A stretch of 64,000 nucleotides of DNA, taken from the sequence record OR352958.1. One strand, given 5' to 3'. This document shows positions 1 to 64,000 of this stretch, in pieces. The position numbers were made by a program, and so were the translations under genes. Origin of the DNA: Escherichia phage AV128. How positions within the stretch are numbered: position 1 is the first letter of the stretch; each line of letters opens with the position of its first letter. The notes under the pieces are model-generated. The model was not told where the DNA came from. It did no database searches and saw only the letters and a list, made by a program, of their open reading frames with translations.

Positions 1-110
1 TGACTTTCCAATTATGTGTTAATATTTTATTCATATTATAGTTTGCTTGAGACAGCTATATCAAGTAAAATTGTGATTCCAGCTTAGTAGTGGATAAAGG
101 GTGATCTTTT

Positions 111-140
111 ATGGCCAGAAATAATCTGGCCATTTTTTTA
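111..140 (+). terminator. Rho-independent terminator
   Basis: Perfect 8-bp stem atggccag/ctggccat, 7-nt loop, followed by T6. Confidence 0.5.
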
Positions 141-159
141 ATTTAAATTCACAAAAAGT

Positions 160-187
160 TTGCCTTTCTGAAATTCTGCATTATAAT
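160..187 (+). promoter_or_regulatory. sigma70-like promoter (TTGCCT-16-TATAAT)
   Basis: -35 and -10 hexamers with 16-bp spacer, about 25 bp upstream of the 214 start. Confidence 0.45.
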
Positions 188-213
188 CATATTAACTCAA
201 AACCGGAGGTAAT

Positions 214-429
214 ATGAAACTCATCGACCGCGCCATCAAATCCATTGATAATCACTCCACAGCGATTGCTTTCGTAATGGGATTTTGTTTCACTGCTGCG
301 TTTGGCGACGTTCAAACATTCAAGTCTGTCATCTTGTGCTGGTCCATCTGGTCACTTATTTCTCTGGTTTTGATTCTTCCGATGACGTGGCTTGTTCTTA
401 CTTGTCTTGAATCTCAAGGTGAAGACTGA
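214..429 (+). CDS. small membrane protein (two hydrophobic segments, acidic C-terminus)
   Basis: GGAGG RBS 4 nt upstream of ATG; hydrophobic stretches in translation. Confidence 0.5.
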   Translation: MKLIDRAIKSIDNHSTAIAFVMGFCFTAAFGDVQTFKSVILCWSIWSLISLVLILPMTWLVLTCLESQGED

Positions 430-650
430 TGAGACTATCAATCAAAGAGCGGGTAAAGCGACCCAAAAGGAGTGAGCCAAAGGCCAAATACACATGCATC
501 GGCGGACCTTTTGACGGTCAAGCGATGTGGCTTTCAAAATCTAATCCATCGACGGTTGAGTTCAGCCTTCATGGAATGCGCGGCAGATACCTGCTAAATA
601 GAGAAACAAGTGGCAGCACATTTGTGGAGTGGAAAGAAAATGGCAAATGA
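429..650 (+). CDS. hypothetical protein
   Basis: ORF start overlaps previous stop (ATGA); same-strand block. Confidence 0.4.
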   Translation: MRLSIKERVKRPKRSEPKAKYTCIGGPFDGQAMWLSKSNPSTVEFSLHGMRGRYLLNRETSGSTFVEWKENGK

Positions 651-873
651 ATTGACTTTAACAGTACCAAAAGAAGTGATAGACAAGGCATGCGCGGATT
701 CAGTGAAAGAATTGGCTGGAGTTCTTGGAATTGAAAATGAATTCAGCGTTCAGGTGCAATTCCTTAAGGATACTCTTCAAATCAAAGAGAACAAAGAAGC
801 TGGCGGCGGTGCGCCTTTAGCTTTGGCAATAATCTATGCGGGATTAATTTTGAAGTCTGGAGGTGAACTGTGA
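640..873 (+). CDS. hypothetical protein (C-terminal hydrophobic segment)
   Basis: Internal ATG at 640 chosen over GTG at 610; start uncertain. Confidence 0.4.
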   Translation: MANELTLTVPKEVIDKACADSVKELAGVLGIENEFSVQVQFLKDTLQIKENKEAGGGAPLALAIIYAGLILKSGGEL

Positions 874-1025
874 ATCGTTGGTGCAGTTGGAAGCTGAAAC
901 GTCTCGCCTGGGCCAATGCCGCCAATTCTGCTGGCTCAATCGCTGCTGGTGTTGGGTCGATATGGGATGGTGAAGGCCGTTGGGCCTCGCTGTGTGGCAC
1001 GCGCCTATTCTTTCGTGTAAAATAA
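870..1025 (+). CDS. possible small Trp-rich protein (GTG start)
   Basis: GGAGG 4 nt upstream of GTG; 51 codons; below ORF-track size cutoff. Confidence 0.2.
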   Translation: MNRWCSWKLKRLAWANAANSAGSIAAGVGSIWDGEGRWASLCGTRLFFRVK

Positions 1026-1068
1026 TATTCACCCTTCCCATATCGGGAAGGGAATTAAAGAGGTTATC

Positions 1069-1410
1069 ATGAACAATACTTTATCACAACTGCTAATCTG
1101 GACAATCGCTGCTATCATTGGCACCGTTATTATGATGTCAAGCGCAAAGGCTGAAACGGATATTTGCGCCAGACTTATTTCTGAGAATGGCGAGATTTAT
1201 TATGGAAACTCAAAAGGTGATTACATATCACCTGAAGTTTGCGCTCAGAAGAAAGCAGAAATGCAAAAGCAATATCATGAAGATCAATCTATATCTCAAG
1301 CCGCTCTGATTGAATTAAGTATATCAGCCATCATCTTTCTAATCGTTTTTATGCTCATTATTAAACCAAATAATGACAGCAACCGTCATATTCCTCTCAA
1401 AAGAAATTAA
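1069..1410 (+). CDS. exported membrane-anchored protein (signal peptide, C-terminal TM helix)
   Basis: N-terminal hydrophobic signal ending AKA-ET, two Cys in mature part, C-terminal TM; AGAGG RBS. Confidence 0.55.
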   Translation: MNNTLSQLLIWTIAAIIGTVIMMSSAKAETDICARLISENGEIYYGNSKGDYISPEVCAQKKAEMQKQYHEDQSISQAALIELSISAIIFLIVFMLIIKPNNDSNRHIPLKRN

Positions 1411-1448
1411 GGTTATAATACGGTTGTCGACAAAACGAGGACCGTAAA

Positions 1449-3446
1449 ATGCCAAGGCTAATATTCAAAAACAACTTTGAGGTCGCGCTGGCTCAACCAA
1501 CGACGACTTCAGACACCACAATCACAATTCGCTCAGGGTCAGGCTTTCCGACCTTGGGCGCAAACGAGCGTGTAGTGGCGACAATCGTCGACGCTGCAAC
1601 AGGCCTCCAATTTGAAATCGTCACAGTAACAGCCGTGGTTGGAAACGTCCTGACCGTGCAGCGTGCACAGGAAGGTACTGCAGCGCGTGCATGGAGCGTC
1701 GGAGATTTTTTATCCATAAGGGTGACGGCTGCCATATTGACAAGCACAGTAAGGAATTTTGGAGAATTACCTTCTGGAATAAACTTAAATGCCCTTACTG
1801 GTTCTTGGTTCGGTCAATACCAGCAGTCTTCTAATTCTGCGGCTTCGCAAGTTCTGAATTATCCTGTAGCCCAATCAGGCAGCCTTGAGGTTATTTGCTC
1901 GGCAAACAACTCTGGTGACCAATCTTGCACGCAAATATACAGCACGAATCCTGACAACAAGCAGTACAAAAGAACTTATAATTCAGAAACAAGCACATGG
2001 TCTACTTGGGCTAAAATATATAACTCTTCCGACGTGATTCCAGTCTCCAATGGAGGGACTGGTGTTTCAGACACAGGATCAATAAGAAGAGCAATACTGG
2101 TTCAAGGTGTAGTTTGTAACGATCAGACGGGGCCGCAGTCGTATAACAGCTATCGTTCACCCAACAGCACCTACACTTTCAAGGTTGACAACTCAGGCCA
2201 GGTGGCCTCAATCAATACGGGTACTGAAGAGGTTGTCCCGTTCGCCGTAAGCGCTGGCGGTACAGGGGCAACTAACGCTTACGACGCTCGCATCTCATTA
2301 GGTGTGGGAAGATTCAGCGAGCAAACCAACGAGACTAAAGTTCTAGCACCCAACTTTAGCACTTACATTTACGTGAACGACACCGACTGGGGATGCTTCA
2401 GCCCTACCGTTGGCGGTCGTATTGCGTTGAGTGTGGCGAGTGGTGGTACAGGGGCAACTAACGCTGCTCAAGCACGTACTAACCTCGGCATTGGTTCCGC
2501 AGCAACATTCAACACTGTACCGTTAGCTAACGGTGGTACAGGGGCAACCTCCGACGCTGCTGCTCGCGTCAACTTGAAGGTGGATAAGCTCGTTCAAAGT
2601 TCAACTGACACTAAACTTTTAGATGGTTCAGGAGAGCATACTTTCTTTATTACAGATGGGGATTGGGGGTATTTCAATAATTCTGACTCTTCTCGAATTG
2701 CTCTACCGGTAATTAGCGGAGGTACGGGAGGGAAAACCCCAGCAGAAGGTTCTGAAAACTTAGGGGCAATGCACTGTTGGTACGGTTCCTCAGTCTACTA
2801 CGGTGGTGGTGATTTACCAACTGGTATTGGATTCTACAGCGGGGACACGTCACCTTTTCCGGGAGGTAATGGGGCACCCTTCATATATGCGGAGATAATG
2901 ACTATTGCTGAAGGTGGTCGTGGAGGTAACTGGTCCCAAATAGGGTTCTCTACTATCACATATGAAGCCCCTCGCTACAGACAAAGGACTGCTGACCCTG
3001 CTTTAATTACTAACTGGAGAGATTTCTTGATTCGTGATCTCAACACTACAGTTGACAGTAACGGTTTCATTAAAATCGCATCCCCTATCGTGAAAATCAA
3101 AGGTGACGGTGGTGCTGAGTACAACGACGAGTCTGAAGGTTGTACAGTGGAACGCATCTCGAAAGGTGTCTACCGGATTTCAGGCTGCCTCGGCTTAAAC
3201 TCTGACGCATCGTGGGGCGGCACTGACGGCGGCTTCGAGATACCACTCGACCGAAACAAGCAACCTCGTATTTGGCTGGACTATAAAGTGAATGAAGATG
3301 GATCAATTGATATTTTCACGTATCACAGAACGCACAGCAACGCACCAGTATTTGCAAGGAATAACCTTGAAGGTTATGCAGACGGAGACCCAATAGACAT
3401 ACCAAAGGATGCATTTATCTCTGTGAGGGTGCAAATGCCAAAGTAA
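1449..3446 (+). CDS. tail fibre protein with phage tail-fibre repeats
   Basis: Four copies of xGGTGATNAxxARxNLG-type motif typical of the phage tail fibre repeat family; 665 aa. Confidence 0.8.
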   Translation: MPRLIFKNNFEVALAQPTTTSDTTITIRSGSGFPTLGANERVVATIVDAATGLQFEIVTVTAVVGNVLTVQRAQEGTAARAWSVGDFLSIRVTAAILTSTVRNFGELPSGINLNALTGSWFGQYQQSSNSAASQVLNYPVAQSGSLEVICSANNSGDQSCTQIYSTNPDNKQYKRTYNSETSTWSTWAKIYNSSDVIPVSNGGTGVSDTGSIRRAILVQGVVCNDQTGPQSYNSYRSPNSTYTFKVDNSGQVASINTGTEEVVPFAVSAGGTGATNAYDARISLGVGRFSEQTNETKVLAPNFSTYIYVNDTDWGCFSPTVGGRIALSVASGGTGATNAAQARTNLGIGSAATFNTVPLANGGTGATSDAAARVNLKVDKLVQSSTDTKLLDGSGEHTFFITDGDWGYFNNSDSSRIALPVISGGTGGKTPAEGSENLGAMHCWYGSSVYYGGGDLPTGIGFYSGDTSPFPGGNGAPFIYAEIMTIAEGGRGGNWSQIGFSTITYEAPRYRQRTADPALITNWRDFLIRDLNTTVDSNGFIKIASPIVKIKGDGGAEYNDESEGCTVERISKGVYRISGCLGLNSDASWGGTDGGFEIPLDRNKQPRIWLDYKVNEDGSIDIFTYHRTHSNAPVFARNNLEGYADGDPIDIPKDAFISVRVQMPK

Positions 3447-3453
3447 TTAAATC

Positions 3454-3480
3454 AAGGCGCTGAAAAGCGCCTTTACTTTA
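3454..3480 (+). terminator. Rho-independent terminator after tail fibre gene
   Basis: Stem aaggcgc/gcgcctt, loop tgaaaa, T-rich tail. Confidence 0.5.
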
Positions 3481-3499
3481 TGCTATATTAAGTTATACT
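3472..3499 (+). promoter_or_regulatory. sigma70-like promoter (TTTACT-16-TATACT)
   Basis: Hexamers and spacing read directly; upstream of 3530 gene. Confidence 0.4.
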
Positions 3500-3529
3500 C
3501 ATTATACGTTAACAAGTGAGGTGGATGAA

Positions 3530-3811
3530 ATGAAATTTGAAGACATCGACAAGGCCCAAAAAGCAAAGGCGCTGCCTAAATATGTCATCTGTGGTATTGA
3601 CCCTGAAGATAACCGCTTGGTTTTCTTAAAGCAAGTTGATAGCAATGAATCTGGCGACGCAGCTAATTGGTGCATCCCTTTGTTTGAGACAGCAGAAGAA
3701 GCCCAGAAGGTATTGTCAGAAAGCAATTTACCTAAACACTACAGTGTCGTTTCACAAGATGACATGGCAAAATTAGTGTTTAATTTTTATGGATATGGGA
3801 GAAGATTCTAA
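3530..3811 (+). CDS. hypothetical protein
   Basis: ATG at 3530 with GAGGTGG RBS; track start 3521 is GTG. Confidence 0.45.
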   Translation: MKFEDIDKAQKAKALPKYVICGIDPEDNRLVFLKQVDSNESGDAANWCIPLFETAEEAQKVLSESNLPKHYSVVSQDDMAKLVFNFYGYGRRF

Positions 3812-4020
3812 TGGAAATTAAATTATTGTCTGATTTCGTAAAAAGTATTGAAGCCAAAGGCATGACAATCAAGGCTAAGAAAGGCGGCATTGTCTGCATT
3901 GACAAACAACAAAGCAATCAAGGCATATCACTTGATGATATCAAAACTATGCAAAAGCTTAATAAGAAAGGCGACTTGCACAAGTTCTTGAAGGATATTG
4001 GAGCGGTGGACAATGGATAA
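3811..4020 (+). CDS. hypothetical protein
   Basis: GGGAG RBS; ATG overlaps previous stop. Confidence 0.45.
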   Translation: MEIKLLSDFVKSIEAKGMTIKAKKGGIVCIDKQQSNQGISLDDIKTMQKLNKKGDLHKFLKDIGAVDNG

Positions 4021-4111
4021 AGAGTCACGACGCTTTGCATTTTGGGGCACGGTATGTATTGCCGCGCTGTTTGGAATCGCTTATGCAATTGTTTACGCTG
4101 CAGCGGCATAG
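4013..4111 (+). CDS. possible 32-aa hydrophobic peptide
   Basis: Short ORF MDKESRRFAFWGTVCIAALFGIAYAIVYAAAA filling gap; weak RBS. Confidence 0.2.
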   Translation: MDKESRRFAFWGTVCIAALFGIAYAIVYAAAA

Positions 4112-4113
4112 TT

Positions 4114-4509
4114 ATGATCATCGATATTGAAAAGGCACTCAAGCGTGAATTGACGCCAGGTGCGACCCCTGGCGAAGAAGCCTACTACCGACCGAAAGCG
4201 CAGCGCACCAATGAGATTCCGGTTGTTAAGCGGACAGTGAATAAGAACGGTCAAAGGTCGCGACCGCGCTCTATCCGGTCCGGTGAAAGGCTGAAAACGA
4301 TTCGCCAGTGTCTACAACGACTCGAAATCATGGGTTGTCGCGCTTATATCGACCCTGATGGAAAGGTTTTGGTGAGAATTGGCAATAGTACACATCTGCA
4401 AGACGGATTGCCCTGCGGCGAATCCAGACCCATAGCCAAGACCGACCGTGTGGCTACTGGCCGCGAAATTGAGGAAAGCTGGTTGGGTGCTTTCTTATTA
4501 AAATATTGA
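4114..4509 (+). CDS. hypothetical protein
   Basis: ATG at 4114 directly after small ORF; track ORF 4042 starts earlier, start uncertain. Confidence 0.4.
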   Translation: MIIDIEKALKRELTPGATPGEEAYYRPKAQRTNEIPVVKRTVNKNGQRSRPRSIRSGERLKTIRQCLQRLEIMGCRAYIDPDGKVLVRIGNSTHLQDGLPCGESRPIAKTDRVATGREIEESWLGAFLLKY

Positions 4510-4516
4510 GGTTAAC

Positions 4517-4765
4517 ATGAATAAAAATGAATCAGTAGCATTCTTGCAATGGCTGGAAGGCGTGGTGGAGTATCGCGCGACAAGCGACCGTTTCATCTTT
4601 CAAGGCAAAAGCTTCAAGCGCAAAGGACAAGCCCAGAAAGCAGCGCGTAAGTACTGGAAGGAAGTTTATTCAGAATTTTTCTCTCAAATGGGAATCATCG
4701 GTGCAACCGTATCCGGCGACCCTGCGCAGTTGGTATCGATTGATGAATCCAATCGTTACAATTAA
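4517..4765 (+). CDS. hypothetical protein
   Basis: GAGG RBS 6 nt upstream of ATG. Confidence 0.45.
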   Translation: MNKNESVAFLQWLEGVVEYRATSDRFIFQGKSFKRKGQAQKAARKYWKEVYSEFFSQMGIIGATVSGDPAQLVSIDESNRYN

Positions 4766-4838
4766 TAAACCGATTTGAATGCCGCGCTATGCGGCTTTAT
4801 TATAGTTATTGTTAATCACCCTCATGAAAGGTAATGAT

Positions 4839-5219
4839 ATGTCAAATAAGAATGATTCTATTCACAACACATATACTAAAGGCAGCGGAATGGCCTTTGG
4901 TGGAAGCATCAAAATTAACGTGCCATCTTGCGATTATGATGGATTGGAAGTCGGCAACCGCGACTTAACATGGGTTTTACGTCGCCAATCCGATTTAGAA
5001 GAGAAGCTGGAAAATATTGAGCGTTCTCTTGAAAGTCTTCGCGACCAGCTTTTTGGTTGTCCTGAAGATGAGTCAAAACCTGAATCACATGCAGCCAATC
5101 GCGGTTTGATTGATAATATGCTTGCTATTACCGCTCGATCAATTGGTAAAACTGTGTCCATTGAATCATTGATCAGCCAGATTGCGGATGGCTTTGGTGA
5201 TGCCCATAAGAGTGAATAG
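4839..5219 (+). CDS. hypothetical protein (coiled-coil region)
   Basis: ATG at 4839 with AAAGGT RBS; track start 4809 is TTG. Confidence 0.45.
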   Translation: MSNKNDSIHNTYTKGSGMAFGGSIKINVPSCDYDGLEVGNRDLTWVLRRQSDLEEKLENIERSLESLRDQLFGCPEDESKPESHAANRGLIDNMLAITARSIGKTVSIESLISQIADGFGDAHKSE

Positions 5220-5292
5220 TGGGTGTTGCTGATTTAACCGTGAATCGTGGGTCGCTGTGGCGGCCCTTTCTTTTGCCTGCCGCGCAGGAGTG

Positions 5293-5399
5293 TACTGCAA
5301 ATTTACTGTGGGCACAAAATAGTACGGTACTGTCTAGGACTTTTTCTTTGAAAAGTTAGTGGACCAAATGTGTCGTATTTTGATTAGTGTACTGCAAAT
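5293..5399 (+). repeat. two direct copies of GTGTACTGCAAATTT (variant of the ATAGTGCAAAT motif) 96 bp apart
   Basis: Exact 15-mer at 5291 and 5387 in a non-coding stretch. Confidence 0.6.
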
Positions 5400-5489
5400 T
5401 TCATCAAGTACCAAAACGCACCAAAAGACCCATGCCCTAAAAACCACACGAACGCAATAATCAATCGCCGTTACAGTTTCCAGCGTTAC

Positions 5490-5760
5490 AATTAGAAAGC
5501 GAATGATTCGATGCATAATAATATGAAACATAATGATTCGAAAGCGAATGATTGCGTGTAGGATAATATCGGTGGGGATTATTATATATGTCGGTAATTT
5601 CGCATGCGTACTATTTTCGGGCGAAGGGTCGGCATATTCCTCGTTTTAGTTCGGAACGAAGGGAAAGTTTTGCGCCTTTATAAAACAACGACTTACGCGA
5701 CCCGCCTTAACGGTCCGATATAGGTGTCTATATAAAACAAGGACTTGCGCGATGTTCTCC
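5490..5760 (+). repeat. cluster of short direct repeats in non-coding DNA
   Basis: AAAGCGAATGATT twice, TATAAAACAAsGACTTrCGCGA twice, several CGAAGGG copies. Confidence 0.5.
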
Positions 5761-5916
5761 ATTTAACGTAATACCTGTTATGCGAACTAAGGAGCATCTC
5801 GAAGAAGATTATGCGACGACGAAGGGAAGGATAAAGGAGTTTTCGCGTAGGAGCGCACCGAGATAGGGACGAAGAAAAGCCGCGACTAAGCGCGGCCTAT
5901 TAGTAACGGAAGGGTA

Positions 5917-6207
5917 TTATAAGGAGACGATTTTAAAATAAGTCACTTCGCCGCCGAGTTGCGGTACAGCGATATATTCGCCGCCGATTTCGGTAATCGT
6001 ATAGACGAAGCCGTTAATCGTTACGCGGCAGGATACGATGTCCTCGTCGCGATACTTGTAAAGGTCGAGGAAGTTGATCGGCTCATAAATAGACTCGATA
6101 GTTGCGTCGACGTTAGAGAGATAAACGCTCTCTAAGGTTTCGCCAAATACGTTAGAGTTTTCGGAAGTCTCGACGCGAGCGGAACGGATAGCGGCTAAAG
6201 TAATCAT
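5917..6207 (-). CDS. small protein, paralog family member A
   Basis: AGGAG RBS; shares VY..NVD.TIE and NG...EIG motifs with 6493-6795 and 7020-7304 products. Confidence 0.55.
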   Translation of the reverse strand: MITLAAIRSARVETSENSNVFGETLESVYLSNVDATIESIYEPINFLDLYKYRDEDIVSCRVTINGFVYTITEIGGEYIAVPQLGGEVTYFKIVSL

Positions 6208-6274
6208 AATAATCTCCTAGTTGGTCGGGCGGGTAGCGACCTATTCGCTACCTCATCCCCTCTCGATATAAAAC

Positions 6275-6303
6275 ATTATAGTCTTAGTGTACGAAGAAGT
6301 AAA
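6275..6303 (-). promoter_or_regulatory. sigma70-like promoter (TTTACT-17-TATAAT) for paralog A
   Basis: Hexamers on minus strand; flanking sequence conserved with the other two paralog promoters. Confidence 0.5.
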
Positions 6304-6322
6304 GCACTTTTCGTTATTTTTT

Positions 6323-6475
6323 CTATTTATTTAAAGCGCGTCTCCCAAGTTCGACGACCCAAGCGGCGGCATCTTCCGCCTTATTAAATTCGTATAGATG
6401 CTTCTTATCTTCGAAGACGTAAAATAAAATACGTCCGAACTTATTAGCCTTCGCGCTTAACTCGATAGTTTTCAT
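6323..6475 (-). CDS. small hypothetical protein (50 aa)
   Basis: AAGGAG RBS 6 nt upstream; below ORF-track cutoff. Confidence 0.4.
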   Translation of the reverse strand: MKTIELSAKANKFGRILFYVFEDKKHLYEFNKAEDAAAWVVELGRRALNK

Positions 6476-6492
6476 CTTCTACTCCTTTTTCG

Positions 6493-6795
6493 TTATTTTG
6501 CGATAAAATATTTATAAGCCTTATCGCCTTCTACGTCGATATACTCGACGATAATTAACGCTTCGCCGCGCGGCGTAACCGTCTCGATAAGGGTAACGGC
6601 TTCGTCGTCGGTCTTCGCGAAGCGGATGGCACTACGTTCGGCGTACTTAATATCGTCGAAGGAAAGGCCGACGAAAGCGACCGCGCGGACCTTAATGATG
6701 GTGGATTCTAGTTCCGCGTTAACGGCGGCGATAAGAGAACGAACGGTTAAACGGTCTTCGTCGTAAGTAATGATAGAAGAGATTAAAGTGGTCAT
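6493..6795 (-). CDS. small protein, paralog family member B
   Basis: ATG at 6795 with GGGAG RBS; track ORF extends to 6852. Confidence 0.55.
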   Translation of the reverse strand: MTTLISSIITYDEDRLTVRSLIAAVNAELESTIIKVRAVAFVGLSFDDIKYAERSAIRFAKTDDEAVTLIETVTPRGEALIIVEYIDVEGDKAYKYFIAK

Positions 6796-6851
6796 AATAA
6801 AACTCCCGATGCTAGTAGAAGGAAGGGCCATCGCCCGTCTCGATATAAACA

Positions 6852-6879
6852 AGTATACGCGAGTGTACGAAGAAGTAAA
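6852..6879 (-). promoter_or_regulatory. sigma70-like promoter (TTTACT-16-TATACT) for paralog B
   Basis: Near-copy of the 6275-6303 promoter element. Confidence 0.5.
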
Positions 6880-6923
6880 GAAAAAAGATAAAATAATTTA
6901 TCTCATTTTTATCGAAAAAGTGC

Positions 6924-6951
6924 TTTACTTTTTTCTACACTATATTATAAT
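6924..6951 (+). promoter_or_regulatory. sigma70-like promoter (TTTACT-16-TATAAT) for paralog C
   Basis: GTGCTTTACTT...TATAAT conserved with the two minus-strand copies; divergent from 6852-6879. Confidence 0.5.
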
Positions 6952-7019
6952 GTACTCATATCGGGACGGGATGAGTTAACGAATAGGTCGTTAACGCCTC
7001 TCCCAACTAGGAGTTTAAA

Positions 7020-7304
7020 ATGGCTATTCTTAACGTTTCTTCTATTCGTAACGCTATCGTCGAGAACTACGGCGTAAAACAAATTTTATCCGAAGTCTAC
7101 GCCGCGAACGTAGACCAAACTATCGAGGCGGGTGGGGTAACGGTCGCCGAGGCGTTTAAACTTTACGCGGCGTTACCGGAATCGGACCGCGAAGCCTTCG
7201 AAGTAAACGTTAACGGATATTTCTTCGAAGCGGTCGAAATCGGTAATATCTTACTCGTTATGGGCGAAGAAGAATTTGAGACCTTCTCCCTCGTCGAAGC
7301 GTAA
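7020..7304 (+). CDS. small protein, paralog family member C
   Basis: AGGAG RBS; protein motifs shared with paralogs A and B. Confidence 0.55.
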   Translation: MAILNVSSIRNAIVENYGVKQILSEVYAANVDQTIEAGGVTVAEAFKLYAALPESDREAFEVNVNGYFFEAVEIGNILLVMGEEEFETFSLVEA

Positions 7305-7384
7305 GAGAGGATTTTTAGAGCGTCGTGCGCGGCGCTTTAATAAAATTCTTTCGCGCCTAGCGCCCTAACAAATAGGAGTTTATT

Positions 7385-8011
7385 ATGGTTAGCTTAAATC
7401 GCTTTTCTACTAGCGGCGACGTTATCGCAACTAAGACCGCCGACCTCGTTGCATTCTATAATGCAAATTCCGGCTCAAAACCGATTAAGAAGTTTGCGGA
7501 CCGCCGGACCGCCGAGACTCGCGTAATCGCGTTAATCGAGTCCTTAAACGCGCTCGATGAGCCGTCCAACGAGTCGCCCATCCCTGACGCGAAGCCGCGC
7601 GAGGAAGTGTCCAGCGATGTAAAAACGCATAAGGCGCGTGCGGTCGTTAAAAAGGCCGAGCCGACCCAGGAAGAACTCGATGCGATGAGCGATGAAGAGT
7701 ATGAAGCCTTCGTTAAGAGCGGCTTAAACGATAGTGCAAATTGCGTAGTGCAAAATGGAACTCCTTCCCATCGCCGTTCGAATAGCGAAGGTATTGCAAA
7801 AAGTTGGGATAACAAGGAAGTGGCGCAAAAGCGTCTCACCCGTAACGGCGTTATTGTCGAGGGTGTAGGAGAGTTCAAATCGGTCCGCGTAGCGTTTGCT
7901 GCGCTGGGCTTACCAGATAGCAAGCACATTCGCTTCCGCATGAAGCTTAAAGAAGCTGGACGCTTGAACTTCGAGTTCGGCAACAAGTCCTACACCTTCC
8001 AGATCATCTAA
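7385..8011 (+). CDS. hypothetical protein
   Basis: AGGAG RBS; contains two motif copies (7731, 7746) near its 3' end. Confidence 0.5.
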   Translation: MVSLNRFSTSGDVIATKTADLVAFYNANSGSKPIKKFADRRTAETRVIALIESLNALDEPSNESPIPDAKPREEVSSDVKTHKARAVVKKAEPTQEELDAMSDEEYEAFVKSGLNDSANCVVQNGTPSHRRSNSEGIAKSWDNKEVAQKRLTRNGVIVEGVGEFKSVRVAFAALGLPDSKHIRFRMKLKEAGRLNFEFGNKSYTFQII

Positions 8012-8017
8012 TCGAAT

Positions 8018-8041
8018 GGCGGCCCTTCGGGGTCGCTTTTC
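8018..8041 (+). terminator. Rho-independent terminator
   Basis: Stem gcggccc/gggtcgc with ttcg loop and TTTT tail, 7 nt after stop. Confidence 0.5.
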
Positions 8042-8061
8042 ATAGTGCAAATTGGTGGCTT

Positions 8062-8325
8062 ATGAACACGCTTATTCTCATCGCTACGTTGTCCATCGGA
8101 AGTGGTCGCGCCTTATCCCTTTATGACCATAGTGCAAATTGCGCTTACCCAACGCGCGTTGCGGCGATAGTTAATAGTGCAAATCGAATGCTATTTGAGA
8201 CTTGTTGGCGGGTAGATAACGAGAAAGGGCGCATCGTCTTAGGTTATAGTGCAAATCTGCTGGTGGAGTCGTTCGATTGGACGGCGGAAGGTCGTAAATT
8301 GTTACGTAAAGTGACTAAAAGATGA
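8062..8325 (+). CDS. doubtful ORF inside motif array
   Basis: GGTGG RBS and bracketing terminators, but three SAN tripeptides are translations of the DNA motif. Confidence 0.2.
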   Translation: MNTLILIATLSIGSGRALSLYDHSANCAYPTRVAAIVNSANRMLFETCWRVDNEKGRIVLGYSANLLVESFDWTAEGRKLLRKVTKR

Positions 8326-8384
8326 CTTATAATAATACACTTTCTAACGCGTTTATGGTTGTAGCCTTCCCCGTCGTATTACCG

Positions 8385-8426
8385 ATGGCCCTAGAAGTTG
8401 AGAAAATGTGTTCTAGGGCCATTTTA
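8385..8426 (+). terminator. strong Rho-independent terminator
   Basis: Perfect 12-bp stem atggccctagaa/ttctagggccat, 14-nt loop, T-rich tail. Confidence 0.6.
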
Positions 8427-8439
8427 TAGTGCAAATTGG

Positions 8440-8913
8440 CTAGTGGCGGGAGAATTGCTCACCCTCTTTGGCTGCCTCTCCAAAATCCTTGTAGAAATCG
8501 TCCATGGAACGGCCCATTTTACTATTGCCATTTTCATCAATCATCGTGATGCCGTAGATGATATTCAGTTCACGGATAGCATTAAGCTTGGCTGATGCCG
8601 CGACTTCTGGATCACGCACAAGCTTCACTAAATTGTGGATGGAACTCTTTACGCTCCACAATTCCTTCAATGGCATCTCTTCCATACGCTTTTTGTAGCG
8701 CATCTTGTAGTACGGATTGCGCTGCGTGCAGAGGATTCGCTGGCCAGTGTAGTTATCGGTCGCAACCTCCATGCCAAATACTAGTGCAAAAGCTGCGCGC
8801 ATGTCATGGCCCTGAATAACAAGGTCAATGAACTCATCGAATAAAGCCTGATTGTGCTCTGCAAATCGCGGGTCTTCAAAGTCCTCAGGCATCGCTACAT
8901 AATCTTGACTCAT
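8440..8913 (-). CDS. hypothetical protein (about 157 aa)
   Basis: Long ORF downstream of a strong minus-strand promoter; no Shine-Dalgarno; start 8913 or 8928. Confidence 0.45.
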   Translation of the reverse strand: MSQDYVAMPEDFEDPRFAEHNQALFDEFIDLVIQGHDMRAAFALVFGMEVATDNYTGQRILCTQRNPYYKMRYKKRMEEMPLKELWSVKSSIHNLVKLVRDPEVAASAKLNAIRELNIIYGITMIDENGNSKMGRSMDDFYKDFGEAAKEGEQFSRH

Positions 8914-8948
8914 AGTGCAAAATCCCATAGTGCAAATTAATAGTGTGA

Positions 8949-8977
8949 ATTATACAATGATTGAACATTATATTCAA
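8949..8977 (-). promoter_or_regulatory. sigma70-like promoter (TTGAAT-17-TATAAT)
   Basis: Near-consensus hexamers on minus strand about 35 bp upstream of the 8913 start. Confidence 0.5.
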
Positions 8978-9140
8978 GTGCAGATTGATGTTCAAATTGG
9001 CTGTAAACGTACACAAACCATAGTGCTGAATGAATATCGGACCGTGGTGCGTGGTGTACTGTTTGATACGTATAAAAGAAATCCATCCCTTTCGCCGCTT
9101 GTTATGCAAATCAATGACTTAGCCGCTGCTGGATGGTTGA

Positions 9141-9430
9141 AGCGTATCATGAAGTATCATCCGTATTGCCGCAAGTCTTTGTTTTTACTTATATCTTACG
9201 GATGATACGTATAAATATAAGTTTAGTATAAGTATGAGGATGTAGAAAAAAATTAATTTAAATTAATTCAAAATGGAGTTAATTGTTTTTTTTCAAAGTT
9301 GTATAAAGTATAGCGGCGACGCGTATCATCCGTATCATCCGTAAGATGTACCACTGAACCCAGTCGCGGCGCACCATAGAAGTGTGTGGAGTGAACTACG
9401 GATAGGTCCAAATCTTACGTCATTATACGC
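9141..9430 (+). repeat. iteron-flanked AT-rich element A
   Basis: TACGGATGATACG at 9197; AT-rich core 9241-9300; inverted CGTATCATCCGTATCATCCGTA at 9322; homologous to 61620-61900. Confidence 0.65.
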
Positions 9431-9539
9431 TTAAATTCTATGCGTAAGGTTAGCCAGCTAACTATATCTCCTTTTTAATTTCAAGCGGCAATCCCATAGA
9501 CGGCGCAGCCTACAGGCCCACACACCACGGTACACGCTC

Positions 9540-9720
9540 CAATTCCTAGTGATTCCCTCTACAATCCCACAGCACCACAGTACAATATTCTTCCAAATAC
9601 GCACACATATTCAAGACACACAAATCACGTCACAATCCTCGTTTCACACCATCCTCTAATAGATTTACACAAATCAATCGCTTTATCCGATAATAAAGCC
9701 TCACAAACAACAGGCAAACA
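9540..9720 (+). other. G-depleted CA-rich non-coding tract
   Basis: About 14 G in 180 nt on plus strand by hand count; CACA-type runs; no ORF. Confidence 0.6.
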
Positions 9721-9738
9721 AAAAGGGCCAATCGGCCC
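9714..9738 (-). terminator. Rho-independent terminator ending the minus-strand early block
   Basis: Stem agggcc/ggccct with aatc loop; U-run on minus strand. Confidence 0.6.
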
Positions 9739-9756
9739 TCTTAACATTAGTCAAAA

Positions 9757-10209
9757 TTAAAATATAAAATTCTTCACTCCTAGCCTTTTAAATTCTTTCC
9801 TTAACATTATATTAAACTTCTTCAATTTAGTTTTATTCATCCTTAGCGGATTGTAGGTGAACACCTTTTCTATTACTTCCTCGCTCATTTTTGAGCGCAT
9901 ATTAGTTGCGTAATAGTTCTTGAACGTATAAATAAGGTAATTTGCTTCAAGCTTAAGTTCAATTACTTCCTCCGATTCATCAAGCTCAAGCAATCCTCTT
10001 TGCGTAAGAATATCTCTTAATATATCCTGACATTTCTTGCAATCACCTTTGCCTAAAAGCGAGTCGATATAATCGCCGCTGACGCGCTCATCACCGAAAT
10101 ATGTTGCGCGACCGCAAAGGCTTTGCACTTCTCCTTCGTCAAAGTAATGCGCACGATGGCCCCACTTCGGTATGGCCCAACCAGCGGCGATAAGCCGTTT
10201 GCCCATCAC
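9757..10209 (-). CDS. hypothetical protein (Cys-containing)
   Basis: ORF in tightly packed co-oriented early block. Confidence 0.4.
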   Translation of the reverse strand: MMGKRLIAAGWAIPKWGHRAHYFDEGEVQSLCGRATYFGDERVSGDYIDSLLGKGDCKKCQDILRDILTQRGLLELDESEEVIELKLEANYLIYTFKNYYATNMRSKMSEEVIEKVFTYNPLRMNKTKLKKFNIMLRKEFKRLGVKNFIF

Positions 10210-10631
10210 CCCTCCTTAACGACCCGATAAGCAATAATGTCACTGCCTTTGAGTGCTCCTATATGACCCCAGTGAAGATGGTCAGAAAGTCTCGACAGTA
10301 CTTTATCACCTCCATTGCGCAGCTTGTATTCAACAATCTCGCCAGGCACCGGATTCTTTCCACCAAGCCACACGGTCCACGCACCATCCTTCGGCGCACT
10401 TTCCTCTTCGATTCGCGTGGCAACAACGTCGTGCAACTGCTTAACGAGCGCCGACGCATCACGGACCTGTGAGCGTAATGCAACCAACTCGCGTTGCGCT
10501 TCACTGTATTTCGCTTCCAGCGCGGCGTAGTCCTCATATGCAACAAAACGTCCTTTGTGACTTTCTGGAACAGGAGTGATGTCGAAATCTTCTGTCGCCA
10601 CATCGTATGTCAGGTCGTAACGTTGTACCAT
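10206..10631 (-). CDS. hypothetical protein
   Basis: ORF in co-oriented early block, stop-start overlap. Confidence 0.4.
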   Translation of the reverse strand: MVQRYDLTYDVATEDFDITPVPESHKGRFVAYEDYAALEAKYSEAQRELVALRSQVRDASALVKQLHDVVATRIEEESAPKDGAWTVWLGGKNPVPGEIVEYKLRNGGDKVLSRLSDHLHWGHIGALKGSDIIAYRVVKEG

Positions 10632-10634
10632 GAT

Positions 10635-11027
10635 TTAATCCTGTTTGTATTGAATAGTTAATTTGACGTAAGCCTTTCCGATTACTTTTGCGCGTTTATA
10701 TTCGATTGCGCGAAGGAGTTCGAAACGCATCCAAGTGGTGCGACAAGGTTGACCGTCGACAATCTCATAGATGATGCCGTCGCTATCATCACTTGTCGGG
10801 AATGCATAAATGCTTCCAGAAGAATTGACCATTTTGACAACGGTGTATTCTTCGCCTGCCGTTTTCATAAGGTCAATTTGCAAGTCACGATGGGCCAGTT
10901 CAGCAGCGATGTCAGACTTGCTGTAAAGTCCTTCGTGAGTCATGGCATAGATGTGGCGCGTATAATAGCCGCCCTCGTCGAGTTGCTCGATGTCACGTTG
11001 CCCGACTGCGTATTGTTTATCGGTCAT
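10635..11027 (-). CDS. hypothetical protein
   Basis: ORF in co-oriented early block. Confidence 0.4.
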   Translation of the reverse strand: MTDKQYAVGQRDIEQLDEGGYYTRHIYAMTHEGLYSKSDIAAELAHRDLQIDLMKTAGEEYTVVKMVNSSGSIYAFPTSDDSDGIIYEIVDGQPCRTTWMRFELLRAIEYKRAKVIGKAYVKLTIQYKQD

Positions 11028-11431
11028 AATTTCACCTTCTCATAAACGGTTGCCACTGCACCTTCGCCTTTGTTGATGTGCAGTTTAATGATCACGTGCA
11101 TAACGGCGCGTAAGGGGTTGTCATGCCAGCCGCTGCGCTTGAATGATGCGATGTCCATACTGTCCAACGCGACGTAAGCCGAGTAGTCACGGTTTGGTCT
11201 CTGGTTGCCGCAGTTGCGAACGACGCTGACATCATTGGCAAGCATCACGGGCCAAGCTGCTGTGATGTCGTTGCAATAGTCTCGCGGATAAGGGAAACGG
11301 CCTTGCGGGTCGACTAGCCCGTGCACATACTCGTTGATGATTGCATCGCTTAACTTGAACAGTGAGTCATCGCCGCCGTAAAGCTCGCCGCGCACCAGTT
11401 CTTCTAAACGTTCTTTATGTTGATTCATCAT
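11024..11431 (-). CDS. hypothetical protein
   Basis: ORF in co-oriented early block, stop-start overlap. Confidence 0.4.
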   Translation of the reverse strand: MMNQHKERLEELVRGELYGGDDSLFKLSDAIINEYVHGLVDPQGRFPYPRDYCNDITAAWPVMLANDVSVVRNCGNQRPNRDYSAYVALDSMDIASFKRSGWHDNPLRAVMHVIIKLHINKGEGAVATVYEKVKL

Positions 11432-11758
11432 TTATTCCTTGACTGGATAAAATTTAGGATTGTTCTTGTAGAATGCCTTGAGCCACGCCTTTGCTTCGGC
11501 AATGCTGCTGAACTCTTCCTTGGAGAGTCCGGTGCGGTCCTCGCCTGCGACCTTGAAATGAATGCGCACCTTGAGCCGAAGGTTGGTTGCTCTCGCGTAG
11601 TGGCCTTCATAGCCGTGATGGTCGAGGCTTACGATGGCGGCAAGCAGCTCGCAATCTTCTTTATCGGGATTACCGTTGTAACAAGTCGGCCAGCCGCGAC
11701 GTTGGAATGACCTGTATTGGCCTGTTGGCTCAGGGTCCACATACCATTTCAATTTCAT
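11432..11758 (-). CDS. hypothetical protein
   Basis: ORF in co-oriented early block. Confidence 0.4.
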   Translation of the reverse strand: MKLKWYVDPEPTGQYRSFQRRGWPTCYNGNPDKEDCELLAAIVSLDHHGYEGHYARATNLRLKVRIHFKVAGEDRTGLSKEEFSSIAEAKAWLKAFYKNNPKFYPVKE

Positions 11759-12096
11759 TTAACCTTCTCCAATTGGAATCTTGCTTCTGGAAAGCCTGCG
11801 ACAAACATGTCACGGCCATCGACATCACGCTTCACGAACCAACGCATGCCGTTGACAACCGTGAAGACAATTTGCCTTCCATCAATAATAAGTCCTTTTG
11901 CCTCATAAAGCAAATAAGTCTGACCGACTTTGAAGCTTAACATATCCTTGCTTGTGCTGGTGCACTTGAGCCGCCATTGGGTGAGATTGGATTCGCTCGC
12001 CTCAATGTCAACAACCTTACCGCGCAGCGGCGATGTGCGCTGAAGCTCTTTCATTTGCTCGTCGAACGTGAGCTCACGGCCTTCTTGCTCTTCCAT
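11755..12096 (-). CDS. hypothetical protein
   Basis: ORF in co-oriented early block. Confidence 0.4.
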   Translation of the reverse strand: MEEQEGRELTFDEQMKELQRTSPLRGKVVDIEASESNLTQWRLKCTSTSKDMLSFKVGQTYLLYEAKGLIIDGRQIVFTVVNGMRWFVKRDVDGRDMFVAGFPEARFQLEKVK

Positions 12097-12422
12097 TATT
12101 CAACCTTCTCCTTCAAATGCTCATGCTTCTCCCCGATGTGAGCGACAGGTTGACGGCTTCCGTAATAGAATGCCAACGCAACGTCGTAGGATGGATGGGT
12201 GTTGGATAAGCAGATGTCATCACACCAAAGCTCCATGGTGCGCGACTTAAGCGTCATCATATTAGTATACCACTCGATGGTGTAGTGGTCGTTAAGGTTG
12301 CCGACGATATAGAAGTTGCGACAAAAGTGCGCAGCATCATCCGACTTCTCGCGGCTATAGCTTCTGATTGCGCCAGCCTTTACCGCCATTTCCAATACTG
12401 CTTCGAGTTGTTCGATTTTCAT
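12096..12422 (-). CDS. hypothetical protein
   Basis: ORF in co-oriented early block. Confidence 0.4.
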   Translation of the reverse strand: MKIEQLEAVLEMAVKAGAIRSYSREKSDDAAHFCRNFYIVGNLNDHYTIEWYTNMMTLKSRTMELWCDDICLSNTHPSYDVALAFYYGSRQPVAHIGEKHEHLKEKVE

Positions 12423-12655
12423 TTCTTTGCTCCGAGTTCAATTTGATAGCCGATTGACAATTCATTTTCGCCGATGTTGAATGCATCAACGGGCTGCGAC
12501 ATCACCGCCTTTAAATATACCTTCTTGCGCCGCTTCGCCTTGTACAAGCAACGGTTGCCGCTGCGGTTGTAAATGTTAAGCCAGGTGCGCTTACTAATCT
12601 TATATGGCACATGCGGCTTAATGAATAATAAACGGGCCTTAAGATTTGATGCCAT
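12419..12655 (-). CDS. small basic protein
   Basis: ATG at 12655 with GGAGG RBS; track start 12697 is TTG. Confidence 0.4.
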   Translation of the reverse strand: MASNLKARLLFIKPHVPYKISKRTWLNIYNRSGNRCLYKAKRRKKVYLKAVMSQPVDAFNIGENELSIGYQIELGAKK

Positions 12656-12660
12656 AATAT

Positions 12661-12969
12661 TCACTTCCCTCCAAACGTTGCAACACGGATTCCGCAACGT
12701 TCAAATGTCAACATAGGGTTAAGGCCGTCGGCACAAGTGATGAATAAATCATCAACAACAAGCTCATACCCTCCGACGTAAAGTATAAACTTATCATCGG
12801 TGTTATTTAACAAAAGGATTGCGGCGATGCCGCCTTGATTATTACTAAATCCTATTGCATTCTCTCCGCTGACTTGCGCCTCATTAAACTCTTTGATAGC
12901 ACCACAGTTCACGCCTTCTTGCAAAGCGTTCAAAATCTTTTTCTTCAACGCTTCGGTACTCATAATCAT
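12661..12969 (-). CDS. hypothetical protein
   Basis: ORF in co-oriented early block. Confidence 0.4.
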   Translation of the reverse strand: MIMSTEALKKKILNALQEGVNCGAIKEFNEAQVSGENAIGFSNNQGGIAAILLLNNTDDKFILYVGGYELVVDDLFITCADGLNPMLTFERCGIRVATFGGK

Positions 12970-13211
12970 TCCTCCTCAGAAAATATGGCGCACAATCCAT
13001 CTAATTTTTTATCCTCAGAGAGAAAGTAATAGAACAAGCCGCTTGAAGACTTCTCGATGTTCAAACAGCCAGCTCCTGGTGATAGCGGGTCCATATAGTA
13101 ATGCGAAACGCCATCATCACCCTCTACTGATTCCACTACATAGGTCTCACCAAAAGATGGCTTGAATTCAGAATTAATCTTGCTGTAAATACAAACTGTT
13201 CTAATACTCAT
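12966..13211 (-). CDS. hypothetical protein
   Basis: ORF in co-oriented early block. Confidence 0.4.
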   Translation of the reverse strand: MSIRTVCIYSKINSEFKPSFGETYVVESVEGDDGVSHYYMDPLSPGAGCLNIEKSSSGLFYYFLSEDKKLDGLCAIFSEEE

Positions 13212-13510
13212 AGCTCACCCTCTTTAAAAACAAAGCCGCTGATAACAGATTGATAGTAGGTCACGCCGCGCACCTCTACAGCCTTGCACCGATGAGCCTG
13301 ACCCTTGTATTCTATCCACCAGACTTCCATGTCAGGCAAGTTGTTGCGACGCGCCAACCAGCCGTGAAACAGCTTGTGTGTTTCGCCGACCTTAAAAGGT
13401 TTCAGCGTACCGTAAGAATCAACCTTGAATGCGCAGACAACATCTTTGCTGTCTTTGTGTACAGCGTCATGAAATAATCCGCTTCTGCCAAACCTTTCGT
13501 CGTAACTCAT
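13208..13510 (-). CDS. hypothetical protein
   Basis: ATG at 13510 with AGGAG RBS; track ORF extends to 13570. Confidence 0.4.
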   Translation of the reverse strand: MSYDERFGRSGLFHDAVHKDSKDVVCAFKVDSYGTLKPFKVGETHKLFHGWLARRNNLPDMEVWWIEYKGQAHRCKAVEVRGVTYYQSVISGFVFKEGEL

Positions 13511-13588
13511 AATCATTTCTCCTTTGCTTGATGAACTAAGTATAATACAGGCAAATAAAAAGGCAAGCATTTAGCTCACCTTTTTGAA

Positions 13589-13849
13589 TTAAATATTCTT
13601 CGCCTCTTCGTGAAGGCCGACCGACCTTAGTTTGCGCCGCAAGTAAGCTTTCTTTTCGCTCTCCCGCCCTTTCGGAGTAACGCGCCAGCGTAATGTGTTC
13701 TCCAGATTCTTGCGTCGGTTGTGCTCGTCGAGTAGCTCTACCAGTGCCTTTGCATCGTCTAGTGTTAACGCCACGGGCCGCGACCCATTAACGGCTTGCC
13801 GAAGCTTCCGCGCGGCAACGGCTAACTTAGTCATCGGACCCTTGTTCAC
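13589..13849 (-). CDS. small basic protein
   Basis: ORF in co-oriented early block. Confidence 0.4.
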   Translation of the reverse strand: MNKGPMTKLAVAARKLRQAVNGSRPVALTLDDAKALVELLDEHNRRKNLENTLRWRVTPKGRESEKKAYLRRKLRSVGLHEEAKNI

Positions 13850-14229
13850 GGCAACTCCTTATTCATAGGCGTGATAGACAACACCTTCACTTCAGTTATG
13901 TCACGGTTGTATTCGCGCTTCATTTGTAGAATCTGAGATTGGATGCGCGCAATAAAGTGCGGCGTGACTCCTTCCTTAACGTTAATCCAAGCCGCAAGCT
14001 GAATTGAGTCGATGTCGCTTCTCAATGTTGTTGGACAGTAAATCGTACTTGGTGCGCCGTAAGAACGTTGCACTTCATAAGCAGAAGCTTTGAATGACAC
14101 CAAGAACATTCTTTCTTCAAGTTGGCTTTCGCTATTAGGATTCTTATCACAGTTAGTCAAGTGCTGCACAAACTCTTCGTGTGGAAGGTGCATTACATTG
14201 TGGCAGTAAGGGCAACGCTTCATTCTCAT
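13846..14229 (-). CDS. hypothetical protein (N-terminal CPYC...H...H...C, zinc-finger-like)
   Basis: Cys/His cluster in translation; early block. Confidence 0.4.
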   Translation of the reverse strand: MRMKRCPYCHNVMHLPHEEFVQHLTNCDKNPNSESQLEERMFLVSFKASAYEVQRSYGAPSTIYCPTTLRSDIDSIQLAAWINVKEGVTPHFIARIQSQILQMKREYNRDITEVKVLSITPMNKELP

Positions 14230-14444
14230 TTTGCATACTCCATAGCATATTGCTGCAATTTATAAGCAGCCTTTCGTAATTGTTGGTGACGTTCAAATAA
14301 AGTCTCACGCTTTTCAGCAGGGCAATCAGCGCGAAGCATCGTGATGGCAAGCTTTGACATTGCGTTCAATACAAATTGAAAGCGCGACACCATACGCAAC
14401 TCGTTGCGCTTGTTAAAAGACAGCTTACCCAGCGCGGCATTCAT
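14226..14444 (-). CDS. hypothetical protein
   Basis: Internal ATG chosen to avoid 22-nt overlap; start uncertain. Confidence 0.35.
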   Translation of the reverse strand: MNAALGKLSFNKRNELRMVSRFQFVLNAMSKLAITMLRADCPAEKRETLFERHQQLRKAAYKLQQYAMEYAK

Positions 14445-14758
14445 AATTGCACCTCGACACACGATTCACTAGCCTTGAAGCTCCAACCTTCCAGACCGAC
14501 TTCGCCGCAACAGCGTGCCTTTGCCCATCCAGTCATCAACCATTGGCGGTGCTTCTCGAAATACGTTGGCCTTTCTGAATAACAATGAACAAGGCCGTTA
14601 TCGTCAATGGCCACGTAACGCGTCCAAGGTGCAACGGGTACAACTACGTCGGGGTGACCCTCTGGCCAAGGCTTGATGTGTACAGCTGTGTTCAAGTCTA
14701 CGTTTAACACGCTTCCTAACCGCTCGTCTTGTTCCTTGTCGATGCCTAAGTAAATCAT
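14441..14758 (-). CDS. hypothetical protein
   Basis: ORF in co-oriented early block. Confidence 0.4.
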   Translation of the reverse strand: MIYLGIDKEQDERLGSVLNVDLNTAVHIKPWPEGHPDVVVPVAPWTRYVAIDDNGLVHCYSERPTYFEKHRQWLMTGWAKARCCGEVGLEGWSFKASESCVEVQL

Positions 14759-14843
14759 AATTCACCTCACTTGTTCGTCTTGATGAAAAGAGTATAAGTA
14801 TTGATAAAAGAAAAGGCAAGCATTTAGCTCACCTTTTTGATAT

Positions 14844-15176
14844 TCATTTTACATAGTGGAGTAGGTCAATCTCTATCTCGTGCCTTGTCCTTGTTATCTT
14901 TGTATCACCCGTCCTGTGGGAGAATTGATAGAAGAAAGAGTCTTTGTGAGCACCTCGTTCAAACGTCATGCTGGCAATTCTGCACCCGCATATTGCATCA
15001 AGCTTTGCTCCGTTAGACAAAAGGTTGAATGTCAAGACGGTGTTATCCATCCTTGCGTTTTGTTTGATGCAAGACTTTAAGAACACATAAGAGTCAGCAA
15101 ATGATTTGTGCCTTTTACAAATCTCTTTCACCTTCTCACGCTCATGCGCGGCGAGTATCTGATCACGGGTCATCAC
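14844..15176 (-). CDS. hypothetical protein
   Basis: ORF in co-oriented early block. Confidence 0.4.
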   Translation of the reverse strand: MMTRDQILAAHEREKVKEICKRHKSFADSYVFLKSCIKQNARMDNTVLTFNLLSNGAKLDAICGCRIASMTFERGAHKDSFFYQFSHRTGDTKITRTRHEIEIDLLHYVK

Positions 15177-15412
15177 TGCACCTCTGTTATTCCGGTAATT
15201 CGAACGATGACTGTGTCATCCAAATTGAACTGCTGCCGCGCGACGCGTTTGATGTCGTCCTTAAGGTCCGCAATCAACTCCCTTGTCAACACTGTACGCT
15301 CTGAAACGTCGTATTGAACGTCAAAGGTATACTCGCCATAAAATACCGCGCCATTGGGAAGTTGCACGACATAGAATGCCATATACATCGCGTTAATATA
15401 ATCTTCCATCAT
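15173..15412 (-). CDS. hypothetical protein
   Basis: Trimmed from track ORF 15173-15523 to avoid overlap; start uncertain. Confidence 0.35.
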   Translation of the reverse strand: MMEDYINAMYMAFYVVQLPNGAVFYGEYTFDVQYDVSERTVLTRELIADLKDDIKRVARQQFNLDDTVIVRITGITEVQ

Positions 15413-15756
15413 GCATTCTCCACGGGTCGACGGATGAGTTTGCGTAACCCTTCGGGCCACACCTTCTTGATCACAGCTTTCGCTGGGCTGGATGAAAGCT
15501 TCTTCAGTTTCAATAGAACACACCCCTCATCATCGTTCGGTTGTACCTGGATAACGACGCGCGCTTGTCGGTCGATGACCATGACATCGCCAATGCGAAT
15601 GTCTTTTACCAACACGCCCATCTCTTTCGTGCCGGATACGCCAATCACATGGTCGCATCGAACGCGCGGCGGTAGCAGCGTGCCACCGGAAGCCATCTCA
15701 CGCACGCGCTTCTTAATTTCTGCGCCATACAACACTTCGTCTTTAACATGAGCCAT
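15409..15756 (-). CDS. hypothetical protein
   Basis: Internal ATG at 15756 with AAGG upstream; start uncertain. Confidence 0.35.
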   Translation of the reverse strand: MAHVKDEVLYGAEIKKRVREMASGGTLLPPRVRCDHVIGVSGTKEMGVLVKDIRIGDVMVIDRQARVVIQVQPNDDEGCVLLKLKKLSSSPAKAVIKKVWPEGLRKLIRRPVENA

Positions 15757-16234
15757 GGTCGAGTACCTTATAGAATTTAGTGGTGAATCGCTCGTCGCCA
15801 TAGTAGCGATATTTGCCGCCGCCAGTGTTATCAAACCTTACCCATTGAATTAAAGTCTGATCAGCGTCGTGCGACACGTGAATCACTCGGCCATTGACAG
15901 GAATTGCACCCTCTTCCGCGTCCTTGCTTATGATTGAGTCGCCTTTCTTTATGTCAAATATGTCAATTGGCTTAAGGCGCGGCTTTTTATCAACATAAGT
16001 TTTAATAGGAACTCTTACGCAACGTGATTGATGGCAAATGGGTCTTGTTGCACCTTTGACGTTGCGCTTCAGTAATTCATCAATGGCATAGTCAACGTCA
16101 TCACTTTCAAACTCCTTCATGATAAAGTCTCTCACCCTTACACGAAGGTTAACATCTGCCTCTGCACGTCTCAATGCGTGTAAAATTTCTTCACACTCTT
16201 CTTTGTTTAACATTAAAGGGCGATGTATGATCAT
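15743..16234 (-). CDS. hypothetical protein
   Basis: ORF in co-oriented early block. Confidence 0.4.
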   Translation of the reverse strand: MIIHRPLMLNKEECEEILHALRRAEADVNLRVRVRDFIMKEFESDDVDYAIDELLKRNVKGATRPICHQSRCVRVPIKTYVDKKPRLKPIDIFDIKKGDSIISKDAEEGAIPVNGRVIHVSHDADQTLIQWVRFDNTGGGKYRYYGDERFTTKFYKVLDHGSC

Positions 16235-16388
16235 AATTAACCTCTGATTTGTGACACAAAACGTTTATAATGCTCTTTGGCCAGGACGCGTGCGCGCTCT
16301 TTCGTATGGCCGCTGGCTTCAAGTACGCGGCGAAGCTGCTTGATTGCGTCTGCCTTACTGATTTTGTTATCGCTAAATTGATATTTAT

Positions 16389-16610
16389 TCATGCTTCACA
16401 AGCCGCCTTGATTTGACGTGGAGTTACAATGACGACTTCACCAACCAGTGATTTGTCATCTTCTTTAACTGTATCGATTCTGACGCGGTAATGATTGCGA
16501 CCGCGCGAATCAGTAAGGTATTGATCCAGCTCAAGGATGGTGCCTGCACGCATGTGCTGTCCTGACATCCAACGGATACGGTCGCCAGCCTTAAGGGTTT
16601 TCTTGCTCAT
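16389..16610 (-). CDS. hypothetical protein
   Basis: Track ORF trimmed to internal ATG to avoid 158-nt overlap; start uncertain. Confidence 0.3.
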   Translation of the reverse strand: MSKKTLKAGDRIRWMSGQHMRAGTILELDQYLTDSRGRNHYRVRIDTVKEDDKSLVGEVVIVTPRQIKAACEA

Positions 16611-16617
16611 CTTCAAC

Positions 16618-16896
16618 TCACTTATAATATTTAAACATTGCCGCGCAAAAGTCTTGCATGGCATTCTTAATTTGCTTCTTGAACAACGGATCATGCATCG
16701 TCTCAACATTCGTCTTGATCCGAACGTGACCGATAACATCAAACGCAGTTGCTGGCATCGGCTCATAGATTTCATGATCGTTCAAGATTATATCTAGCCT
16801 TGACTCAGAAATCACGGGATAATTCTTTCCAGCAGTAAATTGGTCATCAATAGATGATGTGCACTTGACAAAGAACACTTTGTATGTAGTAATCAT
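16618..16896 (-). CDS. hypothetical protein
   Basis: ORF in co-oriented early block. Confidence 0.4.
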   Translation of the reverse strand: MITTYKVFFVKCTSSIDDQFTAGKNYPVISESRLDIILNDHEIYEPMPATAFDVIGHVRIKTNVETMHDPLFKKQIKNAMQDFCAAMFKYYK

Positions 16897-17102
16897 AGCG
16901 AGTCCTTCGGGCCGCAGTAGCGCCCGTCCAGGTAGCGGTCATATTGGATTAAAGCGAATGTTTTTAAAGAAAGGTTACGGCGCTTAAACAGATTGCCAGT
17001 TGCTGGATTCTGCTCGTGCGCCGTTGGATAAAGGCGTGACAGGTAGTGGATGAGGACTTGTAAAGCCCTACGTTGATTTGTTATTCTCCCCTGTGTATTC
17101 AT
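16893..17102 (-). CDS. hypothetical protein
   Basis: ORF in co-oriented early block. Confidence 0.3.
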   Translation of the reverse strand: MNTQGRITNQRRALQVLIHYLSRLYPTAHEQNPATGNLFKRRNLSLKTFALIQYDRYLDGRYCGPKDSL

Positions 17103-17292
17103 GGCTGAATCTACCCTCTGTCAATATCCGGTCGTGGATAACTATACCAGTGCAGCGCAGGCGGTTGGCATTGCTTCGCGCCTTTGCTGCTTGATGAGGA
17201 TTGAACAAGCCAAACAAACTAGCCTTAAAAGCAAACTGGTAATATTTGATTAAGGTACTAAGTGCTAACTCAATCCTGTCTAAATTAATCAT
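17068..17292 (-). CDS. hypothetical protein
   Basis: ORF in co-oriented early block; overlaps neighbour by 35 nt. Confidence 0.3.
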   Translation of the reverse strand: MINLDRIELALSTLIKYYQFAFKASLFGLFNPHQAAKARSNANRLRCTGIVIHDRILTEGRFSHEYTGENNKST

Positions 17293-17331
17293 AATATCAC
17301 CTCGTCAGAAAAGCAAATATTTTGATGATAA

Positions 17332-17979
17332 TTATCCTGTGGCCTGCATATTGCGTACATACTTCTGCTCTAATGAATAGATGAAGTCGGCGACAGTCAA
17401 TCCCTTCGTGTGCCATTCATACATGGTGAAGCCTGTATTCAGGAAATAGCCGCGCACCTTGTCCATCGCTTCAGCTTCCTCCATTGAAGCCATCAGCGCG
17501 GCGACGTTGTCATAAGAAGGCACAAATCCCTTCTTGCGTAGCGCATTGCGCAAATCTTTAGTTCTGAAGCCAATCTTGCAAGGGTCATCACGACCAGTGG
17601 ATGATGCAACCTTTGGAAGAGCAAGGAACTCTTTAAGGAACATTGCAATGTTCAAGTCGCCTGCGTCATCAAGCTTCTGGATTCGGTTGCGACCGCGCCC
17701 CTTGAATTCACTCGCACGAGGGTGAGCGCCAAAACAGTGCGCCCCTTCCAGTTTAGGGTCGATGATCATTACATCTTTACCAATGCGAAGCTCTACGTAG
17801 TAAAGATAAGACTCATCGACAAGCTTTGTGCGCTTGCAAGTGATTGAGTCCTTATCATAACCAAAGCCGCGCAACACTGTTGAAATCATCCGGTTCATTT
17901 CTTCGCCGTGAACATCACTCTCTTTGTTCAGTTCACCAAGATGTTGAAAGAATTTAGCGATGTTGATTGCTTTATTCAT
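17332..17979 (-). CDS. hypothetical protein (215 aa)
   Basis: ORF immediately downstream of the helicase gene. Confidence 0.45.
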   Translation of the reverse strand: MNKAINIAKFFQHLGELNKESDVHGEEMNRMISTVLRGFGYDKDSITCKRTKLVDESYLYYVELRIGKDVMIIDPKLEGAHCFGAHPRASEFKGRGRNRIQKLDDAGDLNIAMFLKEFLALPKVASSTGRDDPCKIGFRTKDLRNALRKKGFVPSYDNVAALMASMEEAEAMDKVRGYFLNTGFTMYEWHTKGLTVADFIYSLEQKYVRNMQATG

Positions 17980-19649
17980 CAGAATTCATCCTTATCTCTT
18001 CCCAAAGAACGTTTACGCTCAATAACCTTCTTCAAGAATTCAATATCTTCAGGGTCAGACTCATCGCGGATAAGATACGCTAAGATGGTCATCAAATCAG
18101 AAATGTATTCACCTGCTTCATTCTTAATCAGCGGCGTAAAGTAACCACGCTGGTTGCGATAGGTTGCAGGCTCAAATCCAAGCTTCGACATGTGCGGCGC
18201 AAGGGTACGTGAGAAAGGCGACTTGCCACACTTAGCTCTGAATCCCATAGCGATTGCACCACTGGTAATGTGCCAGCGTCCGCTGTGATGTCGGTCATAA
18301 GGCGCGGTGATGACGACTTCAACAAGGTCGTTGTCGACCATCTCATCACGGATAACGCCGCGAGCACGTTCCATTTCGTTCTTGCTGAACTCAGTAAGCA
18401 TGCGAGACGTTTCACCAACAAAAGCGTTGTAACCTGCTTCGCCGTGTTTCTCCATCCACGCAGCACACTCAGCCATCAACTGCCAAACGTCTTCTTTCAA
18501 AGTGGAAAGGTCAGCTTGGAAGTCTTTAGACCAGTTCGGTTGCCCGTCCTTGTCAGCGAGTTGGCCAACAAAGATAGGGTAAACACGACGGTTGCCCGTA
18601 TCGTCACGCTGCATGCCTGCGTATTCGTTTCCGTCCATGATAGCAATCCACTGGCGTGGTTTAACCTGCGTATCTTCAAATTTGAAGTCCAGGTCATCTT
18701 CCGTCTTAGTCAGGAATGCTTTCATGTTTTCGATGTCAGCCTTTTTAAAGCCTGTCATCTCGCCAACGTTCGCGATAATTGAGCGACCAGTAATAGCTCG
18801 CAAGAACGGGTTGAAGTTCTGCGCGGCCAAGTTCAACGGAATCGGTGTTGCGTGGCGGTCGTTCATAATGGCTTCGCAAAGTAGCTTGCTAAAATAACTC
18901 TTCCCTGCGTTCTGGCCGCCGATGAGCGCAATGGAGATTGGCGCTTGACAGCCAGGGTTGGTCAGGCGGTTATAGAGCGATAGCCAAAAATACACACCGA
19001 TTTGTCGGTTTAACTCTGTATCGAACGGTCGGAATAGCTCGATAAGGTATTTCTCAATGCGCGCAGTACCGTCCCATTCAGGCAGCTTCTTGTAGAAGAA
19101 GTCCATCAGGTCGTCACGCTGATAACGCATGGCCCATTCCTTATAGGACTGAGCTACCTGACGTGAGTTTGGGTTGGACAGTCCTGCTGCGTCGACAGCG
19201 GCAACTATCTCTGTGACTTCCAACGTCCGGTCGGTGAATGTTTCGCCGCGATGGTCGACTAAGCGCCCACGAAAAGTATCTTTGTGAGGGAATGGAACAA
19301 CGCCGCTTCCCTTATCAAACAACGCGTCGAAAACCGCATAACGGTTCATGTCACTCGTCCGGTCCGCCTGAAGAACAAAATCATCTTTCGTCGGTTTGTA
19401 GTGAGGGAACTTGATTACCTGAAGTGAGGCGAGCAAACGTGCTCTTTCAACCAAGTCTTCTTCACCGTAGCATTCCATGCGCTCTGCATCTTTCTCAACA
19501 GCCTTGTGCTGGAGGCTGATTTTAGCTCTGGTGCCTTGCTGCTCTGCCGCTTGCATTTCTTCTGAAACACCAGCGTCTTGAATTTCGTCAAAGATTGCAC
19601 CAAATTCATCACCTGTATCCTCTGGAAGATTGTCATGTTCAATTGACAT
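17979..19649 (-). CDS. replicative helicase with Walker A P-loop (possibly D5/P4-type SF3)
   Basis: IALIGGQNAGKSYF Walker A; 556 aa; SF3 family assignment is a guess. Confidence 0.6.
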   Translation of the reverse strand: MSIEHDNLPEDTGDEFGAIFDEIQDAGVSEEMQAAEQQGTRAKISLQHKAVEKDAERMECYGEEDLVERARLLASLQVIKFPHYKPTKDDFVLQADRTSDMNRYAVFDALFDKGSGVVPFPHKDTFRGRLVDHRGETFTDRTLEVTEIVAAVDAAGLSNPNSRQVAQSYKEWAMRYQRDDLMDFFYKKLPEWDGTARIEKYLIELFRPFDTELNRQIGVYFWLSLYNRLTNPGCQAPISIALIGGQNAGKSYFSKLLCEAIMNDRHATPIPLNLAAQNFNPFLRAITGRSIIANVGEMTGFKKADIENMKAFLTKTEDDLDFKFEDTQVKPRQWIAIMDGNEYAGMQRDDTGNRRVYPIFVGQLADKDGQPNWSKDFQADLSTLKEDVWQLMAECAAWMEKHGEAGYNAFVGETSRMLTEFSKNEMERARGVIRDEMVDNDLVEVVITAPYDRHHSGRWHITSGAIAMGFRAKCGKSPFSRTLAPHMSKLGFEPATYRNQRGYFTPLIKNEAGEYISDLMTILAYLIRDESDPEDIEFLKKVIERKRSLGRDKDEF

Positions 19650-19785
19650 TTAATCCTCCTGATACGGCTTTGTTATATTGTTGCATGGATATATCCTTTC
19701 AGGGTGCGGTAAATAAACGCCAGAAATCTGGCGTTGTATATTAATATAGTAAAACTCAATTTAAAGCAATATAACTGGTGAACTA

Positions 19786-20076
19786 TCAGCAAGGAAATTG
19801 GTTGGCGTATGCCTTTCTCAATTTGTTTACTGATTGAACAGCATGAAGGTATTGGCAATCGGTGAAGATGCGGCGCAAATGATCCATAGAAGACAGGTCA
19901 TCGTTAGTAACCACCAGAATCTCTTCCGAAGGACAGCCAGCTTCTTTGACAATCTCATTGAGATTTGCGCCACTAATTTCTTCAACACGTTTCACCTCAT
20001 CGATACCGTAAACATCAACGGCAACTTCGATGTCGTCATCGCTGATATTTTCACCATAAAGAATTACAATATTCAT
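19786..20076 (-). CDS. hypothetical acidic protein
   Basis: Internal ATG at 20076 with GGGGTGAG RBS; hairpin acgccag/ctggcgt at 19714-19731 downstream. Confidence 0.35.
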   Translation of the reverse strand: MNIVILYGENISDDDIEVAVDVYGIDEVKRVEEISGANLNEIVKEAGCPSEEILVVTNDDLSSMDHLRRIFTDCQYLHAVQSVNKLRKAYANQFPC

Positions 20077-20196
20077 CCACTCACCCCTGCCAAATAATAT
20101 GCCATATCCAATACATATAATAGCCCCAGGATGATGACAAGGGAAATGATTAATGTGTATTTTCTTTACGGCTTTCATAAGTATCTATACCTAAAT

Positions 20197-20463
20197 TTAC
20201 TGTTGAGGATCACCAATGGAGTCTGTTGCATCCCATTCAACGCGTGCTGTGCGCTCTGCTGGTGGGCAACCTTCGCCAGCGTAAAGCTCCACAACGCCTT
20301 CATGAGAGCAGCACTGGCACTCTACAAGGTCGCCATCTTCCCAGGCACCTTCCTCCGCGTTGCGATGCTGCCGCACCTTGATAACATCGCTCGCACAGTT
20401 AGGACAAGTCGAGAGATTGCTGGTAACGTTCCAGATGAACTCGTTACGGAAAGCGCCCATGCT
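20197..20463 (-). CDS. small Cys-rich protein (CPNC...CQCC, zinc-ribbon-like)
   Basis: Cys cluster in translation; internal ATG chosen. Confidence 0.35.
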   Translation of the reverse strand, partial: SMGAFRNEFIWNVTSNLSTCPNCASDVIKVRQHRNAEEGAWEDGDLVECQCCSHEGVVELYAGEGCPPAERTARVEWDATDSIGDPQQ

Positions 20464-20752
20464 ACACCTCTTGATCTCTTTGCTGTTGAATCGCGGCTGA
20501 AGCTTCGTCAAAATTGACTGGCTCAACGGTGAACGTTGCACTGACTGTAAGGTCTTTAATAGTCAGCAGCGTGTTGAATCGCTCGGCCTGAAGATTCATA
20601 GCTACATGCGTGGATACGTTAAGGATTGCACCAACAACTTCCTCCACCGCGTAGCCTGCAAACAAAGGAAGAATCTGGTTGACAAGCTTAAGCTCGTTTT
20701 CAACACGAAGCTTTTGCGCTTCTTCAACGGTCATCATTTTTGGTTCGTTCAT
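20462..20752 (-). CDS. hypothetical acidic protein
   Basis: ORF in co-oriented early block. Confidence 0.4.
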   Translation of the reverse strand: MNEPKMMTVEEAQKLRVENELKLVNQILPLFAGYAVEEVVGAILNVSTHVAMNLQAERFNTLLTIKDLTVSATFTVEPVNFDEASAAIQQQRDQEV

Positions 20753-20754
20753 CT

Positions 20755-20901
20755 TTATTCCTTAACAAATTCAGAGTAGTGTTTGGCCGCAGCCGCTTGA
20801 TGGTGAGCCATGACGCCTTGAAGGGTCGGAAGCTCTGCTGGTTTAGGTTCTAACGACTTTAACAGACATTCAACCTCGATGTTCAATTCTTCGCTTTGCA
20901 T
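20755..20901 (-). CDS. small hypothetical protein (48 aa)
   Basis: GAGGTGA RBS; fills gap; below track cutoff. Confidence 0.35.
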   Translation of the reverse strand: MQSEELNIEVECLLKSLEPKPAELPTLQGVMAHHQAAAAKHYSEFVKE

Positions 20902-20959
20902 AAATCACCTCTGCTTCAGTTCATAAAATGATTATAGTTGCTATGAAAATAAAAGCAAA

Positions 20960-22042
20960 CTATTTTATGCCACCTGCACGACGATTTATCATGTCAAGTT
21001 GATTCTCAATATAAGGCATGACGATTGCTTCAACAAAAGCAGTCCAACCTTTCTTGCCTTCCCCTTTACGGTGACAGTCGTGGGCGCAACCGAACACAAA
21101 CTCATGCTCTGCACCAGGGATAGGGCCGCGAAAGTACGCGCCATACGGGTCGCCGTTGGTGTGCTCTTCACCCCAAGGACAGATTATGCGGCACTTGCCT
21201 GACATGTTCTCGATGACGTCGCCATCAGACCCTTCACCCATCTTGTTGCGCGCAAGAATTTGCTGGGCTATCTTATACCAAACAGCATCGTACTTGTATT
21301 CATCGACGTCAATTTGAATCTCACGCTTTTGCGGCATTACAACGTGAAAGCCGAACGCCTGACAGATGTCTTCGATGGTGTAGCGCAAGGAGTAGTCTGC
21401 ATGGACAAGTCGGCAGCGAAACGGGTCGCCGTTCTCATCGACATATTTATAGGGGCCGTCGTGAGTCACACGCTTATTGTTGATGCACCCAGGAACACGG
21501 CCCACGCGCGTTACGTCTTTAATCGTGTTGTCGCCGCCCTTCTTGAGTACCATGTTAACGAAAGACCCAAGGAACGCTTTGAACTGAATAAGATGGTCAA
21601 TCGGTTCTTTAAAGAAGTACCACAGCTGGTGGTTGTTCGGTGATGTCTCGACGATGACAGTCGGCTTCAGTCGCTCGAAAAAGAATTCCAAATCTAAATC
21701 GCCTTTGGACCCTTTACCGTGGCCGATGTCGTCGACCATCATCGCCATACCGTGACCAAAGGCCGACTCTGTACGCCAGTATCGCATCTCACCCGTCTTT
21801 GGGTTGGGAGACTTACGCATTGAACTGATGCACGCATAGCCGTTTTGGTGCTGCATGAGCGGCTTGCCCAACTTCCAAGGCTTAGGCCAGAAGCTGCTGT
21901 TGATCTTCTTGCCGCGCTCGTCGGTCTGTACCGTTGCTTCAGGAGCAAACACCGTCATGACGCGCTCATCTTCTGGGATTCCTCTTTGGAGTTCTGTTAA
22001 AAACTCTTCAATTATTTTTGCTTCTTCTCTTAAACTAGCCAT
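20960..22042 (-). CDS. putative primase-polymerase (archaeo-eukaryotic primase-like) with C-terminal Cys/His cluster
   Basis: hhhDD-like MAMMVDDIG and SxxNxHxxW-like ETSPNNHQLWYFF motifs; GAAGGAAAG RBS. Confidence 0.45.
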   Translation of the reverse strand: MASLREEAKIIEEFLTELQRGIPEDERVMTVFAPEATVQTDERGKKINSSFWPKPWKLGKPLMQHQNGYACISSMRKSPNPKTGEMRYWRTESAFGHGMAMMVDDIGHGKGSKGDLDLEFFFERLKPTVIVETSPNNHQLWYFFKEPIDHLIQFKAFLGSFVNMVLKKGGDNTIKDVTRVGRVPGCINNKRVTHDGPYKYVDENGDPFRCRLVHADYSLRYTIEDICQAFGFHVVMPQKREIQIDVDEYKYDAVWYKIAQQILARNKMGEGSDGDVIENMSGKCRIICPWGEEHTNGDPYGAYFRGPIPGAEHEFVFGCAHDCHRKGEGKKGWTAFVEAIVMPYIENQLDMINRRAGGIK

Positions 22043-22202
22043 CTTTCTTTCCTTCGGTGATCAATACCTGCAGTATAATATTGAGTGATACAAAGTCAAC
22101 AATATTTACCATTTAGTTCACAATTTCGATTTACTTTGCTTTATACTATATCTGCAATTATACTATCAGAAAATATTTCCGCACTAACAAAGGTCGCCTG
22201 AA

Positions 22203-22529
22203 ATGAACGAAAAAGAGACGAAGCAACGCGAACGTGCAACACACGTCGGAATCGTTGAGTCCTTCCTTAATACAAGATTGAATTCAAGCCTAACAATCAT
22301 GCGATTCCTGGGTCAACCAGACAGAATCAAATTTATTTTTGCCGCAAATCCGGTATCGCTGTACATCCCTGTTGAATCCATGGCGTACTTAGTGCGCGAC
22401 GAGAAAGGATGGAAGATACCAAACACAACTGTTTTCTTCAGCCATGTTGATGGTGAGATGTTTGAACGAAAAGAAGATTGCCATTTTATTCCAGTATATC
22501 TGGACCTTGAAAGCGTAGTGGAGTTATAA
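22203..22529 (+). CDS. hypothetical protein
   Basis: First plus-strand ORF after divergent region 22043-22202. Confidence 0.45.
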   Translation: MNEKETKQRERATHVGIVESFLNTRLNSSLTIMRFLGQPDRIKFIFAANPVSLYIPVESMAYLVRDEKGWKIPNTTVFFSHVDGEMFERKEDCHFIPVYLDLESVVEL

Positions 22530-23713
22530 TGAACATTCCAGAATTTAATGATGAGCCAGTGATTCAGTTTAACGCGCAACAAATCGATGCCATCGAGAAG
22601 GCCGTTGCATGGTACAAGCGATTGCAGGACGGTAAAACGACGAAGCGTGTGTTTTTCATTGCTGGCTATGCAGGGACTGGTAAAACCTCTATTGCTCGCG
22701 AGATTGTGCGCCGCTGTGTCGGTGAGTACGGCGCTATCTATATTGCGCCGACCGGAAAGGCTGCAAGCCGATTAAAGCAAAAAGGCTGTCGTGGCGCTAA
22801 GACCCTTCACCAGTTCATCTATAACGTGCGCGGCGTAAATGACGACAATGAGCCAATCTTTTCGAGAAAGTCAAAGCTGGATGAAAGGCCGCACCTTGTT
22901 GTACTCGATGAAGCGTCGATGGTTGGCGAGTGGGACACAGAGCGTCTTCTTGATCACCGCATCCCTGTGCTGGCATTAGGCGACATTGGACAAGTCCCTC
23001 CGGTAAAAGCCGCCGCCTACTTTACTGAAGAAGCTGTTGACGTTCTGTTAACAGAAATCATGCGGCAGGGGAAAGAGTCCAACATCATCCGTGCCTCCTT
23101 CTTCGTGCGCCAAGGCAACCGCCTTCCTCCGCGTGAATACGATGACGTCAAAGTATTGGCAGAATCGCCGCGCGTTACTGCGTTGAAGAAATTCATGGGC
23201 GAAGATGATCAAATTATTTGCTCCTATAATAGCACCAAAGACAAATGGAATTCATTATTACGGCAAGTGAGCGGACGTATAACGCCAATGCCAGGAATCG
23301 GCGAGAAGGTTATTTGCACCTTCAACCAACACGGCCCAGGATTCTGTAATGGCGAGCAAGGGATTGTTATTAGCTATGAGCCAGTGCCGGACTTTGAAAG
23401 GGACGAAGACGAGTCCAATGAAATCATGTATGTCAATTTGCGCTCGCTTACCGATGGCAAAGATATAAAGGTTAAGATTAATCCTCTTTCCTTCTCTACT
23501 GATCAGGAAGTGCGCAAAGAGGCCCAACGCGCTGTTGGAGGCATGGACTATGGCTATGTCATCACGGTGCACAAATCGCAAGGCAGCGAGTGGGACAATG
23601 TGTGCGTGCTGGAAGAAATCCTGCGCGGCGTTCCGTACTCCAAGATGATGTACACCGCTATCACCCGTGCTAAGAAGAATCTGACCGTGTACCGTGATTT
23701 GAAAGCGCGTTAA
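22529..23713 (+). CDS. Dda/RecD-like SF1 DNA helicase
   Basis: Walker A GYAGTGKT, Walker B VLDEASM, C-terminal TVHKSQGSEWD motif. Confidence 0.75.
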   Translation: MNIPEFNDEPVIQFNAQQIDAIEKAVAWYKRLQDGKTTKRVFFIAGYAGTGKTSIAREIVRRCVGEYGAIYIAPTGKAASRLKQKGCRGAKTLHQFIYNVRGVNDDNEPIFSRKSKLDERPHLVVLDEASMVGEWDTERLLDHRIPVLALGDIGQVPPVKAAAYFTEEAVDVLLTEIMRQGKESNIIRASFFVRQGNRLPPREYDDVKVLAESPRVTALKKFMGEDDQIICSYNSTKDKWNSLLRQVSGRITPMPGIGEKVICTFNQHGPGFCNGEQGIVISYEPVPDFERDEDESNEIMYVNLRSLTDGKDIKVKINPLSFSTDQEVRKEAQRAVGGMDYGYVITVHKSQGSEWDNVCVLEEILRGVPYSKMMYTAITRAKKNLTVYRDLKAR

Positions 23714-23872
23714 TGTTGACGTAAATTTACGAAAAATAAAACTGAAAATCAGTTTAATTAAAGTGGCATTGCCGCCATAGTTTTTAGTTGCTACTGGCGG
23801 CGACTGAAGGCATAATTAAGTTATCCCAAACGGGGAATATAAAATAAACTAATTTATTTAAGGACTGTGAAT

Positions 23873-24712
23873 ATGGCCGAAGCAATCAAAGTATTATCTA
23901 AAGAAGAAAAACAAGCAGCCGCAGCAGAACGTCGTCGCGTGGCTGAAGAAAAACGCCTGGCTAAAAAGAAAGAAGCCGAAGAAAAACGCCAGAAGCGTGA
24001 GCAGGAAAAACAAGCCAAGCGTGAAGAAGCCGCGCTGAAGCGCAAACAGGCTGCTGATGAGAAGGCTCAGAAGCGTGCTGAAGAAGCAGCTAAGAAAGCT
24101 AAAGAGCGTGCAGAAAAGGCTGCTGCTAAGAAAGCAGAGCGTGAAGCCGCTAAAGCAGCAAAAGAAATCGAAAAGGCAAAGGCCAAAGAAGAAGCCAAGC
24201 GCCTGAAAGCTGAACAAGCTGCTGCTAAGAAAGCAGAGCGTGATCAAGCCCGTGCTGCAGCAAAGGCCGAAAAAGAGAAGGCTAAAGAAGAAGCGAAAGC
24301 GAAACGCAAGGCAGAGCGTGAAGCTGCTAAGATCGCGGCGAAAGAAGCTGCAGAACAGCAAAAAGAACAGCGTAAGAAAGAAGCTGAAGAACGTCGCAAA
24401 GCCATCGCAGAGCGCAAGGCTGCCAAAAAGGCAAACGGTCAGCGCCGTGCAAAAGCTACTCACTTCATCTACACTGGCAACGGCCTGAGCCAGCCGCAGG
24501 AGCACTCCACCCGTGGGCGCGTTCTGGCGGCGATCAAAGAAGGCGAAGTTGGCGTGGCGCAGTCTATCGATGAGCTGGGCGAGAAAGTTAAAGATCAACT
24601 GTTTGGCGCTTCCGTTCGCTCCTACCTGAGCAAGCTGGAAGAGATGGGCCACATCGAGTTTGTCGATGTTGAATCCAACGACGATGCCGAAGACGGTGAT
24701 CAAGCGGAATAA
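23873..24712 (+). CDS. Lys/Glu/Ala-rich coiled-coil protein with globular C-terminal domain
   Basis: About 200 aa of KEA low-complexity repeats; about 100-bp tandem duplication in DNA; AAGGA RBS; track start 23867 is GTG. Confidence 0.6.
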   Translation: MAEAIKVLSKEEKQAAAAERRRVAEEKRLAKKKEAEEKRQKREQEKQAKREEAALKRKQAADEKAQKRAEEAAKKAKERAEKAAAKKAEREAAKAAKEIEKAKAKEEAKRLKAEQAAAKKAERDQARAAAKAEKEKAKEEAKAKRKAEREAAKIAAKEAAEQQKEQRKKEAEERRKAIAERKAAKKANGQRRAKATHFIYTGNGLSQPQEHSTRGRVLAAIKEGEVGVAQSIDELGEKVKDQLFGASVRSYLSKLEEMGHIEFVDVESNDDAEDGDQAE

Positions 24713-24740
24713 CCTGTAGGACGGTTATATAGCGGTAATT

Positions 24741-24768
24741 GACCCACACTTGTTGTGGGTCTTTTTTC
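24741..24768 (+). terminator. Rho-independent terminator
   Basis: Stem gacccaca/gtgggtc, loop cttgtt, T6 tail. Confidence 0.65.
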
Positions 24769-24793
24769 GTCTGTACTAAATAGAAATGACTTG

Positions 24794-24822
24794 TTGCTGT
24801 AAAATAATTTAGCTATTATACT
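24794..24822 (+). promoter_or_regulatory. sigma70-like promoter (TTGCTG-17-TATACT)
   Basis: Hexamers and spacing read directly upstream of the enzyme cluster. Confidence 0.45.
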
Positions 24823-24846
24823 TCTCATATCACCCACAAAGGACAA

Positions 24847-25842
24847 ATGAACATGAAACAACCTGTAATGATTATCGGCGGCGGTTTGGCAGGACTTATT
24901 ACCGCGTGTCACTTCCCGAACTCTATTGTGTACGAAGCAGGGGAACGAGCGCAACAGCACAAGGCGCTGCTACGCTTTCGCGGCGAAGAAGTAAGCCGTA
25001 TTACCGGAATCCCTTTTAAGGCCGTGACAGTTGACAAGGCTGTGTATTTTCGCGGCAACTACTACCACGACCATTGCCCAATCAACCTTGCCAATATGTA
25101 TTCCATGAAGGTCACCAATCAGTTTGGCAGCCGTTCAATCATGAAGCTTAAAACTGCAACGCGTTATATTGCGCCTGATGACTTTTATGATCAGCTTGTC
25201 GACAAACTGGGTGACCGCATATTCTTTAATACTCCGGTAGATACTCTTTGCGGCTATAGCGAGACGCCAATCATCAACACGTCGCCGCTGCCAGTCATGA
25301 TGAAGCTGGCTGGGATTGATCAAAAGCTTGATTTCTCATTCGATAAAGCAAACATTCGTGTTTACCGCTTTAAGATTAAACGTAAGTGTGATTTGTATCA
25401 GACAATTTACTTCCCTGACTACTCCGTCAGAACTTATCGCGCATCAATTACTGGTGACACGCTTATCATTGAAACAATTCCTTTGGTCAGCGTGAGTGAA
25501 GCTGCAGTTGAAGCCGCTGGCGGCATCACTCGTTACCGTGACATGAAGCTGCGCGCAGAAGTCGACGAAGTGTTGACAGCCTTTGGCCTCTCATGGAGTG
25601 ACATTGCTCTTGAAGAAGTTGAAAAGGTCGACCAGAAATATGGCAAGATTGTCGACATTCCGAAAGACTTGCGACACGCCCTACTCCTGCAGCTGACTAT
25701 GGATTTGAACGTGTTCAGTGTCGGTCGATTTGCTACCTGGCGCAACATTTTGCTTGATGACGTTGCCCATGACCTTGTTGAAGTTGAAAAACTCATCAAA
25801 GCAAATAACTATCAAAAATTTGCTTATATTGCTAATAAATAA
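24847..25842 (+). CDS. FAD/NAD(P)-binding oxidoreductase
   Basis: N-terminal Rossmann dinucleotide motif MIIGGGLAGL; 331 aa; start 24847 or 24853. Confidence 0.6.
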   Translation: MNMKQPVMIIGGGLAGLITACHFPNSIVYEAGERAQQHKALLRFRGEEVSRITGIPFKAVTVDKAVYFRGNYYHDHCPINLANMYSMKVTNQFGSRSIMKLKTATRYIAPDDFYDQLVDKLGDRIFFNTPVDTLCGYSETPIINTSPLPVMMKLAGIDQKLDFSFDKANIRVYRFKIKRKCDLYQTIYFPDYSVRTYRASITGDTLIIETIPLVSVSEAAVEAAGGITRYRDMKLRAEVDEVLTAFGLSWSDIALEEVEKVDQKYGKIVDIPKDLRHALLLQLTMDLNVFSVGRFATWRNILLDDVAHDLVEVEKLIKANNYQKFAYIANK

Positions 25843-25850
25843 TTTGCTTT

Positions 25851-25887
25851 CTGCTTCAATGGGCGTATACTTTAATCATTGAAGCAG
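25851..25887 (+). other. intergenic hairpin (11-bp perfect stem) without U-tail
   Basis: ctgcttcaatg / cattgaagcag with 15-nt loop between the FAD gene and the next gene. Confidence 0.3.
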
Positions 25888-25907
25888 AACTCATAGAGGA
25901 AACGAAA

Positions 25908-26354
25908 ATGAAACGAATCACTGGAATCGCGCTTGCCGCTACTGCTATTCTCGGCACCATGTATATGGAAGCGACTGAAGCTGCCATCCGCACTTCCGAT
26001 TCAGTCGCTGTTTACGATTGCGAAGCGATGGACGGTAAGACCGCAGCAACGACTGGTGCGAAGATTACCACTTACATCGGTGTGAATGAGCAAGAAGGTC
26101 TGAATATTCAGATTCAGGGATTCACAGGGAAAGGTGCCAACCGTACTCCGTGGATGCAACGTTTCACTTTCGTCCAGCCTCGTTCAACTGGCGGCTTTAT
26201 CAATCTGATTGGTGAAAACCGTTCTGGTGCAGAAATCTTTACATCAATGAGTTCTAATAATGAACCAAAGAAAAGTTTTCAGTTGCTTTATAACGCACAA
26301 TTCGTTTATCATTGCACCTTCTCTGGTGATCAGCAACTAGTGAATTACCGTTAA
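25908..26354 (+). CDS. secreted protein (signal peptide, two Cys)
   Basis: N-terminal MKRITGIALAATAILGTMYMEATEA signal-like segment; GAGGAA RBS. Confidence 0.55.
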   Translation: MKRITGIALAATAILGTMYMEATEAAIRTSDSVAVYDCEAMDGKTAATTGAKITTYIGVNEQEGLNIQIQGFTGKGANRTPWMQRFTFVQPRSTGGFINLIGENRSGAEIFTSMSSNNEPKKSFQLLYNAQFVYHCTFSGDQQLVNYR

Positions 26355-26367
26355 TAGGACAATTAAA

Positions 26368-27171
26368 ATGAAAGTTGAATTAATTCGATACACCCAAGAT
26401 GCACTTGACCTTTTGCTGGAAACAAAGAACACGCGCATGACTGGTAAGCCTGTCTCTGAGATGACGGAATCAGAGAAGCAAGAGCATTGGCGCTACATGC
26501 TTGATACAATCAAGTCTCCTTTTGACTTTGTGGACTATATCTTTGATATCACAGCTGTATCAAAGAACATGACCCATCAGATGGTACGCACACGCACAGG
26601 CGCATATCAAGAACGCACCAGCCGCGCTCAGGAGTCGTCTGCATTTGATGCGATTCGTCCTGCTAAATTCACTTACCCAGAGGATGATCCAAAGGGATGG
26701 ACTCGCCATGACGAGAAGGCCGCTGAACTGGCAGAGAAGTGGGATGATGCGATGGCGACTATCGATGCTTTGTATCAAGAGCTTCGCGCGGCTGGCGCAG
26801 AGATTCAAGATGCACGTGCCGTATTGCCTTCTAATATGCAAACGCATATCATGGCAAAGTTCAACTTGCGCACGCTGCAGCAGATGGCGTCAAACCGCTT
26901 GTGCACGCGCACGCAAGGAGAGTATCAAGAAGTATTCCGCGCAATGGTTGCGGAAGTCCTCAAGGTGCACCCTTGGGCGAATCCATTACTGCAGCCGCAA
27001 TGCATTGGTATGGGTAAGTGCGCATTTCCTCGTCACGGTAAAGCCCATTGCCCTTGGTATCGTGATTGGATGGATACCACGGCACAGCAAGAAGAGTTGC
27101 GCATCCAGTTTTGGAGTGCGATGCCAATCACCAACAATCCAGTTGCTAAAGATGGAGTATCAAAAGGATGA
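26368..27171 (+). CDS. thyX: ThyX-like flavin-dependent thymidylate synthase homolog (divergent)
   Basis: Segment VRTRTGAYQERTSR resembles ThyX RHR-x7-S-x-R motif with H replaced by T; ARAVLPSN...NLRTL block also ThyX-like. Confidence 0.6.
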   Translation: MKVELIRYTQDALDLLLETKNTRMTGKPVSEMTESEKQEHWRYMLDTIKSPFDFVDYIFDITAVSKNMTHQMVRTRTGAYQERTSRAQESSAFDAIRPAKFTYPEDDPKGWTRHDEKAAELAEKWDDAMATIDALYQELRAAGAEIQDARAVLPSNMQTHIMAKFNLRTLQQMASNRLCTRTQGEYQEVFRAMVAEVLKVHPWANPLLQPQCIGMGKCAFPRHGKAHCPWYRDWMDTTAQQEELRIQFWSAMPITNNPVAKDGVSKG

Positions 27172-28040
27172 GCATTAAAAACAGCGAAATCTTAAACGTA
27201 TTCGACCTTGACGGAACGCTGTTTGATGACCGTTGGCGCTTAGACCGCATCAAGGTGGCAGGTCCGTTGTCAGACTATGATGATTATCACAGCGGTATTG
27301 GTTATGATCAGTTCTATCCTCACATTGCATCAGCAGTAGAGTCGGCATCTCTTCGCGGTGAGGCGGTTGAATATTGGACTGCAAGGCCAGAAAAATACAG
27401 ACAAGTGACTTTTGAACGTCTGGACAATGTTTTTCCTTTTGATGAATTTACAATCAAGATGAGAGACTATGGCGACAAACGTCCATCAACTATTATGAAA
27501 TCTGCATGGCTATCGCACGCATTGCGGCACGGCGATTATCGAATCATCAATGTATTCGACGACCGACAAGACGTACTCGCGCGGATGCAAGATGAAGCAT
27601 TGTATTATAATTCCGTTGCTCAAAATAAAATCTCTTTTACATTTAATCTTTGCAAGGCAGGTGAAGTGGTGCAACAATTAGCAATTGATCCAAGCGCAAC
27701 AGGGCAAGAAGAGACTAAGGCTGTGGAAGTTGAACAATCTCCGGCAACTGCCGCCGATATTCTTGATGCAATGGCAGCAACCTTCCGTGAGCGCAACGCT
27801 GTCTATGGCGATAACGCTGTGATGGTAGGTCAGGTTATGCAAGTGCTTTTCCCTAATGGCGTGACGTTGAAAACGCCGGAAGACTACCACATGTGGCATC
27901 TGTTCGAACTTAAGATTGTCAAGCTTACACGCTTCGCAATCAGCGGCCTGAAGCACGAAGACTCTATACACGATGATGGTGTTTACAGCGCCATGTGTGA
28001 ACGTCTTGTTAACACCCATAATATTAATTTCAATAAATAG
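27168..28040 (+). CDS. HAD-superfamily phosphatase-like protein with extra C-terminal domain
   Basis: VFDLDGTL motif I and VFDDRQDV motif IV-like; C-terminal 120 aa unassigned. Confidence 0.55.
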   Translation: MSIKNSEILNVFDLDGTLFDDRWRLDRIKVAGPLSDYDDYHSGIGYDQFYPHIASAVESASLRGEAVEYWTARPEKYRQVTFERLDNVFPFDEFTIKMRDYGDKRPSTIMKSAWLSHALRHGDYRIINVFDDRQDVLARMQDEALYYNSVAQNKISFTFNLCKAGEVVQQLAIDPSATGQEETKAVEVEQSPATAADILDAMAATFRERNAVYGDNAVMVGQVMQVLFPNGVTLKTPEDYHMWHLFELKIVKLTRFAISGLKHEDSIHDDGVYSAMCERLVNTHNINFNK

Positions 28041-28069
28041 TTTACTTGTGCGTTTCGATGAGTTATATT
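28041..28069 (+). promoter_or_regulatory. sigma70-like promoter (TTTACT-17-TATATT) with conserved leader TCATCGAAACGAA
   Basis: Hexamers read directly; homologous to promoter at 35032-35060. Confidence 0.45.
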
Positions 28070-28105
28070 TATCTCATCGAAACGAAGTCCAAAAAGGATA
28101 AATAA

Positions 28106-28789
28106 ATGAAAAAAGTAATTGTTGTAACTGGCTGCAATTCCGGTCTTGGTAAATCCATTTTTGACACCCTTGGCGCTTACGGTCATGAAGTTGTCGGTAT
28201 TGATTTGGAGAACGGCTATGACATCCGTAACGCGAAACAGATGAAAGAGCTTCTCTCTCAATACGACGTAGAAGGCTTGATCAACTGCGCTGGCGTCAAC
28301 TCCAACAACTGGTTCGAAGATGTTAACTACGAAGAGTTCAATCGCGTTATGCACACCAACGCCTTCTCTTTCGTCAACACGACTCAGGCCGCGCTGAAAA
28401 GTCTTATTGACAACAAAGGTTTTGTGATCAACATCGTTTCCAACGCTGCGCATATTCCTATGACGTCCAGCTTGTGTTATAATGCTTCCAAGGCTGCTGC
28501 GCTCATGATTAGCAAGCAGATGGCTCACGAGCTTACGCCTAAATACGGGATCACGGTATTCTCTATTAGTCCTAACAAGCTACGTGGTACTGGCATGTCC
28601 AAACAGATTGAAGATGCTGTTTGCGCGACTCGCGGCTGGACTCCTGAGTATGCTGCTGAATACCAGAAAAAGGCGTTGATGAATGGATTGGAGACTGAGC
28701 CGCAAGTAATTGCTGACTTCATTCGACATATCTTAATTACGGGCGCATGGCGCTTTATGTCTGGCACTGATATTCCATTTGGTAAATAA
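28106..28789 (+). CDS. short-chain dehydrogenase/reductase (SDR) family oxidoreductase
   Basis: VTGCNSGLGKS cofactor-binding motif and YNASK catalytic motif. Confidence 0.7.
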   Translation: MKKVIVVTGCNSGLGKSIFDTLGAYGHEVVGIDLENGYDIRNAKQMKELLSQYDVEGLINCAGVNSNNWFEDVNYEEFNRVMHTNAFSFVNTTQAALKSLIDNKGFVINIVSNAAHIPMTSSLCYNASKAAALMISKQMAHELTPKYGITVFSISPNKLRGTGMSKQIEDAVCATRGWTPEYAAEYQKKALMNGLETEPQVIADFIRHILITGAWRFMSGTDIPFGK

Positions 28790-28885
28790 ATCACGAACAC
28801 TTGAAGTTATCACACCCGCTCCTGAAAAGAAACAGGACGAAGACAACACAGTAATCAATCAATAATATTTAATTAAGGAAACAAA

Positions 28886-29437
28886 ATGCCACATTTTAAA
28901 ATTGAACAAATCGCCCTGTCAATTCCAGATGCTCAGCGCGCACAGGATTTCTTGGCTAAAATTGGTCTGACAGAGTGGTTCCATGATCACGTTGTTGCTA
29001 CTGGTCGCGTATTTGAAGCTGATGAATTCAAAGGTCAGCGTGGATATTGCACCAATGAAGCTGACTTGCGCTTCAATTATCAAGCTGGAAACGGAACTGA
29101 TGGCGGCGCTGGTAAGCCTCTTGAGCTTGAAATCCTTGACTACACAAAGGGGTGTAACTGGATCAGCGAAAACATTGAAATGCTCGATGCGCACGACAAT
29201 CAGGTTAGCCATCTTGGTATGCACGTGACTGCCGCTGAACTTGCTGAATGGCGCAAGTTCTTTAAAGAAGAAGGCATTCAGGTTGCGCAGGAAGTTGTGA
29301 CCGGCTCTCACACCAACCCAAACATTGCTGGTCAGCGTCGTTACAACTATGTGATCTTTGATACGCGTGAAATCATTGGTGTTGACCTTAAGTTCATCGT
29401 GCGGTTGAATCAAGACGGTACTCCGTACACTGTATAA
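28886..29437 (+). CDS. possible glyoxalase/VOC-fold protein
   Basis: N-terminal pattern loosely resembling VOC fold; weak assignment. Confidence 0.35.
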   Translation: MPHFKIEQIALSIPDAQRAQDFLAKIGLTEWFHDHVVATGRVFEADEFKGQRGYCTNEADLRFNYQAGNGTDGGAGKPLELEILDYTKGCNWISENIEMLDAHDNQVSHLGMHVTAAELAEWRKFFKEEGIQVAQEVVTGSHTNPNIAGQRRYNYVIFDTREIIGVDLKFIVRLNQDGTPYTV

Positions 29438-29453
29438 CGAATCGTGAATCTGT

Positions 29454-29478
29454 GGCCGTCCTAATGGGCGGCCTTTTT
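29454..29478 (+). terminator. Rho-independent terminator
   Basis: Stem ggccgtcc/gggcggcc (one G-U), loop taat, T5 tail. Confidence 0.6.
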
Positions 29479-29491
29479 GTAGGAGGCCAAT

Positions 29492-30034
29492 GTGTTATTT
29501 CTCCCTTATGACTTCGAAACAACCGGATTAACCGTGCACCCGAAAGCGCCGCTTGGGATGCAGCCGCGCCCTATTGAATTTGCAGGCCTGTTGACGGACG
29601 GCAAAGAGATTCTTGAAACGTTCGAGTTCATAATTAATCCTGAAATTGTGATTGAAGAAATCATCACAAAGATTACCGGATTAACAAATGAAGACCTTGA
29701 GTGCAATCCACCATTCATCCATTTCGTTCCGCAACTAAAAGAAATATTCAAGAAGACGGATGCAACTATAGCGCACAACCATGCGTTTGATAAAAACATT
29801 CTTGACTATGCATTACAGCGCGAAGGTCTTACACTTGGTGATGTTAATTTTCCAGAAATAAACATTTGTACAGTAGAGCAAACCTTGCCTATTTTTGGCC
29901 GAAGAGTTAAGCTTCAAGAGCTGTATGAATTATATTTCGGAAAATATGAACAGAAACACCGTGCATTAGACGACGTAATATTGCTGCACAAAGTTTGCCA
30001 ACAAATTGGCGTATATGACATCTGGAGCAAATAA
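29492..30034 (+). CDS. DnaQ-like 3'-5' proofreading exonuclease (DEDDh)
   Basis: Exo motifs DFETTG, HNHAFD, HRALDD; GTG start with AGGAGG RBS. Confidence 0.75.
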   Translation: MLFLPYDFETTGLTVHPKAPLGMQPRPIEFAGLLTDGKEILETFEFIINPEIVIEEIITKITGLTNEDLECNPPFIHFVPQLKEIFKKTDATIAHNHAFDKNILDYALQREGLTLGDVNFPEINICTVEQTLPIFGRRVKLQELYELYFGKYEQKHRALDDVILLHKVCQQIGVYDIWSK

Positions 30035-30188
30035 TATGTGGATTCTATTAATATTGGCAATCGGTGGCACAACCATTTCGCCACATCCAATTGAGTTCAA
30101 ATCACAAAATGCTTGTGAAATTGCAAAGGAAAAGGTTGAACGTAATTCTTCAAGCTATACAAATGTAATTTGCGTATCAAAGGAATAA
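30035..30188 (+). CDS. small hydrophobic N-terminus protein (51 aa)
   Basis: ATG at 30035 with GGAG upstream; track ORF starts 30006. Confidence 0.3.
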
Positions 30189-30191
30189 CAT

Positions 30192-33089
30192 ATGTTTCCA
30201 CAATTGAGAGTTCGCAGCGGTTACACGTTCAAAGAAGTATATGGACGGCATCCTGAAATTATAGCACGGCTCAAAGAGTTGGGCTGCGAAGTCGCGGCAT
30301 TAGTTGATAACAATACATGGGGTCACGTCCGATGGGAAAAGGAATGTCAGAAGAATGATATCAAGCCTGTGTTCGGCATGGAGATTCCAATCATCGACCC
30401 TGATGCAGACCCGAAAAAGGGATTCAAACCGAAGGCTTGGATATTGGCTCTTGACCTGAAATCCTTTTACAATGCGACCACGCTTGCAACACAACGCGGC
30501 GGACTGACCCGTGCAGAGTTCGGGGCGCTCGATGGAGTCATTAAATTCTGTGGCGGTGCCGTGGAGTTGCTGCGACCAGAGGACTACGATTATATAGACG
30601 TCAACCCATCATCGTTCCTTTTGGCCAAGCGCCAGGTATTGGCTCACCGCAGCAACGGAAGGCCGCTTGTTTTAACCGGATACAACCACATGCCTTCACC
30701 TGCGCACGTTGACTTTGCTTATGCTTGGGAAGTTCGCGACACGGTTAAGCCGCACTGCATCGTTGACGCGGAAGACTTGCGCAAACAGCTTAAAGGAATC
30801 CTGACCGAAGATGAGTTGAATCAAGCAACGGCCAATGCGGTTGACATTGCAAACGGAATCGTGGGACTTGACCTGAAGCTGCGCAAGGCACCGATTATCC
30901 ACCTTGCTGGTGACATGGTAAAACTTGCTCGCGAGGGGATGGAGTACCGCCTTAAGGCAGGTCACATCAAAGAATGGACTCAGGAATATGAGGACCGATT
31001 CAACGAAGAGATTCACCAGATTCAGCTGAAAGATTTCGACTCATACTTTCTGGTGGTAGCGGACCTTGTTCGATTCGCAAAAACAAAAATGCTCGTCGGA
31101 CCCGCTCGCGGCTCATCGGCTGGTTCACTGGTTTGTTATTGCCTCGGCATCACGGAAGTCGACCCAATCCCGTATAAGCTGCTATTTGCCCGATTCATCG
31201 ACGTAAGCCGCGCCGACCTTCCTGATATTGATATTGACTTTGAGGATACCAAACGCTATATGGTGTTTGATTACCTTAAAGAAAAATACGGCGAAATGAA
31301 CGTTGCAAAGCTTGGCAACATCAACACGCTTAAGGCCAACTCAGTAATGGCTCAGGTTGGTAAGAAGTTCAACATTGGCTATCACGAAACGGCCAACATT
31401 AAAAACGCATTGCTTGAATACTCATCCGGTGACGCCCGTTATGGTCACGGCCTGGAGGATACCTTTGCAACAACGACCACGGGTCAAGAGTTCGTGGCGA
31501 AATATCCTGATGCCGCGCGTTGCATGGGCGACCTTGAGATTCACCCGTCCCACACAGGGGTGCACGCAGCGGGAATCATTGTGTGTAATGACCCAATCTC
31601 TGATTACTGTACTGTAACTGCAGAAGGGATTGCGCAAATCGATAAGCCTGACAGCGAATACCTTAACCTTTTGAAGCTTGATGCACTGGGCCTTCGTACT
31701 CTCGGCATTATTTCTGATACAGGCGTTATTGATGCTGAAACGCTTTACGGAATCAAGCTTGATGATCAAAGCGTACTTGACATTCTTAACGAAAACAAGA
31801 TGTCAGGCATCTTCCAGTTTGAAGGTGACGCTGTACGCTCAGTAACAAACTTTGTGCACGTCGACAACTTTAACAAAATCGACAACCTGACAGCTTTGGG
31901 TCGACCTGGCCCGTTGTCATCCGGTATGGCCCAGAAATACATTGAACGCGCGGCAGGGCGTGCGCCGATTGAATACGACGTGCCGCAGCTTGAGCCGTAC
32001 TTAAAAGAGACTTACGGAGTGTTTCTTTACCAAGAGCAAATCATGGCCGTGGTTAAAGAGATTGGTTCATTTGACTGGGCGAAAACGTCCGCTGTACGTA
32101 AGGCAATGTCAGGCCGTAAGGGTGAGGAATACTTCAACAAGCTTGGCGAGGACTTCGTTGCAGGCGCAATAAATAACGGCGTACCGGAAGCGGATGCAAG
32201 AAAGCTTTGGCAAGCAATGGCTACGTTCGGGTCATGGGGCTTTAACAAGTCGCACTCCGTGTCATACGCGGTCGTGACCTACTGGACATTGTGGCTTAAG
32301 CGACACTACCCGTTGGAATTTGCCGCTGCCTGCTTACGCGCTGCTAAGGACGAAGACCAGACGATTGCGATATTACGTGAACTTGCGAAGGAAGGCGTGG
32401 ATTACGTTCCAATCGACCCTGATCACTCTTCAATGAACTGGACAATCGCGAACGGAAAGCTAATCGGCGGCATTATGAACGCGAAAGGGTACGGAATGGT
32501 GAAGGCGATGAAGTACATCGAAGCGCGTGAAGCCGGAACCTTAACGCAGAAGCAAAAGGACGCATTGGCCAATGCTGAAGTAAAATATGGCGACCTTACA
32601 GAGATGCACACAAAGTTCGGCTGGGCGTATAATGACCCGTATCTGATTGGTGTGACGTCCGGCGCTTCAATACGCCAGATGAAGGAAGTCGGTGATGACG
32701 AGCGCGCAATAGTAATCGGCAAGTTGACAAAGAAAGTGCTTGCGGACGAGAACGAAGCAACACGCATCCGTAAACGACTTGAGCGCGGCATCTATACAAA
32801 GCACGGCAAGCTTAAAAAGGGTCTTCAAGCTGATGGCCGCTACGCAGAGTTTGACCAGTACGGGAACAAGCTTGAGACTCAGTTCATCGACCTTATGTGC
32901 AAAGACGACTCGACCGACTCGCCAATGCGCTTCAGGATTCGTCCAGAGAAGTTCCAGAAGTACGGGAAGTACATCGCTGAAAACGTCGGGAACGGCGCAT
33001 TCTTCCTGATGAAAGGTCGTAAGCTTGAAGGCATTGACATGTTCATCGTTGACGTGATCAAACAGGTGTATCCAGATGGCAACAAATAA
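30192..33089 (+). CDS. dnaE: DNA polymerase III alpha-like replicase (DnaE family, PHP domain), short form
   Basis: Blocks GPARGSSAGSLVCY, PDIDIDF, RPGPLSSGM, FGSWGFNKSHSVSYA match conserved DnaE motifs; 965 aa. Confidence 0.9.
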   Translation: MFPQLRVRSGYTFKEVYGRHPEIIARLKELGCEVAALVDNNTWGHVRWEKECQKNDIKPVFGMEIPIIDPDADPKKGFKPKAWILALDLKSFYNATTLATQRGGLTRAEFGALDGVIKFCGGAVELLRPEDYDYIDVNPSSFLLAKRQVLAHRSNGRPLVLTGYNHMPSPAHVDFAYAWEVRDTVKPHCIVDAEDLRKQLKGILTEDELNQATANAVDIANGIVGLDLKLRKAPIIHLAGDMVKLAREGMEYRLKAGHIKEWTQEYEDRFNEEIHQIQLKDFDSYFLVVADLVRFAKTKMLVGPARGSSAGSLVCYCLGITEVDPIPYKLLFARFIDVSRADLPDIDIDFEDTKRYMVFDYLKEKYGEMNVAKLGNINTLKANSVMAQVGKKFNIGYHETANIKNALLEYSSGDARYGHGLEDTFATTTTGQEFVAKYPDAARCMGDLEIHPSHTGVHAAGIIVCNDPISDYCTVTAEGIAQIDKPDSEYLNLLKLDALGLRTLGIISDTGVIDAETLYGIKLDDQSVLDILNENKMSGIFQFEGDAVRSVTNFVHVDNFNKIDNLTALGRPGPLSSGMAQKYIERAAGRAPIEYDVPQLEPYLKETYGVFLYQEQIMAVVKEIGSFDWAKTSAVRKAMSGRKGEEYFNKLGEDFVAGAINNGVPEADARKLWQAMATFGSWGFNKSHSVSYAVVTYWTLWLKRHYPLEFAAACLRAAKDEDQTIAILRELAKEGVDYVPIDPDHSSMNWTIANGKLIGGIMNAKGYGMVKAMKYIEAREAGTLTQKQKDALANAEVKYGDLTEMHTKFGWAYNDPYLIGVTSGASIRQMKEVGDDERAIVIGKLTKKVLADENEATRIRKRLERGIYTKHGKLKKGLQADGRYAEFDQYGNKLETQFIDLMCKDDSTDSPMRFRIRPEKFQKYGKYIAENVGNGAFFLMKGRKLEGIDMFIVDVIKQVYPDGNK

Positions 33090-33498
33090 CCGTGAGCAGA
33101 AATACATATTCGTGCCTTTGAAGAAGCATTCAGAATCGGTATTGAAGCTTCAACGAATCGAGTCGATGACTGGTGATGGCGTGCCGGACGTAATCGGCAC
33201 CAACCGGAAAGGGCGCGGCTTTTGGCTTGAAATGAAGTTCTTTGAATCGTGGCCTGCAAGGGCCACCACTGCACCTTTCAGAAATGCATTTGAGAAAGGT
33301 CAATGCAGCTTTCTTTCTTCTTGGAATGATTGGAGATACCCATCATTCGTTTTGCTTAAGGTTGATTCTGAGAAGATGTTTTATTTAGTCCACCCTTCGA
33401 TTGAATTAAAGCGTTATAATACTGCAGACGTTCAACGTGAGATAATCGTGAAGGGAACTATTCATCACATCATCAAGTATTTAGAGGAATTGTCATGA
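33076..33498 (+). CDS. PD-(D/E)XK nuclease (VRR-NUC-like)
   Basis: GVPDVIG...GFWLEMKF resembles PD...E.K catalytic core; next to SNF2 helicase. Confidence 0.5.
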   Translation: MATNNREQKYIFVPLKKHSESVLKLQRIESMTGDGVPDVIGTNRKGRGFWLEMKFFESWPARATTAPFRNAFEKGQCSFLSSWNDWRYPSFVLLKVDSEKMFYLVHPSIELKRYNTADVQREIIVKGTIHHIIKYLEELS

Positions 33499-35018
33499 AA
33501 ACACAAGGGATGCGCCACCAATTATTGGCGCTTGATAAAGCAGGCCGCAGAAAATACTTTGCTTATTTTATGGAGCAGGGCCTTGGCAAAACCTGGACTG
33601 CTTTGGCAGAGTTTGAAAAGCACTTCACCGCTGGCGCGTTTGATGCCATGGTTGTTATCGCTCCAAACGGTGTACACTCAAACTGGATTCGTCGTGAAGC
33701 GCCAGAGCACCTTTCCATCAAGTGGATTGGGCATTACTGGCGCGGCAATGACAAGATGAAGACTAAAAAGGGCAAGGCGCTTTGGGAGAAGATGTTTGCT
33801 GATCACTACCCTGAAGGCGAAGTGCCTGCGCGCATCTTCTCATTCAACATTGACACCGTCAACACACCAGTCGGTTATCAACACATTGAGTCGGTCTTGA
33901 AGAAATACCGCTGTTTGATGATCATTGATGAATCGACGCGTATCAAAAATAACACAGCCAAACGCTCCATCAAGGTTGTAGAATTGGGACGGCTGGCAAA
34001 GGCCCGTCGAATCCTTTCTGGTACGCCGCTGCCACGCTCGCCTGCTGATATTTACATGCAATATCACTTCCTTGAGGCCGGCTTGCTTGGCACCAAATCG
34101 TTCCGTGCATTCAACTCTGAATTCACAGTGCTACTTGAAGCGCACGACCCAGAGATGCAGGCCATTCTCAAGAAAATCGGCGGCAACGGTTATGGCATTC
34201 CGCAAGTGCCGCGCAAAGACCAGTTTGGCCGACCGATGTACAAAAACCTTGACAAGCTTATCCGGCTGATGGAGCCGCACTATTTCCGCGCGACAAAAGC
34301 GGAATACCTGCCGGACCTTCCAGAGAAGGTGTACAAGTTTATCGACTTCGAGTTGTCGCCTAAGCAGCGCGATGTCTATGATGAACTCAAGAATGAGTAC
34401 AACTATCTGATGGAGTATAAAGGAGAAGAAGAAAACGTTAAGTTTGAGATGATCGCATCTCGCACTAAGATGAAGCAGGTGACATCAGGCTTTGTTAAGG
34501 TGTATGATGAGATGGTCTACATGGAAGATAACCCACGATTCACGGCCTTTAAGGATTATGTGGAAGGGGTGTTGGAAGATGACCCAGAGCGCAAATTCAT
34601 TGTGTGGGCCATCTTTAAGGAAGAGATGAACCAGATTAAGGATTGGCTTGAGTCTGAAGGCGTGGTCACTGGTGTATATAACGGTGAAACATCAAAAGAG
34701 CAGCGCGAGTTCTTGATTGATGACTTCCAGAAGAACACAGTTGAGAACGGTGGAACGCAAGTCTTAGTTTGTCACGCTGCAGCGGCAGGCATCGGAATCA
34801 CGCTTACCGCCGCCGACTTGGCAATCTATTATTCTTGCAACTATGACAACGAGCTGCGCAAGCAATCCGAAGACCGAAATCACCGCATCGGCACCAAATC
34901 AAGTGTGTTGTATGTTGATTTTATTGGTGTTGATACCATCGATGAAGAAATTCAGCGATCACTAAGCATGAAATCTATGCTTGCTGATCACATCCTCGAC
35001 GGCAAAAAGATGAATTAA
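33495..35018 (+). CDS. SNF2-family helicase/ATPase
   Basis: Motif I QGLGKT, motif II IIDESTRIKN, motif III SGTPL, motif VI QSEDRNHRIG. Confidence 0.8.
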   Translation: MKTQGMRHQLLALDKAGRRKYFAYFMEQGLGKTWTALAEFEKHFTAGAFDAMVVIAPNGVHSNWIRREAPEHLSIKWIGHYWRGNDKMKTKKGKALWEKMFADHYPEGEVPARIFSFNIDTVNTPVGYQHIESVLKKYRCLMIIDESTRIKNNTAKRSIKVVELGRLAKARRILSGTPLPRSPADIYMQYHFLEAGLLGTKSFRAFNSEFTVLLEAHDPEMQAILKKIGGNGYGIPQVPRKDQFGRPMYKNLDKLIRLMEPHYFRATKAEYLPDLPEKVYKFIDFELSPKQRDVYDELKNEYNYLMEYKGEEENVKFEMIASRTKMKQVTSGFVKVYDEMVYMEDNPRFTAFKDYVEGVLEDDPERKFIVWAIFKEEMNQIKDWLESEGVVTGVYNGETSKEQREFLIDDFQKNTVENGGTQVLVCHAAAAGIGITLTAADLAIYYSCNYDNELRKQSEDRNHRIGTKSSVLYVDFIGVDTIDEEIQRSLSMKSMLADHILDGKKMN

Positions 35019-35031
35019 TATCAAAAATAAT

Positions 35032-35060
35032 TTGACTTGTCATGGAAGATGAGTCATAAT
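35032..35060 (+). promoter_or_regulatory. sigma70-like promoter (TTGACT-17-CATAAT) with conserved leader TCATCGAAACGAA
   Basis: Homologous to 28041-28069. Confidence 0.45.
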
Positions 35061-35092
35061 TACTTCATCGAAACGAAACAGAGGAATACAAA

Positions 35093-35317
35093 ATGGTACG
35101 CATCCTTGAACGTTACAAAAATGAAGCTACTGGCGCAATCGCTTTCAAACGTCTTTTGGTCAAAGAAATTGACGGAATGTTTCGCGTTGTTAAAGAGTTT
35201 GATTATGGCAACGGTGCTGGGGTGAATACCGTCATCATGCCTGGAATCAAGGCATATAAAACCTTAAAAGGCGCTGAGAAGGCTTTGGCGGCTTGGAACC
35301 TGAACGTTATCAAATGA
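35093..35317 (+). CDS. hypothetical protein
   Basis: ORF downstream of promoter; AGAGGAA RBS. Confidence 0.4.
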   Translation: MVRILERYKNEATGAIAFKRLLVKEIDGMFRVVKEFDYGNGAGVNTVIMPGIKAYKTLKGAEKALAAWNLNVIK

Positions 35318-35351
35318 CCCGTGTTGAAGGGCTAATGCAAGAAGGTAAAAT

Positions 35352-35909
35352 ATGAGCAATATTAATTGGGAAGATGATTTGCCGCAGGTTGCTCCTGAGA
35401 GCATTCAAGAGCGCCTTGCGCGCTTAGTATCTGAACTGGCAGAACGCCAAGAAGCTTTGACAGAGCTTGAAGATGAAGCTGATATGCAAAAGCAGCGTAT
35501 CAGTGAAATCAAAACTGTTTTGCTTCCTGGCGTTATGGATGAGCTTGGCGTGTCCGAAATCAAGCTTGAGGACAAGACCAAAATCAAGGTCGAGTCCAAG
35601 GTGAATGCTTCAATCAAGAAAGAAAACGAATTAAAAGTTTTCGATTGGCTTGTAAACAACGGTTACGGCGGCCTGATCAAGTCCAGCGTCACGGCTGAGT
35701 TTGGTCGCGAAGAAATCGAACAGGCGCAAGAGATTGTTGCCGCGCTGCGTGAAGATGGTGTTGAAGCCACATTGAAACAAGGCGTTCATTCTGCTACACT
35801 GAAGTCATTTGTAAAAGAACAGCTGGAAGCAGGCAATCCAGTTAGTGAAGATATTAGCGTTTTTGAATACAAAGAAGCTAAAATAACCTTGCCTAAAAGC
35901 AAAAAGTAA
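35352..35909 (+). CDS. hypothetical protein with N-terminal coiled coil
   Basis: AAGGTAA RBS; heptad-like N-terminus. Confidence 0.45.
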   Translation: MSNINWEDDLPQVAPESIQERLARLVSELAERQEALTELEDEADMQKQRISEIKTVLLPGVMDELGVSEIKLEDKTKIKVESKVNASIKKENELKVFDWLVNNGYGGLIKSSVTAEFGREEIEQAQEIVAALREDGVEATLKQGVHSATLKSFVKEQLEAGNPVSEDISVFEYKEAKITLPKSKK

Positions 35910-35968
35910 TTTAACCTTTATCTTGAAATCAGGTTGCCACGAAACTTGATACTATAGGAAAATATCAA

Positions 35969-36829
35969 ATGTCTAAGAAAGAAACTACCGAAGTTGCAGC
36001 GAAAAACACCCAGATGTCCGCTATGGCTGATTTTGTCGACATGACCGATTTTGGCGCTGGTTTTGAAGGTGCCGATGCCGATGCGTATGCCATTCCTTTT
36101 ATCGTCGTCCTGCAGAAGATGTCTCCTATGGTCGACGAAGATGATCCAAAACACGTTCCTGGTGCAAAAGCTGGCATGCTTTACAACACCGTAACGGGTG
36201 AGTTGTACGACGGAAAGAAAGGCGTTCAGATCATTCCTTGCGCATTCAAACGCACCTTCATCCTTTGGGGCGGTCGCGAATCCGATGATAAAGGCTTCAA
36301 AGGTGAATTTACTAAAGAGCATGTTGACGCAGAAGTCGCGGCAGGCCGCGCTGTTGAAATCAACGGTAAGGTCTTTGTGCCGGACGAAAATGGCAAGGTG
36401 CACGAGAAGAAATCACCTTACTACGCTGATACGCGCAACCACTTTGTGATCCTTTTGAACGAAGAAACAGGCGAATTTGGCAGCGCCATGCTTTCCCTGA
36501 CTTCTTCAATGATCAAGCCGTCTCGCATGCTGATGACCGCGCTTCAGCAGAAGAAAGTTCAGACTCCACAAGGTCTGAAAACGCCGCCGACCTTTATGAA
36601 CATTGTTCGCATGGGCACTGCATCTCAGTCCAAAGACGGCAACACCTGGTCAGTTCTTAAGTTTGAGCTGGAAGGTCTGGTGCAGGATAAAGGTCTGTAC
36701 GAAGTCGCTAAAGCATTCCACAACGACGTAGTTGGCGGCAACGTTAACATTGACCGCAGCAAGCAGGAAGAAGCAAGCGGTGCCGCTGGTCCTGTCAATG
36801 AAACTCCTACCGACGCAGAAGAGTTTTAA
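35969..36829 (+). CDS. possible ssDNA-binding protein (acidic C-terminal tail ending in Phe)
   Basis: C-terminus TPTDAEEF resembles SSB acidic tails; function by analogy only. Confidence 0.35.
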   Translation: MSKKETTEVAAKNTQMSAMADFVDMTDFGAGFEGADADAYAIPFIVVLQKMSPMVDEDDPKHVPGAKAGMLYNTVTGELYDGKKGVQIIPCAFKRTFILWGGRESDDKGFKGEFTKEHVDAEVAAGRAVEINGKVFVPDENGKVHEKKSPYYADTRNHFVILLNEETGEFGSAMLSLTSSMIKPSRMLMTALQQKKVQTPQGLKTPPTFMNIVRMGTASQSKDGNTWSVLKFELEGLVQDKGLYEVAKAFHNDVVGGNVNIDRSKQEEASGAAGPVNETPTDAEEF

Positions 36830-36848
36830 TCGACAATCAAATCAACAA

Positions 36849-36874
36849 GGCTGCCGATTGGCAGCCTTTTATTT
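36849..36874 (+). terminator. Rho-independent terminator
   Basis: Perfect stem ggctgcc/ggcagcc, loop gatt, T-rich tail. Confidence 0.6.
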
Positions 36875-36886
36875 ATCTGGTGCATC

Positions 36887-37405
36887 ATGATAGAAAGAAT
36901 TGTACCGCTCTTGAAGATTCTGGCCCTTGTTGGCGCGTTTGCCGCTGGATCATACGTTGAAGACCTGCAGCAAACCAACGCATCACTGGCCAAGGATAAT
37001 CAATATCTGACATCGCTTAATGAGCGTAAGGACAAGATAAATGCACTCGAAGAGCAAATTGCATCTTTACAGGTTGAATCGGCATCGGCATATGAGAAAG
37101 GTCGCCAGGAAGCGCAACAGGTTGCTGATGACACTATTGCTCGTTACAAGTCTGGGAATATCAAGTTGCGCGCGCAACTCAGCTGCTCCCGTGAGTTACT
37201 CAGGAGTATGCCCGACTCTGCGACCACTGGACGCCTCTCTATCCCAGAAGGAAACTGTGGACTATCAGAAGAGGATGTCAGATTTCTTGTTCAGTTCGCC
37301 GCAGAAACAAATCGATTAAAAGAGAAAGTTAATAGCTTGATTGATACTTATAATCAGGCTAAAATAAAAATCGATCAATTCAATGCATCAAAGGAAAATA
37401 AATGA
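36887..37405 (+). CDS. Rz: i-spanin (Rz-like inner-membrane spanin)
   Basis: N-terminal TM helix, long coiled coil, embedded lipoprotein ORF in +1 frame. Confidence 0.6.
   Translation: MIERIVPLLKILALVGAFAAGSYVEDLQQTNASLAKDNQYLTSLNERKDKINALEEQIASLQVESASAYEKGRQEAQQVADDTIARYKSGNIKLRAQLSCSRELLRSMPDSATTGRLSIPEGNCGLSEEDVRFLVQFAAETNRLKEKVNSLIDTYNQAKIKIDQFNASKENK
37092..37319 (+). CDS. Rz1: o-spanin (Rz1-like outer-membrane lipoprotein) embedded in i-spanin
   Basis: Basic n-region, hydrophobic core, lipobox ISSC, Pro-rich mature part; wholly inside 36887-37405. Confidence 0.55.
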   Translation: MRKVARKRNRLLMTLLLVTSLGISSCARNSAAPVSYSGVCPTLRPLDASLSQKETVDYQKRMSDFLFSSPQKQID

Positions 37406-38025
37406 AACAGATTTATGCAAACATTCGCCAGTGGGCTTCTGACCGTAACATCATCCAAGGTTGCGACCTTAAGGACCAATACCCGAAGCTTATCAGCGAG
37501 TTCGGGGAGTTAACCGACCACGTTGATCAACTCCATGACCTTGTGTTCTTCGACCCTGAAATTGGATATACAGAGCAAGCCATCTGTGACTTGCAGGCAG
37601 CAATTAAGGACGACATCGGCGATTGCCTTGTTGTGTTGACCATCCTGGCAGCGCAAAACGGTACTGAAATCGAAAACATTAATGGCGGCGGTTGCGCTGA
37701 TAAAGGTGCTCACCCTCATTCATTTATCCTTCGCCTGGCAAAGACCCTTGGACGACTTGGTGATGCAATCGCTAAGAATCAGACCATGGATATTGACGTG
37801 ACCATCATGGCCGCAGTCGATTACCTTTCCGGCGTAGCGCATGATTATGGCCTTCGCTTATCCGACTGTGCGCAAGCGGCCTACGAAGACATCAAGGACC
37901 GCAAAGGTGTCATGTACAACGGAACGTTCATCAAATCTACTGATCCAGCTTATGAGCACTCCTGCAAAATGGTAAAGAAGCTGGAACTTGAAGACCGTGT
38001 GATCAGAGAAGTTACAGGACAATAA
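37402..38025 (+). CDS. MazG-like all-alpha nucleoside triphosphate pyrophosphohydrolase
   Basis: EFGELTDHV and DDIGDCLVVL resemble MazG/HisE metal-binding motifs. Confidence 0.5.
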   Translation: MKQIYANIRQWASDRNIIQGCDLKDQYPKLISEFGELTDHVDQLHDLVFFDPEIGYTEQAICDLQAAIKDDIGDCLVVLTILAAQNGTEIENINGGGCADKGAHPHSFILRLAKTLGRLGDAIAKNQTMDIDVTIMAAVDYLSGVAHDYGLRLSDCAQAAYEDIKDRKGVMYNGTFIKSTDPAYEHSCKMVKKLELEDRVIREVTGQ

Positions 38026-38027
38026 TT

Positions 38028-38990
38028 ATGACAGCATTAAAACCAATGAAGGGTTGCCAACGTAAGCAGATTATCGAGCGCGGCGAGGACGTGCCGCTGC
38101 CTTGCGGACTGTCATTCAAGGTCGATGGCATACGTGCAATGGCGTATGACAAATTGCCAATGGGCACTTCCGGCATGCCGTTGCGCAATGTTCAAATCAA
38201 AAAAGAGTTCCTCTTCTTGGGTGAATTAATTCACGGACTTGATGGAGAGCTAATCGACGGCAATCCGAATGACAAGAACGTCATGCAACAGGCCTATACT
38301 GCATGCATGAATACTGATGCAATCACTAACTTTACATGGTGGGTGTTTGATGACTTCAGCGACCCTGATTTGCCTTTTGAAAAGCGTTATGCAAACTATC
38401 GAGCTAGAGTTGCTGAGGTCAATCAGCATCTCATCAACCATGGTCGACGCCCATTCCTTCGCGCTCTCGAATATCGAAACATCGAAAATATGGAACAGTA
38501 CGCGGCGATGCAAATCGAAGCAGACCAGCTTGGATATGAAGGCTTGTATGGCAAGTCTTGGACGGGCAAATACAAGCATGGCCGCGCAACGCCAAAGTCA
38601 CGTGATGTATGGAAGGACAAGCCGTGGACGGATGAAGAAGGATTGATCATAGACTTCGTTGAGATGATGGAGAACAACAACGAAGCATTCATTGACGAAT
38701 TGGGTCGCACCAAGCGTTCAAAAGAGGCTGAAGGTTTAGTTGCGAAAGGATACCTTGGCTCATTCGTAGTCGTCAATCCAAAATATGTGGATGAGAAAGG
38801 TGAAATGATTCCTTTCCGCGTCTCCGCTGGTTCGATGCCTATGGCAGAGAGAAAAATGCTTTGGGAGAATCGCGAGAACTATCGCGATAAATACCTGACA
38901 TACAAATTCTTTAACTTTGGCATCGTTGACGTGCCGCGCTCTGCTTTGTATAAATGCTTCCGTGATATTACCGATATGGAGTATTTTTAA
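38028..38990 (+). CDS. ATP-dependent DNA ligase
   Basis: Motif I KVDGIR (KxDGxR adenylation site); EGLIID and later Lys-rich blocks; 320 aa. Confidence 0.65.
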   Translation: MTALKPMKGCQRKQIIERGEDVPLPCGLSFKVDGIRAMAYDKLPMGTSGMPLRNVQIKKEFLFLGELIHGLDGELIDGNPNDKNVMQQAYTACMNTDAITNFTWWVFDDFSDPDLPFEKRYANYRARVAEVNQHLINHGRRPFLRALEYRNIENMEQYAAMQIEADQLGYEGLYGKSWTGKYKHGRATPKSRDVWKDKPWTDEEGLIIDFVEMMENNNEAFIDELGRTKRSKEAEGLVAKGYLGSFVVVNPKYVDEKGEMIPFRVSAGSMPMAERKMLWENRENYRDKYLTYKFFNFGIVDVPRSALYKCFRDITDMEYF

Positions 38991-39166
38991 GACACTAGAT
39001 AAATAATTGGTGCGGATAATCTATCGCGTTGTTTTATAGAATTTAATATACAGTGTATACATAAAGCCGGAAATCTCCGGCTTTTCTTTTATTTACCTTT
39101 CGCCTTATTTACTTTCAAAACCTTCGGCCTATACTATTAATATTCGTAATCAAAAGGTGAATTATA

Positions 39167-39709
39167 ATGAAATCGAAAACTTTAAAGATTGTTTTGATCA
39201 CCATCATGGCTATGCTGACAGTCTTGTTCTTCACCAAAAGTGCAGCGGCTGAAAGTATGTTTACGCCGCCAAATAGTAATGCCAAAGTGTTAACGAGATA
39301 TTTTAACAACGGCCAATCGTTCGAATTTTGCTGGAACAAATATGATGTGATAAAGGAAAGGTTTGATAAGGAAAAGATGTGCGTAATGAATGATCGCGGT
39401 CGCCAAGTCGTTTCGTTTGTGTTCGGAATGTCAATTGCAAAAGTTGATGCCGCTGAAATCGTTGTCAGGTATAATACATTGGACAGCGGCCTTGTCGACA
39501 AGACATACCCTGTTGCAGTAGACAGCAGGACAGGCGGCGCACTCATACTCACTCCAGAAGATAAATCAGATGTCGTTAACATGCTCATCAACAGCAAAGA
39601 CGTAATCGTGTTTTATCATGTTGAAGGCGTATCAGACTACCAAATGGCCTACTATCCACTGCCCTTAAGAGATGCTTCAGGTAATGTTAAGACACAGGAT
39701 GTGCGTTGA
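39167..39709 (+). CDS. secreted protein (signal peptide)
   Basis: N-terminal MKSKTLKIVLITIMAMLTVLFFTKSAAAES signal-like segment. Confidence 0.5.
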   Translation: MKSKTLKIVLITIMAMLTVLFFTKSAAAESMFTPPNSNAKVLTRYFNNGQSFEFCWNKYDVIKERFDKEKMCVMNDRGRQVVSFVFGMSIAKVDAAEIVVRYNTLDSGLVDKTYPVAVDSRTGGALILTPEDKSDVVNMLINSKDVIVFYHVEGVSDYQMAYYPLPLRDASGNVKTQDVR

Positions 39710-39723
39710 CATGGGTGGTAGTT

Positions 39724-39936
39724 ATGCAGAAAGATTTGGAAGAAAACAAAAGGCTGAAAAAGGCTTTGACGTCTCAAATCTTGTCCCTGTTGGTAAAGCT
39801 TATTGGGGAGTCAATCAGCAACAAGGTGGCACGGGCCGCGATTGTTGGCGTGATTGGCATGGCGGGGTATTACTTCGACTTGCCAGACATTGATACAAGT
39901 TCCGCGCCGCCCGTCCAGGTTGAAGCCGTAAAATAA
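39724..39936 (+). CDS. small single-pass membrane protein (holin candidate)
   Basis: ATG 39724 with GGTGG RBS; one TM segment AAIVGVIGMAGYYF; track start 39706 is TTG. Confidence 0.3.
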   Translation: MQKDLEENKRLKKALTSQILSLLVKLIGESISNKVARAAIVGVIGMAGYYFDLPDIDTSSAPPVQVEAVK

Positions 39937-39962
39937 ACAAAGGCCCATATGGGCCTTTTTCT
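39934..39962. terminator. bidirectional Rho-independent terminator between convergent blocks
   Basis: Stem aggccc/gggcct with atat loop, A-run upstream and T-run downstream. Confidence 0.7.
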
Positions 39963-40606
39963 TACATAACTGCTAGTGCATCCTTGTAACGCTTCCGTCG
40001 CAAATCTCCATGGTTAGCCGTATTCGGCGCGGCCCCGTTAATCCGCTTCACAGTCGAATCAAATGCGCCAGCATCAGCAATTGGAATGCAACCGCTGTTC
40101 TTGAAGAACCATGCCGCGCTGTCAGCGATGTATTTCGGCTCAGTCAAAATGTCAGGGTTATTCAGTGCATCATACCCTGATTGCTTTGAATACTCTGCAT
40201 AGTTAGCCTTTCCAGTCAGCTGAATGGCACCACGGCCACGGTACTTCCAACCGTCTCCCGATGCTACCGAACCGTTGCCCATGCGGTTTGCATATGTATT
40301 ATTGGCGATTTCCATTGGTTTACGGGCAATCGACAATGCCAAGGAGTTGGGTGCACCGCCGAAACGACCGCTGGCGCTGTAACGGCTAGGCCATGTATTA
40401 GCAAGACCTTGAGCGGAATAATTCAAGTTTTCCACAAATGTCTTCAGACTGCCTGTTTCCACTCCTACGTTTGCAAGCAGCGCCGCGATGGCATTCTTGC
40501 TTTTGATTCCGTAGTGCTCACAAGCCTGCTTGAAAGGGTCCAACCACTTCTCTGCGACATCCATGCTGCATCCGGTCCCTTTAGATATTACGTTTGCATT
40601 AATCAT
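39962..40606 (-). CDS. endolysin, glycoside hydrolase family 19 (chitinase-like)
   Basis: YRGRGAIQLTGKANY and surrounding blocks typical of GH19 phage lysins; AAGGTGA RBS. Confidence 0.75.
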   Translation of the reverse strand: MINANVISKGTGCSMDVAEKWLDPFKQACEHYGIKSKNAIAALLANVGVETGSLKTFVENLNYSAQGLANTWPSRYSASGRFGGAPNSLALSIARKPMEIANNTYANRMGNGSVASGDGWKYRGRGAIQLTGKANYAEYSKQSGYDALNNPDILTEPKYIADSAAWFFKNSGCIPIADAGAFDSTVKRINGAAPNTANHGDLRRKRYKDALAVM

Positions 40607-40614
40607 AAATCACC

Positions 40615-42402
40615 TTATGCGCTTCTGTACCAGCCGTTCAAGACGACATATCGCGGCAGAGTTGAAACAGCCGTTGGAACGGACTGTCCTGCATTGCCAG
40701 TGTTACCGACCACATCGTGAGTGTGAGCGGGTAGGGTATAGCCATGGCTGTGATTGCCAGCATAATTTATATTCAACCCATGAGTGTGTGACCCAGAGGA
40801 TTGAATATTGTGGACGTGGTTGCCGTTAGTCGAGGTGTTGTATTTGTAGTTGTCCCAGTCGCCGCCCTTTCGACTACCGAAGTTGTTGTGCGTCCCATCA
40901 TAAACGCCGTACCGCGCATCGCTAGTATTGGCTTCACCCCAGCTGCTGTCATGGTGATGGTTGCCTGCCGTATCCATTCCATGCACGTGAGCACCGTTTT
41001 GGCTTGTATCACCTGTGTGGTTATGGTTGCCTGCGTCTCCAGTTGTATTGGACCATGGACCACTTTGTCGCGTGGTAATGTTCACGCTGTGATTGTGGAG
41101 AGGAAGCATTGCAGCGGTGAGAGTAACAGAGTCCGCGCCGCCAGTGGCAAGACCGTTTCGCGCCGCTCCAGATGTTCTGATAACCATGTTATCAGGCAGT
41201 CGTGTCCATACCTGACCGTAAGCGCCCAGTTTAGTATTTGGGTCTGTGCCGTTGGTCAGGAATCGAGTCTCACCTACTTCGAATACGTCACCCATAGTGA
41301 TCAACTTCGCAGCCAAAGCATCGAGTTGGCGCTTTGTAACAAACTGTTGCGGCTCAGTAGCGTCAACGCCGATTTGCGCCGCGCCAAACGCCTGAAGGAG
41401 ACGCCAAACAGTGCCGTCATAAATGATGGTGAATGGCAACAAGCCTACGATAGCGCCAGCTGGTAACTCGCCGCCGTCGAATCCAAGAACGGCAACTTTG
41501 TTTACACCAATGGTCACGGTGACAGGTCCGGTAGTAGTCACGTCATTGACGATGGTCAAACGACTACCCGCAGAAGGTGGCCATGAATACCCTGCTGGAA
41601 CGGTGAGGATTATATCTTGCGCGCCTTTACCAGATGCAAGGTTTGGAGTTCCGATTTGCACGTCTTGAACAGTGGCATTTTGAATCCAAGCACTCCAAGC
41701 ACCAGAAGTGTAAGAGCGAGTAAACAAATAGCCATTCATTGATGTATATTGCTGCAGCGCAAACGTTTGTGCATCGACCTGCCAAGCGCAAACCTGAAGG
41801 CGACCTGCAACCTTCGTCGCGCCAACCGCATTCGGAATATTAGAGCACAAAGCGGCAACGGCATCGGATTGAATGACGATAGTTGTGGAAGTCGTAATAT
41901 TATCGAAGTCCACAAAACTTGAAATCAATCCGCGAACGAAGTACGGGTTTTGCGCATCGCCGCCGGCAGGCATCGGAATGTATTTTCGCGCTTCGCTGGG
42001 CAGCGTTAATTCCTGCCAAGATTCCGTTTCTCCGTTAGCTGGTACGGCGCTTGTGTTGCCGTCGACCACGCTTTGAAAGATGCGCCACTCAGGCGCTGAA
42101 GGTGTTCCAGAGTTGCTGACAACAATGGCGTTTTTCGGGTATCCATCCGGCTTCAAGTCAGAAGAGAAATACTGTTGAGCGCCATGATCTTGAATAAACA
42201 TAAGGTTGTCTGTAATCAAATTCAGCAACCAGTTCATCGATTCGCGCTCAACAGCCTTCGCGGCGACGTTTCCGGCCTCCAGCGCAAGCGCATAGTCAGG
42301 GGTGTAGCCGCGCTGGAAGTTCACATAACCGCTTGGGCTTGCATCCGGCACCACGGATACATCACCGCTTTGCGCGAAAGGTCTGTTAATAAGTGTTGGC
42401 AT
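40615..42402 (-). CDS. tail fibre with His-x-His repeats in C-terminal domain
   Basis: C-terminal GNHNHTGD, GAHVHG, GNHHHD, GNHVHN, GSHTHG, GNHSHG, AHTHD repeats; ATG 42402 with GAGGAA RBS. Confidence 0.75.
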   Translation of the reverse strand: MPTLINRPFAQSGDVSVVPDASPSGYVNFQRGYTPDYALALEAGNVAAKAVERESMNWLLNLITDNLMFIQDHGAQQYFSSDLKPDGYPKNAIVVSNSGTPSAPEWRIFQSVVDGNTSAVPANGETESWQELTLPSEARKYIPMPAGGDAQNPYFVRGLISSFVDFDNITTSTTIVIQSDAVAALCSNIPNAVGATKVAGRLQVCAWQVDAQTFALQQYTSMNGYLFTRSYTSGAWSAWIQNATVQDVQIGTPNLASGKGAQDIILTVPAGYSWPPSAGSRLTIVNDVTTTGPVTVTIGVNKVAVLGFDGGELPAGAIVGLLPFTIIYDGTVWRLLQAFGAAQIGVDATEPQQFVTKRQLDALAAKLITMGDVFEVGETRFLTNGTDPNTKLGAYGQVWTRLPDNMVIRTSGAARNGLATGGADSVTLTAAMLPLHNHSVNITTRQSGPWSNTTGDAGNHNHTGDTSQNGAHVHGMDTAGNHHHDSSWGEANTSDARYGVYDGTHNNFGSRKGGDWDNYKYNTSTNGNHVHNIQSSGSHTHGLNINYAGNHSHGYTLPAHTHDVVGNTGNAGQSVPTAVSTLPRYVVLNGWYRSA

Positions 42403-42412
42403 TGCCGTTCCT

Positions 42413-45151
42413 CTACACGATGTATTTAATTTTTGATAAAAGGGTTGATGCCCAATCACCAGTTAAGTCAGTTATATTCATGCTTGAAACATAACCACCA
42501 GCAGCACTTCTTGGAAAGTTTACTGTCGCTACAACATCCCCATTCGAAGCTATCAATTGAACTCCAGTCGCCAGCGACCCTGGGTTTTTGATGTATATAG
42601 AAGTTGCAGTTTTCTTTGCAAAGTCTTCGCTTGTTGAAATCGCAAGCGCATTCATCGTATTACCAGAAACAAGCATCAAGCTTAAAATATCAAGTTCAAG
42701 AGTCGTACCAACTTCGGTCGGCAAGTCTTTCCCTGATATCAAGCCAATGCTTATTCCACCTGTCGAACCATCCCAAGTCGTTCCTGCAACAATCTCAGCG
42801 GCAAGGTCAACTTCGATACGTTGCAAATCACCTGCGCCTATGCTGTAGAATTTAGGGATATAGCCGCCCATACCATCCGGTACGGTTACGAAAAGTTTTT
42901 GACCGTTTACCGTGTTGTTTTTAACTATTGCGATAAATGACAAAGGACCAGTCAGGCTGCCAGTGTATTTAGTAGCAAGTACAGCGCGTGCATAACCGGA
43001 CGCTGGCACAGTTCCTATTGTAGCGGAAAGCTTGAATGATGGGAACTGGTTGGGCACACCGCTGATTGGCGTCACCGTTACCGTGTTAGCTCCGTCCTTG
43101 ACGATATTGCCAAAAGATGTACCGTCATTGGGCTGTGTGTATCGCCAGTAGTTAGTGATCGCAGCACGTGGGATTTCGCGACCAAAATCATCTCTTGAAG
43201 CTTTTGAGATTGAATAGTCGTTGACAAGCGCGCCATCGATAACTTGGTTAACACCTTTCAAAGCCTCAAGTTGTCTTATGACACCGTTAAAGTTGTTCAA
43301 CGGCCACTCGTTAATGCCGCCAACTCTGATGATCCCGTCAGTGTTAATCCATGCAACACCTTCCGTTTCGAATCCTACTCGCGTGTCTGTTATGTTGCTG
43401 ACAGTCAAATCAATATCAGATAAGTCTGCGACTTCTTGGTAAAGCTGCCAACGTATTCCGGCATTTGCTGGCAAGAATCCTTCATTCCTGTCGCCAACTA
43501 GCGTCTTAAAGTTGTCGGATAAGTTGTTGGCGAAATAAGGCCCGATGACATATTCCATGTAATAGTCAGCGGTCGGCGGCGGCGGTACGCCGTCCAATCG
43601 GCTAACGTTCCATGAGCGTCTGATGCCGTCAGTCTCTGCAATCAATGTTGCGTTTCCTGGGTACGGGTAGCCGCCGATTGAACCAGAGTACGCAAGTGAT
43701 GACCCAGGCTGCATAAATGACTCGCCCACCACGCCATTTCTTGTCGTCAACGGACCGTTTGCGCAAGAAATGTTGTTGAGCGTTCCTGCCGTAACAGACA
43801 AAATTGCTGTGCCATCTGCAGGCGGATTTTGAGTCCCATAGAAATAAGGCTCAGGCCCATTAGGATTCTGAACAGGGTCGCAAACACAAATTGAGTATCC
43901 AAAAAGAAGCGCATCAGACCCTTCAGGCAATTCGCGAGTCTGAGTTGATCCAGCGGCAGTTGCTTTCAACTCAATTGAAAAGCTTGTGTTTACCCCAGCT
44001 GTCGCGTTCGCAGTTTGTTCTACAATCCAGATTCTGTACCAATCGCCGCCGATTGCCTTGATGCCACCACGGTTTGATTCCCTTCTCACACCGTCGAACT
44101 TGCCTGTGATGAAATAACTCAAAGAAGAGTCAAGGTTGAACTGTCCAGTCACTGGGTCGAAAAGTTTTCCATTACTCGATGCATCACTGTTCTCTGTTAC
44201 GGAAACAGAAGCCACGTTTTCAGAAAGCACTTTTATGTAGAAGCTATAGCAAACGTTGACACCAGCCTGAGAAGGAAGCGCAATAGATTGGGCGCTTGGA
44301 TTACTGGCCAAAGAATACACAGGCTCGCCGCTGGAAGCGGTCTTGATGACCCGTACTGCGTTGGCGAAATTCTCTATGGCTTCTCCTGGGTAATCACCAC
44401 ACAGTTGGCCGTAATAGTCAGGGCCGCCATATTGGCGTGTATCACCGCCGACAATACCAGTGCCGGACCCGTTACCCCATGAATACCAGTCTGGGTGCGC
44501 CATTCGCGAAACGGTCCCTGCCACCCCACTTATGGTAAGTCCTGCGTTGTTGCCGTGACTCAAAAGAATTTGTTTATAATCGTGTTGAATCTCAGTTGAC
44601 CCCTGCCAGTCGTACAGAAGGAATGAACCGTTTGTTGATTCAGAAGAAGACACCGCGCCTTGAGTATTGTCTGTCACGTATGCATAGCGCGATGAAGAGT
44701 AATCCCAATCTTCTCCACGGTTAAAAATCCACTTAAGCATACGGTTGATGCTTTCGATGCGGCCATCACTTGTAAGCGTCAGATAACGAAGCTTTAGAAG
44801 GATGCGCGCTTCTTCAATGTTTTTCACAACCTTTCCGCCAGCACCAAAGAAGTTGCCGCCGATATTGTCCGTCCCTTCAAAGTTGTCGCGTGTTGGCCCG
44901 AATGCCCAGTTGTGCTCATAGTTACTTAAGTCAACAAAATCCCTTGGTATGCATAGGATGTCGCACCAAATATAGATGCCCATTGCATCGCAAGTATCAA
45001 TGTTGAATATGTTTTTGTACCAGTCAATCCAAAACTGATCTTGATATCGCTCATACCAGTCACTCTTCTTCTGAACTAAAGATGTGATGTTTGGCGCGTT
45101 GTTTTGCATCCACTTAAGGTTTTGCAACAGGTTTGTGTCAAACTTTTGCAT
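42413..45151 (-). CDS. large tail/baseplate structural protein (912 aa)
   Basis: Position between baseplate-like gene and fibre; GAGGAA RBS. Confidence 0.5.
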   Translation of the reverse strand: MQKFDTNLLQNLKWMQNNAPNITSLVQKKSDWYERYQDQFWIDWYKNIFNIDTCDAMGIYIWCDILCIPRDFVDLSNYEHNWAFGPTRDNFEGTDNIGGNFFGAGGKVVKNIEEARILLKLRYLTLTSDGRIESINRMLKWIFNRGEDWDYSSSRYAYVTDNTQGAVSSSESTNGSFLLYDWQGSTEIQHDYKQILLSHGNNAGLTISGVAGTVSRMAHPDWYSWGNGSGTGIVGGDTRQYGGPDYYGQLCGDYPGEAIENFANAVRVIKTASSGEPVYSLASNPSAQSIALPSQAGVNVCYSFYIKVLSENVASVSVTENSDASSNGKLFDPVTGQFNLDSSLSYFITGKFDGVRRESNRGGIKAIGGDWYRIWIVEQTANATAGVNTSFSIELKATAAGSTQTRELPEGSDALLFGYSICVCDPVQNPNGPEPYFYGTQNPPADGTAILSVTAGTLNNISCANGPLTTRNGVVGESFMQPGSSLAYSGSIGGYPYPGNATLIAETDGIRRSWNVSRLDGVPPPPTADYYMEYVIGPYFANNLSDNFKTLVGDRNEGFLPANAGIRWQLYQEVADLSDIDLTVSNITDTRVGFETEGVAWINTDGIIRVGGINEWPLNNFNGVIRQLEALKGVNQVIDGALVNDYSISKASRDDFGREIPRAAITNYWRYTQPNDGTSFGNIVKDGANTVTVTPISGVPNQFPSFKLSATIGTVPASGYARAVLATKYTGSLTGPLSFIAIVKNNTVNGQKLFVTVPDGMGGYIPKFYSIGAGDLQRIEVDLAAEIVAGTTWDGSTGGISIGLISGKDLPTEVGTTLELDILSLMLVSGNTMNALAISTSEDFAKKTATSIYIKNPGSLATGVQLIASNGDVVATVNFPRSAAGGYVSSMNITDLTGDWASTLLSKIKYIV

Positions 45152-45157
45152 AGTTCC

Positions 45158-46429
45158 TCACACAAATTTAACGTTTATGAAGCCGCGCATAGTGTTGGCC
45201 TTATCCCAAGGATTGGCAATCCACTCGCTGCCATAATCGGAAGGATAAGTTGGCGCTGCCTGTCCGCTTTTAACTGCTGCAATTTTGCAATCTTTGATAT
45301 AAAGTCCTGGATATTCGCAGGATACTGCTGAAGCAATTTCAAAAGAAGATTGAGATTGGCCTACTGTATATCCCTGCTCACCGTTAAAATTGCCATTTCC
45401 GTAATTTAGTACAGCAGCAATAATAGACTCTGCATCAGCGGTCGCCGTTCCTCTTGAAACGGTTATGTCAACATACAAATCATATATCACTGCAGTGTTA
45501 AATTTGACGAAATAAGACAACTGTGATTCTGCATCGACCACTTCGATTCCATCAGGCGAGTTTACCGGATTTCCTTGATTAGCAGCGCCAAAGTCCCAAG
45601 GTTGACCGCCCATCTTCGCCTTGAATATCGTCTCCGCAAACACCTGCTTGTCAAATGTTCCGCTTGCGCATACCCAAACACCGTTAGGCGTTGAGAACGT
45701 AATGCCGCGCACCGTTCCAGGCGCTCCTGTGTCATTCTCCACGACCATCACAGACTCTACACCGTCGACCGACATGGCGCGAGCGCGGATGGCACCAAGC
45801 GATGCAATGCCCTGCTGGTAAAGACGCTTAACGCGAGCGGCCTTTAATGCTCCGTCGCCCATGTATTGCGTGCCTGGCACGGTCGTCGTTGCTGATGTTG
45901 AATACGTTCTTGACCATCCGATGACGTCATAACCTTGCACCACTGTAAACTCTTCATCAGGCGCAACGGTAAATGAGCCATAATCTTTTGACGCAAGAGT
46001 CATGTTGCTTGTCTTGCCAGTCGAAGTGATTTGAACGTCTTCCAGCACATACCAGTATGTACCATTTGAATCAGTAAGAAGACTTCCAGCAGGAATTTCC
46101 AGCAGCGGCGTTCCCTCTGCAGTAACACCTTTCAACATTGTGCTTACATTCTTTGTGCGCTCGATGCCAAGAAGCGCCGCGATTGCATCAAGGTATACTC
46201 CATATGAGTAGTTAGGGTTGATGAGACTTCCCAATTCGGCATTATTCTTCATCACTGAAGTTCTTGCCAACGTCTCTGTTGCGATTAGCGTGCCTTGCGG
46301 CGTCGAAGCATCAACATCAAGCCCGACCCCTAAAGACTCAATCCATTCACCTTGAACATCAGCCAATAAATCTGCCGTGTCAATGGTGATCACACCAGTG
46401 CTTACTATGTAAGAATATTGTGCACTCAT
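45158..46429 (-). CDS. possible baseplate J-like protein
   Basis: Size (423 aa) and position after spike-like gene; no motif recognised. Confidence 0.4.
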   Translation of the reverse strand: MSAQYSYIVSTGVITIDTADLLADVQGEWIESLGVGLDVDASTPQGTLIATETLARTSVMKNNAELGSLINPNYSYGVYLDAIAALLGIERTKNVSTMLKGVTAEGTPLLEIPAGSLLTDSNGTYWYVLEDVQITSTGKTSNMTLASKDYGSFTVAPDEEFTVVQGYDVIGWSRTYSTSATTTVPGTQYMGDGALKAARVKRLYQQGIASLGAIRARAMSVDGVESVMVVENDTGAPGTVRGITFSTPNGVWVCASGTFDKQVFAETIFKAKMGGQPWDFGAANQGNPVNSPDGIEVVDAESQLSYFVKFNTAVIYDLYVDITVSRGTATADAESIIAAVLNYGNGNFNGEQGYTVGQSQSSFEIASAVSCEYPGLYIKDCKIAAVKSGQAAPTYPSDYGSEWIANPWDKANTMRGFINVKFV

Positions 46430-47151
46430 TCTATCATATTCCCAGTTCTGTTTCCAGGCCCGTTACCGATATGCCCGTGAGTGGATACATCAATGCCGCC
46501 GACCGTTGTGCCAGTCGGAAGCGTTGCCGTCGTTCCTTCTTTGCCTTCTATCCCACCATTGAATGTTGCCTTTCCATTTACTATCAATTGTTGATCGATA
46601 GTGGTTATCGGGGTCTTGACGTTTACTCCAGCAGACGCAGTTATGTTTATTGAGTCATCGCTTAGTGCAATTCTCACAGCGCCGCTGAGGGATTGAATTA
46701 CCATTGACCCTGCATCCTCTCCGCTTATGGTGTATTTTCGGAATACATCCGGTATGAACAGTCCATCAGCGAAAGTTTTTGCACGGCCATTGGTAGGCGC
46801 TGTCGGCTTCAATTCTTCAAGGAATGTCGACAACTCGCGGTCGCCAGCGAATATCCAGCCCAAGTCGCCTTCCTTCAAAGGGAAGTTGATCACGAATCCG
46901 CCGCCGCCGATTGCCAGTACCGGAATTGACACCAAAGGTTGACGCTCCACTGGCTTATCATCAAGACTTACGAAATGAATAACAGGTTTTATGACTGCTA
47001 AATTTTTCTTGCGGTCATAAGATATTACTTGCGCAGGAATCATGCCATCAGTGGTATACTTGCCACGGTCCAGCATTCCCTGAAGCGCGGCAAACATACT
47101 TGATTTGTCAGTTTGGTTGGGGCTTGTAAGTTGGGTTAACTTTTCTGCCAT
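46426..47151 (-). CDS. possible baseplate spike protein
   Basis: C-terminal VSTHGHIGNGPG His-x-His motif; AAGGAG RBS before ATG 47151. Confidence 0.45.
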   Translation of the reverse strand: MAEKLTQLTSPNQTDKSSMFAALQGMLDRGKYTTDGMIPAQVISYDRKKNLAVIKPVIHFVSLDDKPVERQPLVSIPVLAIGGGGFVINFPLKEGDLGWIFAGDRELSTFLEELKPTAPTNGRAKTFADGLFIPDVFRKYTISGEDAGSMVIQSLSGAVRIALSDDSINITASAGVNVKTPITTIDQQLIVNGKATFNGGIEGKEGTTATLPTGTTVGGIDVSTHGHIGNGPGNRTGNMIE

Positions 47152-47211
47152 CATAGACTCCTTATATCTGATTAACAAATTATAATCTATAAGGAGTCTA
47201 TAAGCAATATT

Positions 47212-47733
47212 TTAGCGATTTGACTTTGATTCTTTAATGGCAGCTTCGTTTGAGTAGGCTTCATTAAGTGATTTTGCTATTAGTCCATCAAACATAGCGA
47301 ATGCATCACGCAATGAATAATATTCTTCCAATTCTTTTAACGAAGCAAGACCATTGTTTATTAGGCTTGCAACCATCGGCTCAAGATAATTAGGCTCTAC
47401 GGTCGGGACGTCAGCCAAGAATCTATTTGGAATCTTAGTGCCTTTCCAATCACTGAGGAATCCAAAATTGTGCTTCTTTACCGCTTCCATTAGAACTTTC
47501 AATACAAGGTTGGGCGGCAAGTGATTTGGCACACTTTTCACTTCTTCACTGATGGCCTTCTCAGAGTTTAATCTGACTTTAGTTCCGTCATATTTAATAA
47601 CGTGACATTCACTTAATAATTCAAGTGGAGTTAATATGCTTATCGCATCAACCATTTCAAACGCGTCTATTGCGCTGAATTGATGAATTTCATAAGTTAC
47701 GCCAAACAAGTCGATTATTTTGTTCTTTCTCAT
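47212..47733 (-). CDS. hypothetical tail-module protein
   Basis: ORF in late block; ATG 47733 chosen, track start is TTG. Confidence 0.4.
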   Translation of the reverse strand: MRKNKIIDLFGVTYEIHQFSAIDAFEMVDAISILTPLELLSECHVIKYDGTKVRLNSEKAISEEVKSVPNHLPPNLVLKVLMEAVKKHNFGFLSDWKGTKIPNRFLADVPTVEPNYLEPMVASLINNGLASLKELEEYYSLRDAFAMFDGLIAKSLNEAYSNEAAIKESKSNR

Positions 47734-47734
47734 A

Positions 47735-48607
47735 TTATGCCGATGGTGCAACGCCGCCCGTCACCGTAAATATATCATCACGACTCGCTAAATCATATTC
47801 AAGTTGCATGATGACAAATGTGGTGTCGTTCAAGCTTGGGTTTAAGACTGATTTGAATTTAACACCTTGTGCAAGCTTCAAATCTGCGTTATACATACAA
47901 GTGAAGTCTGCACCCCACTCATTCCACATCGGTATTCCGACAAATTCCTCAATGACCGTTATCTGGTCTGGATTTAGAATTTTGTCTTTGTCCTTAACAA
48001 TTAACGTATCGTCATCAATGTATGCCGCGATTGAGTTGCGTTGATAGTTCTGGATCTCAAGCAGCAGCGCAGCAGCAACATATGTCGTTCTTCCTGGATT
48101 CACAAGGCGCTGATTGTTAATCGACGTGTCGCAAATAACAGTATCAATGTCCATTTGCTTTGCAGACCATTCCACAAACTCTTTGAAAGTCGGGTTGGAT
48201 GGTGCGGCTTGAGTTATGAACTTCGTTCTGTTTATTTGGTTGGTGTAACAAGTGATTCTGATAACAATATTCGGCGGCGGCGCGGTGATCTCAACTGTCG
48301 TCACCTGTCCCTTGTATACCAAGTTGCTGCTGATTACGCTCCCTTCTCTGTATCCAGCTTCAATAGTCACATTAACGTAGTTCGCCGCCAACTGGCCTTG
48401 ATCACGCAGACGTTTGTTGAATGCCGTGAAGTTGGAAAGCAGGTACTCTCTCAAGTACCCTGTTAATCCTGCGACTTCAATCGTGGCCTTATTCTGAACG
48501 GAAAGTGCTGCCTTTTTGATTCGGCATCTGAGCATCAATCCTTCATCAAGAACTTGGCTTGTGCCATCCGGCATAGATAAGGTGACCTTAAGGATTCTCT
48601 TTTTCAA
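47735..48607 (-). CDS. hypothetical tail-module protein (290 aa)
   Basis: Immediately downstream of tape measure gene; start uncertain (TTG or internal ATG 48574). Confidence 0.4.
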   Translation of the reverse strand: MKKRILKVTLSMPDGTSQVLDEGLMLRCRIKKAALSVQNKATIEVAGLTGYLREYLLSNFTAFNKRLRDQGQLAANYVNVTIEAGYREGSVISSNLVYKGQVTTVEITAPPPNIVIRITCYTNQINRTKFITQAAPSNPTFKEFVEWSAKQMDIDTVICDTSINNQRLVNPGRTTYVAAALLLEIQNYQRNSIAAYIDDDTLIVKDKDKILNPDQITVIEEFVGIPMWNEWGADFTCMYNADLKLAQGVKFKSVLNPSLNDTTFVIMQLEYDLASRDDIFTVTGGVAPSA

Positions 48608-48611
48608 ATTA

Positions 48612-50792
48612 TCACCACTTCAAAGGTGTAGCAGTAAGGTTGTTTATGTCGTTGATATCATCTTGTTCAAGCACACGCTTAGTCTCAATCGCCGTGCTTC
48701 TTGGGTCTTGAGCGCCGTTGACGTTGATGACAACGTTTTTCTGACCCATAGTAATATCACGCCCACCAGGTCGACTATTCGCGGAAAGGTCGCCGCCGTA
48801 TTTCTGGAATGCTTCAAGCTGGAATGCCGCAAGACGAGCATTCTTCATGGCTTCGGCCTGAATGTTCGGCCTTACACCTGGAGTTGAAGCCAGCTGCATG
48901 TTTTTAATATAATCCCTTTGCGTTCCAAGTTTAAGGTAAGTTTGAGCAAAGTCAATATCACCTTTGTTGACTTGTCCTTGCATCAGCTGCTCAACTGGCA
49001 CGTTGAGGTATCCTGCAATAGCTTCTTGCAGCTGTCTGTATTGCACCGTTTGGCGGGATTGGCCCTGTACTGGAGCGTAGCTGCCTTTTGGCGCTTCTAC
49101 TCCGCTACCGCTAAGCACTGGAGTAACTGGTGCACCTTGCGGCGCTCCCGTGGCGTATTCTCCATTTGCCTGTCGTTCGAGAGCGGCCATCACCTTGCCA
49201 GGGTATGCGCGGGTGTTCTTTCCCCATCCGCTGCGGTCATATCCGCCGTGATACATAGTCAGCGCAAGATTCCAATCGCCATTGGCAGCAGTTAAATATT
49301 CCTTGAGAAGTTGAGCGCCGCCCATAATGTTTTGTCTTGGGTCGTTACCGTCTGTGATGCCAAGTCCCTTGAAGTTGGAAGGCATTATTTGCATCAATCC
49401 GGTCGCGCCTGCTCCGCTTACGGCATTAGGGTTGAATCCAGATTCGACTTCTGTGACGGCCTTCATCATCGCAACAGGGATTCCATAACGCTTGGAGGCT
49501 TCCTCATAGATTGAGTCATATGCAGTCGGATTTCCTGACCCCAAGTTGTTACCTACGGTCGCACCAGTGCTTAGTGCTGGCGTGCCAGGCATTGCGGATT
49601 GGCCTGCGCTTCGTCCTATCTCACCAGCCCATGCAGCCCACGCTTGTCGCTCATCAATAACACCAGCAAAGGTTGAAACGGCGCTTGAAAACAGGTTTAT
49701 ATCGCGAGTGAAAAGTGCTTGCGCAGAACGTTGTTCAGCCGCGTTTTGCTCCTGGTTCCTCTGGCGTTTCACATCGCCGTCGGCCATCTGAGTGATCCAT
49801 CTATCAACGGCACGCTCGTGACGCTCGTTAACAGCCGCCTGTTTATCGAACGGGTGTTTCAAATCAGCGATGAAATTGTCGACAAATTCAGACCATCCAT
49901 CAGACATCCTTTGGAACATCATCTGGAATCCTTCGACTGTATCGGCAGTCTTGCTGACAAGCGTCGAGAATGCAGGCATCACGTTCTCACCGATTACCAG
50001 TTCAATGCGTCGCCAGTCTTCTTGAATTTGGCCCATGCTGTTTCGTATCGTTTCAAGCGCAGCCTGCTGTCTTTGCAGCTTCGCCGTTTCTTCGTCGCTT
50101 ATACGGGTGCTTTCTTTGACTGATTGATTTCGCTCACGAAGCGCACGGACTTCATCGGCGGTAAAACCTGCCAGAGCACCAATAGCACGAGCGGTTTGCT
50201 CATTCACACTTCTCAGCTTTGTGCCAATTTCATCAAGCAGCTGGTTTGTGTCTTTGATGCCGCCGTTACTGTTGAAAGGACTGGTCCCCATCTTGTTCAG
50301 CAGCAAGTTATCCTTGTTCATCACATCGGGGTTGGTGTATGCGTTGAATGCGAGATTAGAAGCCTTGCTGATTAAATCCCTTGACCCTTGCGCACCAAGA
50401 ACTCCGCCTGAACTTTCATTCAATTGTCGCTGTAATTGCTCTACGCCAATTGGTGAAAGACCTGCTTCAAATCCAAGCTTCCTTTGCGCTTCGTATTCTT
50501 TTCGAACATCAACGATAGATTTGACTACGACAGCCAATCCTGCGACAACAGGGACGAGCGCGGCAAAGCGATAAGTAAGCCGCGCAAGGATTCCGTCAAT
50601 AGACCCCAGTTCAGCTGTGAGAGGCTTCAACTCACCAAACACATCCTTGAATGCTCCAGTGAAGTCTTTGCCAGCGGACTTTGCCTTTTTGTTTGTCTGA
50701 TCAACCTTATCTTGCAATTGCTCAAGACGATTGATGGACTCTTTCAAGTCCACCGTGTATTGAAGAACAAATTTTTCTAATGAGTCAGACAC
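48612..50792 (-). CDS. tail tape measure protein with lytic transglycosylase (SLT) domain
   Basis: Long coiled-coil N-terminal half; C-terminal AVTEVESGFNPNAVSGAGATGLMQIM SLT motif; GTG start with AAGGGG RBS. Confidence 0.8.
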   Translation of the reverse strand: MSDSLEKFVLQYTVDLKESINRLEQLQDKVDQTNKKAKSAGKDFTGAFKDVFGELKPLTAELGSIDGILARLTYRFAALVPVVAGLAVVVKSIVDVRKEYEAQRKLGFEAGLSPIGVEQLQRQLNESSGGVLGAQGSRDLISKASNLAFNAYTNPDVMNKDNLLLNKMGTSPFNSNGGIKDTNQLLDEIGTKLRSVNEQTARAIGALAGFTADEVRALRERNQSVKESTRISDEETAKLQRQQAALETIRNSMGQIQEDWRRIELVIGENVMPAFSTLVSKTADTVEGFQMMFQRMSDGWSEFVDNFIADLKHPFDKQAAVNERHERAVDRWITQMADGDVKRQRNQEQNAAEQRSAQALFTRDINLFSSAVSTFAGVIDERQAWAAWAGEIGRSAGQSAMPGTPALSTGATVGNNLGSGNPTAYDSIYEEASKRYGIPVAMMKAVTEVESGFNPNAVSGAGATGLMQIMPSNFKGLGITDGNDPRQNIMGGAQLLKEYLTAANGDWNLALTMYHGGYDRSGWGKNTRAYPGKVMAALERQANGEYATGAPQGAPVTPVLSGSGVEAPKGSYAPVQGQSRQTVQYRQLQEAIAGYLNVPVEQLMQGQVNKGDIDFAQTYLKLGTQRDYIKNMQLASTPGVRPNIQAEAMKNARLAAFQLEAFQKYGGDLSANSRPGGRDITMGQKNVVINVNGAQDPRSTAIETKRVLEQDDINDINNLTATPLKW

Positions 50793-50795
50793 AGT

Positions 50796-51212
50796 TTACC
50801 CCTTGTTTGGAGTCTCGCCGCTGAGGAATGGCGCGATTAATCGCATCGATTCGCCAATAAATGCTGCAGCCATTTCGCCGCCAGCCTGTTCCCAGTATCC
50901 TTCACGTTCAGCGTGAGTCTCTGGGTTTATTCCGTTTTCCATCAACACCGCTTCGAAAACCAATTTCAAGTTTTCCCAGTCGCCAAGATGGTTGTCAATC
51001 AGTGCGCCAGTGCTCAGAGGAATTTCTTGCCCTACATCAAGTTCAACCTTTGCAAAGCTTAATACTTCCATTGTATATTCTGAACGAAATGCAGGGTCCT
51101 TTGACATTGCAAATTCGATGAATCGGCGCTGTATGTTCCAACCTTCCATCGCAGTCATTTTGCTGATTTTAATTTCTACTTTGCGACCAGTTTGTTTATT
51201 GGTGATCTTCAT
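50796..51212 (-). CDS. possible tail assembly chaperone
   Basis: Small acidic protein directly upstream of tape measure gene. Confidence 0.4.
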   Translation of the reverse strand: MKITNKQTGRKVEIKISKMTAMEGWNIQRRFIEFAMSKDPAFRSEYTMEVLSFAKVELDVGQEIPLSTGALIDNHLGDWENLKLVFEAVLMENGINPETHAEREGYWEQAGGEMAAAFIGESMRLIAPFLSGETPNKG

Positions 51213-51213
51213 T

Positions 51214-51774
51214 TTATATTCCTACTGTTGATTTTATTTTATTATATAACGAACTCACAGTTGTAGTCAAACTGACTGGCTCTTTAATAGCCACGCCATT
51301 TGACGATTCATCTGCGGACTGTTTAGGGTCAAAGCTTCCCTGAATACTAAATGACGTCTGTTCAAATGTTATTACAATTGAGACTCCATTCAGGTTTTCT
51401 TCTGACTGAGTTATTTCGACATCAGACATCGACATTTTGCTTGCAATTATGCTTCGAGAAGTTATTGAAAATGTAACTTCATCATTGTCGAATGTATTAA
51501 TTATGTTTTCAATAGTCGATTGGTCATTGCAAATTACGTTTAGCGCCATGTGCGCTGGCATTATTACTTTTGCCGCCTGTAAATTGCTTACTGAGGATGT
51601 GCTTGATACTTCCACCACCTGCATCGCCGTTCCAGCAAGTGGAAATTGAGTAGTTTCTGCTGGTGATGTTATTTCTGCAGACACTGGAGAAAGCTTTGTC
51701 CATACAGGAATCCCTGTTGACTCATTCGTTATGGTCAGAGATTGACCAGAGAGCAGAATCGAAACAAAGTCCAT
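51214..51774 (-). CDS. hypothetical tail-module protein
   Basis: ORF in late block. Confidence 0.4.
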   Translation of the reverse strand: MDFVSILLSGQSLTITNESTGIPVWTKLSPVSAEITSPAETTQFPLAGTAMQVVEVSSTSSVSNLQAAKVIMPAHMALNVICNDQSTIENIINTFDNDEVTFSITSRSIIASKMSMSDVEITQSEENLNGVSIVITFEQTSFSIQGSFDPKQSADESSNGVAIKEPVSLTTTVSSLYNKIKSTVGI

Positions 51775-52307
51775 CAGAACATCCCCTTGATGCCATTCAT
51801 CACCTTTGTTGCAACGCCAGTGACGCTGGCAGTAGTCTCTTTTATATAAGCGATGCCGCGCTCAATGACAGTGGAGTCGGCTGCTTGCGCTGTTTGAATA
51901 GACACATCCTGCTGTGTTAATATCTCATGGAAGACCAGTTGTATGGGTTGTGAGGTTATATTGTCAGCATCTTGGCTGAAATTGTTATTTTGCAGCACCA
52001 TACGTTCAAAGATTAGCCCACGAGAATTTATTGTGTATATAGTGGACCTGTTCTGCAACATCTTTGCGATTGCGTCGGACGCGCTTTTTGTCTGCGCTAT
52101 TACAGTCACAGTCAATATTCTAGGCATTTTGACTCTGCCATCGACAATATAGCTTCCATCTTCCCTTTGGTTCTTGAATATCTTTGCTTGGAGTCTTATT
52201 TTAACGTTAACAATCGCCCAACCAAGCGTTGACACTTCCCCAAGGTTGAAGCTTCTTATTGTGAAGCTTCTGTTGGAAAGACTATATGACAATAAATCGA
52301 TAGCCAT
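51774..52307 (-). CDS. hypothetical tail-module protein
   Basis: ORF in late block. Confidence 0.4.
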   Translation of the reverse strand: MAIDLLSYSLSNRSFTIRSFNLGEVSTLGWAIVNVKIRLQAKIFKNQREDGSYIVDGRVKMPRILTVTVIAQTKSASDAIAKMLQNRSTIYTINSRGLIFERMVLQNNNFSQDADNITSQPIQLVFHEILTQQDVSIQTAQAADSTVIERGIAYIKETTASVTGVATKVMNGIKGMF

Positions 52308-52804
52308 TAAATTGACCCCAATATGCTCTGCACCACGCCTTTTGCAATTTGCGATGTGCTCTGTGCGCCGCCGTAGCTGGCAAACACGAATGTGTATCTG
52401 TTTGTCTTACGACGACCGGACTGCTCAATGGAGTCGCCAAGCGGACCGCTGATGATGGTCCCGTTCGAAAATGCTACTCTGCCGCCATCAGGATATGTAA
52501 TAAGCATTGATGTGACATCCTGTATAGGAAGCCACTTGAATCCGCCTTTACGAGCGGAAAGCAAAAGCTTTAGGTTTATGTCATCTTCAGTGTTTGGGAT
52601 CACCGCAATGGATACGCGAACGACGGCGGCCTTGTCATAAATACAAATGCCGCCGTCGTAAGTAAGTTGATAGCCTACTGATTCAACTTCCTCAATAATT
52701 AGCGAATCCTGGTCATCAGACAAAGAACTGATATTCAGCCCAACAGGGAAAGATTGGAGAGCGACAATTCTAATGCTTGTGCCAAATCCACTAATATTGA
52801 CCAT
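52307..52804 (-). CDS. tail tube-like protein, paralog 2
   Basis: N-terminus MVNISGFGTSIRIVAL matches MINVSGFGASIRLVAS of 53755-54222. Confidence 0.45.
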   Translation of the reverse strand: MVNISGFGTSIRIVALQSFPVGLNISSLSDDQDSLIIEEVESVGYQLTYDGGICIYDKAAVVRVSIAVIPNTEDDINLKLLLSARKGGFKWLPIQDVTSMLITYPDGGRVAFSNGTIISGPLGDSIEQSGRRKTNRYTFVFASYGGAQSTSQIAKGVVQSILGSI

Positions 52805-52806
52805 GT

Positions 52807-53073
52807 TTACTCCGCAGATGCAGATTTAACTGCCGCAAGAATTTCATCCTTATAAGAAAGACCTTTAATGTCAATCTCATGTTCCTTTGCATAAGCCTTC
52901 AATTCAGAGACGCTCATTGAATCAAAATCAACTTTTGACTCTACTGTCTTCTCTTCTACCTGTTCTTTCTTCTCCGCAACAGGGTTTGAAGTCTTTTTGA
53001 ATAATTCCGATGCGTCTTCAAATTTTTCGCCAAATTTCATGACGCCATTAGCAAAATGAATTACTTGTGCCAT
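52807..53073 (-). CDS. small protein with Rho-N/HeH-like motif
   Basis: MSVSELKAYAKEHEIDIKGLSYKDEILAAV resembles helix-extension-helix motif. Confidence 0.4.
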   Translation of the reverse strand: MAQVIHFANGVMKFGEKFEDASELFKKTSNPVAEKKEQVEEKTVESKVDFDSMSVSELKAYAKEHEIDIKGLSYKDEILAAVKSASAE

Positions 53074-53429
53074 TATTGATTACTCACCTTTATACGTTCG
53101 CCATAAATAGTCACCACTTCAGCGGTGAATCCAAGAATACCGTTTTGGATGGTGACAGTCAATGAGTCGATTCCGGCAACGTCTGCTTTCTTCAGAATAG
53201 CATCTGCAATCGACTTTCTCGCACCGTCTTCATCAACGGGCGATTTGAAAACAGTGCCCAAATAATCGACTCCGTTTTCAACATCGTACAAGTCTTCACC
53301 AAGTCGCATTTGATGCGCCGCCTTGATAACTTGTACCATGGCCTTTTCTCCTGACAGAATATTCAAATTTCTTCCATCAGGCAGAAACAGGTCATTGTTA
53401 TCATTAACTTCAATCGTTAGAGTTGTCAA
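53073..53429 (-). CDS. possible baseplate wedge protein (gp25/GpW-like)
   Basis: DLFLPDGRNLNILSGEKAMVQVIKAAHQMRLGEDLYDVENGVDYLGTVF fits the family pattern. Confidence 0.45.
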   Translation of the reverse strand: MTTLTIEVNDNNDLFLPDGRNLNILSGEKAMVQVIKAAHQMRLGEDLYDVENGVDYLGTVFKSPVDEDGARKSIADAILKKADVAGIDSLTVTIQNGILGFTAEVVTIYGERIKVSNQ

Positions 53430-53755
53430 ATTGCAAACTCCGCTTCAGCAGTTTTCTGGAATTCAGCCAACTCAGATTCTGACATGTAATATAAATTACA
53501 GCCGCCAGAGTTAAAATGCTCATAATCGGGTACGCTGTCAAAAATAAAGTTGCCGTACCCAATCATGAGATATTTATAAGGCACCATTGGTATACCACCA
53601 AAACAACGTACCCCCTGAATCAACAATTCGCCATTGCGGTAAACATCTGCGCACATGTGCTCAATTGCGGCGAATATGTGCAGCTGCCAATAAGCACCGT
53701 CAACGTTAAAGCTGATATTCTGGTTAGGTACGCTGTCAAGTGGTATTTGATACAT
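53426..53755 (-). CDS. hypothetical tail-module protein
   Basis: ORF in late block. Confidence 0.4.
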   Translation of the reverse strand: MYQIPLDSVPNQNISFNVDGAYWQLHIFAAIEHMCADVYRNGELLIQGVRCFGGIPMVPYKYLMIGYGNFIFDSVPDYEHFNSGGCNLYYMSESELAEFQKTAEAEFAI

Positions 53756-54222
53756 TATAAAATCTCTTGGTTGCTCACGCCAGTTTTGACTACGTTCTCA
53801 AACTTAAAGCGATATTGACGTGTTTTTACACGACCCTGAGACTGGATGCCAGGAATCACTGAACCAGTCGTCAAAGTTCCCTTGTTCAGTGTGATTACCA
53901 TGCCAGAAGGGTAGGTCAGAATAAGGGTGATCACGTCTTTCGCAGAGTTCTTGCGCTTGCCTACACGGTTAGCCGCTGCCAGAACATCTAAGTTTACATC
54001 GCTTTCAGAAGTAGGGATGATGTTGACGCCTACTTCAAGAGGGTTGGCACGGTTCCAGACTACCAAGTCACCGTTCAATCCCATTGCCGCTTCAGAGATT
54101 TGAAGATCAGGCGCGTCAATCGGATCAGCATCATCTGCGAAATCAGAAAGAGTTACACCATTTGGAAAAGTGTTTGATGCCACTAAACGAATCGAAGCGC
54201 CAAAACCGGAAACGTTAATCAT
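53755..54222 (-). CDS. tail tube-like protein, paralog 1
   Basis: 155 aa directly downstream of the 512-aa sheath-like gene; paralog of 52307-52804. Confidence 0.45.
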   Translation of the reverse strand: MINVSGFGASIRLVASNTFPNGVTLSDFADDADPIDAPDLQISEAAMGLNGDLVVWNRANPLEVGVNIIPTSESDVNLDVLAAANRVGKRKNSAKDVITLILTYPSGMVITLNKGTLTTGSVIPGIQSQGRVKTRQYRFKFENVVKTGVSNQEIL

Positions 54223-54269
54223 TACAGATTCCTCTCAGAGAGATGGCCGCCAGTTACGGCGGCAATTAT

Positions 54270-55808
54270 TTAGATAAGAACGTCACGACCTTCAACGCGA
54301 CGCACAGCATCATCTTTAGAGTAGATTAGCGTGTATGTTGCATAGTATTCGGTGCGCCCATCGGAAGTGGTTTCAGTATCAAAATCTACAGTCAGCCAGT
54401 AACCGATAGTTTCAACCTGCCGCCAAGCAGTGTTGTCACCGGAAGTTTGCGTGATGTATTGTTTCTGAATCTCAGTCAGCGCCTTGCCAACAGAGATGGT
54501 GCCGTTAACCTTCGCATTGTCAACAGCAACTTGAATCATGGCTTGTACAGTCGCTTTACCTTCTTCGTTTGCAGGCACGCGACCAAGATTCAAGAACATG
54601 CTGAACAGCTGAGAAGTGATAGCAGATTTAAGCCACATCTCATTGGCATAAGTATTCATGTCAACTGCTGCGGTAGACCCGCCCATCAATACGCCGCGCT
54701 GGAAGAATGCCAAGGTTTGTCCGGCCTGCTGAGTTGCACCGATGTAGTTAGCACGGTTTTGATCAGCAGTATCTGCGCGAGAGTCAGTTGAAACAGTCAC
54801 GTTGCGAGTATCAAACTGATAATACATGTAGTTTTGAGTCGCATTCACAGTATTATAGTTCGTCGCCGCGAGGATTTCAGCAGGTGCTTGGTCGATGTAA
54901 TCGTTTGCAAGGTTAGTGGCGCGAATCATCATGCCAACGCCTGAGTACCCTTTCAGAGCGGTGTAGTATGACCCGATATTAGCGAACGAAGTCGAGAATA
55001 AATACATGTACATATTATTCTGCGAATGATTCCACGCTGCCACAGCGGTAATTTCTTCCAGAGTTCGGTCAGCCCCAGCAAAAAGGAATGAGCCGAAGTT
55101 GTTGGAGATTTCCACAGATGCTGCGATTGCTTCTACCGGACTTGAAACGCCCTGGCCTGCAACGGTTACGGTGCCAGTGGTGGTCCAACCCAATGCTTGA
55201 GACGGGTCGGTCGGTTGGCCTGTGACGTTGATAGACAGGTTGCCTGCGCCAGCGGTCGACGGCGCTGCTTCCAGCGTGAACTGCTGAGTATTAGCGTTCC
55301 AATACACTTCTGCATCAGCAAGTGCAGGCACCGACGTGCCACCTTCTGCTGCAAATTTAGTATTGATTGCCGTTTCCAGAAGTTCAGCCACATTCGCCAG
55401 ACTTGTTGCCGCTGAAAGGTTAATTGCGTCAGTCAGGTAGTCTGTGCCATCATAAGTGATGCTTAAAATAGCGCCAGTGAATGATTGAAATGTAGCAAGC
55501 ACTTTAGGCTCAGTATCACCGATGACCATTGCTGGAATCGCAGTTGAAACAATACGCGAGAAGCTGATTGAATCAGGCGAGTTTATTTGCTTGCTGATGA
55601 ATCCAAAATATAATGCTGCGCGCTTATATTCTTCGGAAGAATAACCGAAATATGATCCAACAGCATCAGCCGTTGAAAATTCTGCTACAATGCCCGGCGG
55701 CAGAACTGTATTAGAAGTCATGACGCGAAGCGACAGTTTGCGAACTGCAACAGCCGCGCCTGCTCCGACCCCTGATACAATTTTAATATAACGAGATTGA
55801 CTGATCAC
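54270..55808 (-). CDS. major tail protein, possibly tail sheath
   Basis: 512 aa, Ala/Thr/Ser/Gly-rich, upstream of tube-like gene; sheath assignment by size and order only. Confidence 0.4.
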   Translation of the reverse strand: MISQSRYIKIVSGVGAGAAVAVRKLSLRVMTSNTVLPPGIVAEFSTADAVGSYFGYSSEEYKRAALYFGFISKQINSPDSISFSRIVSTAIPAMVIGDTEPKVLATFQSFTGAILSITYDGTDYLTDAINLSAATSLANVAELLETAINTKFAAEGGTSVPALADAEVYWNANTQQFTLEAAPSTAGAGNLSINVTGQPTDPSQALGWTTTGTVTVAGQGVSSPVEAIAASVEISNNFGSFLFAGADRTLEEITAVAAWNHSQNNMYMYLFSTSFANIGSYYTALKGYSGVGMMIRATNLANDYIDQAPAEILAATNYNTVNATQNYMYYQFDTRNVTVSTDSRADTADQNRANYIGATQQAGQTLAFFQRGVLMGGSTAAVDMNTYANEMWLKSAITSQLFSMFLNLGRVPANEEGKATVQAMIQVAVDNAKVNGTISVGKALTEIQKQYITQTSGDNTAWRQVETIGYWLTVDFDTETTSDGRTEYYATYTLIYSKDDAVRRVEGRDVLI

Positions 55809-55820
55809 GTCGGTGTCCTC

Positions 55821-56306
55821 TTATTTAATGACTTGGCTGCTGACAGATTGCCACATGAGGCTAGTGTGAATCAAAGGCTTGTCGAATCCCTTCACACGTA
55901 CAGTATATCTGGCATTTGGTTGCCACGGTCCGTTTTTAATTGATTCGACAATCTTTGCTTCCATCGCAAGCCCAATTTGACCTAATGCCTGTCTAGCGTC
56001 TATTTTACCGGAAAAAATCTTTTTAGCAATTTTATTCTCTATTTCACTGCGCTCACTAACGAATAATTCATAGGCATATCTCATGAATGGTCTGGGTGGA
56101 ACTTCTACCCTGACTGGCCCTTGTCCAAAGTTCAAAACGGCTATGTGACCAAATTCATTAAGCCGCGCGACTTCTGACACCAACATTCCTTCTCCACCAG
56201 TTTCTGAAGGGTATCTGGTTGAATCAAACCATCCTGCCTCAACAGTAAGACCCTTCATAGATTGAAGTGCCTTAATCTGTTTTTCTATCATTTTTGATTT
56301 TGTCAT
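55821..56306 (-). CDS. hypothetical head-tail joining region protein
   Basis: Start trimmed to ATG 56306 abutting upstream stop. Confidence 0.4.
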   Translation of the reverse strand: MTKSKMIEKQIKALQSMKGLTVEAGWFDSTRYPSETGGEGMLVSEVARLNEFGHIAVLNFGQGPVRVEVPPRPFMRYAYELFVSERSEIENKIAKKIFSGKIDARQALGQIGLAMEAKIVESIKNGPWQPNARYTVRVKGFDKPLIHTSLMWQSVSSQVIK

Positions 56307-56307
56307 A

Positions 56308-56889
56308 TTACACCGGAACGTCACCCAAGTCATTATTAACAGCTCTTGCAACTGCAGGAGTATCAATTGAAATTGCGTTTCTGTGAAGTATTACTAAATC
56401 AAAAGAAGGGAATGATTCAAATTGCGACATGTCATCATAAAACTTTTCATTATTATTCATGTCGATTCGATACACTGAAGCTTGGTGCTTTTTGAACCAA
56501 TCTCTCAGATTAGCCTTATGAGTTATGAATCTTGCCAAATAAGTCAACACGTCATTAGCAGTAGGCTTTTCTGGATTGCCAGGAACTTCTGGAAATAAGC
56601 CGCTGATTTGAAAACGTGTAGCGTATATTTGATCTTCAATATCTTTGAATTTTCCGTTTACAAATTGAGACTCATCATTGACAAATTCACTTTTCCTCAT
56701 GGACCATCCAAACGGAACTGAGAATAAAAGGTTAAACCAAATTTGGTCACCAGTCGGAATACCCTGTTGAGTCGGTTGATACTTTTTCTGGACCGGAACA
56801 GCAGAAAGGTCTGCACGACTATACGCCGCCAGACCTTCTTCAATTCGCGTTGCCAGCATGTCAATCAGGTCGACATCTGTCATATACAC
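56308..56889 (-). CDS. hypothetical head-tail joining region protein
   Basis: ORF in late block. Confidence 0.4.
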   Translation of the reverse strand: MYMTDVDLIDMLATRIEEGLAAYSRADLSAVPVQKKYQPTQQGIPTGDQIWFNLLFSVPFGWSMRKSEFVNDESQFVNGKFKDIEDQIYATRFQISGLFPEVPGNPEKPTANDVLTYLARFITHKANLRDWFKKHQASVYRIDMNNNEKFYDDMSQFESFPSFDLVILHRNAISIDTPAVARAVNNDLGDVPV

Positions 56890-56890
56890 C

Positions 56891-57277
56891 TCAAGTAGAC
56901 ACTGGAAAGCTTTGTTTTACTTCCACGGCAAGGCAAGTCGTCCAACCATCTTGGTCAAACCATGTCGTTTCATCTTCCATTTTATACGTTTTCCCACCAA
57001 ACACAAAATAGTCGCCGGAAGCGTCGCGGTCAAGGTCAACAATGTCTTTGTCTACCCAGATTTTGACATAGTTCTTTTGAAGCTCTAACCCAAGCTCGAC
57101 GTATTGATTTCGAAGTACAGCCTGCACCGAAGCAAGCAGGGTGATTGGTTCTTCATAAGTGGTAACATAGTTGCGCATCTTATCAAGAGTACGCCCCTTG
57201 TACATGTAATATTGAATCGGTTGGCGACCGATGACCTTTGTCGCAACTCGATATAAGTTTACGCCAGGAATCCTCAC
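56891..57277 (-). CDS. hypothetical head-tail joining region protein
   Basis: ORF in late block. Confidence 0.4.
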   Translation of the reverse strand: MRIPGVNLYRVATKVIGRQPIQYYMYKGRTLDKMRNYVTTYEEPITLLASVQAVLRNQYVELGLELQKNYVKIWVDKDIVDLDRDASGDYFVFGGKTYKMEDETTWFDQDGWTTCLAVEVKQSFPVST

Positions 57278-57738
57278 CAGAACACCCCGCCAATTTTACG
57301 AAATCCTTCGCGCTCTGGAAGCCCACCGAATGACAAGCCGCCAACGGCCAGTGCTTGAAGAAGCGCCCACAACGCCATGCCATAAGGAGTGCTTGAAAGC
57401 CAGTATTCCCAACCATCACTCGCAGGCGGCGCTACCTTATTCACGGTGATGTCACCGATTGTTGCACCAGTCACGAAGCCGCCTTGTTCAACTCCGTCAC
57501 CAGAAGACACAGACACCTGTTGGTCTGCGGCTATGCATAAAAGATGAGCCGTCATATATTCCAATGCCAGCTCCAATTTACTGCCATTTAAAACACGACA
57601 AGGACTGTCTTGTGATTCAATAAATTCACATGCCATGTCATAGAATACTTGAAGCGTTGCGTCAGGGAATTTTACCTGATCAGCAAACTGTGGAAATTTT
57701 ATTCTGAACTTTTCGTAATCTAATGACATGGCATTCAC
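57274..57738 (-). CDS. hypothetical head-tail joining region protein
   Basis: ORF in late block. Confidence 0.4.
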   Translation of the reverse strand: MNAMSLDYEKFRIKFPQFADQVKFPDATLQVFYDMACEFIESQDSPCRVLNGSKLELALEYMTAHLLCIAADQQVSVSSGDGVEQGGFVTGATIGDITVNKVAPPASDGWEYWLSSTPYGMALWALLQALAVGGLSFGGLPEREGFRKIGGVFW

Positions 57739-57743
57739 CTTAT

Positions 57744-58208
57744 TTAAACGCGGAACAAATCATCTTCTTGTTCGCCGCTCAATTTAACCTTGATGCGCTT
57801 GTCAGCCGTCTCACGCGTCATAGGTGCGAACGGGTCATCTGACATGCCGCGCACTTCTTTAGCGACAGCTTTGTGATTGCCAACGATGTCGTGGTTAACC
57901 ACTTTAACCAGACCTTTTTCAAGGTGCTGCTTGAATACGTGATGATCTTTTAAATGTTCAAAATCAGCATCGCTTACAACGGTGACGATTCCTTCAGGAG
58001 TCCACAAAGGTGCACCATCAGCGCCTTTTGCCATTTCACCAAAGCCGGAAGTTGCCGAAGTAAGACCAGCACCGCCCTTGATCAGAATCTGTTTGCGAAT
58101 ATTTGGAAGAGCGCCTGAACCAGCTTTTGCATTCGGGTTTTCTTTCACTTCCGTATAGAAAGTGTAGTTGACTGACATAGACATAGTTGAAACGATGTAT
58201 TTTGGCAT
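57744..58208 (-). CDS. hypothetical head protein (154 aa)
   Basis: First ORF after capsid gene; 115-bp hairpin-containing gap upstream. Confidence 0.4.
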   Translation of the reverse strand: MPKYIVSTMSMSVNYTFYTEVKENPNAKAGSGALPNIRKQILIKGGAGLTSATSGFGEMAKGADGAPLWTPEGIVTVVSDADFEHLKDHHVFKQHLEKGLVKVVNHDIVGNHKAVAKEVRGMSDDPFAPMTRETADKRIKVKLSGEQEDDLFRV

Positions 58209-58323
58209 TTTGTAGTCCTATTTATATAAGCCTCAGATAAGCCCCTACAGCCCTTGAGGTCTATTGATATGGGGCGAAGCCTTTCGACCACGCCCCATGT
58301 GTTTTACTGTGTAATCACAGCAA

Positions 58324-59463
58324 TTAGATACCAGTCATACGGACGACTGCGAAAGGACGCTTGAGCAGAACGCCTGCTGTTGCGTTTGCGTAGTCTTCAA
58401 CGTAGCTCTTAGCACGTTTCTCAACGCCCAGAGTCATGAACTTAGTCTGAACCAGCTGGCTGAATACGGAACCATCGTCGCTTGAGCCATCAATTGAGGA
58501 ATCGATGTGATCAGCGTACAGATATGCCACGTTCAGGAAAGTCGGGTCACTGCCAAGTGCGCCGTTGAGTTCCGGTGCAGATTTGATCTTCATCTTCGGA
58601 TAAGTCTGGGTGATCCAGTCACGTACAGAAATACCGAAGTCAGTGGTGTTTGACAGCCAATCAATAGAGTTGGTCGGCAGCGCCAGAGTCATATCAACCT
58701 TCTCTGGATCAATCTGGTCCTGAGAGTTGACACGGATTTGACGAACCATCAAACGGATGTCTGCAGTCACCTGTTGGAAGGTCGCAGTGGCCCAGCCGGA
58801 AGTGGTGTTTGAAGTCATCGCTGCTGGCAGGTTTGGATCATTCAGGAAGCCGAACGTGCGGTTGTTCCCGTTGTACCAGCCATAGAAGCCGATTGCGTTA
58901 CGCATGATTTCCAGAGATACAGCAGCCTGCTGGCGCTTGGTCTCTGCGGAGTTCAGACGCATCGCAGACGCGCGACCTTCTTCCAGCATACCGACTGCCA
59001 TGCCCATTTCACCGCGAACGATGGAACGTCGCTCAAAGTTTACGTTCCAGCTTGCCAGAGGAATAGAGGTGAAATCACCATATTCAACTGCGGTGCCAGC
59101 TGGTTCAACGATGCCCTGAACGATTTCCGCATCTTCCCACTGACCAACGGTGTCAATGCCAACCAGCTCGTCGATTTTACGAGCAGCGGTCATGATTTTG
59201 ACGAAGCCAGGCAGCCACTGTTGCAGGAACTGCAGCGGGGTCGGGATTGATGGCGTGGTCTGCGGCGCAGTAAACGCGGCGTCACCTACGCGGAAAGCGC
59301 CTGCACGGTTTAAGTGCTCAATCTGATCACGCACAATCGCGGAATCAAACACAATACCGATACGAGCAAGCTGGGAAACAGCCGCGTCGGTGACGGATTG
59401 CATATCAAAAGGGCGCACCTTGCTCGCTGGGAGGCGAGAGTGTGTTTGGCTAATGCGAGTCAT
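58324..59463 (-). CDS. putative major capsid protein
   Basis: 379 aa, downstream of scaffold-like gene; by gene order and size. Confidence 0.55.
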
Positions 59464-59477
59464 TATTCACCTGCCTA

Positions 59478-60095
59478 TTAACGAGTCAATTGTACAATGG
59501 TATAAGTGGAAGACTGGACGCTTGGGCCGGAAAGGGCAATAGTCGTCGGGTCAATCACAATACCGCCTGGGATGGCAACCATGCCAGTTGGCAATGAGCC
59601 AGTATAGGCGATAATTGCACCAATAGGCAAGTTGTTCGGGTTGTTACCGCTGGAAATGCCTTTAGGTACATAAGCAAGCAGGTCGCCATAGTTAAGCGTC
59701 TGCGGACTGGTGCTTGGGTTGAATACTTCAACTACGAGGCCCGTGCACATATCGTAGAACTCGCCTTCGCTATATTGAGGCAGAACCATGCTGGCACCCA
59801 AAGGACCAGTAGAGTTGCCATACAGCGCGTAACGCTTGCTATTGCCGAGGATGCCGTAGTAGTTAGTGCCGCCCAGCTCAACTTCAAAGTCCTGCGCGCC
59901 CAAAGTTTTGGTTTGACCAGTACCCATTAAGGATACGTCAGTCTTAAAACCGAACACACGGCTGATGGCGTTTACGTTTGCGCCTTCGTTAGCGTTGGCA
60001 ATTCGGCCTGGCTTCCCACGCTGTGGGCCGTCGCGAACGATGTCGCCAGGAAAGCCAGTTGTATATTGACGGCCTACACTAGTTTGGAAAGTCAT
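59478..60095 (-). CDS. hypothetical head protein
   Basis: Between scaffold-like and capsid genes; start trimmed to ATG 60095. Confidence 0.4.
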   Translation of the reverse strand: MTFQTSVGRQYTTGFPGDIVRDGPQRGKPGRIANANEGANVNAISRVFGFKTDVSLMGTGQTKTLGAQDFEVELGGTNYYGILGNSKRYALYGNSTGPLGASMVLPQYSEGEFYDMCTGLVVEVFNPSTSPQTLNYGDLLAYVPKGISSGNNPNNLPIGAIIAYTGSLPTGMVAIPGGIVIDPTTIALSGPSVQSSTYTIVQLTR

Positions 60096-60097
60096 GT

Positions 60098-61516
60098 TTA
60101 TTCCCCTTTCAACCAAGCTTCAAATGCTTCGTCAGTTGCTGCAGAATCCGCAGCAGCCTTTTGTTTTGCGACTACACGCTGTTTTTGACCGTGTTCAACG
60201 CCGCGCAGATAATTATCCACCACGTCAAACTCAGCACCATCAACGCACTTCAAGCCTAACTTTTTAGCGCCATATTTCGCTACGGACTTGGAGTCCATAG
60301 TTGCATGATCAAAGGCACCAACAACTTTAGACAGGCGCTGGTAGAGGCTATTCTTACGAGCAGAATCAGCGTAGAAAGCAGCAACTGCTGAATCAGATGC
60401 CATTGAGTGTTCCCCTTTTGCTGGACCTGGCGACGCTTTCGCCGCTTTTGTCGGTTTGTCATCTTTTTCGACCGAAGCCCCCTTTACGTTGCTGTTTTGC
60501 AGGCCGCTAACCACATCTTCAGCTTTGTCGCAAGGTGATACATCTTCAGCCTTGACTTCAACTTCTTCGTCTTTGACTTCGGCTTCAACTTCTTCTTCAT
60601 CACCTACCGCGCCACCTTTCAGTTTTGCAATAAGTGCTTCGATTTGGCTGATCAGTTGCGGAAGCTCGCCGTCAGCGTGAGATTCAGTTTCAACTTCAAA
60701 CTTCTCTTCACCTTCTGGAGTCTCTTCAGCTTCTGCTTTAACTTCTGGATCAACCATCACTTCTTCATGTTCTTCGGTTGAATCCTTCTCTTCTGCTTTC
60801 ACTTCGACTTCGTCCTGATGAGCAGCTTCGGTGCTCTCTTCATTCAGAAATTGTTCGAGCGCAGGGATCAGTGATTTCAGCTGTTCAACAGCATTATCAC
60901 GCGCTTTACCTTTTAACGGTTTTGGCATGTCTAAATCCTCGTTGGATGGTGTTACAGTCGTCAAACAAAGATGGTCAAAGCAACGACCATCCAGCACCCG
61001 TGCACCTGGTACTCGACCAACGTCCACGAGAGCAATGTGGTTGCCGCGAAGAGTTGTCTGTACCACTTCATACGGCTGCCCGTCAAACTCTCCAGACTGT
61101 ATGATGAATTCACAGTCATAGCCCAAAGACAAGTCAACCTTTCCAGAATCGATGGCCTTCTTCAGACGGCGGCTAAAAACTTTGAGGTCGCCGCGCATCC
61201 ATGGCTTGTCATAATAAACATTGCCAGTTAGAACGCCATCAACACCATACTCTTCGGGTGCTGTGTTATCCTCATCACCTTCGAATCCAGAAAGCATTTC
61301 GTGATTGTCGATGAAAGGGATATTTTTGAATGAATCTATCGCTTCGGGGTCTTTCACCGCTGACTCTGGGCGATAAACTTTTACGATGCGATTCGGATCA
61401 CCATCAAGTCCAACCTGACCTGCAGAATAGTCAAAAATGCCAAATGACGAAATGGGACAACCCACAATCGTCAAGAATCCATTTTTGTCAATTTCGCGTG
61501 CCGTTTGCATTCGCAT
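60098..61516 (-). CDS. putative scaffolding/prohead core protein (acidic coiled-coil middle region)
   Basis: Glu/Lys-rich central region; TATAAT about 35 bp upstream. Confidence 0.45.
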   Translation of the reverse strand: MRMQTAREIDKNGFLTIVGCPISSFGIFDYSAGQVGLDGDPNRIVKVYRPESAVKDPEAIDSFKNIPFIDNHEMLSGFEGDEDNTAPEEYGVDGVLTGNVYYDKPWMRGDLKVFSRRLKKAIDSGKVDLSLGYDCEFIIQSGEFDGQPYEVVQTTLRGNHIALVDVGRVPGARVLDGRCFDHLCLTTVTPSNEDLDMPKPLKGKARDNAVEQLKSLIPALEQFLNEESTEAAHQDEVEVKAEEKDSTEEHEEVMVDPEVKAEAEETPEGEEKFEVETESHADGELPQLISQIEALIAKLKGGAVGDEEEVEAEVKDEEVEVKAEDVSPCDKAEDVVSGLQNSNVKGASVEKDDKPTKAAKASPGPAKGEHSMASDSAVAAFYADSARKNSLYQRLSKVVGAFDHATMDSKSVAKYGAKKLGLKCVDGAEFDVVDNYLRGVEHGQKQRVVAKQKAAADSAATDEAFEAWLKGE

Positions 61517-61619
61517 CCACCCTCAAATAAGTATTGTGTATTATATCTAATGAAAAAAACTTAGGCAAACAATAATTATGGTTTGAATATGTATAACAAC
61601 CGATATAGCCGCGCCTTAA

Positions 61620-61900
61620 TTAGTGTGATACGGATGATACGGATAAAATGAGGCGTATTTTTATCCGTATCGGTGTATAAGCCGCGCTATCACTGGTGTG
61701 CTACGGATGATACGGATGATACGGATACTTTTCATATATAAGAGTTTATAAAAAAAATAAAATTAAATTAGATATATAATTTTAAATTAATTTATTTGAA
61801 TTCCTATAAAGTATCGCGGCAACGCGTATCATCCGTATCATCCGTAAGATTCTTTTGAAAACAACTACTTACTTGATACGGATGATACGTCATTATACGC
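61620..61900 (+). repeat. iteron-flanked AT-rich element B (paralog of element A)
   Basis: GATACGGAT tandem units at 61627 and 61702, AT-rich core 61741-61800, inverted CGTATCATCCGTATCATCCGTA at 61825, GATACGGATGATACG at 61875. Confidence 0.65.
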
Positions 61901-61933
61901 GTAAAACCCTGCGGCAATCCATTGCCAGGCGAT

Positions 61934-62071
61934 TCAGTGAATATTAAAAAGCACTCCAGCAACTAAAACGCCAATCAGCATCGAGTCGTAAACAGCCCAT
62001 TTCCAAGAAAGCAAAGAGTTGCAATTAATATTTCGCACTTTAACGTAACGTGACTGAATAATCTTTTGCAT
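61934..62071 (-). CDS. small membrane peptide (45 aa, C-terminal hydrophobic segment)
   Basis: AAAGAGGAAG RBS 4 nt upstream; below track cutoff. Confidence 0.3.
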   Translation of the reverse strand: MQKIIQSRYVKVRNINCNSLLSWKWAVYDSMLIGVLVAGVLFNIH

Positions 62072-62081
62072 AACTTCCTCT

Positions 62082-63002
62082 TTAGTTCAACTTAATTGCG
62101 GTGATCTGTCCGTAAACGGTAGATGTCAATGCGTCTGTGCATTGATAGTTTAGATACACATTGCCAGGCGCGGCAAGAGTAATTATCTTTGTTGGAATAT
62201 TGCCGCCGAAACGACCTGCAGCCCGAATGCCAGCAGACATCGTGAATGCATCATCCGTAATATCTGAATTACTTGTTGACAATTTTACTGTAATTCCGGT
62301 ATTCGCTTGAACTCCTTCTGTTGCGACAGTCAACTGACTTGCTGTCACAAGCCATTTCCCTGCAGGCAGGTTTAATGTTGCCAGATTCACCAGAGTTGTC
62401 GGAGGATTGCTTACACTATTGCTTGTGTTTTGCACATTGCTTGCAGCAGCGTTAAGAACTCCAGAACCATCAATTGATAGTGTCGTTCCTACTTTTACGC
62501 CACCCAAGGTTGATGCTGATGCAATCGGTAATGAGTATTGAGTAACACTAATTGTACCGTCACCTGCAACACTTATGCCACTTCCTATCTTGACGCCGCC
62601 GAGAACAGAAGCCGTTGCCGCTGGTAACGTGTATTGGTTGCCGCTGGATTTGACTACCTTAACGGCGACAGCATTCTTGGACCCTCCAGACTCCATGCCT
62701 ATAATCACTGCTTCTCCAAAAGCGATGGTGATTGTAGATGCAGTTAAACCAGTCTGCACGTCTGTTATGTCCATTTTGGGAACTGAAAGTGTCAGATTCG
62801 GCTTGCTGGTAGAATCGCCATCATTACCGATCATAAAGAATTGGCCGACTGAATTGTATCCAGATGCCAATGGCGGACTCAATGGAACAATCAAATTTTT
62901 ATCGGATGTAAATTCTGAAACAATCGCCAAGCCGTTAGCATATACAGCAGGCAATACTGGCGTCTGTCCAGATAGAGGAAACGTGCTGATTGGTATCGTC
63001 AT
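62082..63002 (-). CDS. repeat-containing structural protein (fibre-like)
   Basis: Repeated ASxLGGVKxG...DGxxxV blocks; ATG 63002 with GAGGT RBS; track start is GTG. Confidence 0.45.
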   Translation of the reverse strand: MTIPISTFPLSGQTPVLPAVYANGLAIVSEFTSDKNLIVPLSPPLASGYNSVGQFFMIGNDGDSTSKPNLTLSVPKMDITDVQTGLTASTITIAFGEAVIIGMESGGSKNAVAVKVVKSSGNQYTLPAATASVLGGVKIGSGISVAGDGTISVTQYSLPIASASTLGGVKVGTTLSIDGSGVLNAAASNVQNTSNSVSNPPTTLVNLATLNLPAGKWLVTASQLTVATEGVQANTGITVKLSTSNSDITDDAFTMSAGIRAAGRFGGNIPTKIITLAAPGNVYLNYQCTDALTSTVYGQITAIKLN

Positions 63003-63009
63003 AATGACC

Positions 63010-63924
63010 TCAAATGATTGGTATTTTTCTGCACTTGCAGTGTATCGCCCATCCAGGAGGACCGATGTCACCCTTTTTGAACTTCAACTCTCCGCCCACT
63101 TCCCATAGACGCTTGTCATCAAGTTTGAATCTCATTCCGTCGACATGTTCATGAGAGATTCGCGGCTCCTTTCCTGCTCCTGAGTGCGCCCATTCAAATT
63201 CTTCAACTCCATTCTGGCGCATCCTTTCATCGCTTAGAACGCAATACAATTTGCTTGTCTGGTCTTTAGCGATTAAGTCGACTCTCTTTGCAGAGAAGTG
63301 TTTTACGTTTCGCAGCGCCGCCTGAATGCCTGACGTGCCTTGCTGGGCTGGGTCGGGCGAAGTCAGCGAAAGCATTACTGCTTCGTACACTCTGTTGTGA
63401 ATGTCCTCGCCAACCTTAGTCACTAGAGTCGTGTTAAACGTCTCGCTTGTTCTAAGAGTGTTCTCAACGAATTTGTTATATGTGGCCTTTGGCGCTTCTA
63501 TGCCTGCGGACTTAAGGCTTGCGAATGTAGCAGAAGTGGCACCCTTTTCGACCGATTTGATAAAATCAGCGGCAATCTTCGACCCAACACGTGCAAACGC
63601 CCTTGCCCATTTCAGCTGCAGACGTTTCATAAGAGTCTGGAATGTTGAATCAGCAGAGTCTTGCGCAAAGAACTTCTGCACCTGCTTCTTTTCAAGCCAC
63701 TCTGAAATTCCTGCCTGATAGTCATCAATCATCGCATAGCAAAGACCTTTCATCTCACGACGGTAGGCCATCGCAATAGCGTTTGATGGGATTATCGGAC
63801 TGCCGCGCCCGATTCTATCGGGTGAGCGGCGTTCACGTTTTTTCGAAGCTTTAAAAGCCATATCAACCTTGCTTCGGTGAATTAGTAGGATTATTGAGTG
63901 CTCCGTATGCTTGAGAGCAATCAC
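63010..63924 (-). CDS. Mu F-like minor head (head morphogenesis) protein
   Basis: C-terminal PPGWAIHCKCRKIP matches HxxCRC signature of Mu-F/SPP1 gp7-like proteins; GTG start. Confidence 0.65.
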   Translation of the reverse strand: MIALKHTEHSIILLIHRSKVDMAFKASKKRERRSPDRIGRGSPIIPSNAIAMAYRREMKGLCYAMIDDYQAGISEWLEKKQVQKFFAQDSADSTFQTLMKRLQLKWARAFARVGSKIAADFIKSVEKGATSATFASLKSAGIEAPKATYNKFVENTLRTSETFNTTLVTKVGEDIHNRVYEAVMLSLTSPDPAQQGTSGIQAALRNVKHFSAKRVDLIAKDQTSKLYCVLSDERMRQNGVEEFEWAHSGAGKEPRISHEHVDGMRFKLDDKRLWEVGGELKFKKGDIGPPGWAIHCKCRKIPII

Positions 63925-64000
63925 CCTTCAACCACTCCTTGAATGAGTTCACATCTAATTCGTGGATTGAGTCGAATCCGTTCCAACCGTTACCAAATGA

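Follow-up and report, generated by a model that had tools for sequence, protein, structure and literature searches.

Wifceviruses are described as carrying two tail fibres, a conserved one with His-x-His (HxH) repeats and a variable one with an N-terminal anchor (Humolli 2025; PMC11990801). Both this two-fibre set-up and the modular exchange of the variable fibre are already published, and neither is a discovery of the present work. Mass spectrometry of CsCl-purified virions has detected both fibre orthologues in two congeners, which carry another allele class of the variable fibre (Necel 2020). In vB_Eco4M-7, the variable-fibre orthologue gp27 gave 34 peptides and the top score, and the orthologue of the conserved fibre, gp63, gave 13 peptides; in ECML-117 both orthologues, gp24 and gp61, were detected. 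Wifceviruses depend on O-antigen, either O157 or O16. Without O-antigen, all four BASEL Wifceviruses that were tested lose infectivity completely (PMC11990801). The variable fibre of ManiWeber (Bas99, 777 aa) and of vB_Eco4M-7 (gp27) is T-shaped, with a Gp12-like RBD1, a T5-like RBD2 and an S74 self-cleaving chaperone.

A second group of described fibres is found in the Kuravirus podophages, where the gene for a proximal long tail fibre (SU10 gp12, phiEco32 gp14, EP335 gp12, AnnaHegner Bas87_0008) is followed by a distal fibre gene of the gp13/gp15 type. The proximal fibres are 925-aa proteins with an adaptor-binding N-terminus, and in SU10 the first 90 residues are the resolved part. The distal fibre is proposed to dock at aa 239-508 of phiEco32 gp14.

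In the present study we describe the two fibre loci of Escherichia phage AV128. The exchangeable fibre of this phage carries a borrowed outer part unlike that of every described relative, and this is new.

Two fibre loci in AV128

The window, the whole stretch of DNA that was analysed, comprises 64,000 nucleotides of record OR352958.1, or 64 of the ~68.3 kb of the genome. AV128 is an E. coli myophage and distant kin of the Pseudomonas PB1-like phages. It belongs to Wifcevirus, with ~94% nucleotide identity to WFH, Bas99 and Mansfield, and a whole-window comparison showed collinearity with Bas99 from end to end. The initial annotation had proposed two unrelated fibres at separate loci on opposite strands, and both were confirmed. 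Fibre 1, the variable lateral tail fibre (665 aa; positions 1449-3446, plus strand), is an ORF that matches tail-fibre PHROGs in profile searches and carries a PF25670 domain; fibre 2, the conserved baseplate tail fibre (595 aa; 40615-42402, minus strand), is an ORF recognised by homology. BLASTP found no significant similarity between the two proteins (best E 0.036). As the two-fibre design and modular exchange are in the literature, this observation on its own adds little.

When both loci were compared in relatives, fibre 2 was found to be conserved (96% amino acid identity to Bas99_0031) and fibre 1 to be variable beyond its anchor. Judged by locus and anchor, fibre 1 is a member of the orthologue group of Bas99_0109 and vB_Eco4M-7 gp27. 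Its gene occupies the same locus and strand as that of the T-shaped fibre, with the same flanks and regulatory signals. The locus is collinear with those of Bas99, Mansfield and the contigs L009 and L012, and has the flanking genes seen in Wifcevirus relatives, with the TerL-divergent promoter region on one flank and the terminal-repeat side of the genome on the other.

A distance of about 37 kb between fibre 1 and the main tail module had also been pointed out. This figure holds in window coordinates, but the other way round baseplate genes are ~25 kb away. The starts of the fibre 1 and TerL genes, which are transcribed divergently, are 1.45 kb apart, fibre 1 being at the head of the morphogenesis cluster, and the 37-kb separation is therefore partly an artefact of the window.

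Architecture and exchange of the variable fibre

Fibre 1 begins with an N-terminal virion-anchor domain, assigned by homology (aa 1-100; 1449-1748, plus strand, as are all fibre 1 domains). Identity over the anchor (aa 1-124/125) is 89-93%, with 28 Wifcevirus records among the matches listed, and ~93% to Bas99. Homologues of the anchor include the tail-fibre chain of 8jov (present 18 times in that entry and matched to Ralstonia podophage GP4) and, among the matches listed, fibre or spike N-termini of many phage types; no Pbunavirus records were among these. Sequence comparison with Bas99 delimits a first knob-like domain (aa 105-195; 1761-2033), which has a homologous counterpart in Bas99 with an identity of only ~45%.

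The shaft that follows (aa 200-440; 2046-2768) is built of repeated modules beginning GGTG(A)...AR.NLG. The GGTG repeats noticed earlier are real: five motifs, at aa 202, 270, 332, 362 and 424, compare with 0.1 expected in shuffled sequences, and at the DNA level three of the five are 25-nt repeats, at 2255, 2441 and 2531, that are nearly identical. Repeat copy number in the shaft differs between fibre 1 and the 636-aa allele of contig L009. A second knob domain (aa 444-528; 2778-3032), recognised by a fold match, resembles the knobs of R-pyocin fibres, phi812 RBP, T4 gp34 and Pa193 gp47, and is the segment that diverges most between close fibre 1 alleles.

The protein ends in a PF25670 (Phage_tail_C_2) domain (aa 532-665; 3042-3443), identified with the Pfam profile at an E-value of 1.9e-60 and 203 bits (cut-off 27), over profile positions 1-133 of 133. 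The conserved columns of PF25670 are common to fibre 1 and 61 homologues, 7z47_D matches aa 529-664 with 220 bits, and this end is highly conserved across many phage groups. Such conservation is unusually high for a receptor-binding tip. Solved structures resembling the PF25670 end were not found in the structure search. An AF2 monomer model of full-length fibre 1 was poor (mean pLDDT 67.5; anchor below 50), and Foldseek with this model gave weak, non-specific matches only and was set aside.

Nucleotide comparison with Bas99 ManiWeber delimits a swapped cassette at 1820-3440 (plus strand) without DNA match to that phage. Identity to Bas99 DNA (92-96%) ends at nt 1819 (aa 124) and returns at nt 3441, so that the left junction is intragenic and the right one is the stop codon. 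Genes and regulatory signals flanking the cassette are conserved relative to other members of the genus. At the protein level, fibre 1 has the anchor, a homologous first knob and the first GGTG motif in common with the T-shaped fibre, and similarity to the Bas99 fibre is absent past aa ~214. Fibre 1 lacks the Gp12-like RBD1, the T5-like RBD2 and the S74 chaperone of the T-shaped fibre and has the PF25670 end instead; PF13884 (S74 chaperone) gave no match in fibre 1, whereas other Wifcevirus fibres in the search do carry it.

The replaced part is Kuravirus-like. The cassette protein is 60-69% identical to Kuravirus podophage fibres, with nucleotide identity of up to 88% in patches, and the cassette is 81% identical at the nucleotide level to a fibre from an uncultured phage whose portal is of the SU10 type. 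The similarity aligns fibre 1 aa 197-664 with the C-terminal ~440 aa of the Kuravirus proximal fibres, among them SU10 gp12 and Bas87_0008 (aa 490-923), and spans the GGTG-repeat modules, the knob and the PF25670 end. The N-terminal ~487-490 aa of the Kuravirus proteins, including the adaptor-binding N-terminus, are missing from fibre 1. On these alignments the cassette is the distal, PF25670-ended branch of a Kuravirus-type proximal long tail fibre and not a T-shaped module. The suggestion of modular host-range exchange is thus well supported by the sharp junctions against Bas99, the conserved flanks and the Kuravirus-like nature of the replaced part. A megablast search of 5,426 complete E. 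coli genomes gave no match to the cassette and hence no prophage donor, and by GC content the cassette was not distinguishable from its surroundings.

The allele class is rare, being represented by one 10-member cluster and one E. coli assembly contig. The Wifcevirus contigs L012 (97% amino acid identity) and L009 (636 aa) carry the same class, both without a distal fibre gene. The four Wifcevirus loci returned by an IMG/VR scan all have the other allele class, and no record in the contig index contains the exact fibre 1 protein. The class is under purifying selection, with a dN/dS of 0.135 between fibre 1 and its L012 counterpart. Differences between these two are concentrated in aa 369-528, and PF25670 is nearly invariant. 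Fibre 1 of AV128 is a natural and precise domain swap that begins at aa 124 or ~200 and runs through to the stop codon. It joins a myophage anchor to the distal branch of a podophage fibre, and its junctions can be used for host-range engineering in a fast-replicating genus of E. coli phages.

Transcription signals around the fibre 1 gene

A promoter scan called a sigma-70-like site, TTGCCT-16-TATAAT, at 160-187 (plus strand), back to back with a TerL-directed promoter at 64-35 (minus strand). The fibre 1 gene lies in its own transcription unit, and the promoter at 160-187 is likely the start of a six-gene unit that ends with fibre 1. Five small ORFs without assigned function precede fibre 1 (214-1410, plus strand), and no terminator sets them apart from the fibre gene. 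The translations of two of these genes, 214-429 and 1069-1410, contain hydrophobic stretches. Pfam and PHROG searches with the ten small genes that flank fibre 1 returned no function. The orthologue of 214-429 (gp32, 7.8 kDa) was detected by mass spectrometry in purified vB_Eco4M-7 virions. The description of the neighbouring genes as early-type is unsupported; orthologues of two of them were found in CsCl-purified vB_Eco4M-7 virions. A division into early and late promoters by motif was discarded: the TTGCCT/TTTACT-N16-18-TATAAT/TATACT type precedes genes in every module, and timing of expression can therefore not be inferred from sequence. Separately regulated adsorption, the other reading offered in the initial annotation, has no support.

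The initial annotation had also given fibre 1 its own promoter and terminator. The case for the promoter is weak. An isolated, perfect TATAAT is present at 1414-1419 (plus strand) in the 38-bp gap before the ATG, and is kept in Mansfield and found as CTATAAT in Bas99, but it lacks an acceptable -35 element and the better promoter is the one at 160-187. The scan, which used -35/-10 hexamers with 16-18 nt spacing, called no promoter directly before fibre 1; the nearest plus-strand call upstream is a weak 9/12 match at 994-1023. For the terminator, folding and conservation point to a GC-rich terminator-like hairpin after the stop codon (3454-3473, plus strand), with a conserved stem of 8 bp, a dG of -13.6 kcal/mol and a z of -3, but its U-tract is poor, the tail reading UUUACUUUAUG. 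A promoter-like site of the next small-gene unit, TTTACT-16-TATACT, follows at 3472-3499 (plus strand) and is conserved in relatives, and the gene downstream of fibre 1 is a conserved 96-aa ORF.

The location of the gene outside the tail module, among small unannotated genes and in a unit headed by a sigma-70-like promoter, would agree with a product that is not part of the virion, such as a free protein that binds glycans and is expressed early with the host-takeover genes. We regard this as extremely improbable. Published mass spectrometry of CsCl-purified particles supports both proteins as virion fibres in congeners, the fibre 1 orthologue being top-scoring in vB_Eco4M-7 and detected in ECML-117 too; in addition, the N-terminal domain is homologous to the 8jov tail-fibre chain (18 copies) matched to GP4, and the unit abuts TerL.

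Candidate roles of the two fibres

The most probable explanation, and one in which we have reasonable confidence, is that fibre 2 is an inherited baseplate fibre and fibre 1 an added, self-contained lateral fibre that acts as a host-range cassette with a Kuravirus-type branch. The anchor (aa 1-124) would hold fibre 1 on the virion, presumably at the baseplate. After the first knob and the first GGTG motif, the rest of the protein would be exchangeable by recombination, the exchanged branch consisting of the GGTG-repeat shaft modules, the second knob and the PF25670 end. Since this branch would have been taken from beyond the Kuravirus dock for a second fibre, fibre 1 is expected to be self-contained and unbranched. 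It may make a first, reversible contact with a surface glycan, and its specificity may be set by the shaft and knob 2, which vary, and not by the conserved PF25670 end.

A different possibility, which we consider unlikely, is that fibre 1 is a 'headless' proximal scaffold without receptor binding of its own, in which PF25670 is structural or serves as a dock for a missing distal receptor-binding protein (RBP); host recognition would then fall to the conserved HxH fibre alone, or the partner would be supplied in trans. In favour of a scaffold, the closest characterised homologues carry a second fibre protein (SU10 gp12/gp13, phiEco32 gp14/gp15). Fibre 1, which sits on a contractile-tailed phage, is without one: tblastn detected no homologue of the distal fibre Bas87_0009 in the window, and besides the cassette there are no gaps of >540 bp relative to Bas99 across the window. 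This absence fits the self-contained fibre of the preferred explanation as well. In EP335, a GFP-gp12 fusion (66% identity to fibre 1 aa 197-664) bound none of the tested strains and the distal gp13 did bind, which counts against the preferred explanation too. The EP335 authors offered several technical explanations for this negative result, which weakens it as evidence for a scaffold. PF25670 is conserved across phage groups, unlike typical O-antigen-binding tips, but diversification between fibre 1 alleles is concentrated in knob 2, as expected of a specificity determinant, and the allele is intact, occurs in several samples and is under purifying selection.

The docking region itself also argues against a scaffold. 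Nearly all of aa 239-508 is absent from fibre 1, since this region lies almost entirely upstream of the acquired part, which starts at Kuravirus residue ~487-490. Furthermore, at least four other phage groups have PF25670-ended fibres that occur without a partner. Such a fibre is encoded by the final fibre gene of Dhillonvirus PNS1, Epseptimavirus TrudiRoth, lambdoid mEp237 and a T7-like contig, and the T7-like phage has no other fibre. Like fibre 1, these are one-protein lateral fibres with a group-specific anchor, a GGTG shaft, a knob and PF25670, although their anchors (phage_tail_N, T7 tail and T5 Ltf-type) differ from that of fibre 1. Because the published docking region is upstream and such stand-alone fibres exist, PF25670 as a dock for a distal fibre was rejected as the main reading. 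The mEp237 fibre is annotated as similar to that of HK97.

It is very unlikely, in our estimate, that the exchangeable fibre of this minority lineage has swapped a proven O-antigen-binding module for a conserved PF25670-ended branch without recognition of a variable receptor. If it had, O-antigen targeting may have been given up, with infection via the conserved HxH fibre alone; alternatively, the PF25670 end may be a general dock for a distal RBP from a co-infecting phage or a prophage. As the PF25670-ended branch is the only distal module here, AV128 provides a clean system to ask what this widespread branch does; for the homologue that was tested, EP335 gp12, no binding was detected.

Fibre 2 was correctly placed next to the endolysin, its gene lying directly upstream of a GH19-type endolysin gene (39962-40606, minus strand; profile match) that is the last of the late block. 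Upstream of fibre 2 is a gene for a 912-aa baseplate protein (42413-45151, minus strand), recognised by homology to wedge proteins, compared to ~500 aa for the Pbunavirus wedge homologue. Homology to Pa193 gp46 (wedge 2; E 7e-42) and to the 500-aa chain of 8env/8eon deposited as 'Triplex gp45' covers its first 185 aa, and the remaining ~725 aa gave no match. Fibre 2 aa 2-372 are homologous to Pbunavirus Pa193 gp47 (E 1.3e-31), so that in both phages the fibre has this N-terminal stretch of ~370 aa and its gene follows that of the wedge protein. By homology and gene order, fibre 2 is the conserved orthologue of the Pbunavirus baseplate fibre, probably inherited vertically, although it is shorter (595 aa versus 962 aa) and its HxH tip has no counterpart in gp47. 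The HxH repeats ascribed to fibre 2 proved genuine: eight motifs were counted in aa 436-562 (40717-41097, minus strand), against 0.59 expected and a maximum of five in 5000 shuffles. They form a predicted metal-binding needle tip, as in an AlphaFold-Multimer prediction for the Bas99 orthologue (PMC11990801). T4 gp37, with its HxH iron sites, likewise has HxH repeats in an elongated tip, and the PDB search returned no sequence match of T4 gp37 or gp12 to fibre 2.

The two fibres could also be alternative RBPs that open different host sets, like the dual tailspikes of SP6-like phages. Both are full-length with their own distal domains, virions of congeners are rich in both orthologues, and the BASEL authors call the relation between the two fibre sets unclear (PMC11990801). 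Such a role is distinctly unlikely, as a protein with ~96% conservation across phages from different O-types fits poorly with a determinant of host range, and as the four tested BASEL Wifceviruses were all non-infective without O-antigen. In the preferred explanation, the near invariance of fibre 2 in the genus points to a most likely role in a conserved step, be it binding of a conserved receptor or triggering of the baseplate. By analogy with the long and short fibres of T4, whose two-fibre and possibly two-step recognition logic resembles that of AV128, the two fibres may be used in sequence rather than as alternatives. Unlike in T4, the HxH tip of AV128 is on the conserved fibre, and the variable fibre is encoded away from the tail genes. 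The length of 595 aa for fibre 2 is counted from its ATG, and an upstream GTG at 42459 is also open.

Two unrelated fibres at separate loci

Two fibre genes are encoded in the window: fibre 1, a variable lateral tail fibre of 665 aa (ORF at 1449-3446, plus strand), and fibre 2, a conserved baseplate tail fibre of 595 aa (ORF at 40615-42402, minus strand). Fibre 1 matches many tail-fibre PHROGs and, at aa 532-665, the Pfam family PF25670 (Phage_tail_C_2). The motif GGTG(A)...AR.NLG occurs in it five times (0.1 expected from shuffling), and three of these copies double as 25-nt DNA repeats. In fibre 2, aa 436-562 contain eight HxH motifs (0.59 expected), and comparison of the two proteins revealed no significant similarity. 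The ORFs, motif counts, family matches and lack of mutual similarity bear out the initial annotation, which had proposed two unrelated fibres at separate loci on opposite strands.

This arrangement is real, but it is ordinary in the genus Wifcevirus and already published. Two sets of tail fibres have been described (Humolli et al. 2025, PMC11990801): a highly conserved set, encoded in the tail locus and displaying a T4-gp37-like tip with HxH motifs, and a variable, ‘T-shaped’ set with a conserved N-terminal attachment domain, a Gp12-like RBD1 and a T5-like RBD2 with an intramolecular chaperone. The O16 O-antigen was completely required by the isolates in that study, and the O157 antigen is needed by vB_Eco4M-7. 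Virion proteomics, suggested earlier as a check on both fibres, is available for congeners and favours two virion fibres: mass spectrometry of CsCl-purified vB_Eco4M-7 and ECML-117 detected orthologues of both, with the variable fibre orthologue as the top-scoring protein (Necel et al. 2020). The modest novelty is a rare, undescribed architecture of the variable fibre, in which a Wifcevirus anchor is followed by a distal branch of Kuravirus type that terminates in PF25670, without a partner protein.

Fibre 2 is flanked by a GH19 endolysin gene (39962-40606) and a gene for a 912-aa baseplate wedge homologue (42413-45151, minus strand), which lies upstream, and its orthologue in Bas99 (phage ManiWeber) is 96% identical. 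Over its first 372 aa, fibre 2 shows homology to gp47, the tail fibre of Pbunavirus Pa193, and the first 185 aa of the wedge homologue match Pa193 gp46; fibre 2 is thus an inherited baseplate fibre. The same 185 aa match the 500-aa chain ‘Triplex gp45’ (8env/8eon). Whereas the Pbunavirus wedge protein (Pa193 gp46, ‘Triplex gp45’) is ∼500 aa long, the protein here has 912 aa and the alignment is confined to the first 185; the Wifcevirus-specific ∼725 aa are a candidate docking site for the extra fibre. A further gene at 62082-63071 (minus strand), in the head module, encodes a ∼306-329-aa protein annotated as ‘tail fiber protein’ in Bas99 (Bas99_0006), with weak matches to head-fibre and tail PHROGs. 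We regard vB_Eco4M-7 gp38, which is among the most abundant virion proteins (73% coverage), as its orthologue; the protein is possibly a head fibre or a decoration of the head.

Mosaic structure of the variable fibre

The first 6 kb of the window are 90-95% identical to Wifcevirus WFH, ManiWeber/Bas99, Mansfield, ECML-117, FEC19 and vB_Eco4M-7, with a hole over most of the fibre 1 gene. DNA identity to Bas99 ends at nt 1819 (aa 124) and returns at nt 3441, the stop codon; conservation extends to the gap before the gene, the hairpin after it and the promoter that follows. Of the two explanations first suggested, modular host-range exchange and a possible separate regulation of adsorption, the former is right, and the exchange can now be mapped to the nucleotide. 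At the protein level, aa 1-124 are ∼93% identical to the Bas99 fibre; aa 125-214, which comprise a knob-like domain and the first GGTG motif, are homologous to it at only ∼45% identity, and beyond aa 214 no similarity to the Bas99 fibre was found. The anchor (aa 1-100) is also N-terminal in fibres and spikes of very different phages, including the tail-fibre chain of entry 8jov, matched to Ralstonia podophage GP4 and present there in 18 copies. Residues 197-664 show 60-69% identity to the C-terminal ∼440 aa of the Kuravirus proximal long tail fibre (KBNP1711, EP335, AnnaHegner Bas87_0008 aa 490-923, and SU10 gp12 = 7z47_D). DNA identity to KBNP1711 reaches 88% at nt 2532-3109, and nt 2088-3404 share 81% identity with a fibre gene from an uncultured phage whose portal is of the SU10 type.

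A search of 5.8 billion proteins was used to survey alleles. Wifcevirus fibres on ∼68-kb contigs mostly carry PF13884 (S74 chaperone domain) and have lengths of 765-792 aa, and three forms combined the Wifcevirus anchor with PF25670. The first (97% identity) is a 10-member cluster and lies on a Wifcevirus fragment, L012; the second has both the anchor and PF25670 ends; the third was mis-started, its true ORF (L009:5875-7785, 636 aa) being part of a 67,963-bp contig from an E. coli assembly. The PF25670 allele was found in none of 39 Wifcevirus records in the phage collection and at none of four IMG/VR loci. Between the window and L012, dN/dS is 0.135. Changes cluster in aa 369-528 (knob 2: dN 0.075, dS 0.53), and PF25670 is nearly invariant (dN 0.003); it is also the most conserved stretch among 62 fibres of many phage groups. 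With moderate confidence, we assign specificity to the region of the variable shaft and knob 2, not to PF25670. That fibre 1 binds a receptor is something we infer, because the only functional test of its module type was negative: GFP-gp12 of EP335 bound no strain, and gp13 bound O157 and O26.

The proximal fibre of Kuraviruses and of some T5-like phages bears a second, distal fibre protein, and it is this protein that forms the T-shaped RBP. Several results argue that this phage needs no such partner. No homologue of the distal protein was found within the 64-kb window, and besides the fibre cassette (nt 1820-3440) there are no gaps relative to Bas99 larger than 540 bp. The docking region has been placed at aa 239-508 of phiEco32 gp14 (Golomidova et al.), and the acquired part starts at about residue 487-490 of the Kuravirus fibre, so almost all of that region is absent from fibre 1. 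Moreover, the last fibre gene is PF25670-ended in Dhillonvirus PNS1, Epseptimavirus TrudiRoth, lambdoid mEp237 and a T7-like contig; in the last of these, a T7-tail N-terminus is joined to PF25670. On these grounds, we interpret fibre 1 as complete and unbranched. In TrudiRoth (L007), the lateral fibre ending in PF25670 is immediately followed by a 35-aa ORF at 6410-6517, annotated as ‘tail fiber protein’. This ORF resembles the vestige of a distal fibre gene that has been lost, which would be consistent with repeated switching between the branched and the unbranched state.

Genomic position, regulation and flanking genes

The reverse complement of Bas99 is collinear with the whole window, window positions 1 and 64000 corresponding to Bas99 68355 and 4485. 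The window therefore lacks about 4.4 kb of the genome, in which TerL, two small genes and the beginning of the portal gene are located. Because the minus-strand TerL gene begins just to the left of position 1, fibre 1 is separated by 1.45 kb from the head of the morphogenesis cluster and is divergently transcribed. It is outside the tail locus, as first described, and on the TerL/morphogenesis side the baseplate genes are ∼25 kb away. The 3,673-bp direct terminal repeat of Mansfield, a PhageTerm prediction, maps to about 5812-9485, a region that contains the gene for the small terminase (8440-8928, minus strand). This would put the physical genome ends near 9.4-9.7 kb, and we infer that the fibre 1 block is situated between TerL and the left terminus of the packaged DNA.

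A promoter and a terminator were originally assigned to fibre 1. The 38-bp gap before its ATG holds a conserved TATAAT without a -35 box, and the strongest promoter-like site of the unit is at 160-187 (TTGCCT-16-TATAAT), with no convincing terminator between it and the fibre gene. The hairpin after the stop codon is conserved, but its T-tract is weak; next comes a further promoter-like site (3472-3499). Because promoters of this type are present in every module, they do not reveal whether the unit is expressed early or late. Detection of orthologues of the 214-429 and 3521-3811 products in purified virions argues against an ‘early-type’ block of small genes.

The gene at 214-429 (plus strand), beside the TerL-divergent promoter, encodes a 71-aa protein with two long hydrophobic stretches in its translation; its orthologues in CsCl-purified virions are vB_Eco4M-7 gp32 (7.8 kDa, 55% coverage) and ECML-117 gp30. 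Since no holin is annotated in Bas99, the product is possibly a holin or a virion-associated membrane protein. The gene at 3521-3811 (plus strand), which immediately follows fibre 1, encodes a 96-aa protein with no family match. Its presumed orthologue is vB_Eco4M-7 gp26 (10.5 kDa, 62% coverage in purified virions), and the 96-aa protein could be a fibre accessory protein; the close relative L012 lacks the gene and has a 69-aa gene after the fibre instead.

Segments without a Bas99 DNA match, other than the cassette, are 9348-9694, 10639-10868, 11031-11443, 12967-13504 and 30036-30191. These are small accessory-gene replacements in the minus-strand small-gene region, with one near the DNA polymerase gene, and the first breaks the similarity near the putative genome ends. 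Within the Mansfield-repeat counterpart, an inverted repeat (6205-6269 and 6958-7022) is accompanied by promoter-like sites at 6303-6275 (minus), 6879-6852 (minus) and 6924-6951 (plus). The divergent genes at 5917-6207 (minus) and 7020-7304 (plus) are each preceded by the same promoter and a ∼70-nt leader, in copies ∼78% matched that both fall within this counterpart. The leader contains a stem-loop, GGTAGCGAATAGGTCGCTACC and GTTAACGAATAGGTCGTTAAC, and may be a shared regulatory leader.

Follow-up and report, generated by a model that had tools for sequence, protein, structure and literature searches.

Small genes in the direct terminal repeat of Wifcevirus lie in a zone depleted of the CA/TG dinucleotide

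Introduction

The window analyzed in this study is a stretch of 64,000 nucleotides from Escherichia phage AV128 (OR352958.1), a Wifcevirus, that is, an E. coli myovirus with a genome of 68 kb. One region of this window raises the question of why a group of small genes should sit in DNA of very unusual composition. The initial annotation placed a CpG-rich island with three paralogous small genes at 5230-8011, and it was suggested that the island was a horizontally acquired or rapidly diversifying early cassette.

Results

Location of the cassette in the terminal repeat

The direct terminal repeat (DTR) was placed at 5424-9274 of the window because this stretch is homologous with the PhageTerm-defined DTR in Mansfield (record positions 1-3673) and with the duplicated ends, 3701 bp long, in WFH. 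By the same homology mapping, 5424 is the inner DTR boundary and equals the right physical genome end, and 9274 is the left physical end. The DTR measures 3.7-3.85 kb in Wifcevirus, and a repeat of about 3.7 kb was reported by Korf et al. The island is inside the DTR, a location overlooked in the initial annotation, and the cassette is therefore present as a copy at each genome end. It occupies the DTR half that adjoins the right physical genome end.

Genes and proteins of the cassette

The coordinates given earlier for three genes were correct. These genes are gp007 (5917-6207, minus strand), encoding 96 aa with a net charge of -8; gp006 (6493-6795, minus strand), encoding 100 aa with a net charge of -5 and without His, Gln, Cys, Trp or internal Met; and gp005 (7020-7304, plus strand), encoding 94 aa with a net charge of -12. 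A fourth small gene, orf50 (6323-6475, minus strand, 50 aa), had been missed. It has a good Shine-Dalgarno sequence, is predicted to be co-transcribed with gp006, and is found only in some isolates. The next gene, gp004 (7385-8011, plus strand, 208 aa, PHROG 4730), is conserved across genera.

The proposed family of three paralogs was reduced to two members. The gp005 and gp007 proteins are 30% identical (pairwise E 7e-6), and one profile recovers both. No similarity of gp006 to either was detected by BLASTP, and the profile-profile probability was 0.3%. The three-member family was thus rejected, and gp006, like orf50, is unrelated to the paralog pair. The gp006 ortholog in the metagenomic relative L080 is a 125-aa protein.

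The small cassette proteins gave no Pfam match at threshold and no match in PHROG or NCBIfam, and no known structural or housekeeping family was matched by profile HMM. No sequence or HMM relation to Ocr was detected, and no nuclease motif was found in the acidic proteins of about 95 aa. An HMM search of 1.84 billion proteins returned only the family's own members and weak repeat matches to Big_13 Ig-like domains. The AlphaFold2 model, with an alpha-helical N-terminal half and a beta-meander in the C-terminal half, was too weak for a fold search (mean pLDDT 55). The acidic character is shared by the relatives, in which the net charge reaches -19, with a range of -8 to -19 per about 100 aa across lineages. 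As predicted small, strongly acidic and putatively early proteins, gp005, gp007 and gp006 would resemble the Ocr/ArdA type, and they are candidates for new anti-restriction or host-takeover factors.

Promoters and repeats

The near-identical promoter-leader units described earlier were verified. Three were found, and they share CTTTACTTCTTCGTACACT, ATATCGrGAsGGG and AACTAGGAG. The P7 unit (6208-6303, minus strand) has TTTACT-17-TATAAT at 6303-6275 and a leader with an 8-bp hairpin and AACTAGGAG. The P6 unit (6796-6879, minus strand) has TTTACT-16-TATACT at 6879-6852, and the P5 unit (6924-7019, plus strand) has TTTACT-16-TATAAT at 6924-6951. The loop of the P5 leader hairpin is identical to that of P7, and the stem carries two compensatory changes. 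The three promoters match 9-10 of the 12 sigma-70 consensus positions as computed. They are conserved more than the genes among isolates, and they recur in Pantoea phage PA1 and in L080 with the spacer CGTACACT unchanged; the identity between P5 and PA1 is 86% over 50 bp.

The repeat-rich non-coding stretch noted earlier was also found, as 5220-5916 contains no convincing ORF and carries four direct-repeat families. Two exact copies of AGTGTACTGCAAATTT (5289-5304 and 5386-5401, plus strand), which are variants of the TAGTGCAAA motif, lie just outside the DTR boundary. Three copies of GAAAGCGAATGATT (5491-5569) are found at the inner DTR edge, and AAYCATT(CG) arrays can be read in the equivalent place in the PA1 and L080 sequences. 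Two copies of the 25-nt direct repeat CTwTATAAAACAAsGACTTrCGCGA (5676-5752, plus strand) lie in the non-coding part of the depleted zone described below. An intrinsic terminator (5877-5898, minus strand) is located downstream of gp007, at the same place as the terminator annotated in Mansfield and WFH. An array of ten exact TAGTGCAAA copies, all on the plus strand, extends over 7732-8936 and overlaps gp004, gp003 (8062-8325) and terS (8440-8928). Within gp004 the copies occur in two different reading frames. One Chi site (8259) lies within the array and shares its strand, and the array is conserved in PA1 and L080.

This arrangement is similar to the first-step-transfer (pre-early) region of T5, in which early genes likewise lie inside a long direct repeat of 10 kb. 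Both have strong host-type promoters in both directions, and both have a repeat-rich non-coding stretch at the inner repeat edge, where T5 has an annotated injection stop signal. The mapped location inside a long direct terminal repeat and the predicted strong host sigma-70 promoters would both agree with a region of the T5 pre-early type. However, no homologs of A1, A2 or dmp were found in the cassette by Pfam, PHROG and NCBIfam, and the repeat is a third as long as that of T5. The arrays at the edge of the Wifcevirus repeat are at most suggestive of a two-step transfer with an injection stop as in T5.

In the terminal redundancy of SPO1, the host-takeover module likewise groups numerous small genes that each have their own strong early promoter. 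SPO1 belongs to a different phage family with a different host, is not known to share genes with the Wifcevirus cassette, and has no reported dinucleotide exclusion.

Exclusion of CA/TG from the zone

The composition of 5600-7600 differs clearly from that of the rest of the window. This zone contains 76 CA+TG, compared with about 290 expected at the rest-of-window rate. CA/TG is the only depleted dinucleotide (0.26x), CG and TA are raised (1.91x and 1.86x), and the remaining dinucleotides stay at 0.90-1.12x. The rise of CG and TA is compensation for the CA/TG loss, and the CpG richness is secondary. The reported CpG-rich island is therefore real as a measurement, with a CpG observed/expected of 2.1-2.3 in 5501-7500 versus 1.12 in the whole window, but the primary signal is the loss of CA/TG. 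The limits of 5230-8011 did not stand, as the anomalous zone spans about 5600-7600 and the depletion fades out within gp004.

The CA/TG share of pyrimidine-purine steps is 0.08-0.22 inside the zone versus a median of 0.59 outside. Comparable depletion was absent from 732 kb of other phage and viral DNA, where the lowest CA/TG observed/expected was 0.64 in 600-bp windows, and nothing similar was seen in PB1, T5 or T7 (lowest observed/expected in T5, 0.70). The depletion is beyond chance. It acts at the dinucleotide level and in every sequence context, at each of the three codon positions as well as across codon junctions. The few conserved CA/TG in the zone sit in promoters (GTGC, TACAC). The zone-encoded proteins are reduced 2-7 fold in His, Gln, Cys, Trp and Met, and across the related phages such proteins are largely devoid of the first four residues and of internal Met. 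The price of the exclusion for the resident genes would be a 15-letter amino-acid alphabet.

A similar profile of high CpG and low TpG/CpA relative to the surroundings is known from vertebrate CpG islands. Those islands arise from absent methyl-C deamination, whereas the phage zone is also enriched in TpA, has a reshaped amino-acid use, and is maintained by selection against CA/TG.

Loss of NTG on both strands removes the alternative starts ATG, GTG, TTG and CTG together with TGA. TAA/TTA and CTA/TAG are enriched 2.2-2.3x in the zone and would close the other frames, so that ribosomes would initiate nowhere but at the intended starts of early mRNAs expressed at very high levels. In agreement with this explanation, the only TG in two whole L080 genes is that of the start ATG. 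However, the depletion is strand-symmetric, with sense-strand CA reduced as much as TG, and non-coding DNA is depleted as strongly as coding DNA. Giving up five amino acids is also a very high price for a benefit that is not known to be strongly selected elsewhere. This explanation is considered very improbable.

Variation among isolates and maintenance of the exclusion

The island is present in 28 of 28 Wifcevirus records, and its genes vary considerably between them. The gp007 alleles share 65-77% amino-acid identity, whereas the rest of the genomes agree at about 95%; 23 residues at the start and 8 at the end never change, and the central and C-terminal part is hypervariable. The gp005 slot holds the 94-aa protein, a 104-aa variant, or nothing, and the presence of orf50 and of a 69-aa gene differs between isolates. 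Together with sigma-70-like promoters conserved across genera, this variation supports the earlier suggestion of a diversifying, early-type cassette.

Between two gp007 alleles, 85 of the 291 sites are different (29% divergence). The WFH allele contains 5 CA/TG, compared with 27.3 +/- 4.1 when the substitutions are placed randomly (0 of 2000 simulations as low). The CA/TG exclusion is actively maintained by selection and is not decaying. As counter-evidence, new variants among close isolates create 83 CA/TG versus about 102 expected, which is only slightly below the neutral rate. For gp007, the non-coding stretch beside it and the promoter regions, only 48-54% of the variant sites are transitions; gp006 reaches 64%, and neighbouring DNA 65-70%.

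These data bear directly on the view in the initial annotation that the island was acquired horizontally and still bears the composition of its donor. The atypical composition, and genes that lack relatives and vary between isolates, would be expected from such an origin. However, no homolog outside the phage group was found among 50,697 phage records, 5.8 billion clustered proteins and 1.84 billion representatives, and nothing near the signature occurs in the comparison DNA. All 28 isolates and three further lineages carry the island in the same place, a constancy opposite to the patchy presence of genomic islands, and its signature was kept across the divergence of the gp007 alleles without decay. 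Acquisition is effectively refuted.

The same zone in related phages

The CA/TG-depleted zone was found in all relatives examined. Kylevirus, Myosmarvirus and L080 have a zone of the same composition in the same part of the repeat. In PA1, the CA/TG observed/expected is 0.22-0.53. In L080, 17 CA/TG remain versus 167 expected in 1390 bp, and two whole genes have none outside the start ATG. The zone is also present in Kyle, in MyoSmar, and in MTx, where the proteins are unrelated; the Myosmarvirus island likewise encodes different proteins. The zone is independent of gene content and gene orientation. The CA/TG rule is thus attached to a position in the repeat and not to particular genes or a gene family. 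In SP13 the zone is longer where extra genes are inserted, which indicates that it has no fixed physical length.

The depletion covers only about half of the DTR, and the other half carries signals of a different kind. The non-depleted half of MTx and that of MyoSmar contain 4 Chi sites each, which share one orientation, and the next 46 kb of MTx contain only 1 Chi. In Wifcevirus, PA1 and L080, that half contains 7-10 TAGTGCAAA copies running in one direction, some beside Chi.

This layout could reflect the phage's own end processing, in which repeat duplication, packaging termination, or RecBCD/RecA-driven pairing of the repeat copies, rather than host defence, demands a CA/TG-free tract. The tract is always about 2 kb and beside one physical terminus. 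It adjoins the inner DTR boundary both in Wifcevirus (boundary 5424, depletion from 5600) and in MTx (zone 1401-3601, DTR 1-3566), with a mirrored arrangement in MyoSmar. Its independence of the genes, the one-directional signals in the other repeat half, and the absence of the trait from PB1, T5 and T7, which makes it lineage-specific, all point in the same direction. However, dependence on a single dinucleotide is a known property of no terminase, recombinase or RecBCD, the zone of SP13 lengthens with its inserted genes, and the 130-180 bp at the terminus itself show no depletion. End processing is considered an unlikely explanation.

Discussion

Early cassettes in terminal repeats are a familiar idea; coding regions from which one dinucleotide is excluded are not, and no description of such an exclusion was found in the searched literature. 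The rule is selected, is tied to position and recurs in phages infecting E. coli, Pantoea and Serratia, so the DNA of this zone must be subject to some important influence. We give an even chance to the explanation that the DTR holds an early cassette whose small proteins counter the host, and that the cassette is CA/TG-free in order to escape an activity recognizing double-stranded DNA while it is unprotected.

According to this explanation, the cassette would comprise the immediate-early genes of Wifcevirus, of the pre-early type, at the end that presumably enters first. Host RNA polymerase would fire the three duplicated sigma-70 promoter-leader units once the DNA enters the cell, with P6 and P7 reading toward the terminus and P5 reading inward through gp005, gp004 and gp003. 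The most likely job of the small acidic proteins would be to disable restriction, or other functions of the host, while the remaining genome is still unexposed. The whole 2-kb cassette would be under a strand-symmetric, frame-independent constraint that removes the CA:TG base-pair step, because it must escape the activity while it is the sole unprotected phage DNA. Restriction-type nucleases that recognize sites containing CA/TG, for example type III CACAG, CAGCAG and CAGAG, would be concrete candidates for the activity. In the wider form, Wifcevirus, Kylevirus, Myosmarvirus and their uncultured relatives would keep about 2 kb by one terminus essentially CA:TG-free because of a host or phage activity that reads that step in double-stranded DNA or acts on it. 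This is plausible, although we put it somewhat short of an even chance. If true, phage genomes would follow a sequence-level rule of a new kind, one that offers a direct handle on the activity behind it.

A similar strategy is known from conjugative plasmids, whose leading regions concentrate anti-defence genes in the first-entering DNA and express them at once. These regions enter single-stranded and use single-strand promoters, and we know of no compositional exclusion in them. The class I early region of T7 offers a further likeness, with its first genes at the genome end, host promoters, and the small, very acidic anti-restriction protein Ocr. The leading region of T7 has a normal dinucleotide content, however, and no relation of the cassette proteins to Ocr was seen by sequence or HMM.

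The activity might instead be the phage's own. An early phage nuclease or DNA-binding shut-off factor could attack CA/TG, with its own cassette, which has to stay functional, spared for lack of the target and the rest of the genome entering later, as in T5 two-step transfer, or protected by other means. The location in the terminal repeat is like that of T5 first-step-transfer DNA, repeat arrays flank the zone as they do around the T5 injection stop signal, the depletion in L080 is near-absolute, and very short latent periods are reported for these phages. However, the proteins of about 95 aa are acidic and have no nuclease motif, the T5 first-step-transfer DNA is not CA/TG-depleted, and the middle and late genes, which must survive too, have a normal CA/TG content. 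We give this possibility little credence.

The published restriction phenotypes are consistent with a model in which sensitivity depends on the first-exposed DNA, and, as whole-phage phenotypes, with an anti-defence role of the cassette. In the BASEL study, these phages resist EcoKI, EcoCFT_I, EcoRI, EcoRV and EcoCFT_II with no known protection mechanism, and they are very sensitive to EcoP1_I, the one system to restrict them. We infer that the EcoCFT_II site is CACAG, because this is the only 5-mer with the published counts of 93 sites in Bas98 and 92 in Bas99. CACAG occurs 92-94 times genome-wide without strand bias, and 0-1 times in the DTR versus about 5 expected (P 0.004-0.04). The DTR contains no EcoRI, EcoRV or EcoCFT_I (EcoAI-type) sites, and AGACC, the EcoP1 site, occurs in it 5-7 times and in both orientations. 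One EcoKI site lies in the DTR of Bas99, yet this phage is resistant. For the four low-count systems, a lack of DTR sites would be expected by chance (P 0.4-0.9), and the correlation rests on two informative systems. For CACAG and AGACC, the local absence or presence of the site matches the phenotype.

This pattern fits a 2025 study of Autographiviridae (PMC12455610), in which the presence of a motif in the first-injected region decides restriction sensitivity. The difference is that here a whole dinucleotide is excluded and not particular sites. The escape of the cassette from a DNA-recognizing activity would provide a testable answer to the BASEL puzzle, in which Wifcevirus resists five restriction systems and is killed by EcoP1.

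The same phenotypes bear on a possible, as yet undescribed base modification at CA or TG, in which case a target-free early cassette would let unmodified host RNA polymerase transcribe the incoming DNA at once. A strand-symmetric depletion at the dinucleotide level would be expected of a context-specific DNA-modifying enzyme, and the few conserved CA/TG are located in promoters. However, the phages resist EcoRI (GAATTC) and EcoRV (GATATC), two systems whose sites are free of CA/TG. The proteins that were annotated or scanned included no modification enzyme, and the EcoP1 sensitivity speaks against global protection. Base modification is considered improbable.

Avoidance of recognition sites in general does not account for the rule, as the depletion follows a general sequence property and not the sites themselves. 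CA/TG is contained in 0.30-0.37 of known recognition sites, versus 0.39-0.46 for AG/CT, GA/TC or CC/GG, and its replacement by CG and TA creates many other palindromic sites. Generic avoidance therefore explains neither the choice of dinucleotide nor its near-absolute removal. The island nevertheless contains fewer distinct recognition sites than the controls (288 versus 351 +/- 12), and for enterobacterial enzymes the number is 17 versus 31 +/- 3.

Location of the predicted early cassette in the direct terminal repeat

The source of the window is a Wifcevirus, a ~68-kb virulent myovirus of E. coli and Shigella to which Pbunavirus is distantly related. The island region matches 28 phage records at 93-97% identity, among them WFH, WFC, ECML-117, Mansfield, and Bas98-101 of the BASEL collection. 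The Wifcevirus direct terminal repeat (DTR) is ~3.7 kb long (Korf et al.). The Mansfield DTR, defined by PhageTerm, covers record positions 1-3673, and 3701 bp are duplicated between the two record ends of WFH. By BLAST mapping, the DTR of the window is 5424-9274; therefore, the whole island (5600-7600) lies in the DTR half adjoining the inner boundary. This boundary is the counterpart of the right physical genome end.

Counted from the left physical end (9274), the DTR contains the GATACGGAT repeats, terS (8440-8928, -), gp003 (8062-8325, +), gp004 (7385-8011, +), gp005 (7020-7304, +), divergent promoters between gp005 and gp006, gp006 (6493-6795, -), orf50 (6323-6475, -), gp007 (5917-6207, -), and finally ~490 bp of non-coding DNA. 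The region is a predicted early cassette in a terminal repeat, and the non-coding stretch with short direct repeats described in the initial annotation is real.

Two other repeat types were observed at the ends. AAYCATT(CG)/GAATGATT arrays mark the DTR inner edge, and with it the right genome terminus, in three lineages: at 5491-5569 in the window, at L079:6540-6830 in Pantoea phage PA1, and at L080:7200-7450 in a metagenomic relative. GATACGGATGATACGG-type repeats, inverted around an AT-rich core, are located at 9140-9345 and 61600-61890; one set is exactly at the left genome terminus (~9274), and the very similar second structure is ~52 kb away. These structures may be terminase cleavage, origin or regulatory sites.

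Exclusion of CA/TG from the island

The CpG richness noted initially is real, with an observed/expected ratio of 2.1-2.3 in 5501-7500 vs 1.12 for the whole window, but it is secondary, and the primary signal is the loss of CA/TG. CA/TG is the sole depleted dinucleotide, at 0.26x the rest of the window. CG (1.91x) and TA (1.86x) rise in compensation for this loss, and the remaining dinucleotides stay at 0.90-1.12x. The depletion extends to each of the eight trinucleotide classes with CA/TG, from CAG/CTG (0.06x) to ATG/CAT (0.48x). The zone holds 76 CA+TG vs ~290 at the background rate, and the CA/TG share of pyrimidine-purine steps is 0.08-0.22 inside it vs a median of 0.59 outside. The lowest observed/expected value per 600-bp window was 0.64 in 732 kb of comparison DNA, composed of the rest of this genome, T5, T7, PB1, MTx, and 55 random IMG/VR loci. 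A k-mer search found no longer motif enriched beyond the dinucleotide effect.

The coding sequences were then compared with reference genes. In the cassette genes, CTG and TTG are never used for leucine, GTG is used once for valine, and His, Gln, Cys, Trp, and Met are under-used 2-7 fold; rare codons such as ATA and CGA are likewise avoided. The CA/TG exclusion might alternatively serve to eliminate every alternative start codon. On the sense strand, CA and TG are equally depleted, each at ~0.23 of reference genes, and the loss is found at codon positions 1-2, 2-3, and 3-1 alike. The 3-1 junctions are C|G in 27% of cassette-gene junctions vs 10% in reference genes. The non-coding DNA at 5600-5916 is depleted as well. 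Sense-strand equality, loss at all codon positions, and non-coding loss together rule out codon preference, tRNA effects, and a single-strand RNA-level cause, and the constraint acts on the double-stranded DNA sequence. Phage tRNAs were rejected as the source of the codon usage because the phage has no tRNA genes. RNA-level causes such as an RNase motif or pausing were rejected because of the equal CA and TG depletion on the sense strand, which recurs in Serratia phage MTx (33 CA, 26 TG). A hitherto undescribed base modification placed at CA/TG would be another alternative.

A literature search for a CA/TG-depleted or CpG-rich phage early region returned nothing relevant. The early cassette in a terminal repeat is a known kind of element; for a conserved exclusion of a single dinucleotide, no description was found.

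Two further composition outliers were observed elsewhere in the window. Just beyond the DTR, at 9480-9730, a ~240-bp tract shows extreme strand asymmetry and is CA-rich and G-poor. Per 100 bp it has 16 CA and 0-1 TG, opposite to the island. A local outlier is also located at 24001-24500, where the enclosing 24001-25000 has a GpC observed/expected of 2.25 and an AT skew of 0.32.

Maintenance of the exclusion

The initial annotation proposed that the island might have been horizontally acquired. This proposal is contradicted by the presence of the same island in 10/10 relatives examined, by the persistence of the rule across divergent gp007 alleles, and by the searches for gp005, gp006, and gp007 homologs, which found none outside this phage group. 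The gp007 alleles diverge down to 71% nucleotide identity. The 291-bp gene contains 5-7 CA/TG in the WFH/Bas98 allele and 11 in the window allele. When the 85 gp007 substitutions were put at random sites, 2000 simulations gave 27.3 +/- 4.1 CA/TG, and none gave fewer than 15.

Transitions at CG or TA necessarily yield CA/TG. The transition share of variant sites is 65-70% in neighbouring DNA; it is 64% in gp006 and 48-54% in the promoter regions, gp007, and the non-coding stretch beside it. Among very close isolates, new variants create 83 CA/TG vs ~102 expected, only slightly fewer; therefore, selection per site is weak but persistent. These data indicate that the CA/TG exclusion is selectively maintained and not inherited from a donor.

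A 69-aa gene annotated as "transcriptional regulator" lies between gp007 and the terminus only in ECML-117 (L009:3193-3402), FEC19, and SP13 (L004:7677-7886). It is Met-rich, its CA/TG is half-depleted (observed/expected 0.5-0.6), and it may have arrived recently, with its reshaping by the local rule still under way.

Position of the zone in related phages

A 50-bp match to P5, the promoter-leader unit before gp005, led to Pantoea phage PA1 (Kylevirus). In its syntenic cassette, the observed/expected ratio is 0.22-0.53 for CA/TG and reaches 2.35 for CpG. The promoter (CTTTACTTCTTTATACACT...TATAAT) recurs there, and a gp004 homolog, terS, and a TAGTGCAAA array are present. In Pantoea phage Kyle, the island is milder. 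When 1.84 billion proteins were searched with a profile, a single additional member of the family emerged, P0140. It is encoded on the metagenomic contig L080, where gp007 (35% identity, E 4e-17) and gp006 (27%, E 1e-5) have orthologs. This contig is the most extreme case, with 17 CA/TG vs 167 expected in 1390 bp; within its positions 5927-7053, CA/TG occurs only in three start ATGs and one TGCA of a promoter-like spacer.

Similarly, the Serratia phages MTx and MyoSmar (Myosmarvirus), with PhageTerm-mapped DTRs of 3566 and 3559 bp, contain a CA/TG-free tract (observed/expected 0.15-0.3) of ~2.2 kb and 1.7 kb, respectively. Both tracts lie in the equivalent DTR half, the MyoSmar record being in mirrored orientation. 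The MTx tract proteins are unrelated to gp005, gp006, and gp007. The occurrence of the zone at the same place with different proteins indicates that the rule is tied to position and not to a gene family. It covers the ~2 kb beside one of the genome termini, in a single lineage of DTR myoviruses. No similar zone was found in PB1 (whole genome), the T5 first-step-transfer region, or T7.

The notion that distant phages with gp004, such as MTx, have no island, and that island and TAGTGCAAA arrays go together, was rejected, as the MTx and MyoSmar islands are present in the terminal repeats, away from their gp004 homolog. Other metagenomic gp004 loci cover the gp004 neighbourhood only and are uninformative on island presence. 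An IMG/VR search located the promoter in Wifcevirus contigs only; the other 55 loci were chance matches and were reused as the composition control.

Genes, promoters and proteins of the cassette

Sequence comparison verified the three promoter-leader units. P6 precedes gp006 and orf50, P7 precedes gp007, which is followed by a terminator (5877-5898), and P5 precedes gp005, gp004, and gp003; the predicted transcription units are accordingly gp006/orf50, gp007, and gp005/gp004/gp003. P5 is kept in phages without gp005, which use it for gp004. The gp007 leader (6208-6268, -; -19.7 kcal/mol) and the gp005 leader (6958-7019, +; -17.1 kcal/mol) each have a predicted 8-bp hairpin; the 5-nt loop is the same in both, and the stems differ by two compensatory changes. 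Just upstream of the hairpins is a conserved ATG with a single codon between it and a stop (ATG AGG TAG; ATG AGT TAA), in DNA that otherwise avoids TG. An Rfam scan of 5000-9500 gave no match.

The three small genes had been regarded as paralogs. This holds for gp005 and gp007 (30% identity, E 7e-6); neither BLASTP nor hhalign links gp006 to either of them. The cassette proteins are small and mostly very acidic, with a net charge of -8 to -19 per ~100 aa across lineages. Small size and strong acidity are typical of DNA-mimic inhibitors. Self-immunity to an early phage function would be a further alternative explanation of the CA/TG rule. None of the cassette proteins had an above-threshold match in Pfam, PHROG, or NCBIfam, and a PDB sequence search with gp004 returned only chance-level NusA matches. 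The AlphaFold2 model of the gp005/gp007 family has a pLDDT of 55, too low for a fold search. Profile matches of this family to giant Big_13 Ig-repeat proteins were set aside, as they look like a shared beta-strand pattern and not homology.

The gp007 gene is a mosaic. The alleles share the same 23 N-terminal residues (first 60 nt) and the same 8 C-terminal residues (last 30 nt), and the middle has 85 differing nucleotide positions with more transversions than transitions. The three allele classes show 100%, 77%, and 65% amino-acid identity. This pattern suggests diversifying selection or cassette exchange.

Directional motifs in the other half of the repeat

The non-depleted DTR half has normal composition and carries one-directional signals. 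TAGTGCAAA is present in 10 exact copies at 7732-8936 and four one-mismatch variants (5293, 5390, 7459, 7792), all on the + strand; only the two TACTGCAAA variants (5293, 5390) lie outside the DTR, just beyond the inner boundary. Since the copies do not keep to one reading frame in gp004 and gp003 and are antisense in terS, TAGTGCAAA is a directional signal at the DNA level. The array is conserved in PA1 (L079:9080-9270) and in the metagenomic relative (L080:4169-5123). It may be an array recognised by the terminase small subunit or an end signal resembling Chi.

Chi (GCTGGTGG) occurs four times each in MTx (179, 930, 997, 1276) and MyoSmar (2107, 2164, 2338, 2447), in a single orientation and in the non-depleted DTR half; only one Chi is present in the next 46 kb of MTx. 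The window Chi at 8259 is on the same strand as TAGTGCAAA, directly after one copy. From the known polarity of Chi, RecBCD that enters at the adjacent terminus would be stopped by sites in this orientation. The CA/TG exclusion could alternatively reflect a phage-intrinsic need at the terminus, such as packaging termination, repeat duplication, or Chi/RecA-driven repeat pairing.

Restriction sites and restriction phenotypes

The island contains 288 distinct known restriction sites vs 351 +/- 12 in 2-kb controls, fewer than any control. For enzymes with enterobacterial names, 17 sites are found vs 31 +/- 3. In recognition sites, other dinucleotides are commoner than CA/TG, and other palindromes arise through the CG and TA enrichment; generic site avoidance would thus not pick out CA/TG specifically. 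The enterobacterial type III sites CAGCAG and CAGAG contain CA/TG, as does CACAG, the putative EcoCFT_II site; CAG/CTG is the most depleted trinucleotide.

Wifcevirus phages are very sensitive to EcoP1_I despite similar genome site numbers for both type III systems (BASEL). CACAG was assigned to EcoCFT_II from published site counts alone, since no other 5-mer occurs 93 times in Bas98 and 92 times in Bas99; our own AGACC, EcoRI, and EcoRV counts reproduce the published numbers exactly. DTR site content was counted in Bas98, Bas99, and this window. The phages are resistant to EcoCFT_II, with 0-1 DTR sites vs ~5 expected (P 0.004-0.04), to EcoRI (GAATTC), EcoRV (GATATC), and EcoCFT_I (EcoAI-type, GAG N7 GTCA), each with 0, and to EcoKI (AAC N6 GTGC), with 0 except one in Bas99. 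[quoted passage not shown] A type III site strand bias behind the EcoCFT_II resistance was rejected, as CACAG is distributed 52 vs 41 per strand genome-wide. Thus, the sole restricting system is the sole one able to cut the repeat, in a correlation with few informative points where low-count systems would lack DTR sites by chance. A model in which the repeat would be the first-exposed DNA and would encode an early protective function predicts the observed match between sites and phenotypes. The first-exposed-DNA principle was shown in 2025 in another phage family (PMC12455610).

In the 64 kb, the EcoP15I site CAGCAG is found 69 times, roughly double the ~31 expected of a random 6-mer; the terminal repeat has only 2 of these copies, and the island has none.

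Follow-up and report, generated by a model that had tools for sequence, protein, structure and literature searches.

A one-strand array of a short asymmetric motif around the small terminase gene of Escherichia phage AV128 as a candidate terminase recognition array

Results and discussion

Copies of the motif and their setting

In Escherichia phage AV128, a PB1-like E. coli myovirus of the genus Wifcevirus, ten exact copies of the 9-mer core TAGTGCAAA lie on one strand within and around terS, the gene for the small terminase subunit (TerS), inside the direct terminal repeat (DTR) of the genome; no exact copy was found outside positions 7732–8936 in the whole 64-kb window (the stretch of 64,000 nucleotides from OR352958.1 that was analysed). 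A similar array occupies the corresponding place in a second genus, Kylevirus, and comparison of the copies in a shared reading frame shows selection on the DNA itself. The copies most likely form a docking array for the apparatus of genome cutting and packaging. In its full form the proposal is a tentative one: that they are polar recognition sites for terminase, bound by TerS, which mark the start of packaging, possibly repress terS, and are kin to the signal for the end cut.

The cores start at 7732, 7746, 8043, 8130, 8175, 8247, 8427, 8782, 8913 and 8928, against about 0.5 copies expected from uniform-composition arithmetic, and the placing of all ten on the plus strand has p ~0.002. The 11-mer ATAGTGCAAAT occurs exactly seven times (at 7731, 8042, 8129, 8174, 8246, 8426 and 8927). 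When up to one mismatch is allowed there are nine matches, all on the plus strand and all in 7458–8937, whereas shuffled sequences gave 1.8 on average and never more than 5; the match at 7458 is probably due to chance, since it is weak and varies among relatives. In 49 kb of phage Mansfield only two 8-mer matches occur, both put down to chance. This count was the check proposed in an earlier note on this DNA, and it upholds that note's claim of a same-strand array of near-exact copies, restricted to one region. The motif is asymmetric and non-palindromic. Its copies are spaced irregularly, as had been claimed, although the gaps measure 13–297 bp and not the 15–350 bp given at the time; helical phasing of the spacing was tested for and is absent. 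A CRISPR array, which the earlier note had also discounted, is rejected because the unit is 11 bp (CRISPR repeats are 23–47 bp and regular), the spacing is 13–297 bp and some copies are found within conserved genes.

The array flanks terS at both ends, enters the gene and covers its start codon (Table 1). In two genes the copies are on the coding strand; in terS they are on the template strand. The first copy of the triplet, at 8912, is the one that overlaps the terS start codon. The two terminators beside copies carry that annotation in phage WFH, while the terS promoters were predicted by consensus scan only. Copies thus fall in non-coding DNA, in open reading frames, next to two terminators and over a start codon, just as first described, and the gene calls do not explain them. 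That copies inside genes use different frames is true in that two frames occur; only two of the three are usable, however, because the third reads TAG, and four of the five copies in plus-strand frames share a single one.

By phmmer, the product of 8440–8913, the gene with the overlapped start codon, matches the E217 TerS decamer in the PDB (7UXE, E = 9e-33). It also matches phrog_4783, and its counterpart in phage Mansfield is annotated as TerS; no Pfam match was found for it. The earlier note had missed this identity. Scans of nine local open reading frames against Pfam and NCBIfam gave nothing useful. The frame at 8062..8325 is a real gene and is conserved in the Pantoea phages PA1 and Kyle.

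Table 1. Features of the array region and of the genome ends in the window
Feature	Position	Strand	Remarks
GTGTACTGCAAATTT copies	5290..5304 and 5387-5401	+	former 97 bp farther out
Terminus-proximal element TGATTAGTGTACTGCAAATTT (terS sense AAATTTGCAGTACACTAATCA)	5381..5401	+	conserved
Direct terminal repeat, 3851 bp	5424..9274	.	single copy in this window
208-aa protein, phrog_4730	7385..8011	+	adjoins terS in every genus examined
Doublet ATAGTGCAAAT and GTAGTGCAAAA, 14 bp apart	7731..7755	+	in linker of ORF 7385-8011
Exact copy	8042..8052	+	abuts terminator 8018-8041; 10 bp ahead of ATG of ORF 8062
87-aa ORF, signal-peptide-like N-terminus	8062..8325	+	three copies encoded as x-S-A-N
Exact copy	8129..8139	+	in ORF 8062-8325, codons CAT AGT GCA AAT
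Exact copy	8174..8184	+	in ORF 8062-8325, codons AAT AGT GCA AAT
Exact copy	8246..8256	+	in ORF 8062-8325; Chi site GCTGGTGG (8259-8266) just after
Exact copy	8426..8436	+	abuts bidirectional terminator 8387-8425; terS stop codon 4 bp away
terS, TerS, 157 aa	8440..8913	-	
Degenerate member AATCCGTACTAC (terS sense)	8705-8716		inside terS
Copy CTAGTGCAAAA	8781..8791	+	inside terS, antisense strand of gene; unchanged in 10 genomes
Triplet: 8912 ATAGTGCAAAA, 8927 ATAGTGCAAAT, 8940 ATAGTGTGAAT	8912..8950	+	between -10 box of terS promoter and terS ATG
Degenerate member ATAGTGTGAAT (third of the triplet)	8940		
Two tandem sigma-70-like promoters into terS (predicted)	8949..8995	-	TTGAAC-17-TATAAT, TTGAAT-17-TATAAT
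Degenerate member ATAGTGCTGAAT	9020		

Position relative to the genome ends

The limits of the DTR were placed by homology with the mapped ends of relatives, namely the PhageTerm DTR of Mansfield (record positions 1–3673) and the record end of WFH, and they put the left genome end at 9274 and the right end at 5424 of the window. WFC is concordant at the left end; at the right, the deposited record extends 81 bp farther out. The array is situated 0.3–1.5 kb from the left end, the nearest copy being about 320 bp in; from that end to terS the distance is some 360–380 bp in Wifcevirus, Kylevirus and Myosmarvirus, with terL far off. What had been described as a CpG-rich early island is, together with the array, this terminal repeat, a fact that the description missed.

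Two related outer copies, GTGTACTGCAAATTT, had been reported at 5293 and 5389, with the bracketing of a plastic island among the suggested roles; their positions are corrected in Table 1. They do not bracket such an island. The inner one is part of an element that is conserved immediately beyond the inner DTR end in both Wifcevirus and Kylevirus. This element was found in all Wifcevirus genomes checked, and can be read as the array motif split by five inserted nucleotides (TAGTG-TACTG-CAAAT). Counted outward from the inner DTR boundary, its GTACACTAATCA begins at 31 nt, and the Kyle counterpart, AATTTCACAGTACACTAATCA, lies at 32 nt. Further, GTAC stands 12 nt out from the boundary in both genera, and ATTT(G/C)(A)CA is found at +22 to +25 of it in three genera. 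The outer GTGTACTGCAAATTT copy is conserved within Wifcevirus; no counterpart of it was seen in Kyle.

The adjacency of this motif-related element to a real cut, the strict co-orientation of the copies, which suits a one-strand event, and their restriction to the DTR might be accounted for if the copies were sites of strand-specific nicking, comparable to the single-strand interruptions in T5 DNA, or priming sites for duplication of the DTR. We think this very unlikely, as there is no nickase gene beside the array, and the PhageTerm-mapped DTR ends are sharp and located elsewhere.

A module of about 150 bp at the left end has a duplicate at 61.6–61.9 kb, so the terminus must be specified by something else. 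Inverted and direct repeats of ATCATCCGTA flank AT-rich blocks at 9156–9334 and 61629–62250; the recurrence of the module at 61.6–61.9 kb makes these repeats a poor candidate for a TerS site. They do, however, provide a better candidate for an origin than the array does. Iterons of a replication origin would be direct repeats of about 11 bp, and primase genes lie just beyond the left DTR boundary in relatives, but the wide, irregular and unphased spacing, the intragenic position of most copies and the absence of a neighbouring AT-rich unwinding element within the array leave little probability to this idea.

Conservation of the array

In the two Kylevirus phages of Pantoea, PA1 and Kyle, 11–18 co-oriented copies of a TTYGCACTA core are present on the terS-sense strand (scored by regular expression, 16 sites in PA1 and 11 in Kyle, all on that strand). 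Their location and orientation match those in Wifcevirus, and they extend from the 3' end of terS to the stop codon of the next conserved gene. By tblastn, TerS of the window is about 41–44% identical to the PA1 and Kyle proteins (60% between PA1 and Kyle), over which divergence the motif is nearly unchanged. The search in relatives that the earlier note had called for shows conservation that includes a second genus; with the motif restricted to one part of the genome, neither of the outcomes that the note had named as refuting its claim was observed. Copies change position between genera but keep their density and strand; the one at 8174..8184 has orthologues in both PA1 and Kyle.

In the small reading frame shared by the three genera, the wobble base is the same in all of them for four of six codons inside copies compared with one of 16 outside (p = 0.009; conserved codons only). 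The residue preceding S-A-N varies (H, N, Y or D), yet its codon always ends in AT. The kept wobble bases and the constant AT behind a variable residue show selection acting on the DNA and not on the protein at these copies. Within the genus, 6 of 88 motif columns and 102 of 861 others are variable (p = 0.2), the genomes being too similar for an excess of conservation to reach significance. A by-product of a protein repeat would explain why three copies encode S-A-N in one protein, and a phage-specific promoter would explain the copy at 8042 ahead of a reading frame. Yet there are no copies upstream of genes outside the DTR, intragenic copies sit on coding and on template strands, non-coding DNA also contains copies, two reading frames are used, selection acts on the DNA, Rfam returned no match for the array, and chance is excluded by the shuffles; of all the explanations considered, promoters, protein repeat or chance have the faintest likelihood.

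Among ten Wifcevirus genomes, the copy at 8042..8052 is unchanged, and the triplet is unchanged apart from a 1-nt indel; the doublet at 7731..7755 is missing from three of nine relatives, which have another linker allele there. The earlier note had suggested recombination hotspots, and boundaries of mobile cassettes, like the PeSL of T4, would be a related notion. The DTR is indeed mosaic among relatives, and the motif-bearing segment at about 7729–7760 is itself an alternative allele. However, the other breakpoints fall at about 5922/5927, 6318–6486 and 7027–7369, none of them beside a copy, and 7369–9347, the array region, is colinear in all ten genomes, so that only a slim chance is left to hotspots or cassette boundaries.

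Beyond these two genera, no comparable array was found in Pbunavirus or in at least ten other clades with TerS homologues. A scan of IMG/VR for the 14–15 bp doublet gave 89 loci, of which all but Wifcevirus contigs were unrelated 9-bp tandem repeats; no array was found in satellites or prophages among 5,426 complete E. coli genomes, and a full-text literature search for the motif strings returned primers only. It is perhaps relevant that a basic helix of TerS has the form [QKR]R-N-P/R-Y-Y only in the two motif-bearing genera and E-[SANH]-N-P-Y-Y/F in the other clades, but this is weak evidence, as it is confounded with phylogeny.

Relation to Chi sites

RecBCD of E. coli recognises GCTGGTGG, of which the site at 8259–8266 is the only exact copy within the DTR of AV128; in the window as a whole, enrichment is not significant (four copies, 1.4 expected). 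The corresponding stretch in Pantoea and Serratia relatives contains real Chi clusters on the same strand as the array, with nine co-oriented exact sites in Kyle (255–1972), seven in PA1 and four in MTx, and none on the opposite strand in these DTR stretches; Kyle and MTx each have one reverse site past the DTR boundary. Chi sites and motif copies are interleaved in the Pantoea phages. The array could be imagined not as a static place of docking but as a polar signal of the Chi kind, read on one strand by an enzyme translocating in from the left end, whether a helicase-nuclease or the packaging motor. The motif strand ends 3' at the nearby left end (9274), in the strand and orientation of active Chi, and signals of this type typically keep one strict orientation relative to a DNA end, are irregularly spaced, occur regardless of coding context and turn over in position. 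The motif is nevertheless unrelated in sequence to GCTGGTGG, it is neither spread through the genome nor over-represented there, and the retention of both signals in Kylevirus indicates that they are not simple substitutes. We regard a signal of this kind as quite unlikely.

Other possible readers of the array

The suggestion that a DNA-binding protein of the phage or the host uses the copies as an array of binding sites is still the best class of explanation for the sequence pattern, which leaves the question of the reader. A protein other than TerS, either encoded early from the DTR, such as the phrog_4730 protein, or a host nucleoid protein, might act in genome entry or in the early-to-late switch. 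It might stop or anchor injection, as envisaged for T5, at the far end of the DTR that enters first, or it might silence the early operon and terS. This possibility is unlikely in our estimation but carries appreciable weight. The DTR encodes small early genes behind near-consensus sigma-70 promoters, and in this resembles the pre-early DTR of T5. Packaging from 9274 towards terS would, on the presumed order of entry, make the right end (5424) go in first, and the array and the ATCATCCGTA repeats would then occupy the distal part of this leading DTR copy and overrun into unique DNA. An unchanged motif alongside divergent TerS proteins fits a conserved host or phage reader, and phrog_4730 is well conserved (36–49% identity across five genera).

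Several observations stand against it. Pbunavirus and Myosmarvirus lack the motif and yet encode the phrog_4730 protein, in which no DNA-binding domain was detected; a profile search against the PDB gave no match, and two large homologue searches returned near-identical Wifcevirus copies only. Sites for DnaA, IHF, marbox, LexA and EcoKI, compared by eye or by scan, do not match the motif, and the DnaA box TTWTNCACA does not occur in 5000–9700, hence not in the DTR. To our knowledge the motif matches no host-factor consensus.

The likeness to T5 is close in some respects. Repeat region 3 of T5, in the left terminal repeat, consists of 1.2 kb of direct repeats that overrun the LTR by 270 bp (bioRxiv 10.1101/866236). 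Like the array, this putative injection-stop (iss) region has a length of about 1.2 kb, lies at one end of a long DTR with early genes under host promoters, and is better conserved than neighbouring genes (bioRxiv 10.1101/866236). The T5 iss is, however, non-coding, with inverted repeats, palindromes and eight DnaA boxes, whereas the AV128 array is built from one asymmetric motif, is largely coding with most copies intragenic, and has no DnaA box.

A model for recognition by terminase

Under the terminase proposal, TerS would bind the asymmetric sites, AATTTGCACTAT in the terS sense, through its helix-turn-helix domains. Since the TerS ring has its DNA-binding domains in one rotational sense, direct-repeat sites are expected, not palindromes. 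The array, being unique in the genome, would mark this copy of the AT-rich module, which otherwise exists in duplicate, as the place where packaging starts, and would orient TerL to cut at 9274 and translocate in the direction of terS, in which case the array is packaged first. The three copies between the terS promoter and its ATG could, if occupied, keep the level of TerS low. At the end of the round, the site variant past the second DTR copy (5381–5401) would position the final cut 20–30 bp before itself, giving exact repeats of 3.85 kb. All of these binding and cutting steps we infer, as we do the direction of packaging.

Recognition sites of the pac and cos types generally lie in or next to terS, and the position of the array around this gene fits that rule. 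Examples are cosB of lambda (R1–R3), the pacL and pacR boxes of SPP1, the pac hexamers of P1, and pac inside terS in P22 and Sf6. Like these, the array is made of short repeats in and beside terS, adjoins the putative initiation cut on the first-packaged side and is genome-unique, and overlap with the terS coding sequence is likewise seen in some of the known systems. They have, however, 2–7 repeats within 100–200 bp, often at fixed spacing or as inverted pairs, in contrast to 10–18 co-oriented copies spread irregularly over 0.7–1.2 kb and through three genes. Small-terminase recognition sites have been reviewed (PMC9611059). In the headful Pbunavirus JG024, long reads begin 601 bp upstream of terS, where a putative pac site lies within the primase-terS intergenic region, and coverage implies packaging towards terS (PMC10913387); the region is homologous to the intergenic region at the left end of AV128. 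E217 TerS is a decamer whose overexpression reduces phage yield (PMC9611059), a dosage effect that fits a need for tight control of terS.

Other evidence counts against the terminase proposal. In vitro, E217 TerS did not bind the DNA offered to it to any appreciable extent (PMC9611059), which speaks against TerS as the reader. If TerS evolves fast, changes in the protein should be matched by changes in its site, and the motif is instead nearly identical between divergent proteins. The absence of an array from Pbunavirus and from at least ten TerS clades, and the 10–18 irregular, unphased copies, unlike a compact pac or cosB, weigh on the same side, as do the dispensable doublet, the conservation of motif columns within the genus, which does not exceed background, and the promoter-overlapping triplet, which is specific to Wifcevirus and absent from Kyle.

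Two further systems show comparable features. T7 is said, after Dunn and Studier in 1983, to have about a dozen 7-bp units on each side of its 160-bp terminal repeat. These are likewise short co-oriented motifs tied to the borders of a terminal repeat, with a presumed role in concatemer processing; they are compact, non-coding and just outside a very short repeat, whereas in AV128 the array lies within 3.85 kb of repeat and only one or two variant copies stand outside. In parC of plasmid R1, ten 11-bp repeats around the parMR promoter are bound by ParR. The AV128 array shares with parC the autoregulatory layout of about ten 11-bp direct repeats overlapping the promoter of the presumed binder's gene, but parC repeats are contiguous and phased, and AV128, a virulent phage, has no partition genes.

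A bolder extension of the terminase proposal, which we hold to be doubtful, is that Wifcevirus, Kylevirus and Myosmarvirus are 'precise headful' phages derived from a pac-type PB1-like ancestor, in which one polar word read by terminase both licenses the start and sets the stop. The word would consist of the array of 10–18 copies after the start cut and the split variant 20–30 bp beyond the end cut, and the headful redundancy of about 5% would have been turned into an exact terminal repeat of 3.6–3.85 kb. If true, a headful-type motor would have a sequence-programmed stop, and the array would be a polar brake or licensing track and not a simple docking site.

Implications

Even if its reader is not TerS, the array is a strongly selected polar DNA signal linked to a genome end. 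For PB1-like phages, including the therapeutic Pbunaviruses, structures of TerS and TerL have been solved and no DNA recognition site is known; the array is a concrete, conserved candidate site for TerS, in phages that can now be grown on engineered E. coli K-12 (BASEL Bas98-101). Packaging signals matter for phage rebooting and engineering, for the avoidance or use of transduction, and for correct genome ends in assemblies. The array and the end-cut element at a fixed distance also bear on how long exact repeats arise, an issue in phages of the T5, SPO1 and N4 types.

The array and its setting in the terminal repeat

The window matches 28 E. coli/Shigella phage records at 93-97% identity, placing it in Wifcevirus, a genus of PB1-like myoviruses whose genomes measure 66-72 kb and whose terminal repeats are ~3.7 kb long (PMC6563267, PMC6753283). 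Its genome ends were located by homology to phage Mansfield, whose direct terminal repeat (DTR) is annotated from PhageTerm, and to the ends of the WFH and WFC records. This mapping put the left genome end at 9274 and the inner boundary of the DTR at 5424, so that the repeat holds the CpG-rich early genes, the array of the 11-bp motif ATAGTGCAAAT, and gene 8440-8913(-). The DTR amounts to 5.4% of the genome, which resembles headful redundancy. In the deposited WFC DTR (3784 bp) the right end is displaced outward by 81 bp (window 5343-5424) relative to its homologues in Mansfield, WFH and the Pantoea phage Kyle and falls between the two outer motif-like elements, reflecting either an imprecise end call or real end heterogeneity.

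The product of gene 8440-8913(-) matches, over nearly its full length (E=9e-33), the cryo-EM structure 7UXE of TerS from Pseudomonas phage E217, a decamer (PMC9611059), and on this homology the gene is assigned as the small terminase gene, terS. The Mansfield annotation also names its counterpart TerS; terL lies ~8.6 kb from terS in Mansfield, a position whose counterpart falls outside the window, past its left edge.

Allowing one mismatch at most, ATAGTGCAAAT has nine matches in the window, every one on the + strand and between 7458 and 8937, against a mean of 1.8 and a maximum of 5 in dinucleotide-preserving shuffles; the same-strand array described in the earlier note is therefore real. Seven of the 11-mers are exact, and the 9-mer core TAGTGCAAA occurs nowhere in the window outside the ten sites tabulated below. 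A copy comes directly after each of the intrinsic terminators 8018-8041 and 8387-8425, both of which are annotated in WFH; others lie within two + strand ORFs and within terS, the start codon of which is overlapped by one copy, and copies 8940, 8927 and 8912 stand between the -10 box of the terS promoter and the ATG. A side function in terS repression could follow from the array. Spacing ranges from 13 to 297 bp, and no helical periodicity was found in the spacing analysis.

Coordinates of the array and associated features (in the window unless a phage is named)
Feature	Position	Strand	Remark
Core TAGTGCAAA	7732, 7746, 8043, 8130, 8175, 8247, 8427, 8782, 8913, 8928	+	n=10
Degenerate array members	8940 and 9020		
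GTGTACTGCAAATTT outer elements	5290-5304 and 5387-5401		
Two tandem near-consensus sigma-70 promoters	8949-8995	-	read into terS
Near-consensus sigma-70 promoters	6275-6303, 6852-6879	-	TTTACT-16/17-TATAAT or TATACT
Near-consensus sigma-70 promoter	6924-6951	+	as preceding
Small protein, 87 aa	8062-8325	+	
Small protein, PA1	4599-4883	-	
Small protein, Kyle	938-1225	-	
Exact Chi, Kyle	255-1972	terS sense	n=9
Exact Chi, PA1	3861-5433	terS sense	n=7
Exact Chi, MTx	179-1276	terS sense	n=4

The early-gene part of the repeat (5425-7700) has a CpG observed/expected ratio of 2.08, whereas other parts of the window, of comparable G+C, give 0.96-1.22; the early region of Pantoea phage PA1 is similarly CpG-rich by eye. 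Three promoters here have a longer conserved block in common (GTGCTTTACTTCTTCGTACAC...) and drive divergent small early genes, and the layout, with host-takeover genes in the terminal repeat, is like that of T5 and SPO1. Among relatives the DTR is mosaic at 5922-5927, 6318-6486 and 7027-7369: some carry an extra segment of ~230 bp at the 5922/5927 junction, including a small 'transcriptional regulator'; the insertion that carries the 50-aa gene 6323-6475 is particular to AV128; and other relatives have a replacement for the 94-aa gene 7020-7304. These breakpoints do not coincide with motif copies, and the suggestion in the earlier note that the copies are recombination hotspots fails on this point. 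Just outside the DTR, Mansfield has about six tandem units of (GGGTCGT)n (record 3250-3292), where the window (~5225-5250) has only about one, followed by terminator 5249-5266. The 208-aa phrog_4730 protein (gene 7385-8011(+)) has well over a hundred near-identical variants, found in Logan/ENA assemblies and in contigs bearing the names E. coli, Salmonella and even Xanthomonas, which suggests that Wifceviruses are common contaminants or passengers of public sequencing runs.

Conservation of the array

Nine copies, from 8042 through 8940, are kept in all ten Wifcevirus genomes compared, three of which carry another linker allele in place of the doublet 7731/7745. Variable columns number 6/88 in the motif and 102/861 nearby (p=0.2), and variable wobble positions 3/12 within copies and 23/75 outside; extra constraint on the motif is not visible within the genus because the genomes are too similar. 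The decisive evidence of conservation comes from the comparison across genera.

A tblastn search with TerS found 358 phage records. TerS of the window and of the two Kylevirus phages, PA1 and Kyle, are ~41-44% identical (PA1, ~41%), and Kyle TerS is 60% identical to that of PA1. Regex scoring gives PA1 16 copies of the core in reverse complement, (A/T)T(T/C)(T/C)G(C/T)ACTA(T/C), and ~18 are visible by eye; they extend from within the 3' part of terS up to the point where the next conserved gene stops, on the terS-sense strand throughout. Kyle, whose record includes its exact 3603-bp DTR twice, with terS starting at position 357, has 11 regex-scored copies (~16 by eye) in the same location and on the same strand. 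The small protein of 87-95 aa, encoded between terS and the phrog_4730 gene across Wifcevirus and Kylevirus, has an N-terminus that resembles a signal peptide, and two of its cysteines are conserved. Its ORF 8062-8325(+), of 87 aa, is kept in the window, PA1 and Kyle, and the copies within it read as x-Ser-Ala-Asn. The wobble base is the same in all three phages at 4/6 conserved codons in copies but at 1/16 outside (Fisher p=0.009), while the residue preceding Ser may be H, N, Y or D, its codon always ending in AT. Judged by these codons, selection acts on the DNA. Promoters and by-products of protein repeats are excluded by the motif distribution and the codon evidence. The view that gene calls do not explain the array is borne out. 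Of the three copies in this ORF, Kyle has lost two, and it has new ones elsewhere; the sites thus change position, but their density and strand are maintained.

Beyond these genera, E217 (Pbunavirus) has no array between terS and the same neighbour gene, only 170 bp with three TTCTAGG; terS of the Serratia phage MTx also lies inside a PhageTerm DTR, with three copies of an unrelated 26-bp repeat; and none of the ~ten further TerS-bearing clades examined from IMG/VR has a comparable array.

A less likely reading is that the array is a Chi-like polar signal; its strand and region coincide with dense, correctly oriented clusters of exact Chi (CCACCAGC) in Kyle, PA1 and MTx; no opposite-strand Chi occurs within those DTR stretches. 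In Kylevirus and Myosmarvirus the clusters fill the ~2 kb around terS at the start of the DTR, and their orientation is the one in which Chi acts on RecBCD that has entered from the left genome end. The corresponding stretch of the Wifcevirus window contains a single exact Chi (8259), plus near-variants such as GCTAGTGG at 8440.

Genome ends and probable packaging direction

In the unique DNA just past the inner DTR boundary, read in terS sense, the window has TGGTGCGTTTTGGTACTTGATGAAATTTGCAGTACACTAATCA and Kyle GACCGCGATTTAGTACCTGGTCCAATTTCACAGTACACTAATCA. GTAC lies 12 nt from the boundary in both, and GTACACTAATCA starts at a distance of 31 nt (window) or 32 nt (Kyle), in otherwise diverged surroundings; MTx has ATTTCACAC at +22. 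This terminal element was found in all Wifcevirus genomes checked, with GTACACTAATCA constant and the TTTGCA part variable (GAATTTGCGG in three genomes). By sequence it resembles the array motif with five added bases, TAGTG-TACTG-CAAAT, and the array appears to be related to the end-cut signal. Of the two outer sites that had been noted as related copies, the one at 5387-5401 belongs to this element; the second, at 5290-5304, is confined to Wifcevirus. In MTx the left terminus mapped by PhageTerm (record 1-18) opens with a perfect 6-bp inverted repeat, TAGTGTgcgtACACTA, and has TAGTGT and GTACACTAA in common with the Wifcevirus/Kylevirus element.

The left end has its own repeats. ATCATCCGTA occurs 11 times, on both strands, forming one cluster across the left end (9156-9334) and another at 61629-62250. 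Both places have a copy of a duplicated module of ~150 bp (compared over 9130-9420 and 61600-61930). Its core is identical at 49/51 positions, and its parts, in order, are TACGGATGATACGGATGATACGCGTyGCCGCkATACTTTATA, a block rich in AT, and CGTATCATCCGTA; one copy lies across the left DTR end, the second upstream of the 472-aa gene 60098-61516(-). This could be an origin or late-operon regulatory module. Given the duplication, the left-end neighbourhood alone cannot specify the terminus; the ATAGTGCAAAT array, unlike the module, is unique to that neighbourhood. Replication-origin iterons, as an alternative identity for the array copies, have the wrong anatomy; strand-specific nick sites would be a further, unlikely alternative.

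Pbunavirus JG024 is reported to be circularly permuted and headful-packaged, with 36 of 161 long reads beginning at 59,376 and a coverage dip just upstream (PMC10913387). These reads begin 601 bp upstream of terS and ~50 bp from the AT-rich block of the primase-terS intergenic region, and the left ends of Wifcevirus and Kylevirus fall within the corresponding block. Packaging probably starts at 9274 and moves in the terS direction; the array would then be the first 0.3-1.5 kb packaged and 5424 the termination cut.

A candidate role in terminase recognition and assembly

The array is very probably under selection as a strand-polar DNA element that acts in cis and belongs with the terminal repeat. 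As to its specific role, the likeliest candidate, put forward tentatively, is a recognition and assembly platform for terminase, acting through TerS. The DNA-binding domains of a ring-shaped TerS would share one rotational sense, fitting direct rather than inverted repeats. Against this, E217 TerS showed no appreciable DNA binding in vitro (PMC9611059); the copies lack phasing and are scattered across more than 1 kb; the motif is hardly altered between TerS proteins that are ~41-44% identical; and an array is absent from most TerS relatives. The array might instead be read by another protein, in entry or regulation, the nearest parallel being the T5 iss region; the DnaA boxes of iss, however, were not found in the AV128 array region.

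No mention of the motif was found within the full-text collection searched, and the Wifcevirus literature covers the DTR and, in one record, TerS, in descriptions from which the array is absent. By analogy, the array may be akin to the end-linked recognition repeats of tailed phages, its function being a candidate only; compared with those known, it is unusual in copy number, spread, strict polarity and passage through genes.
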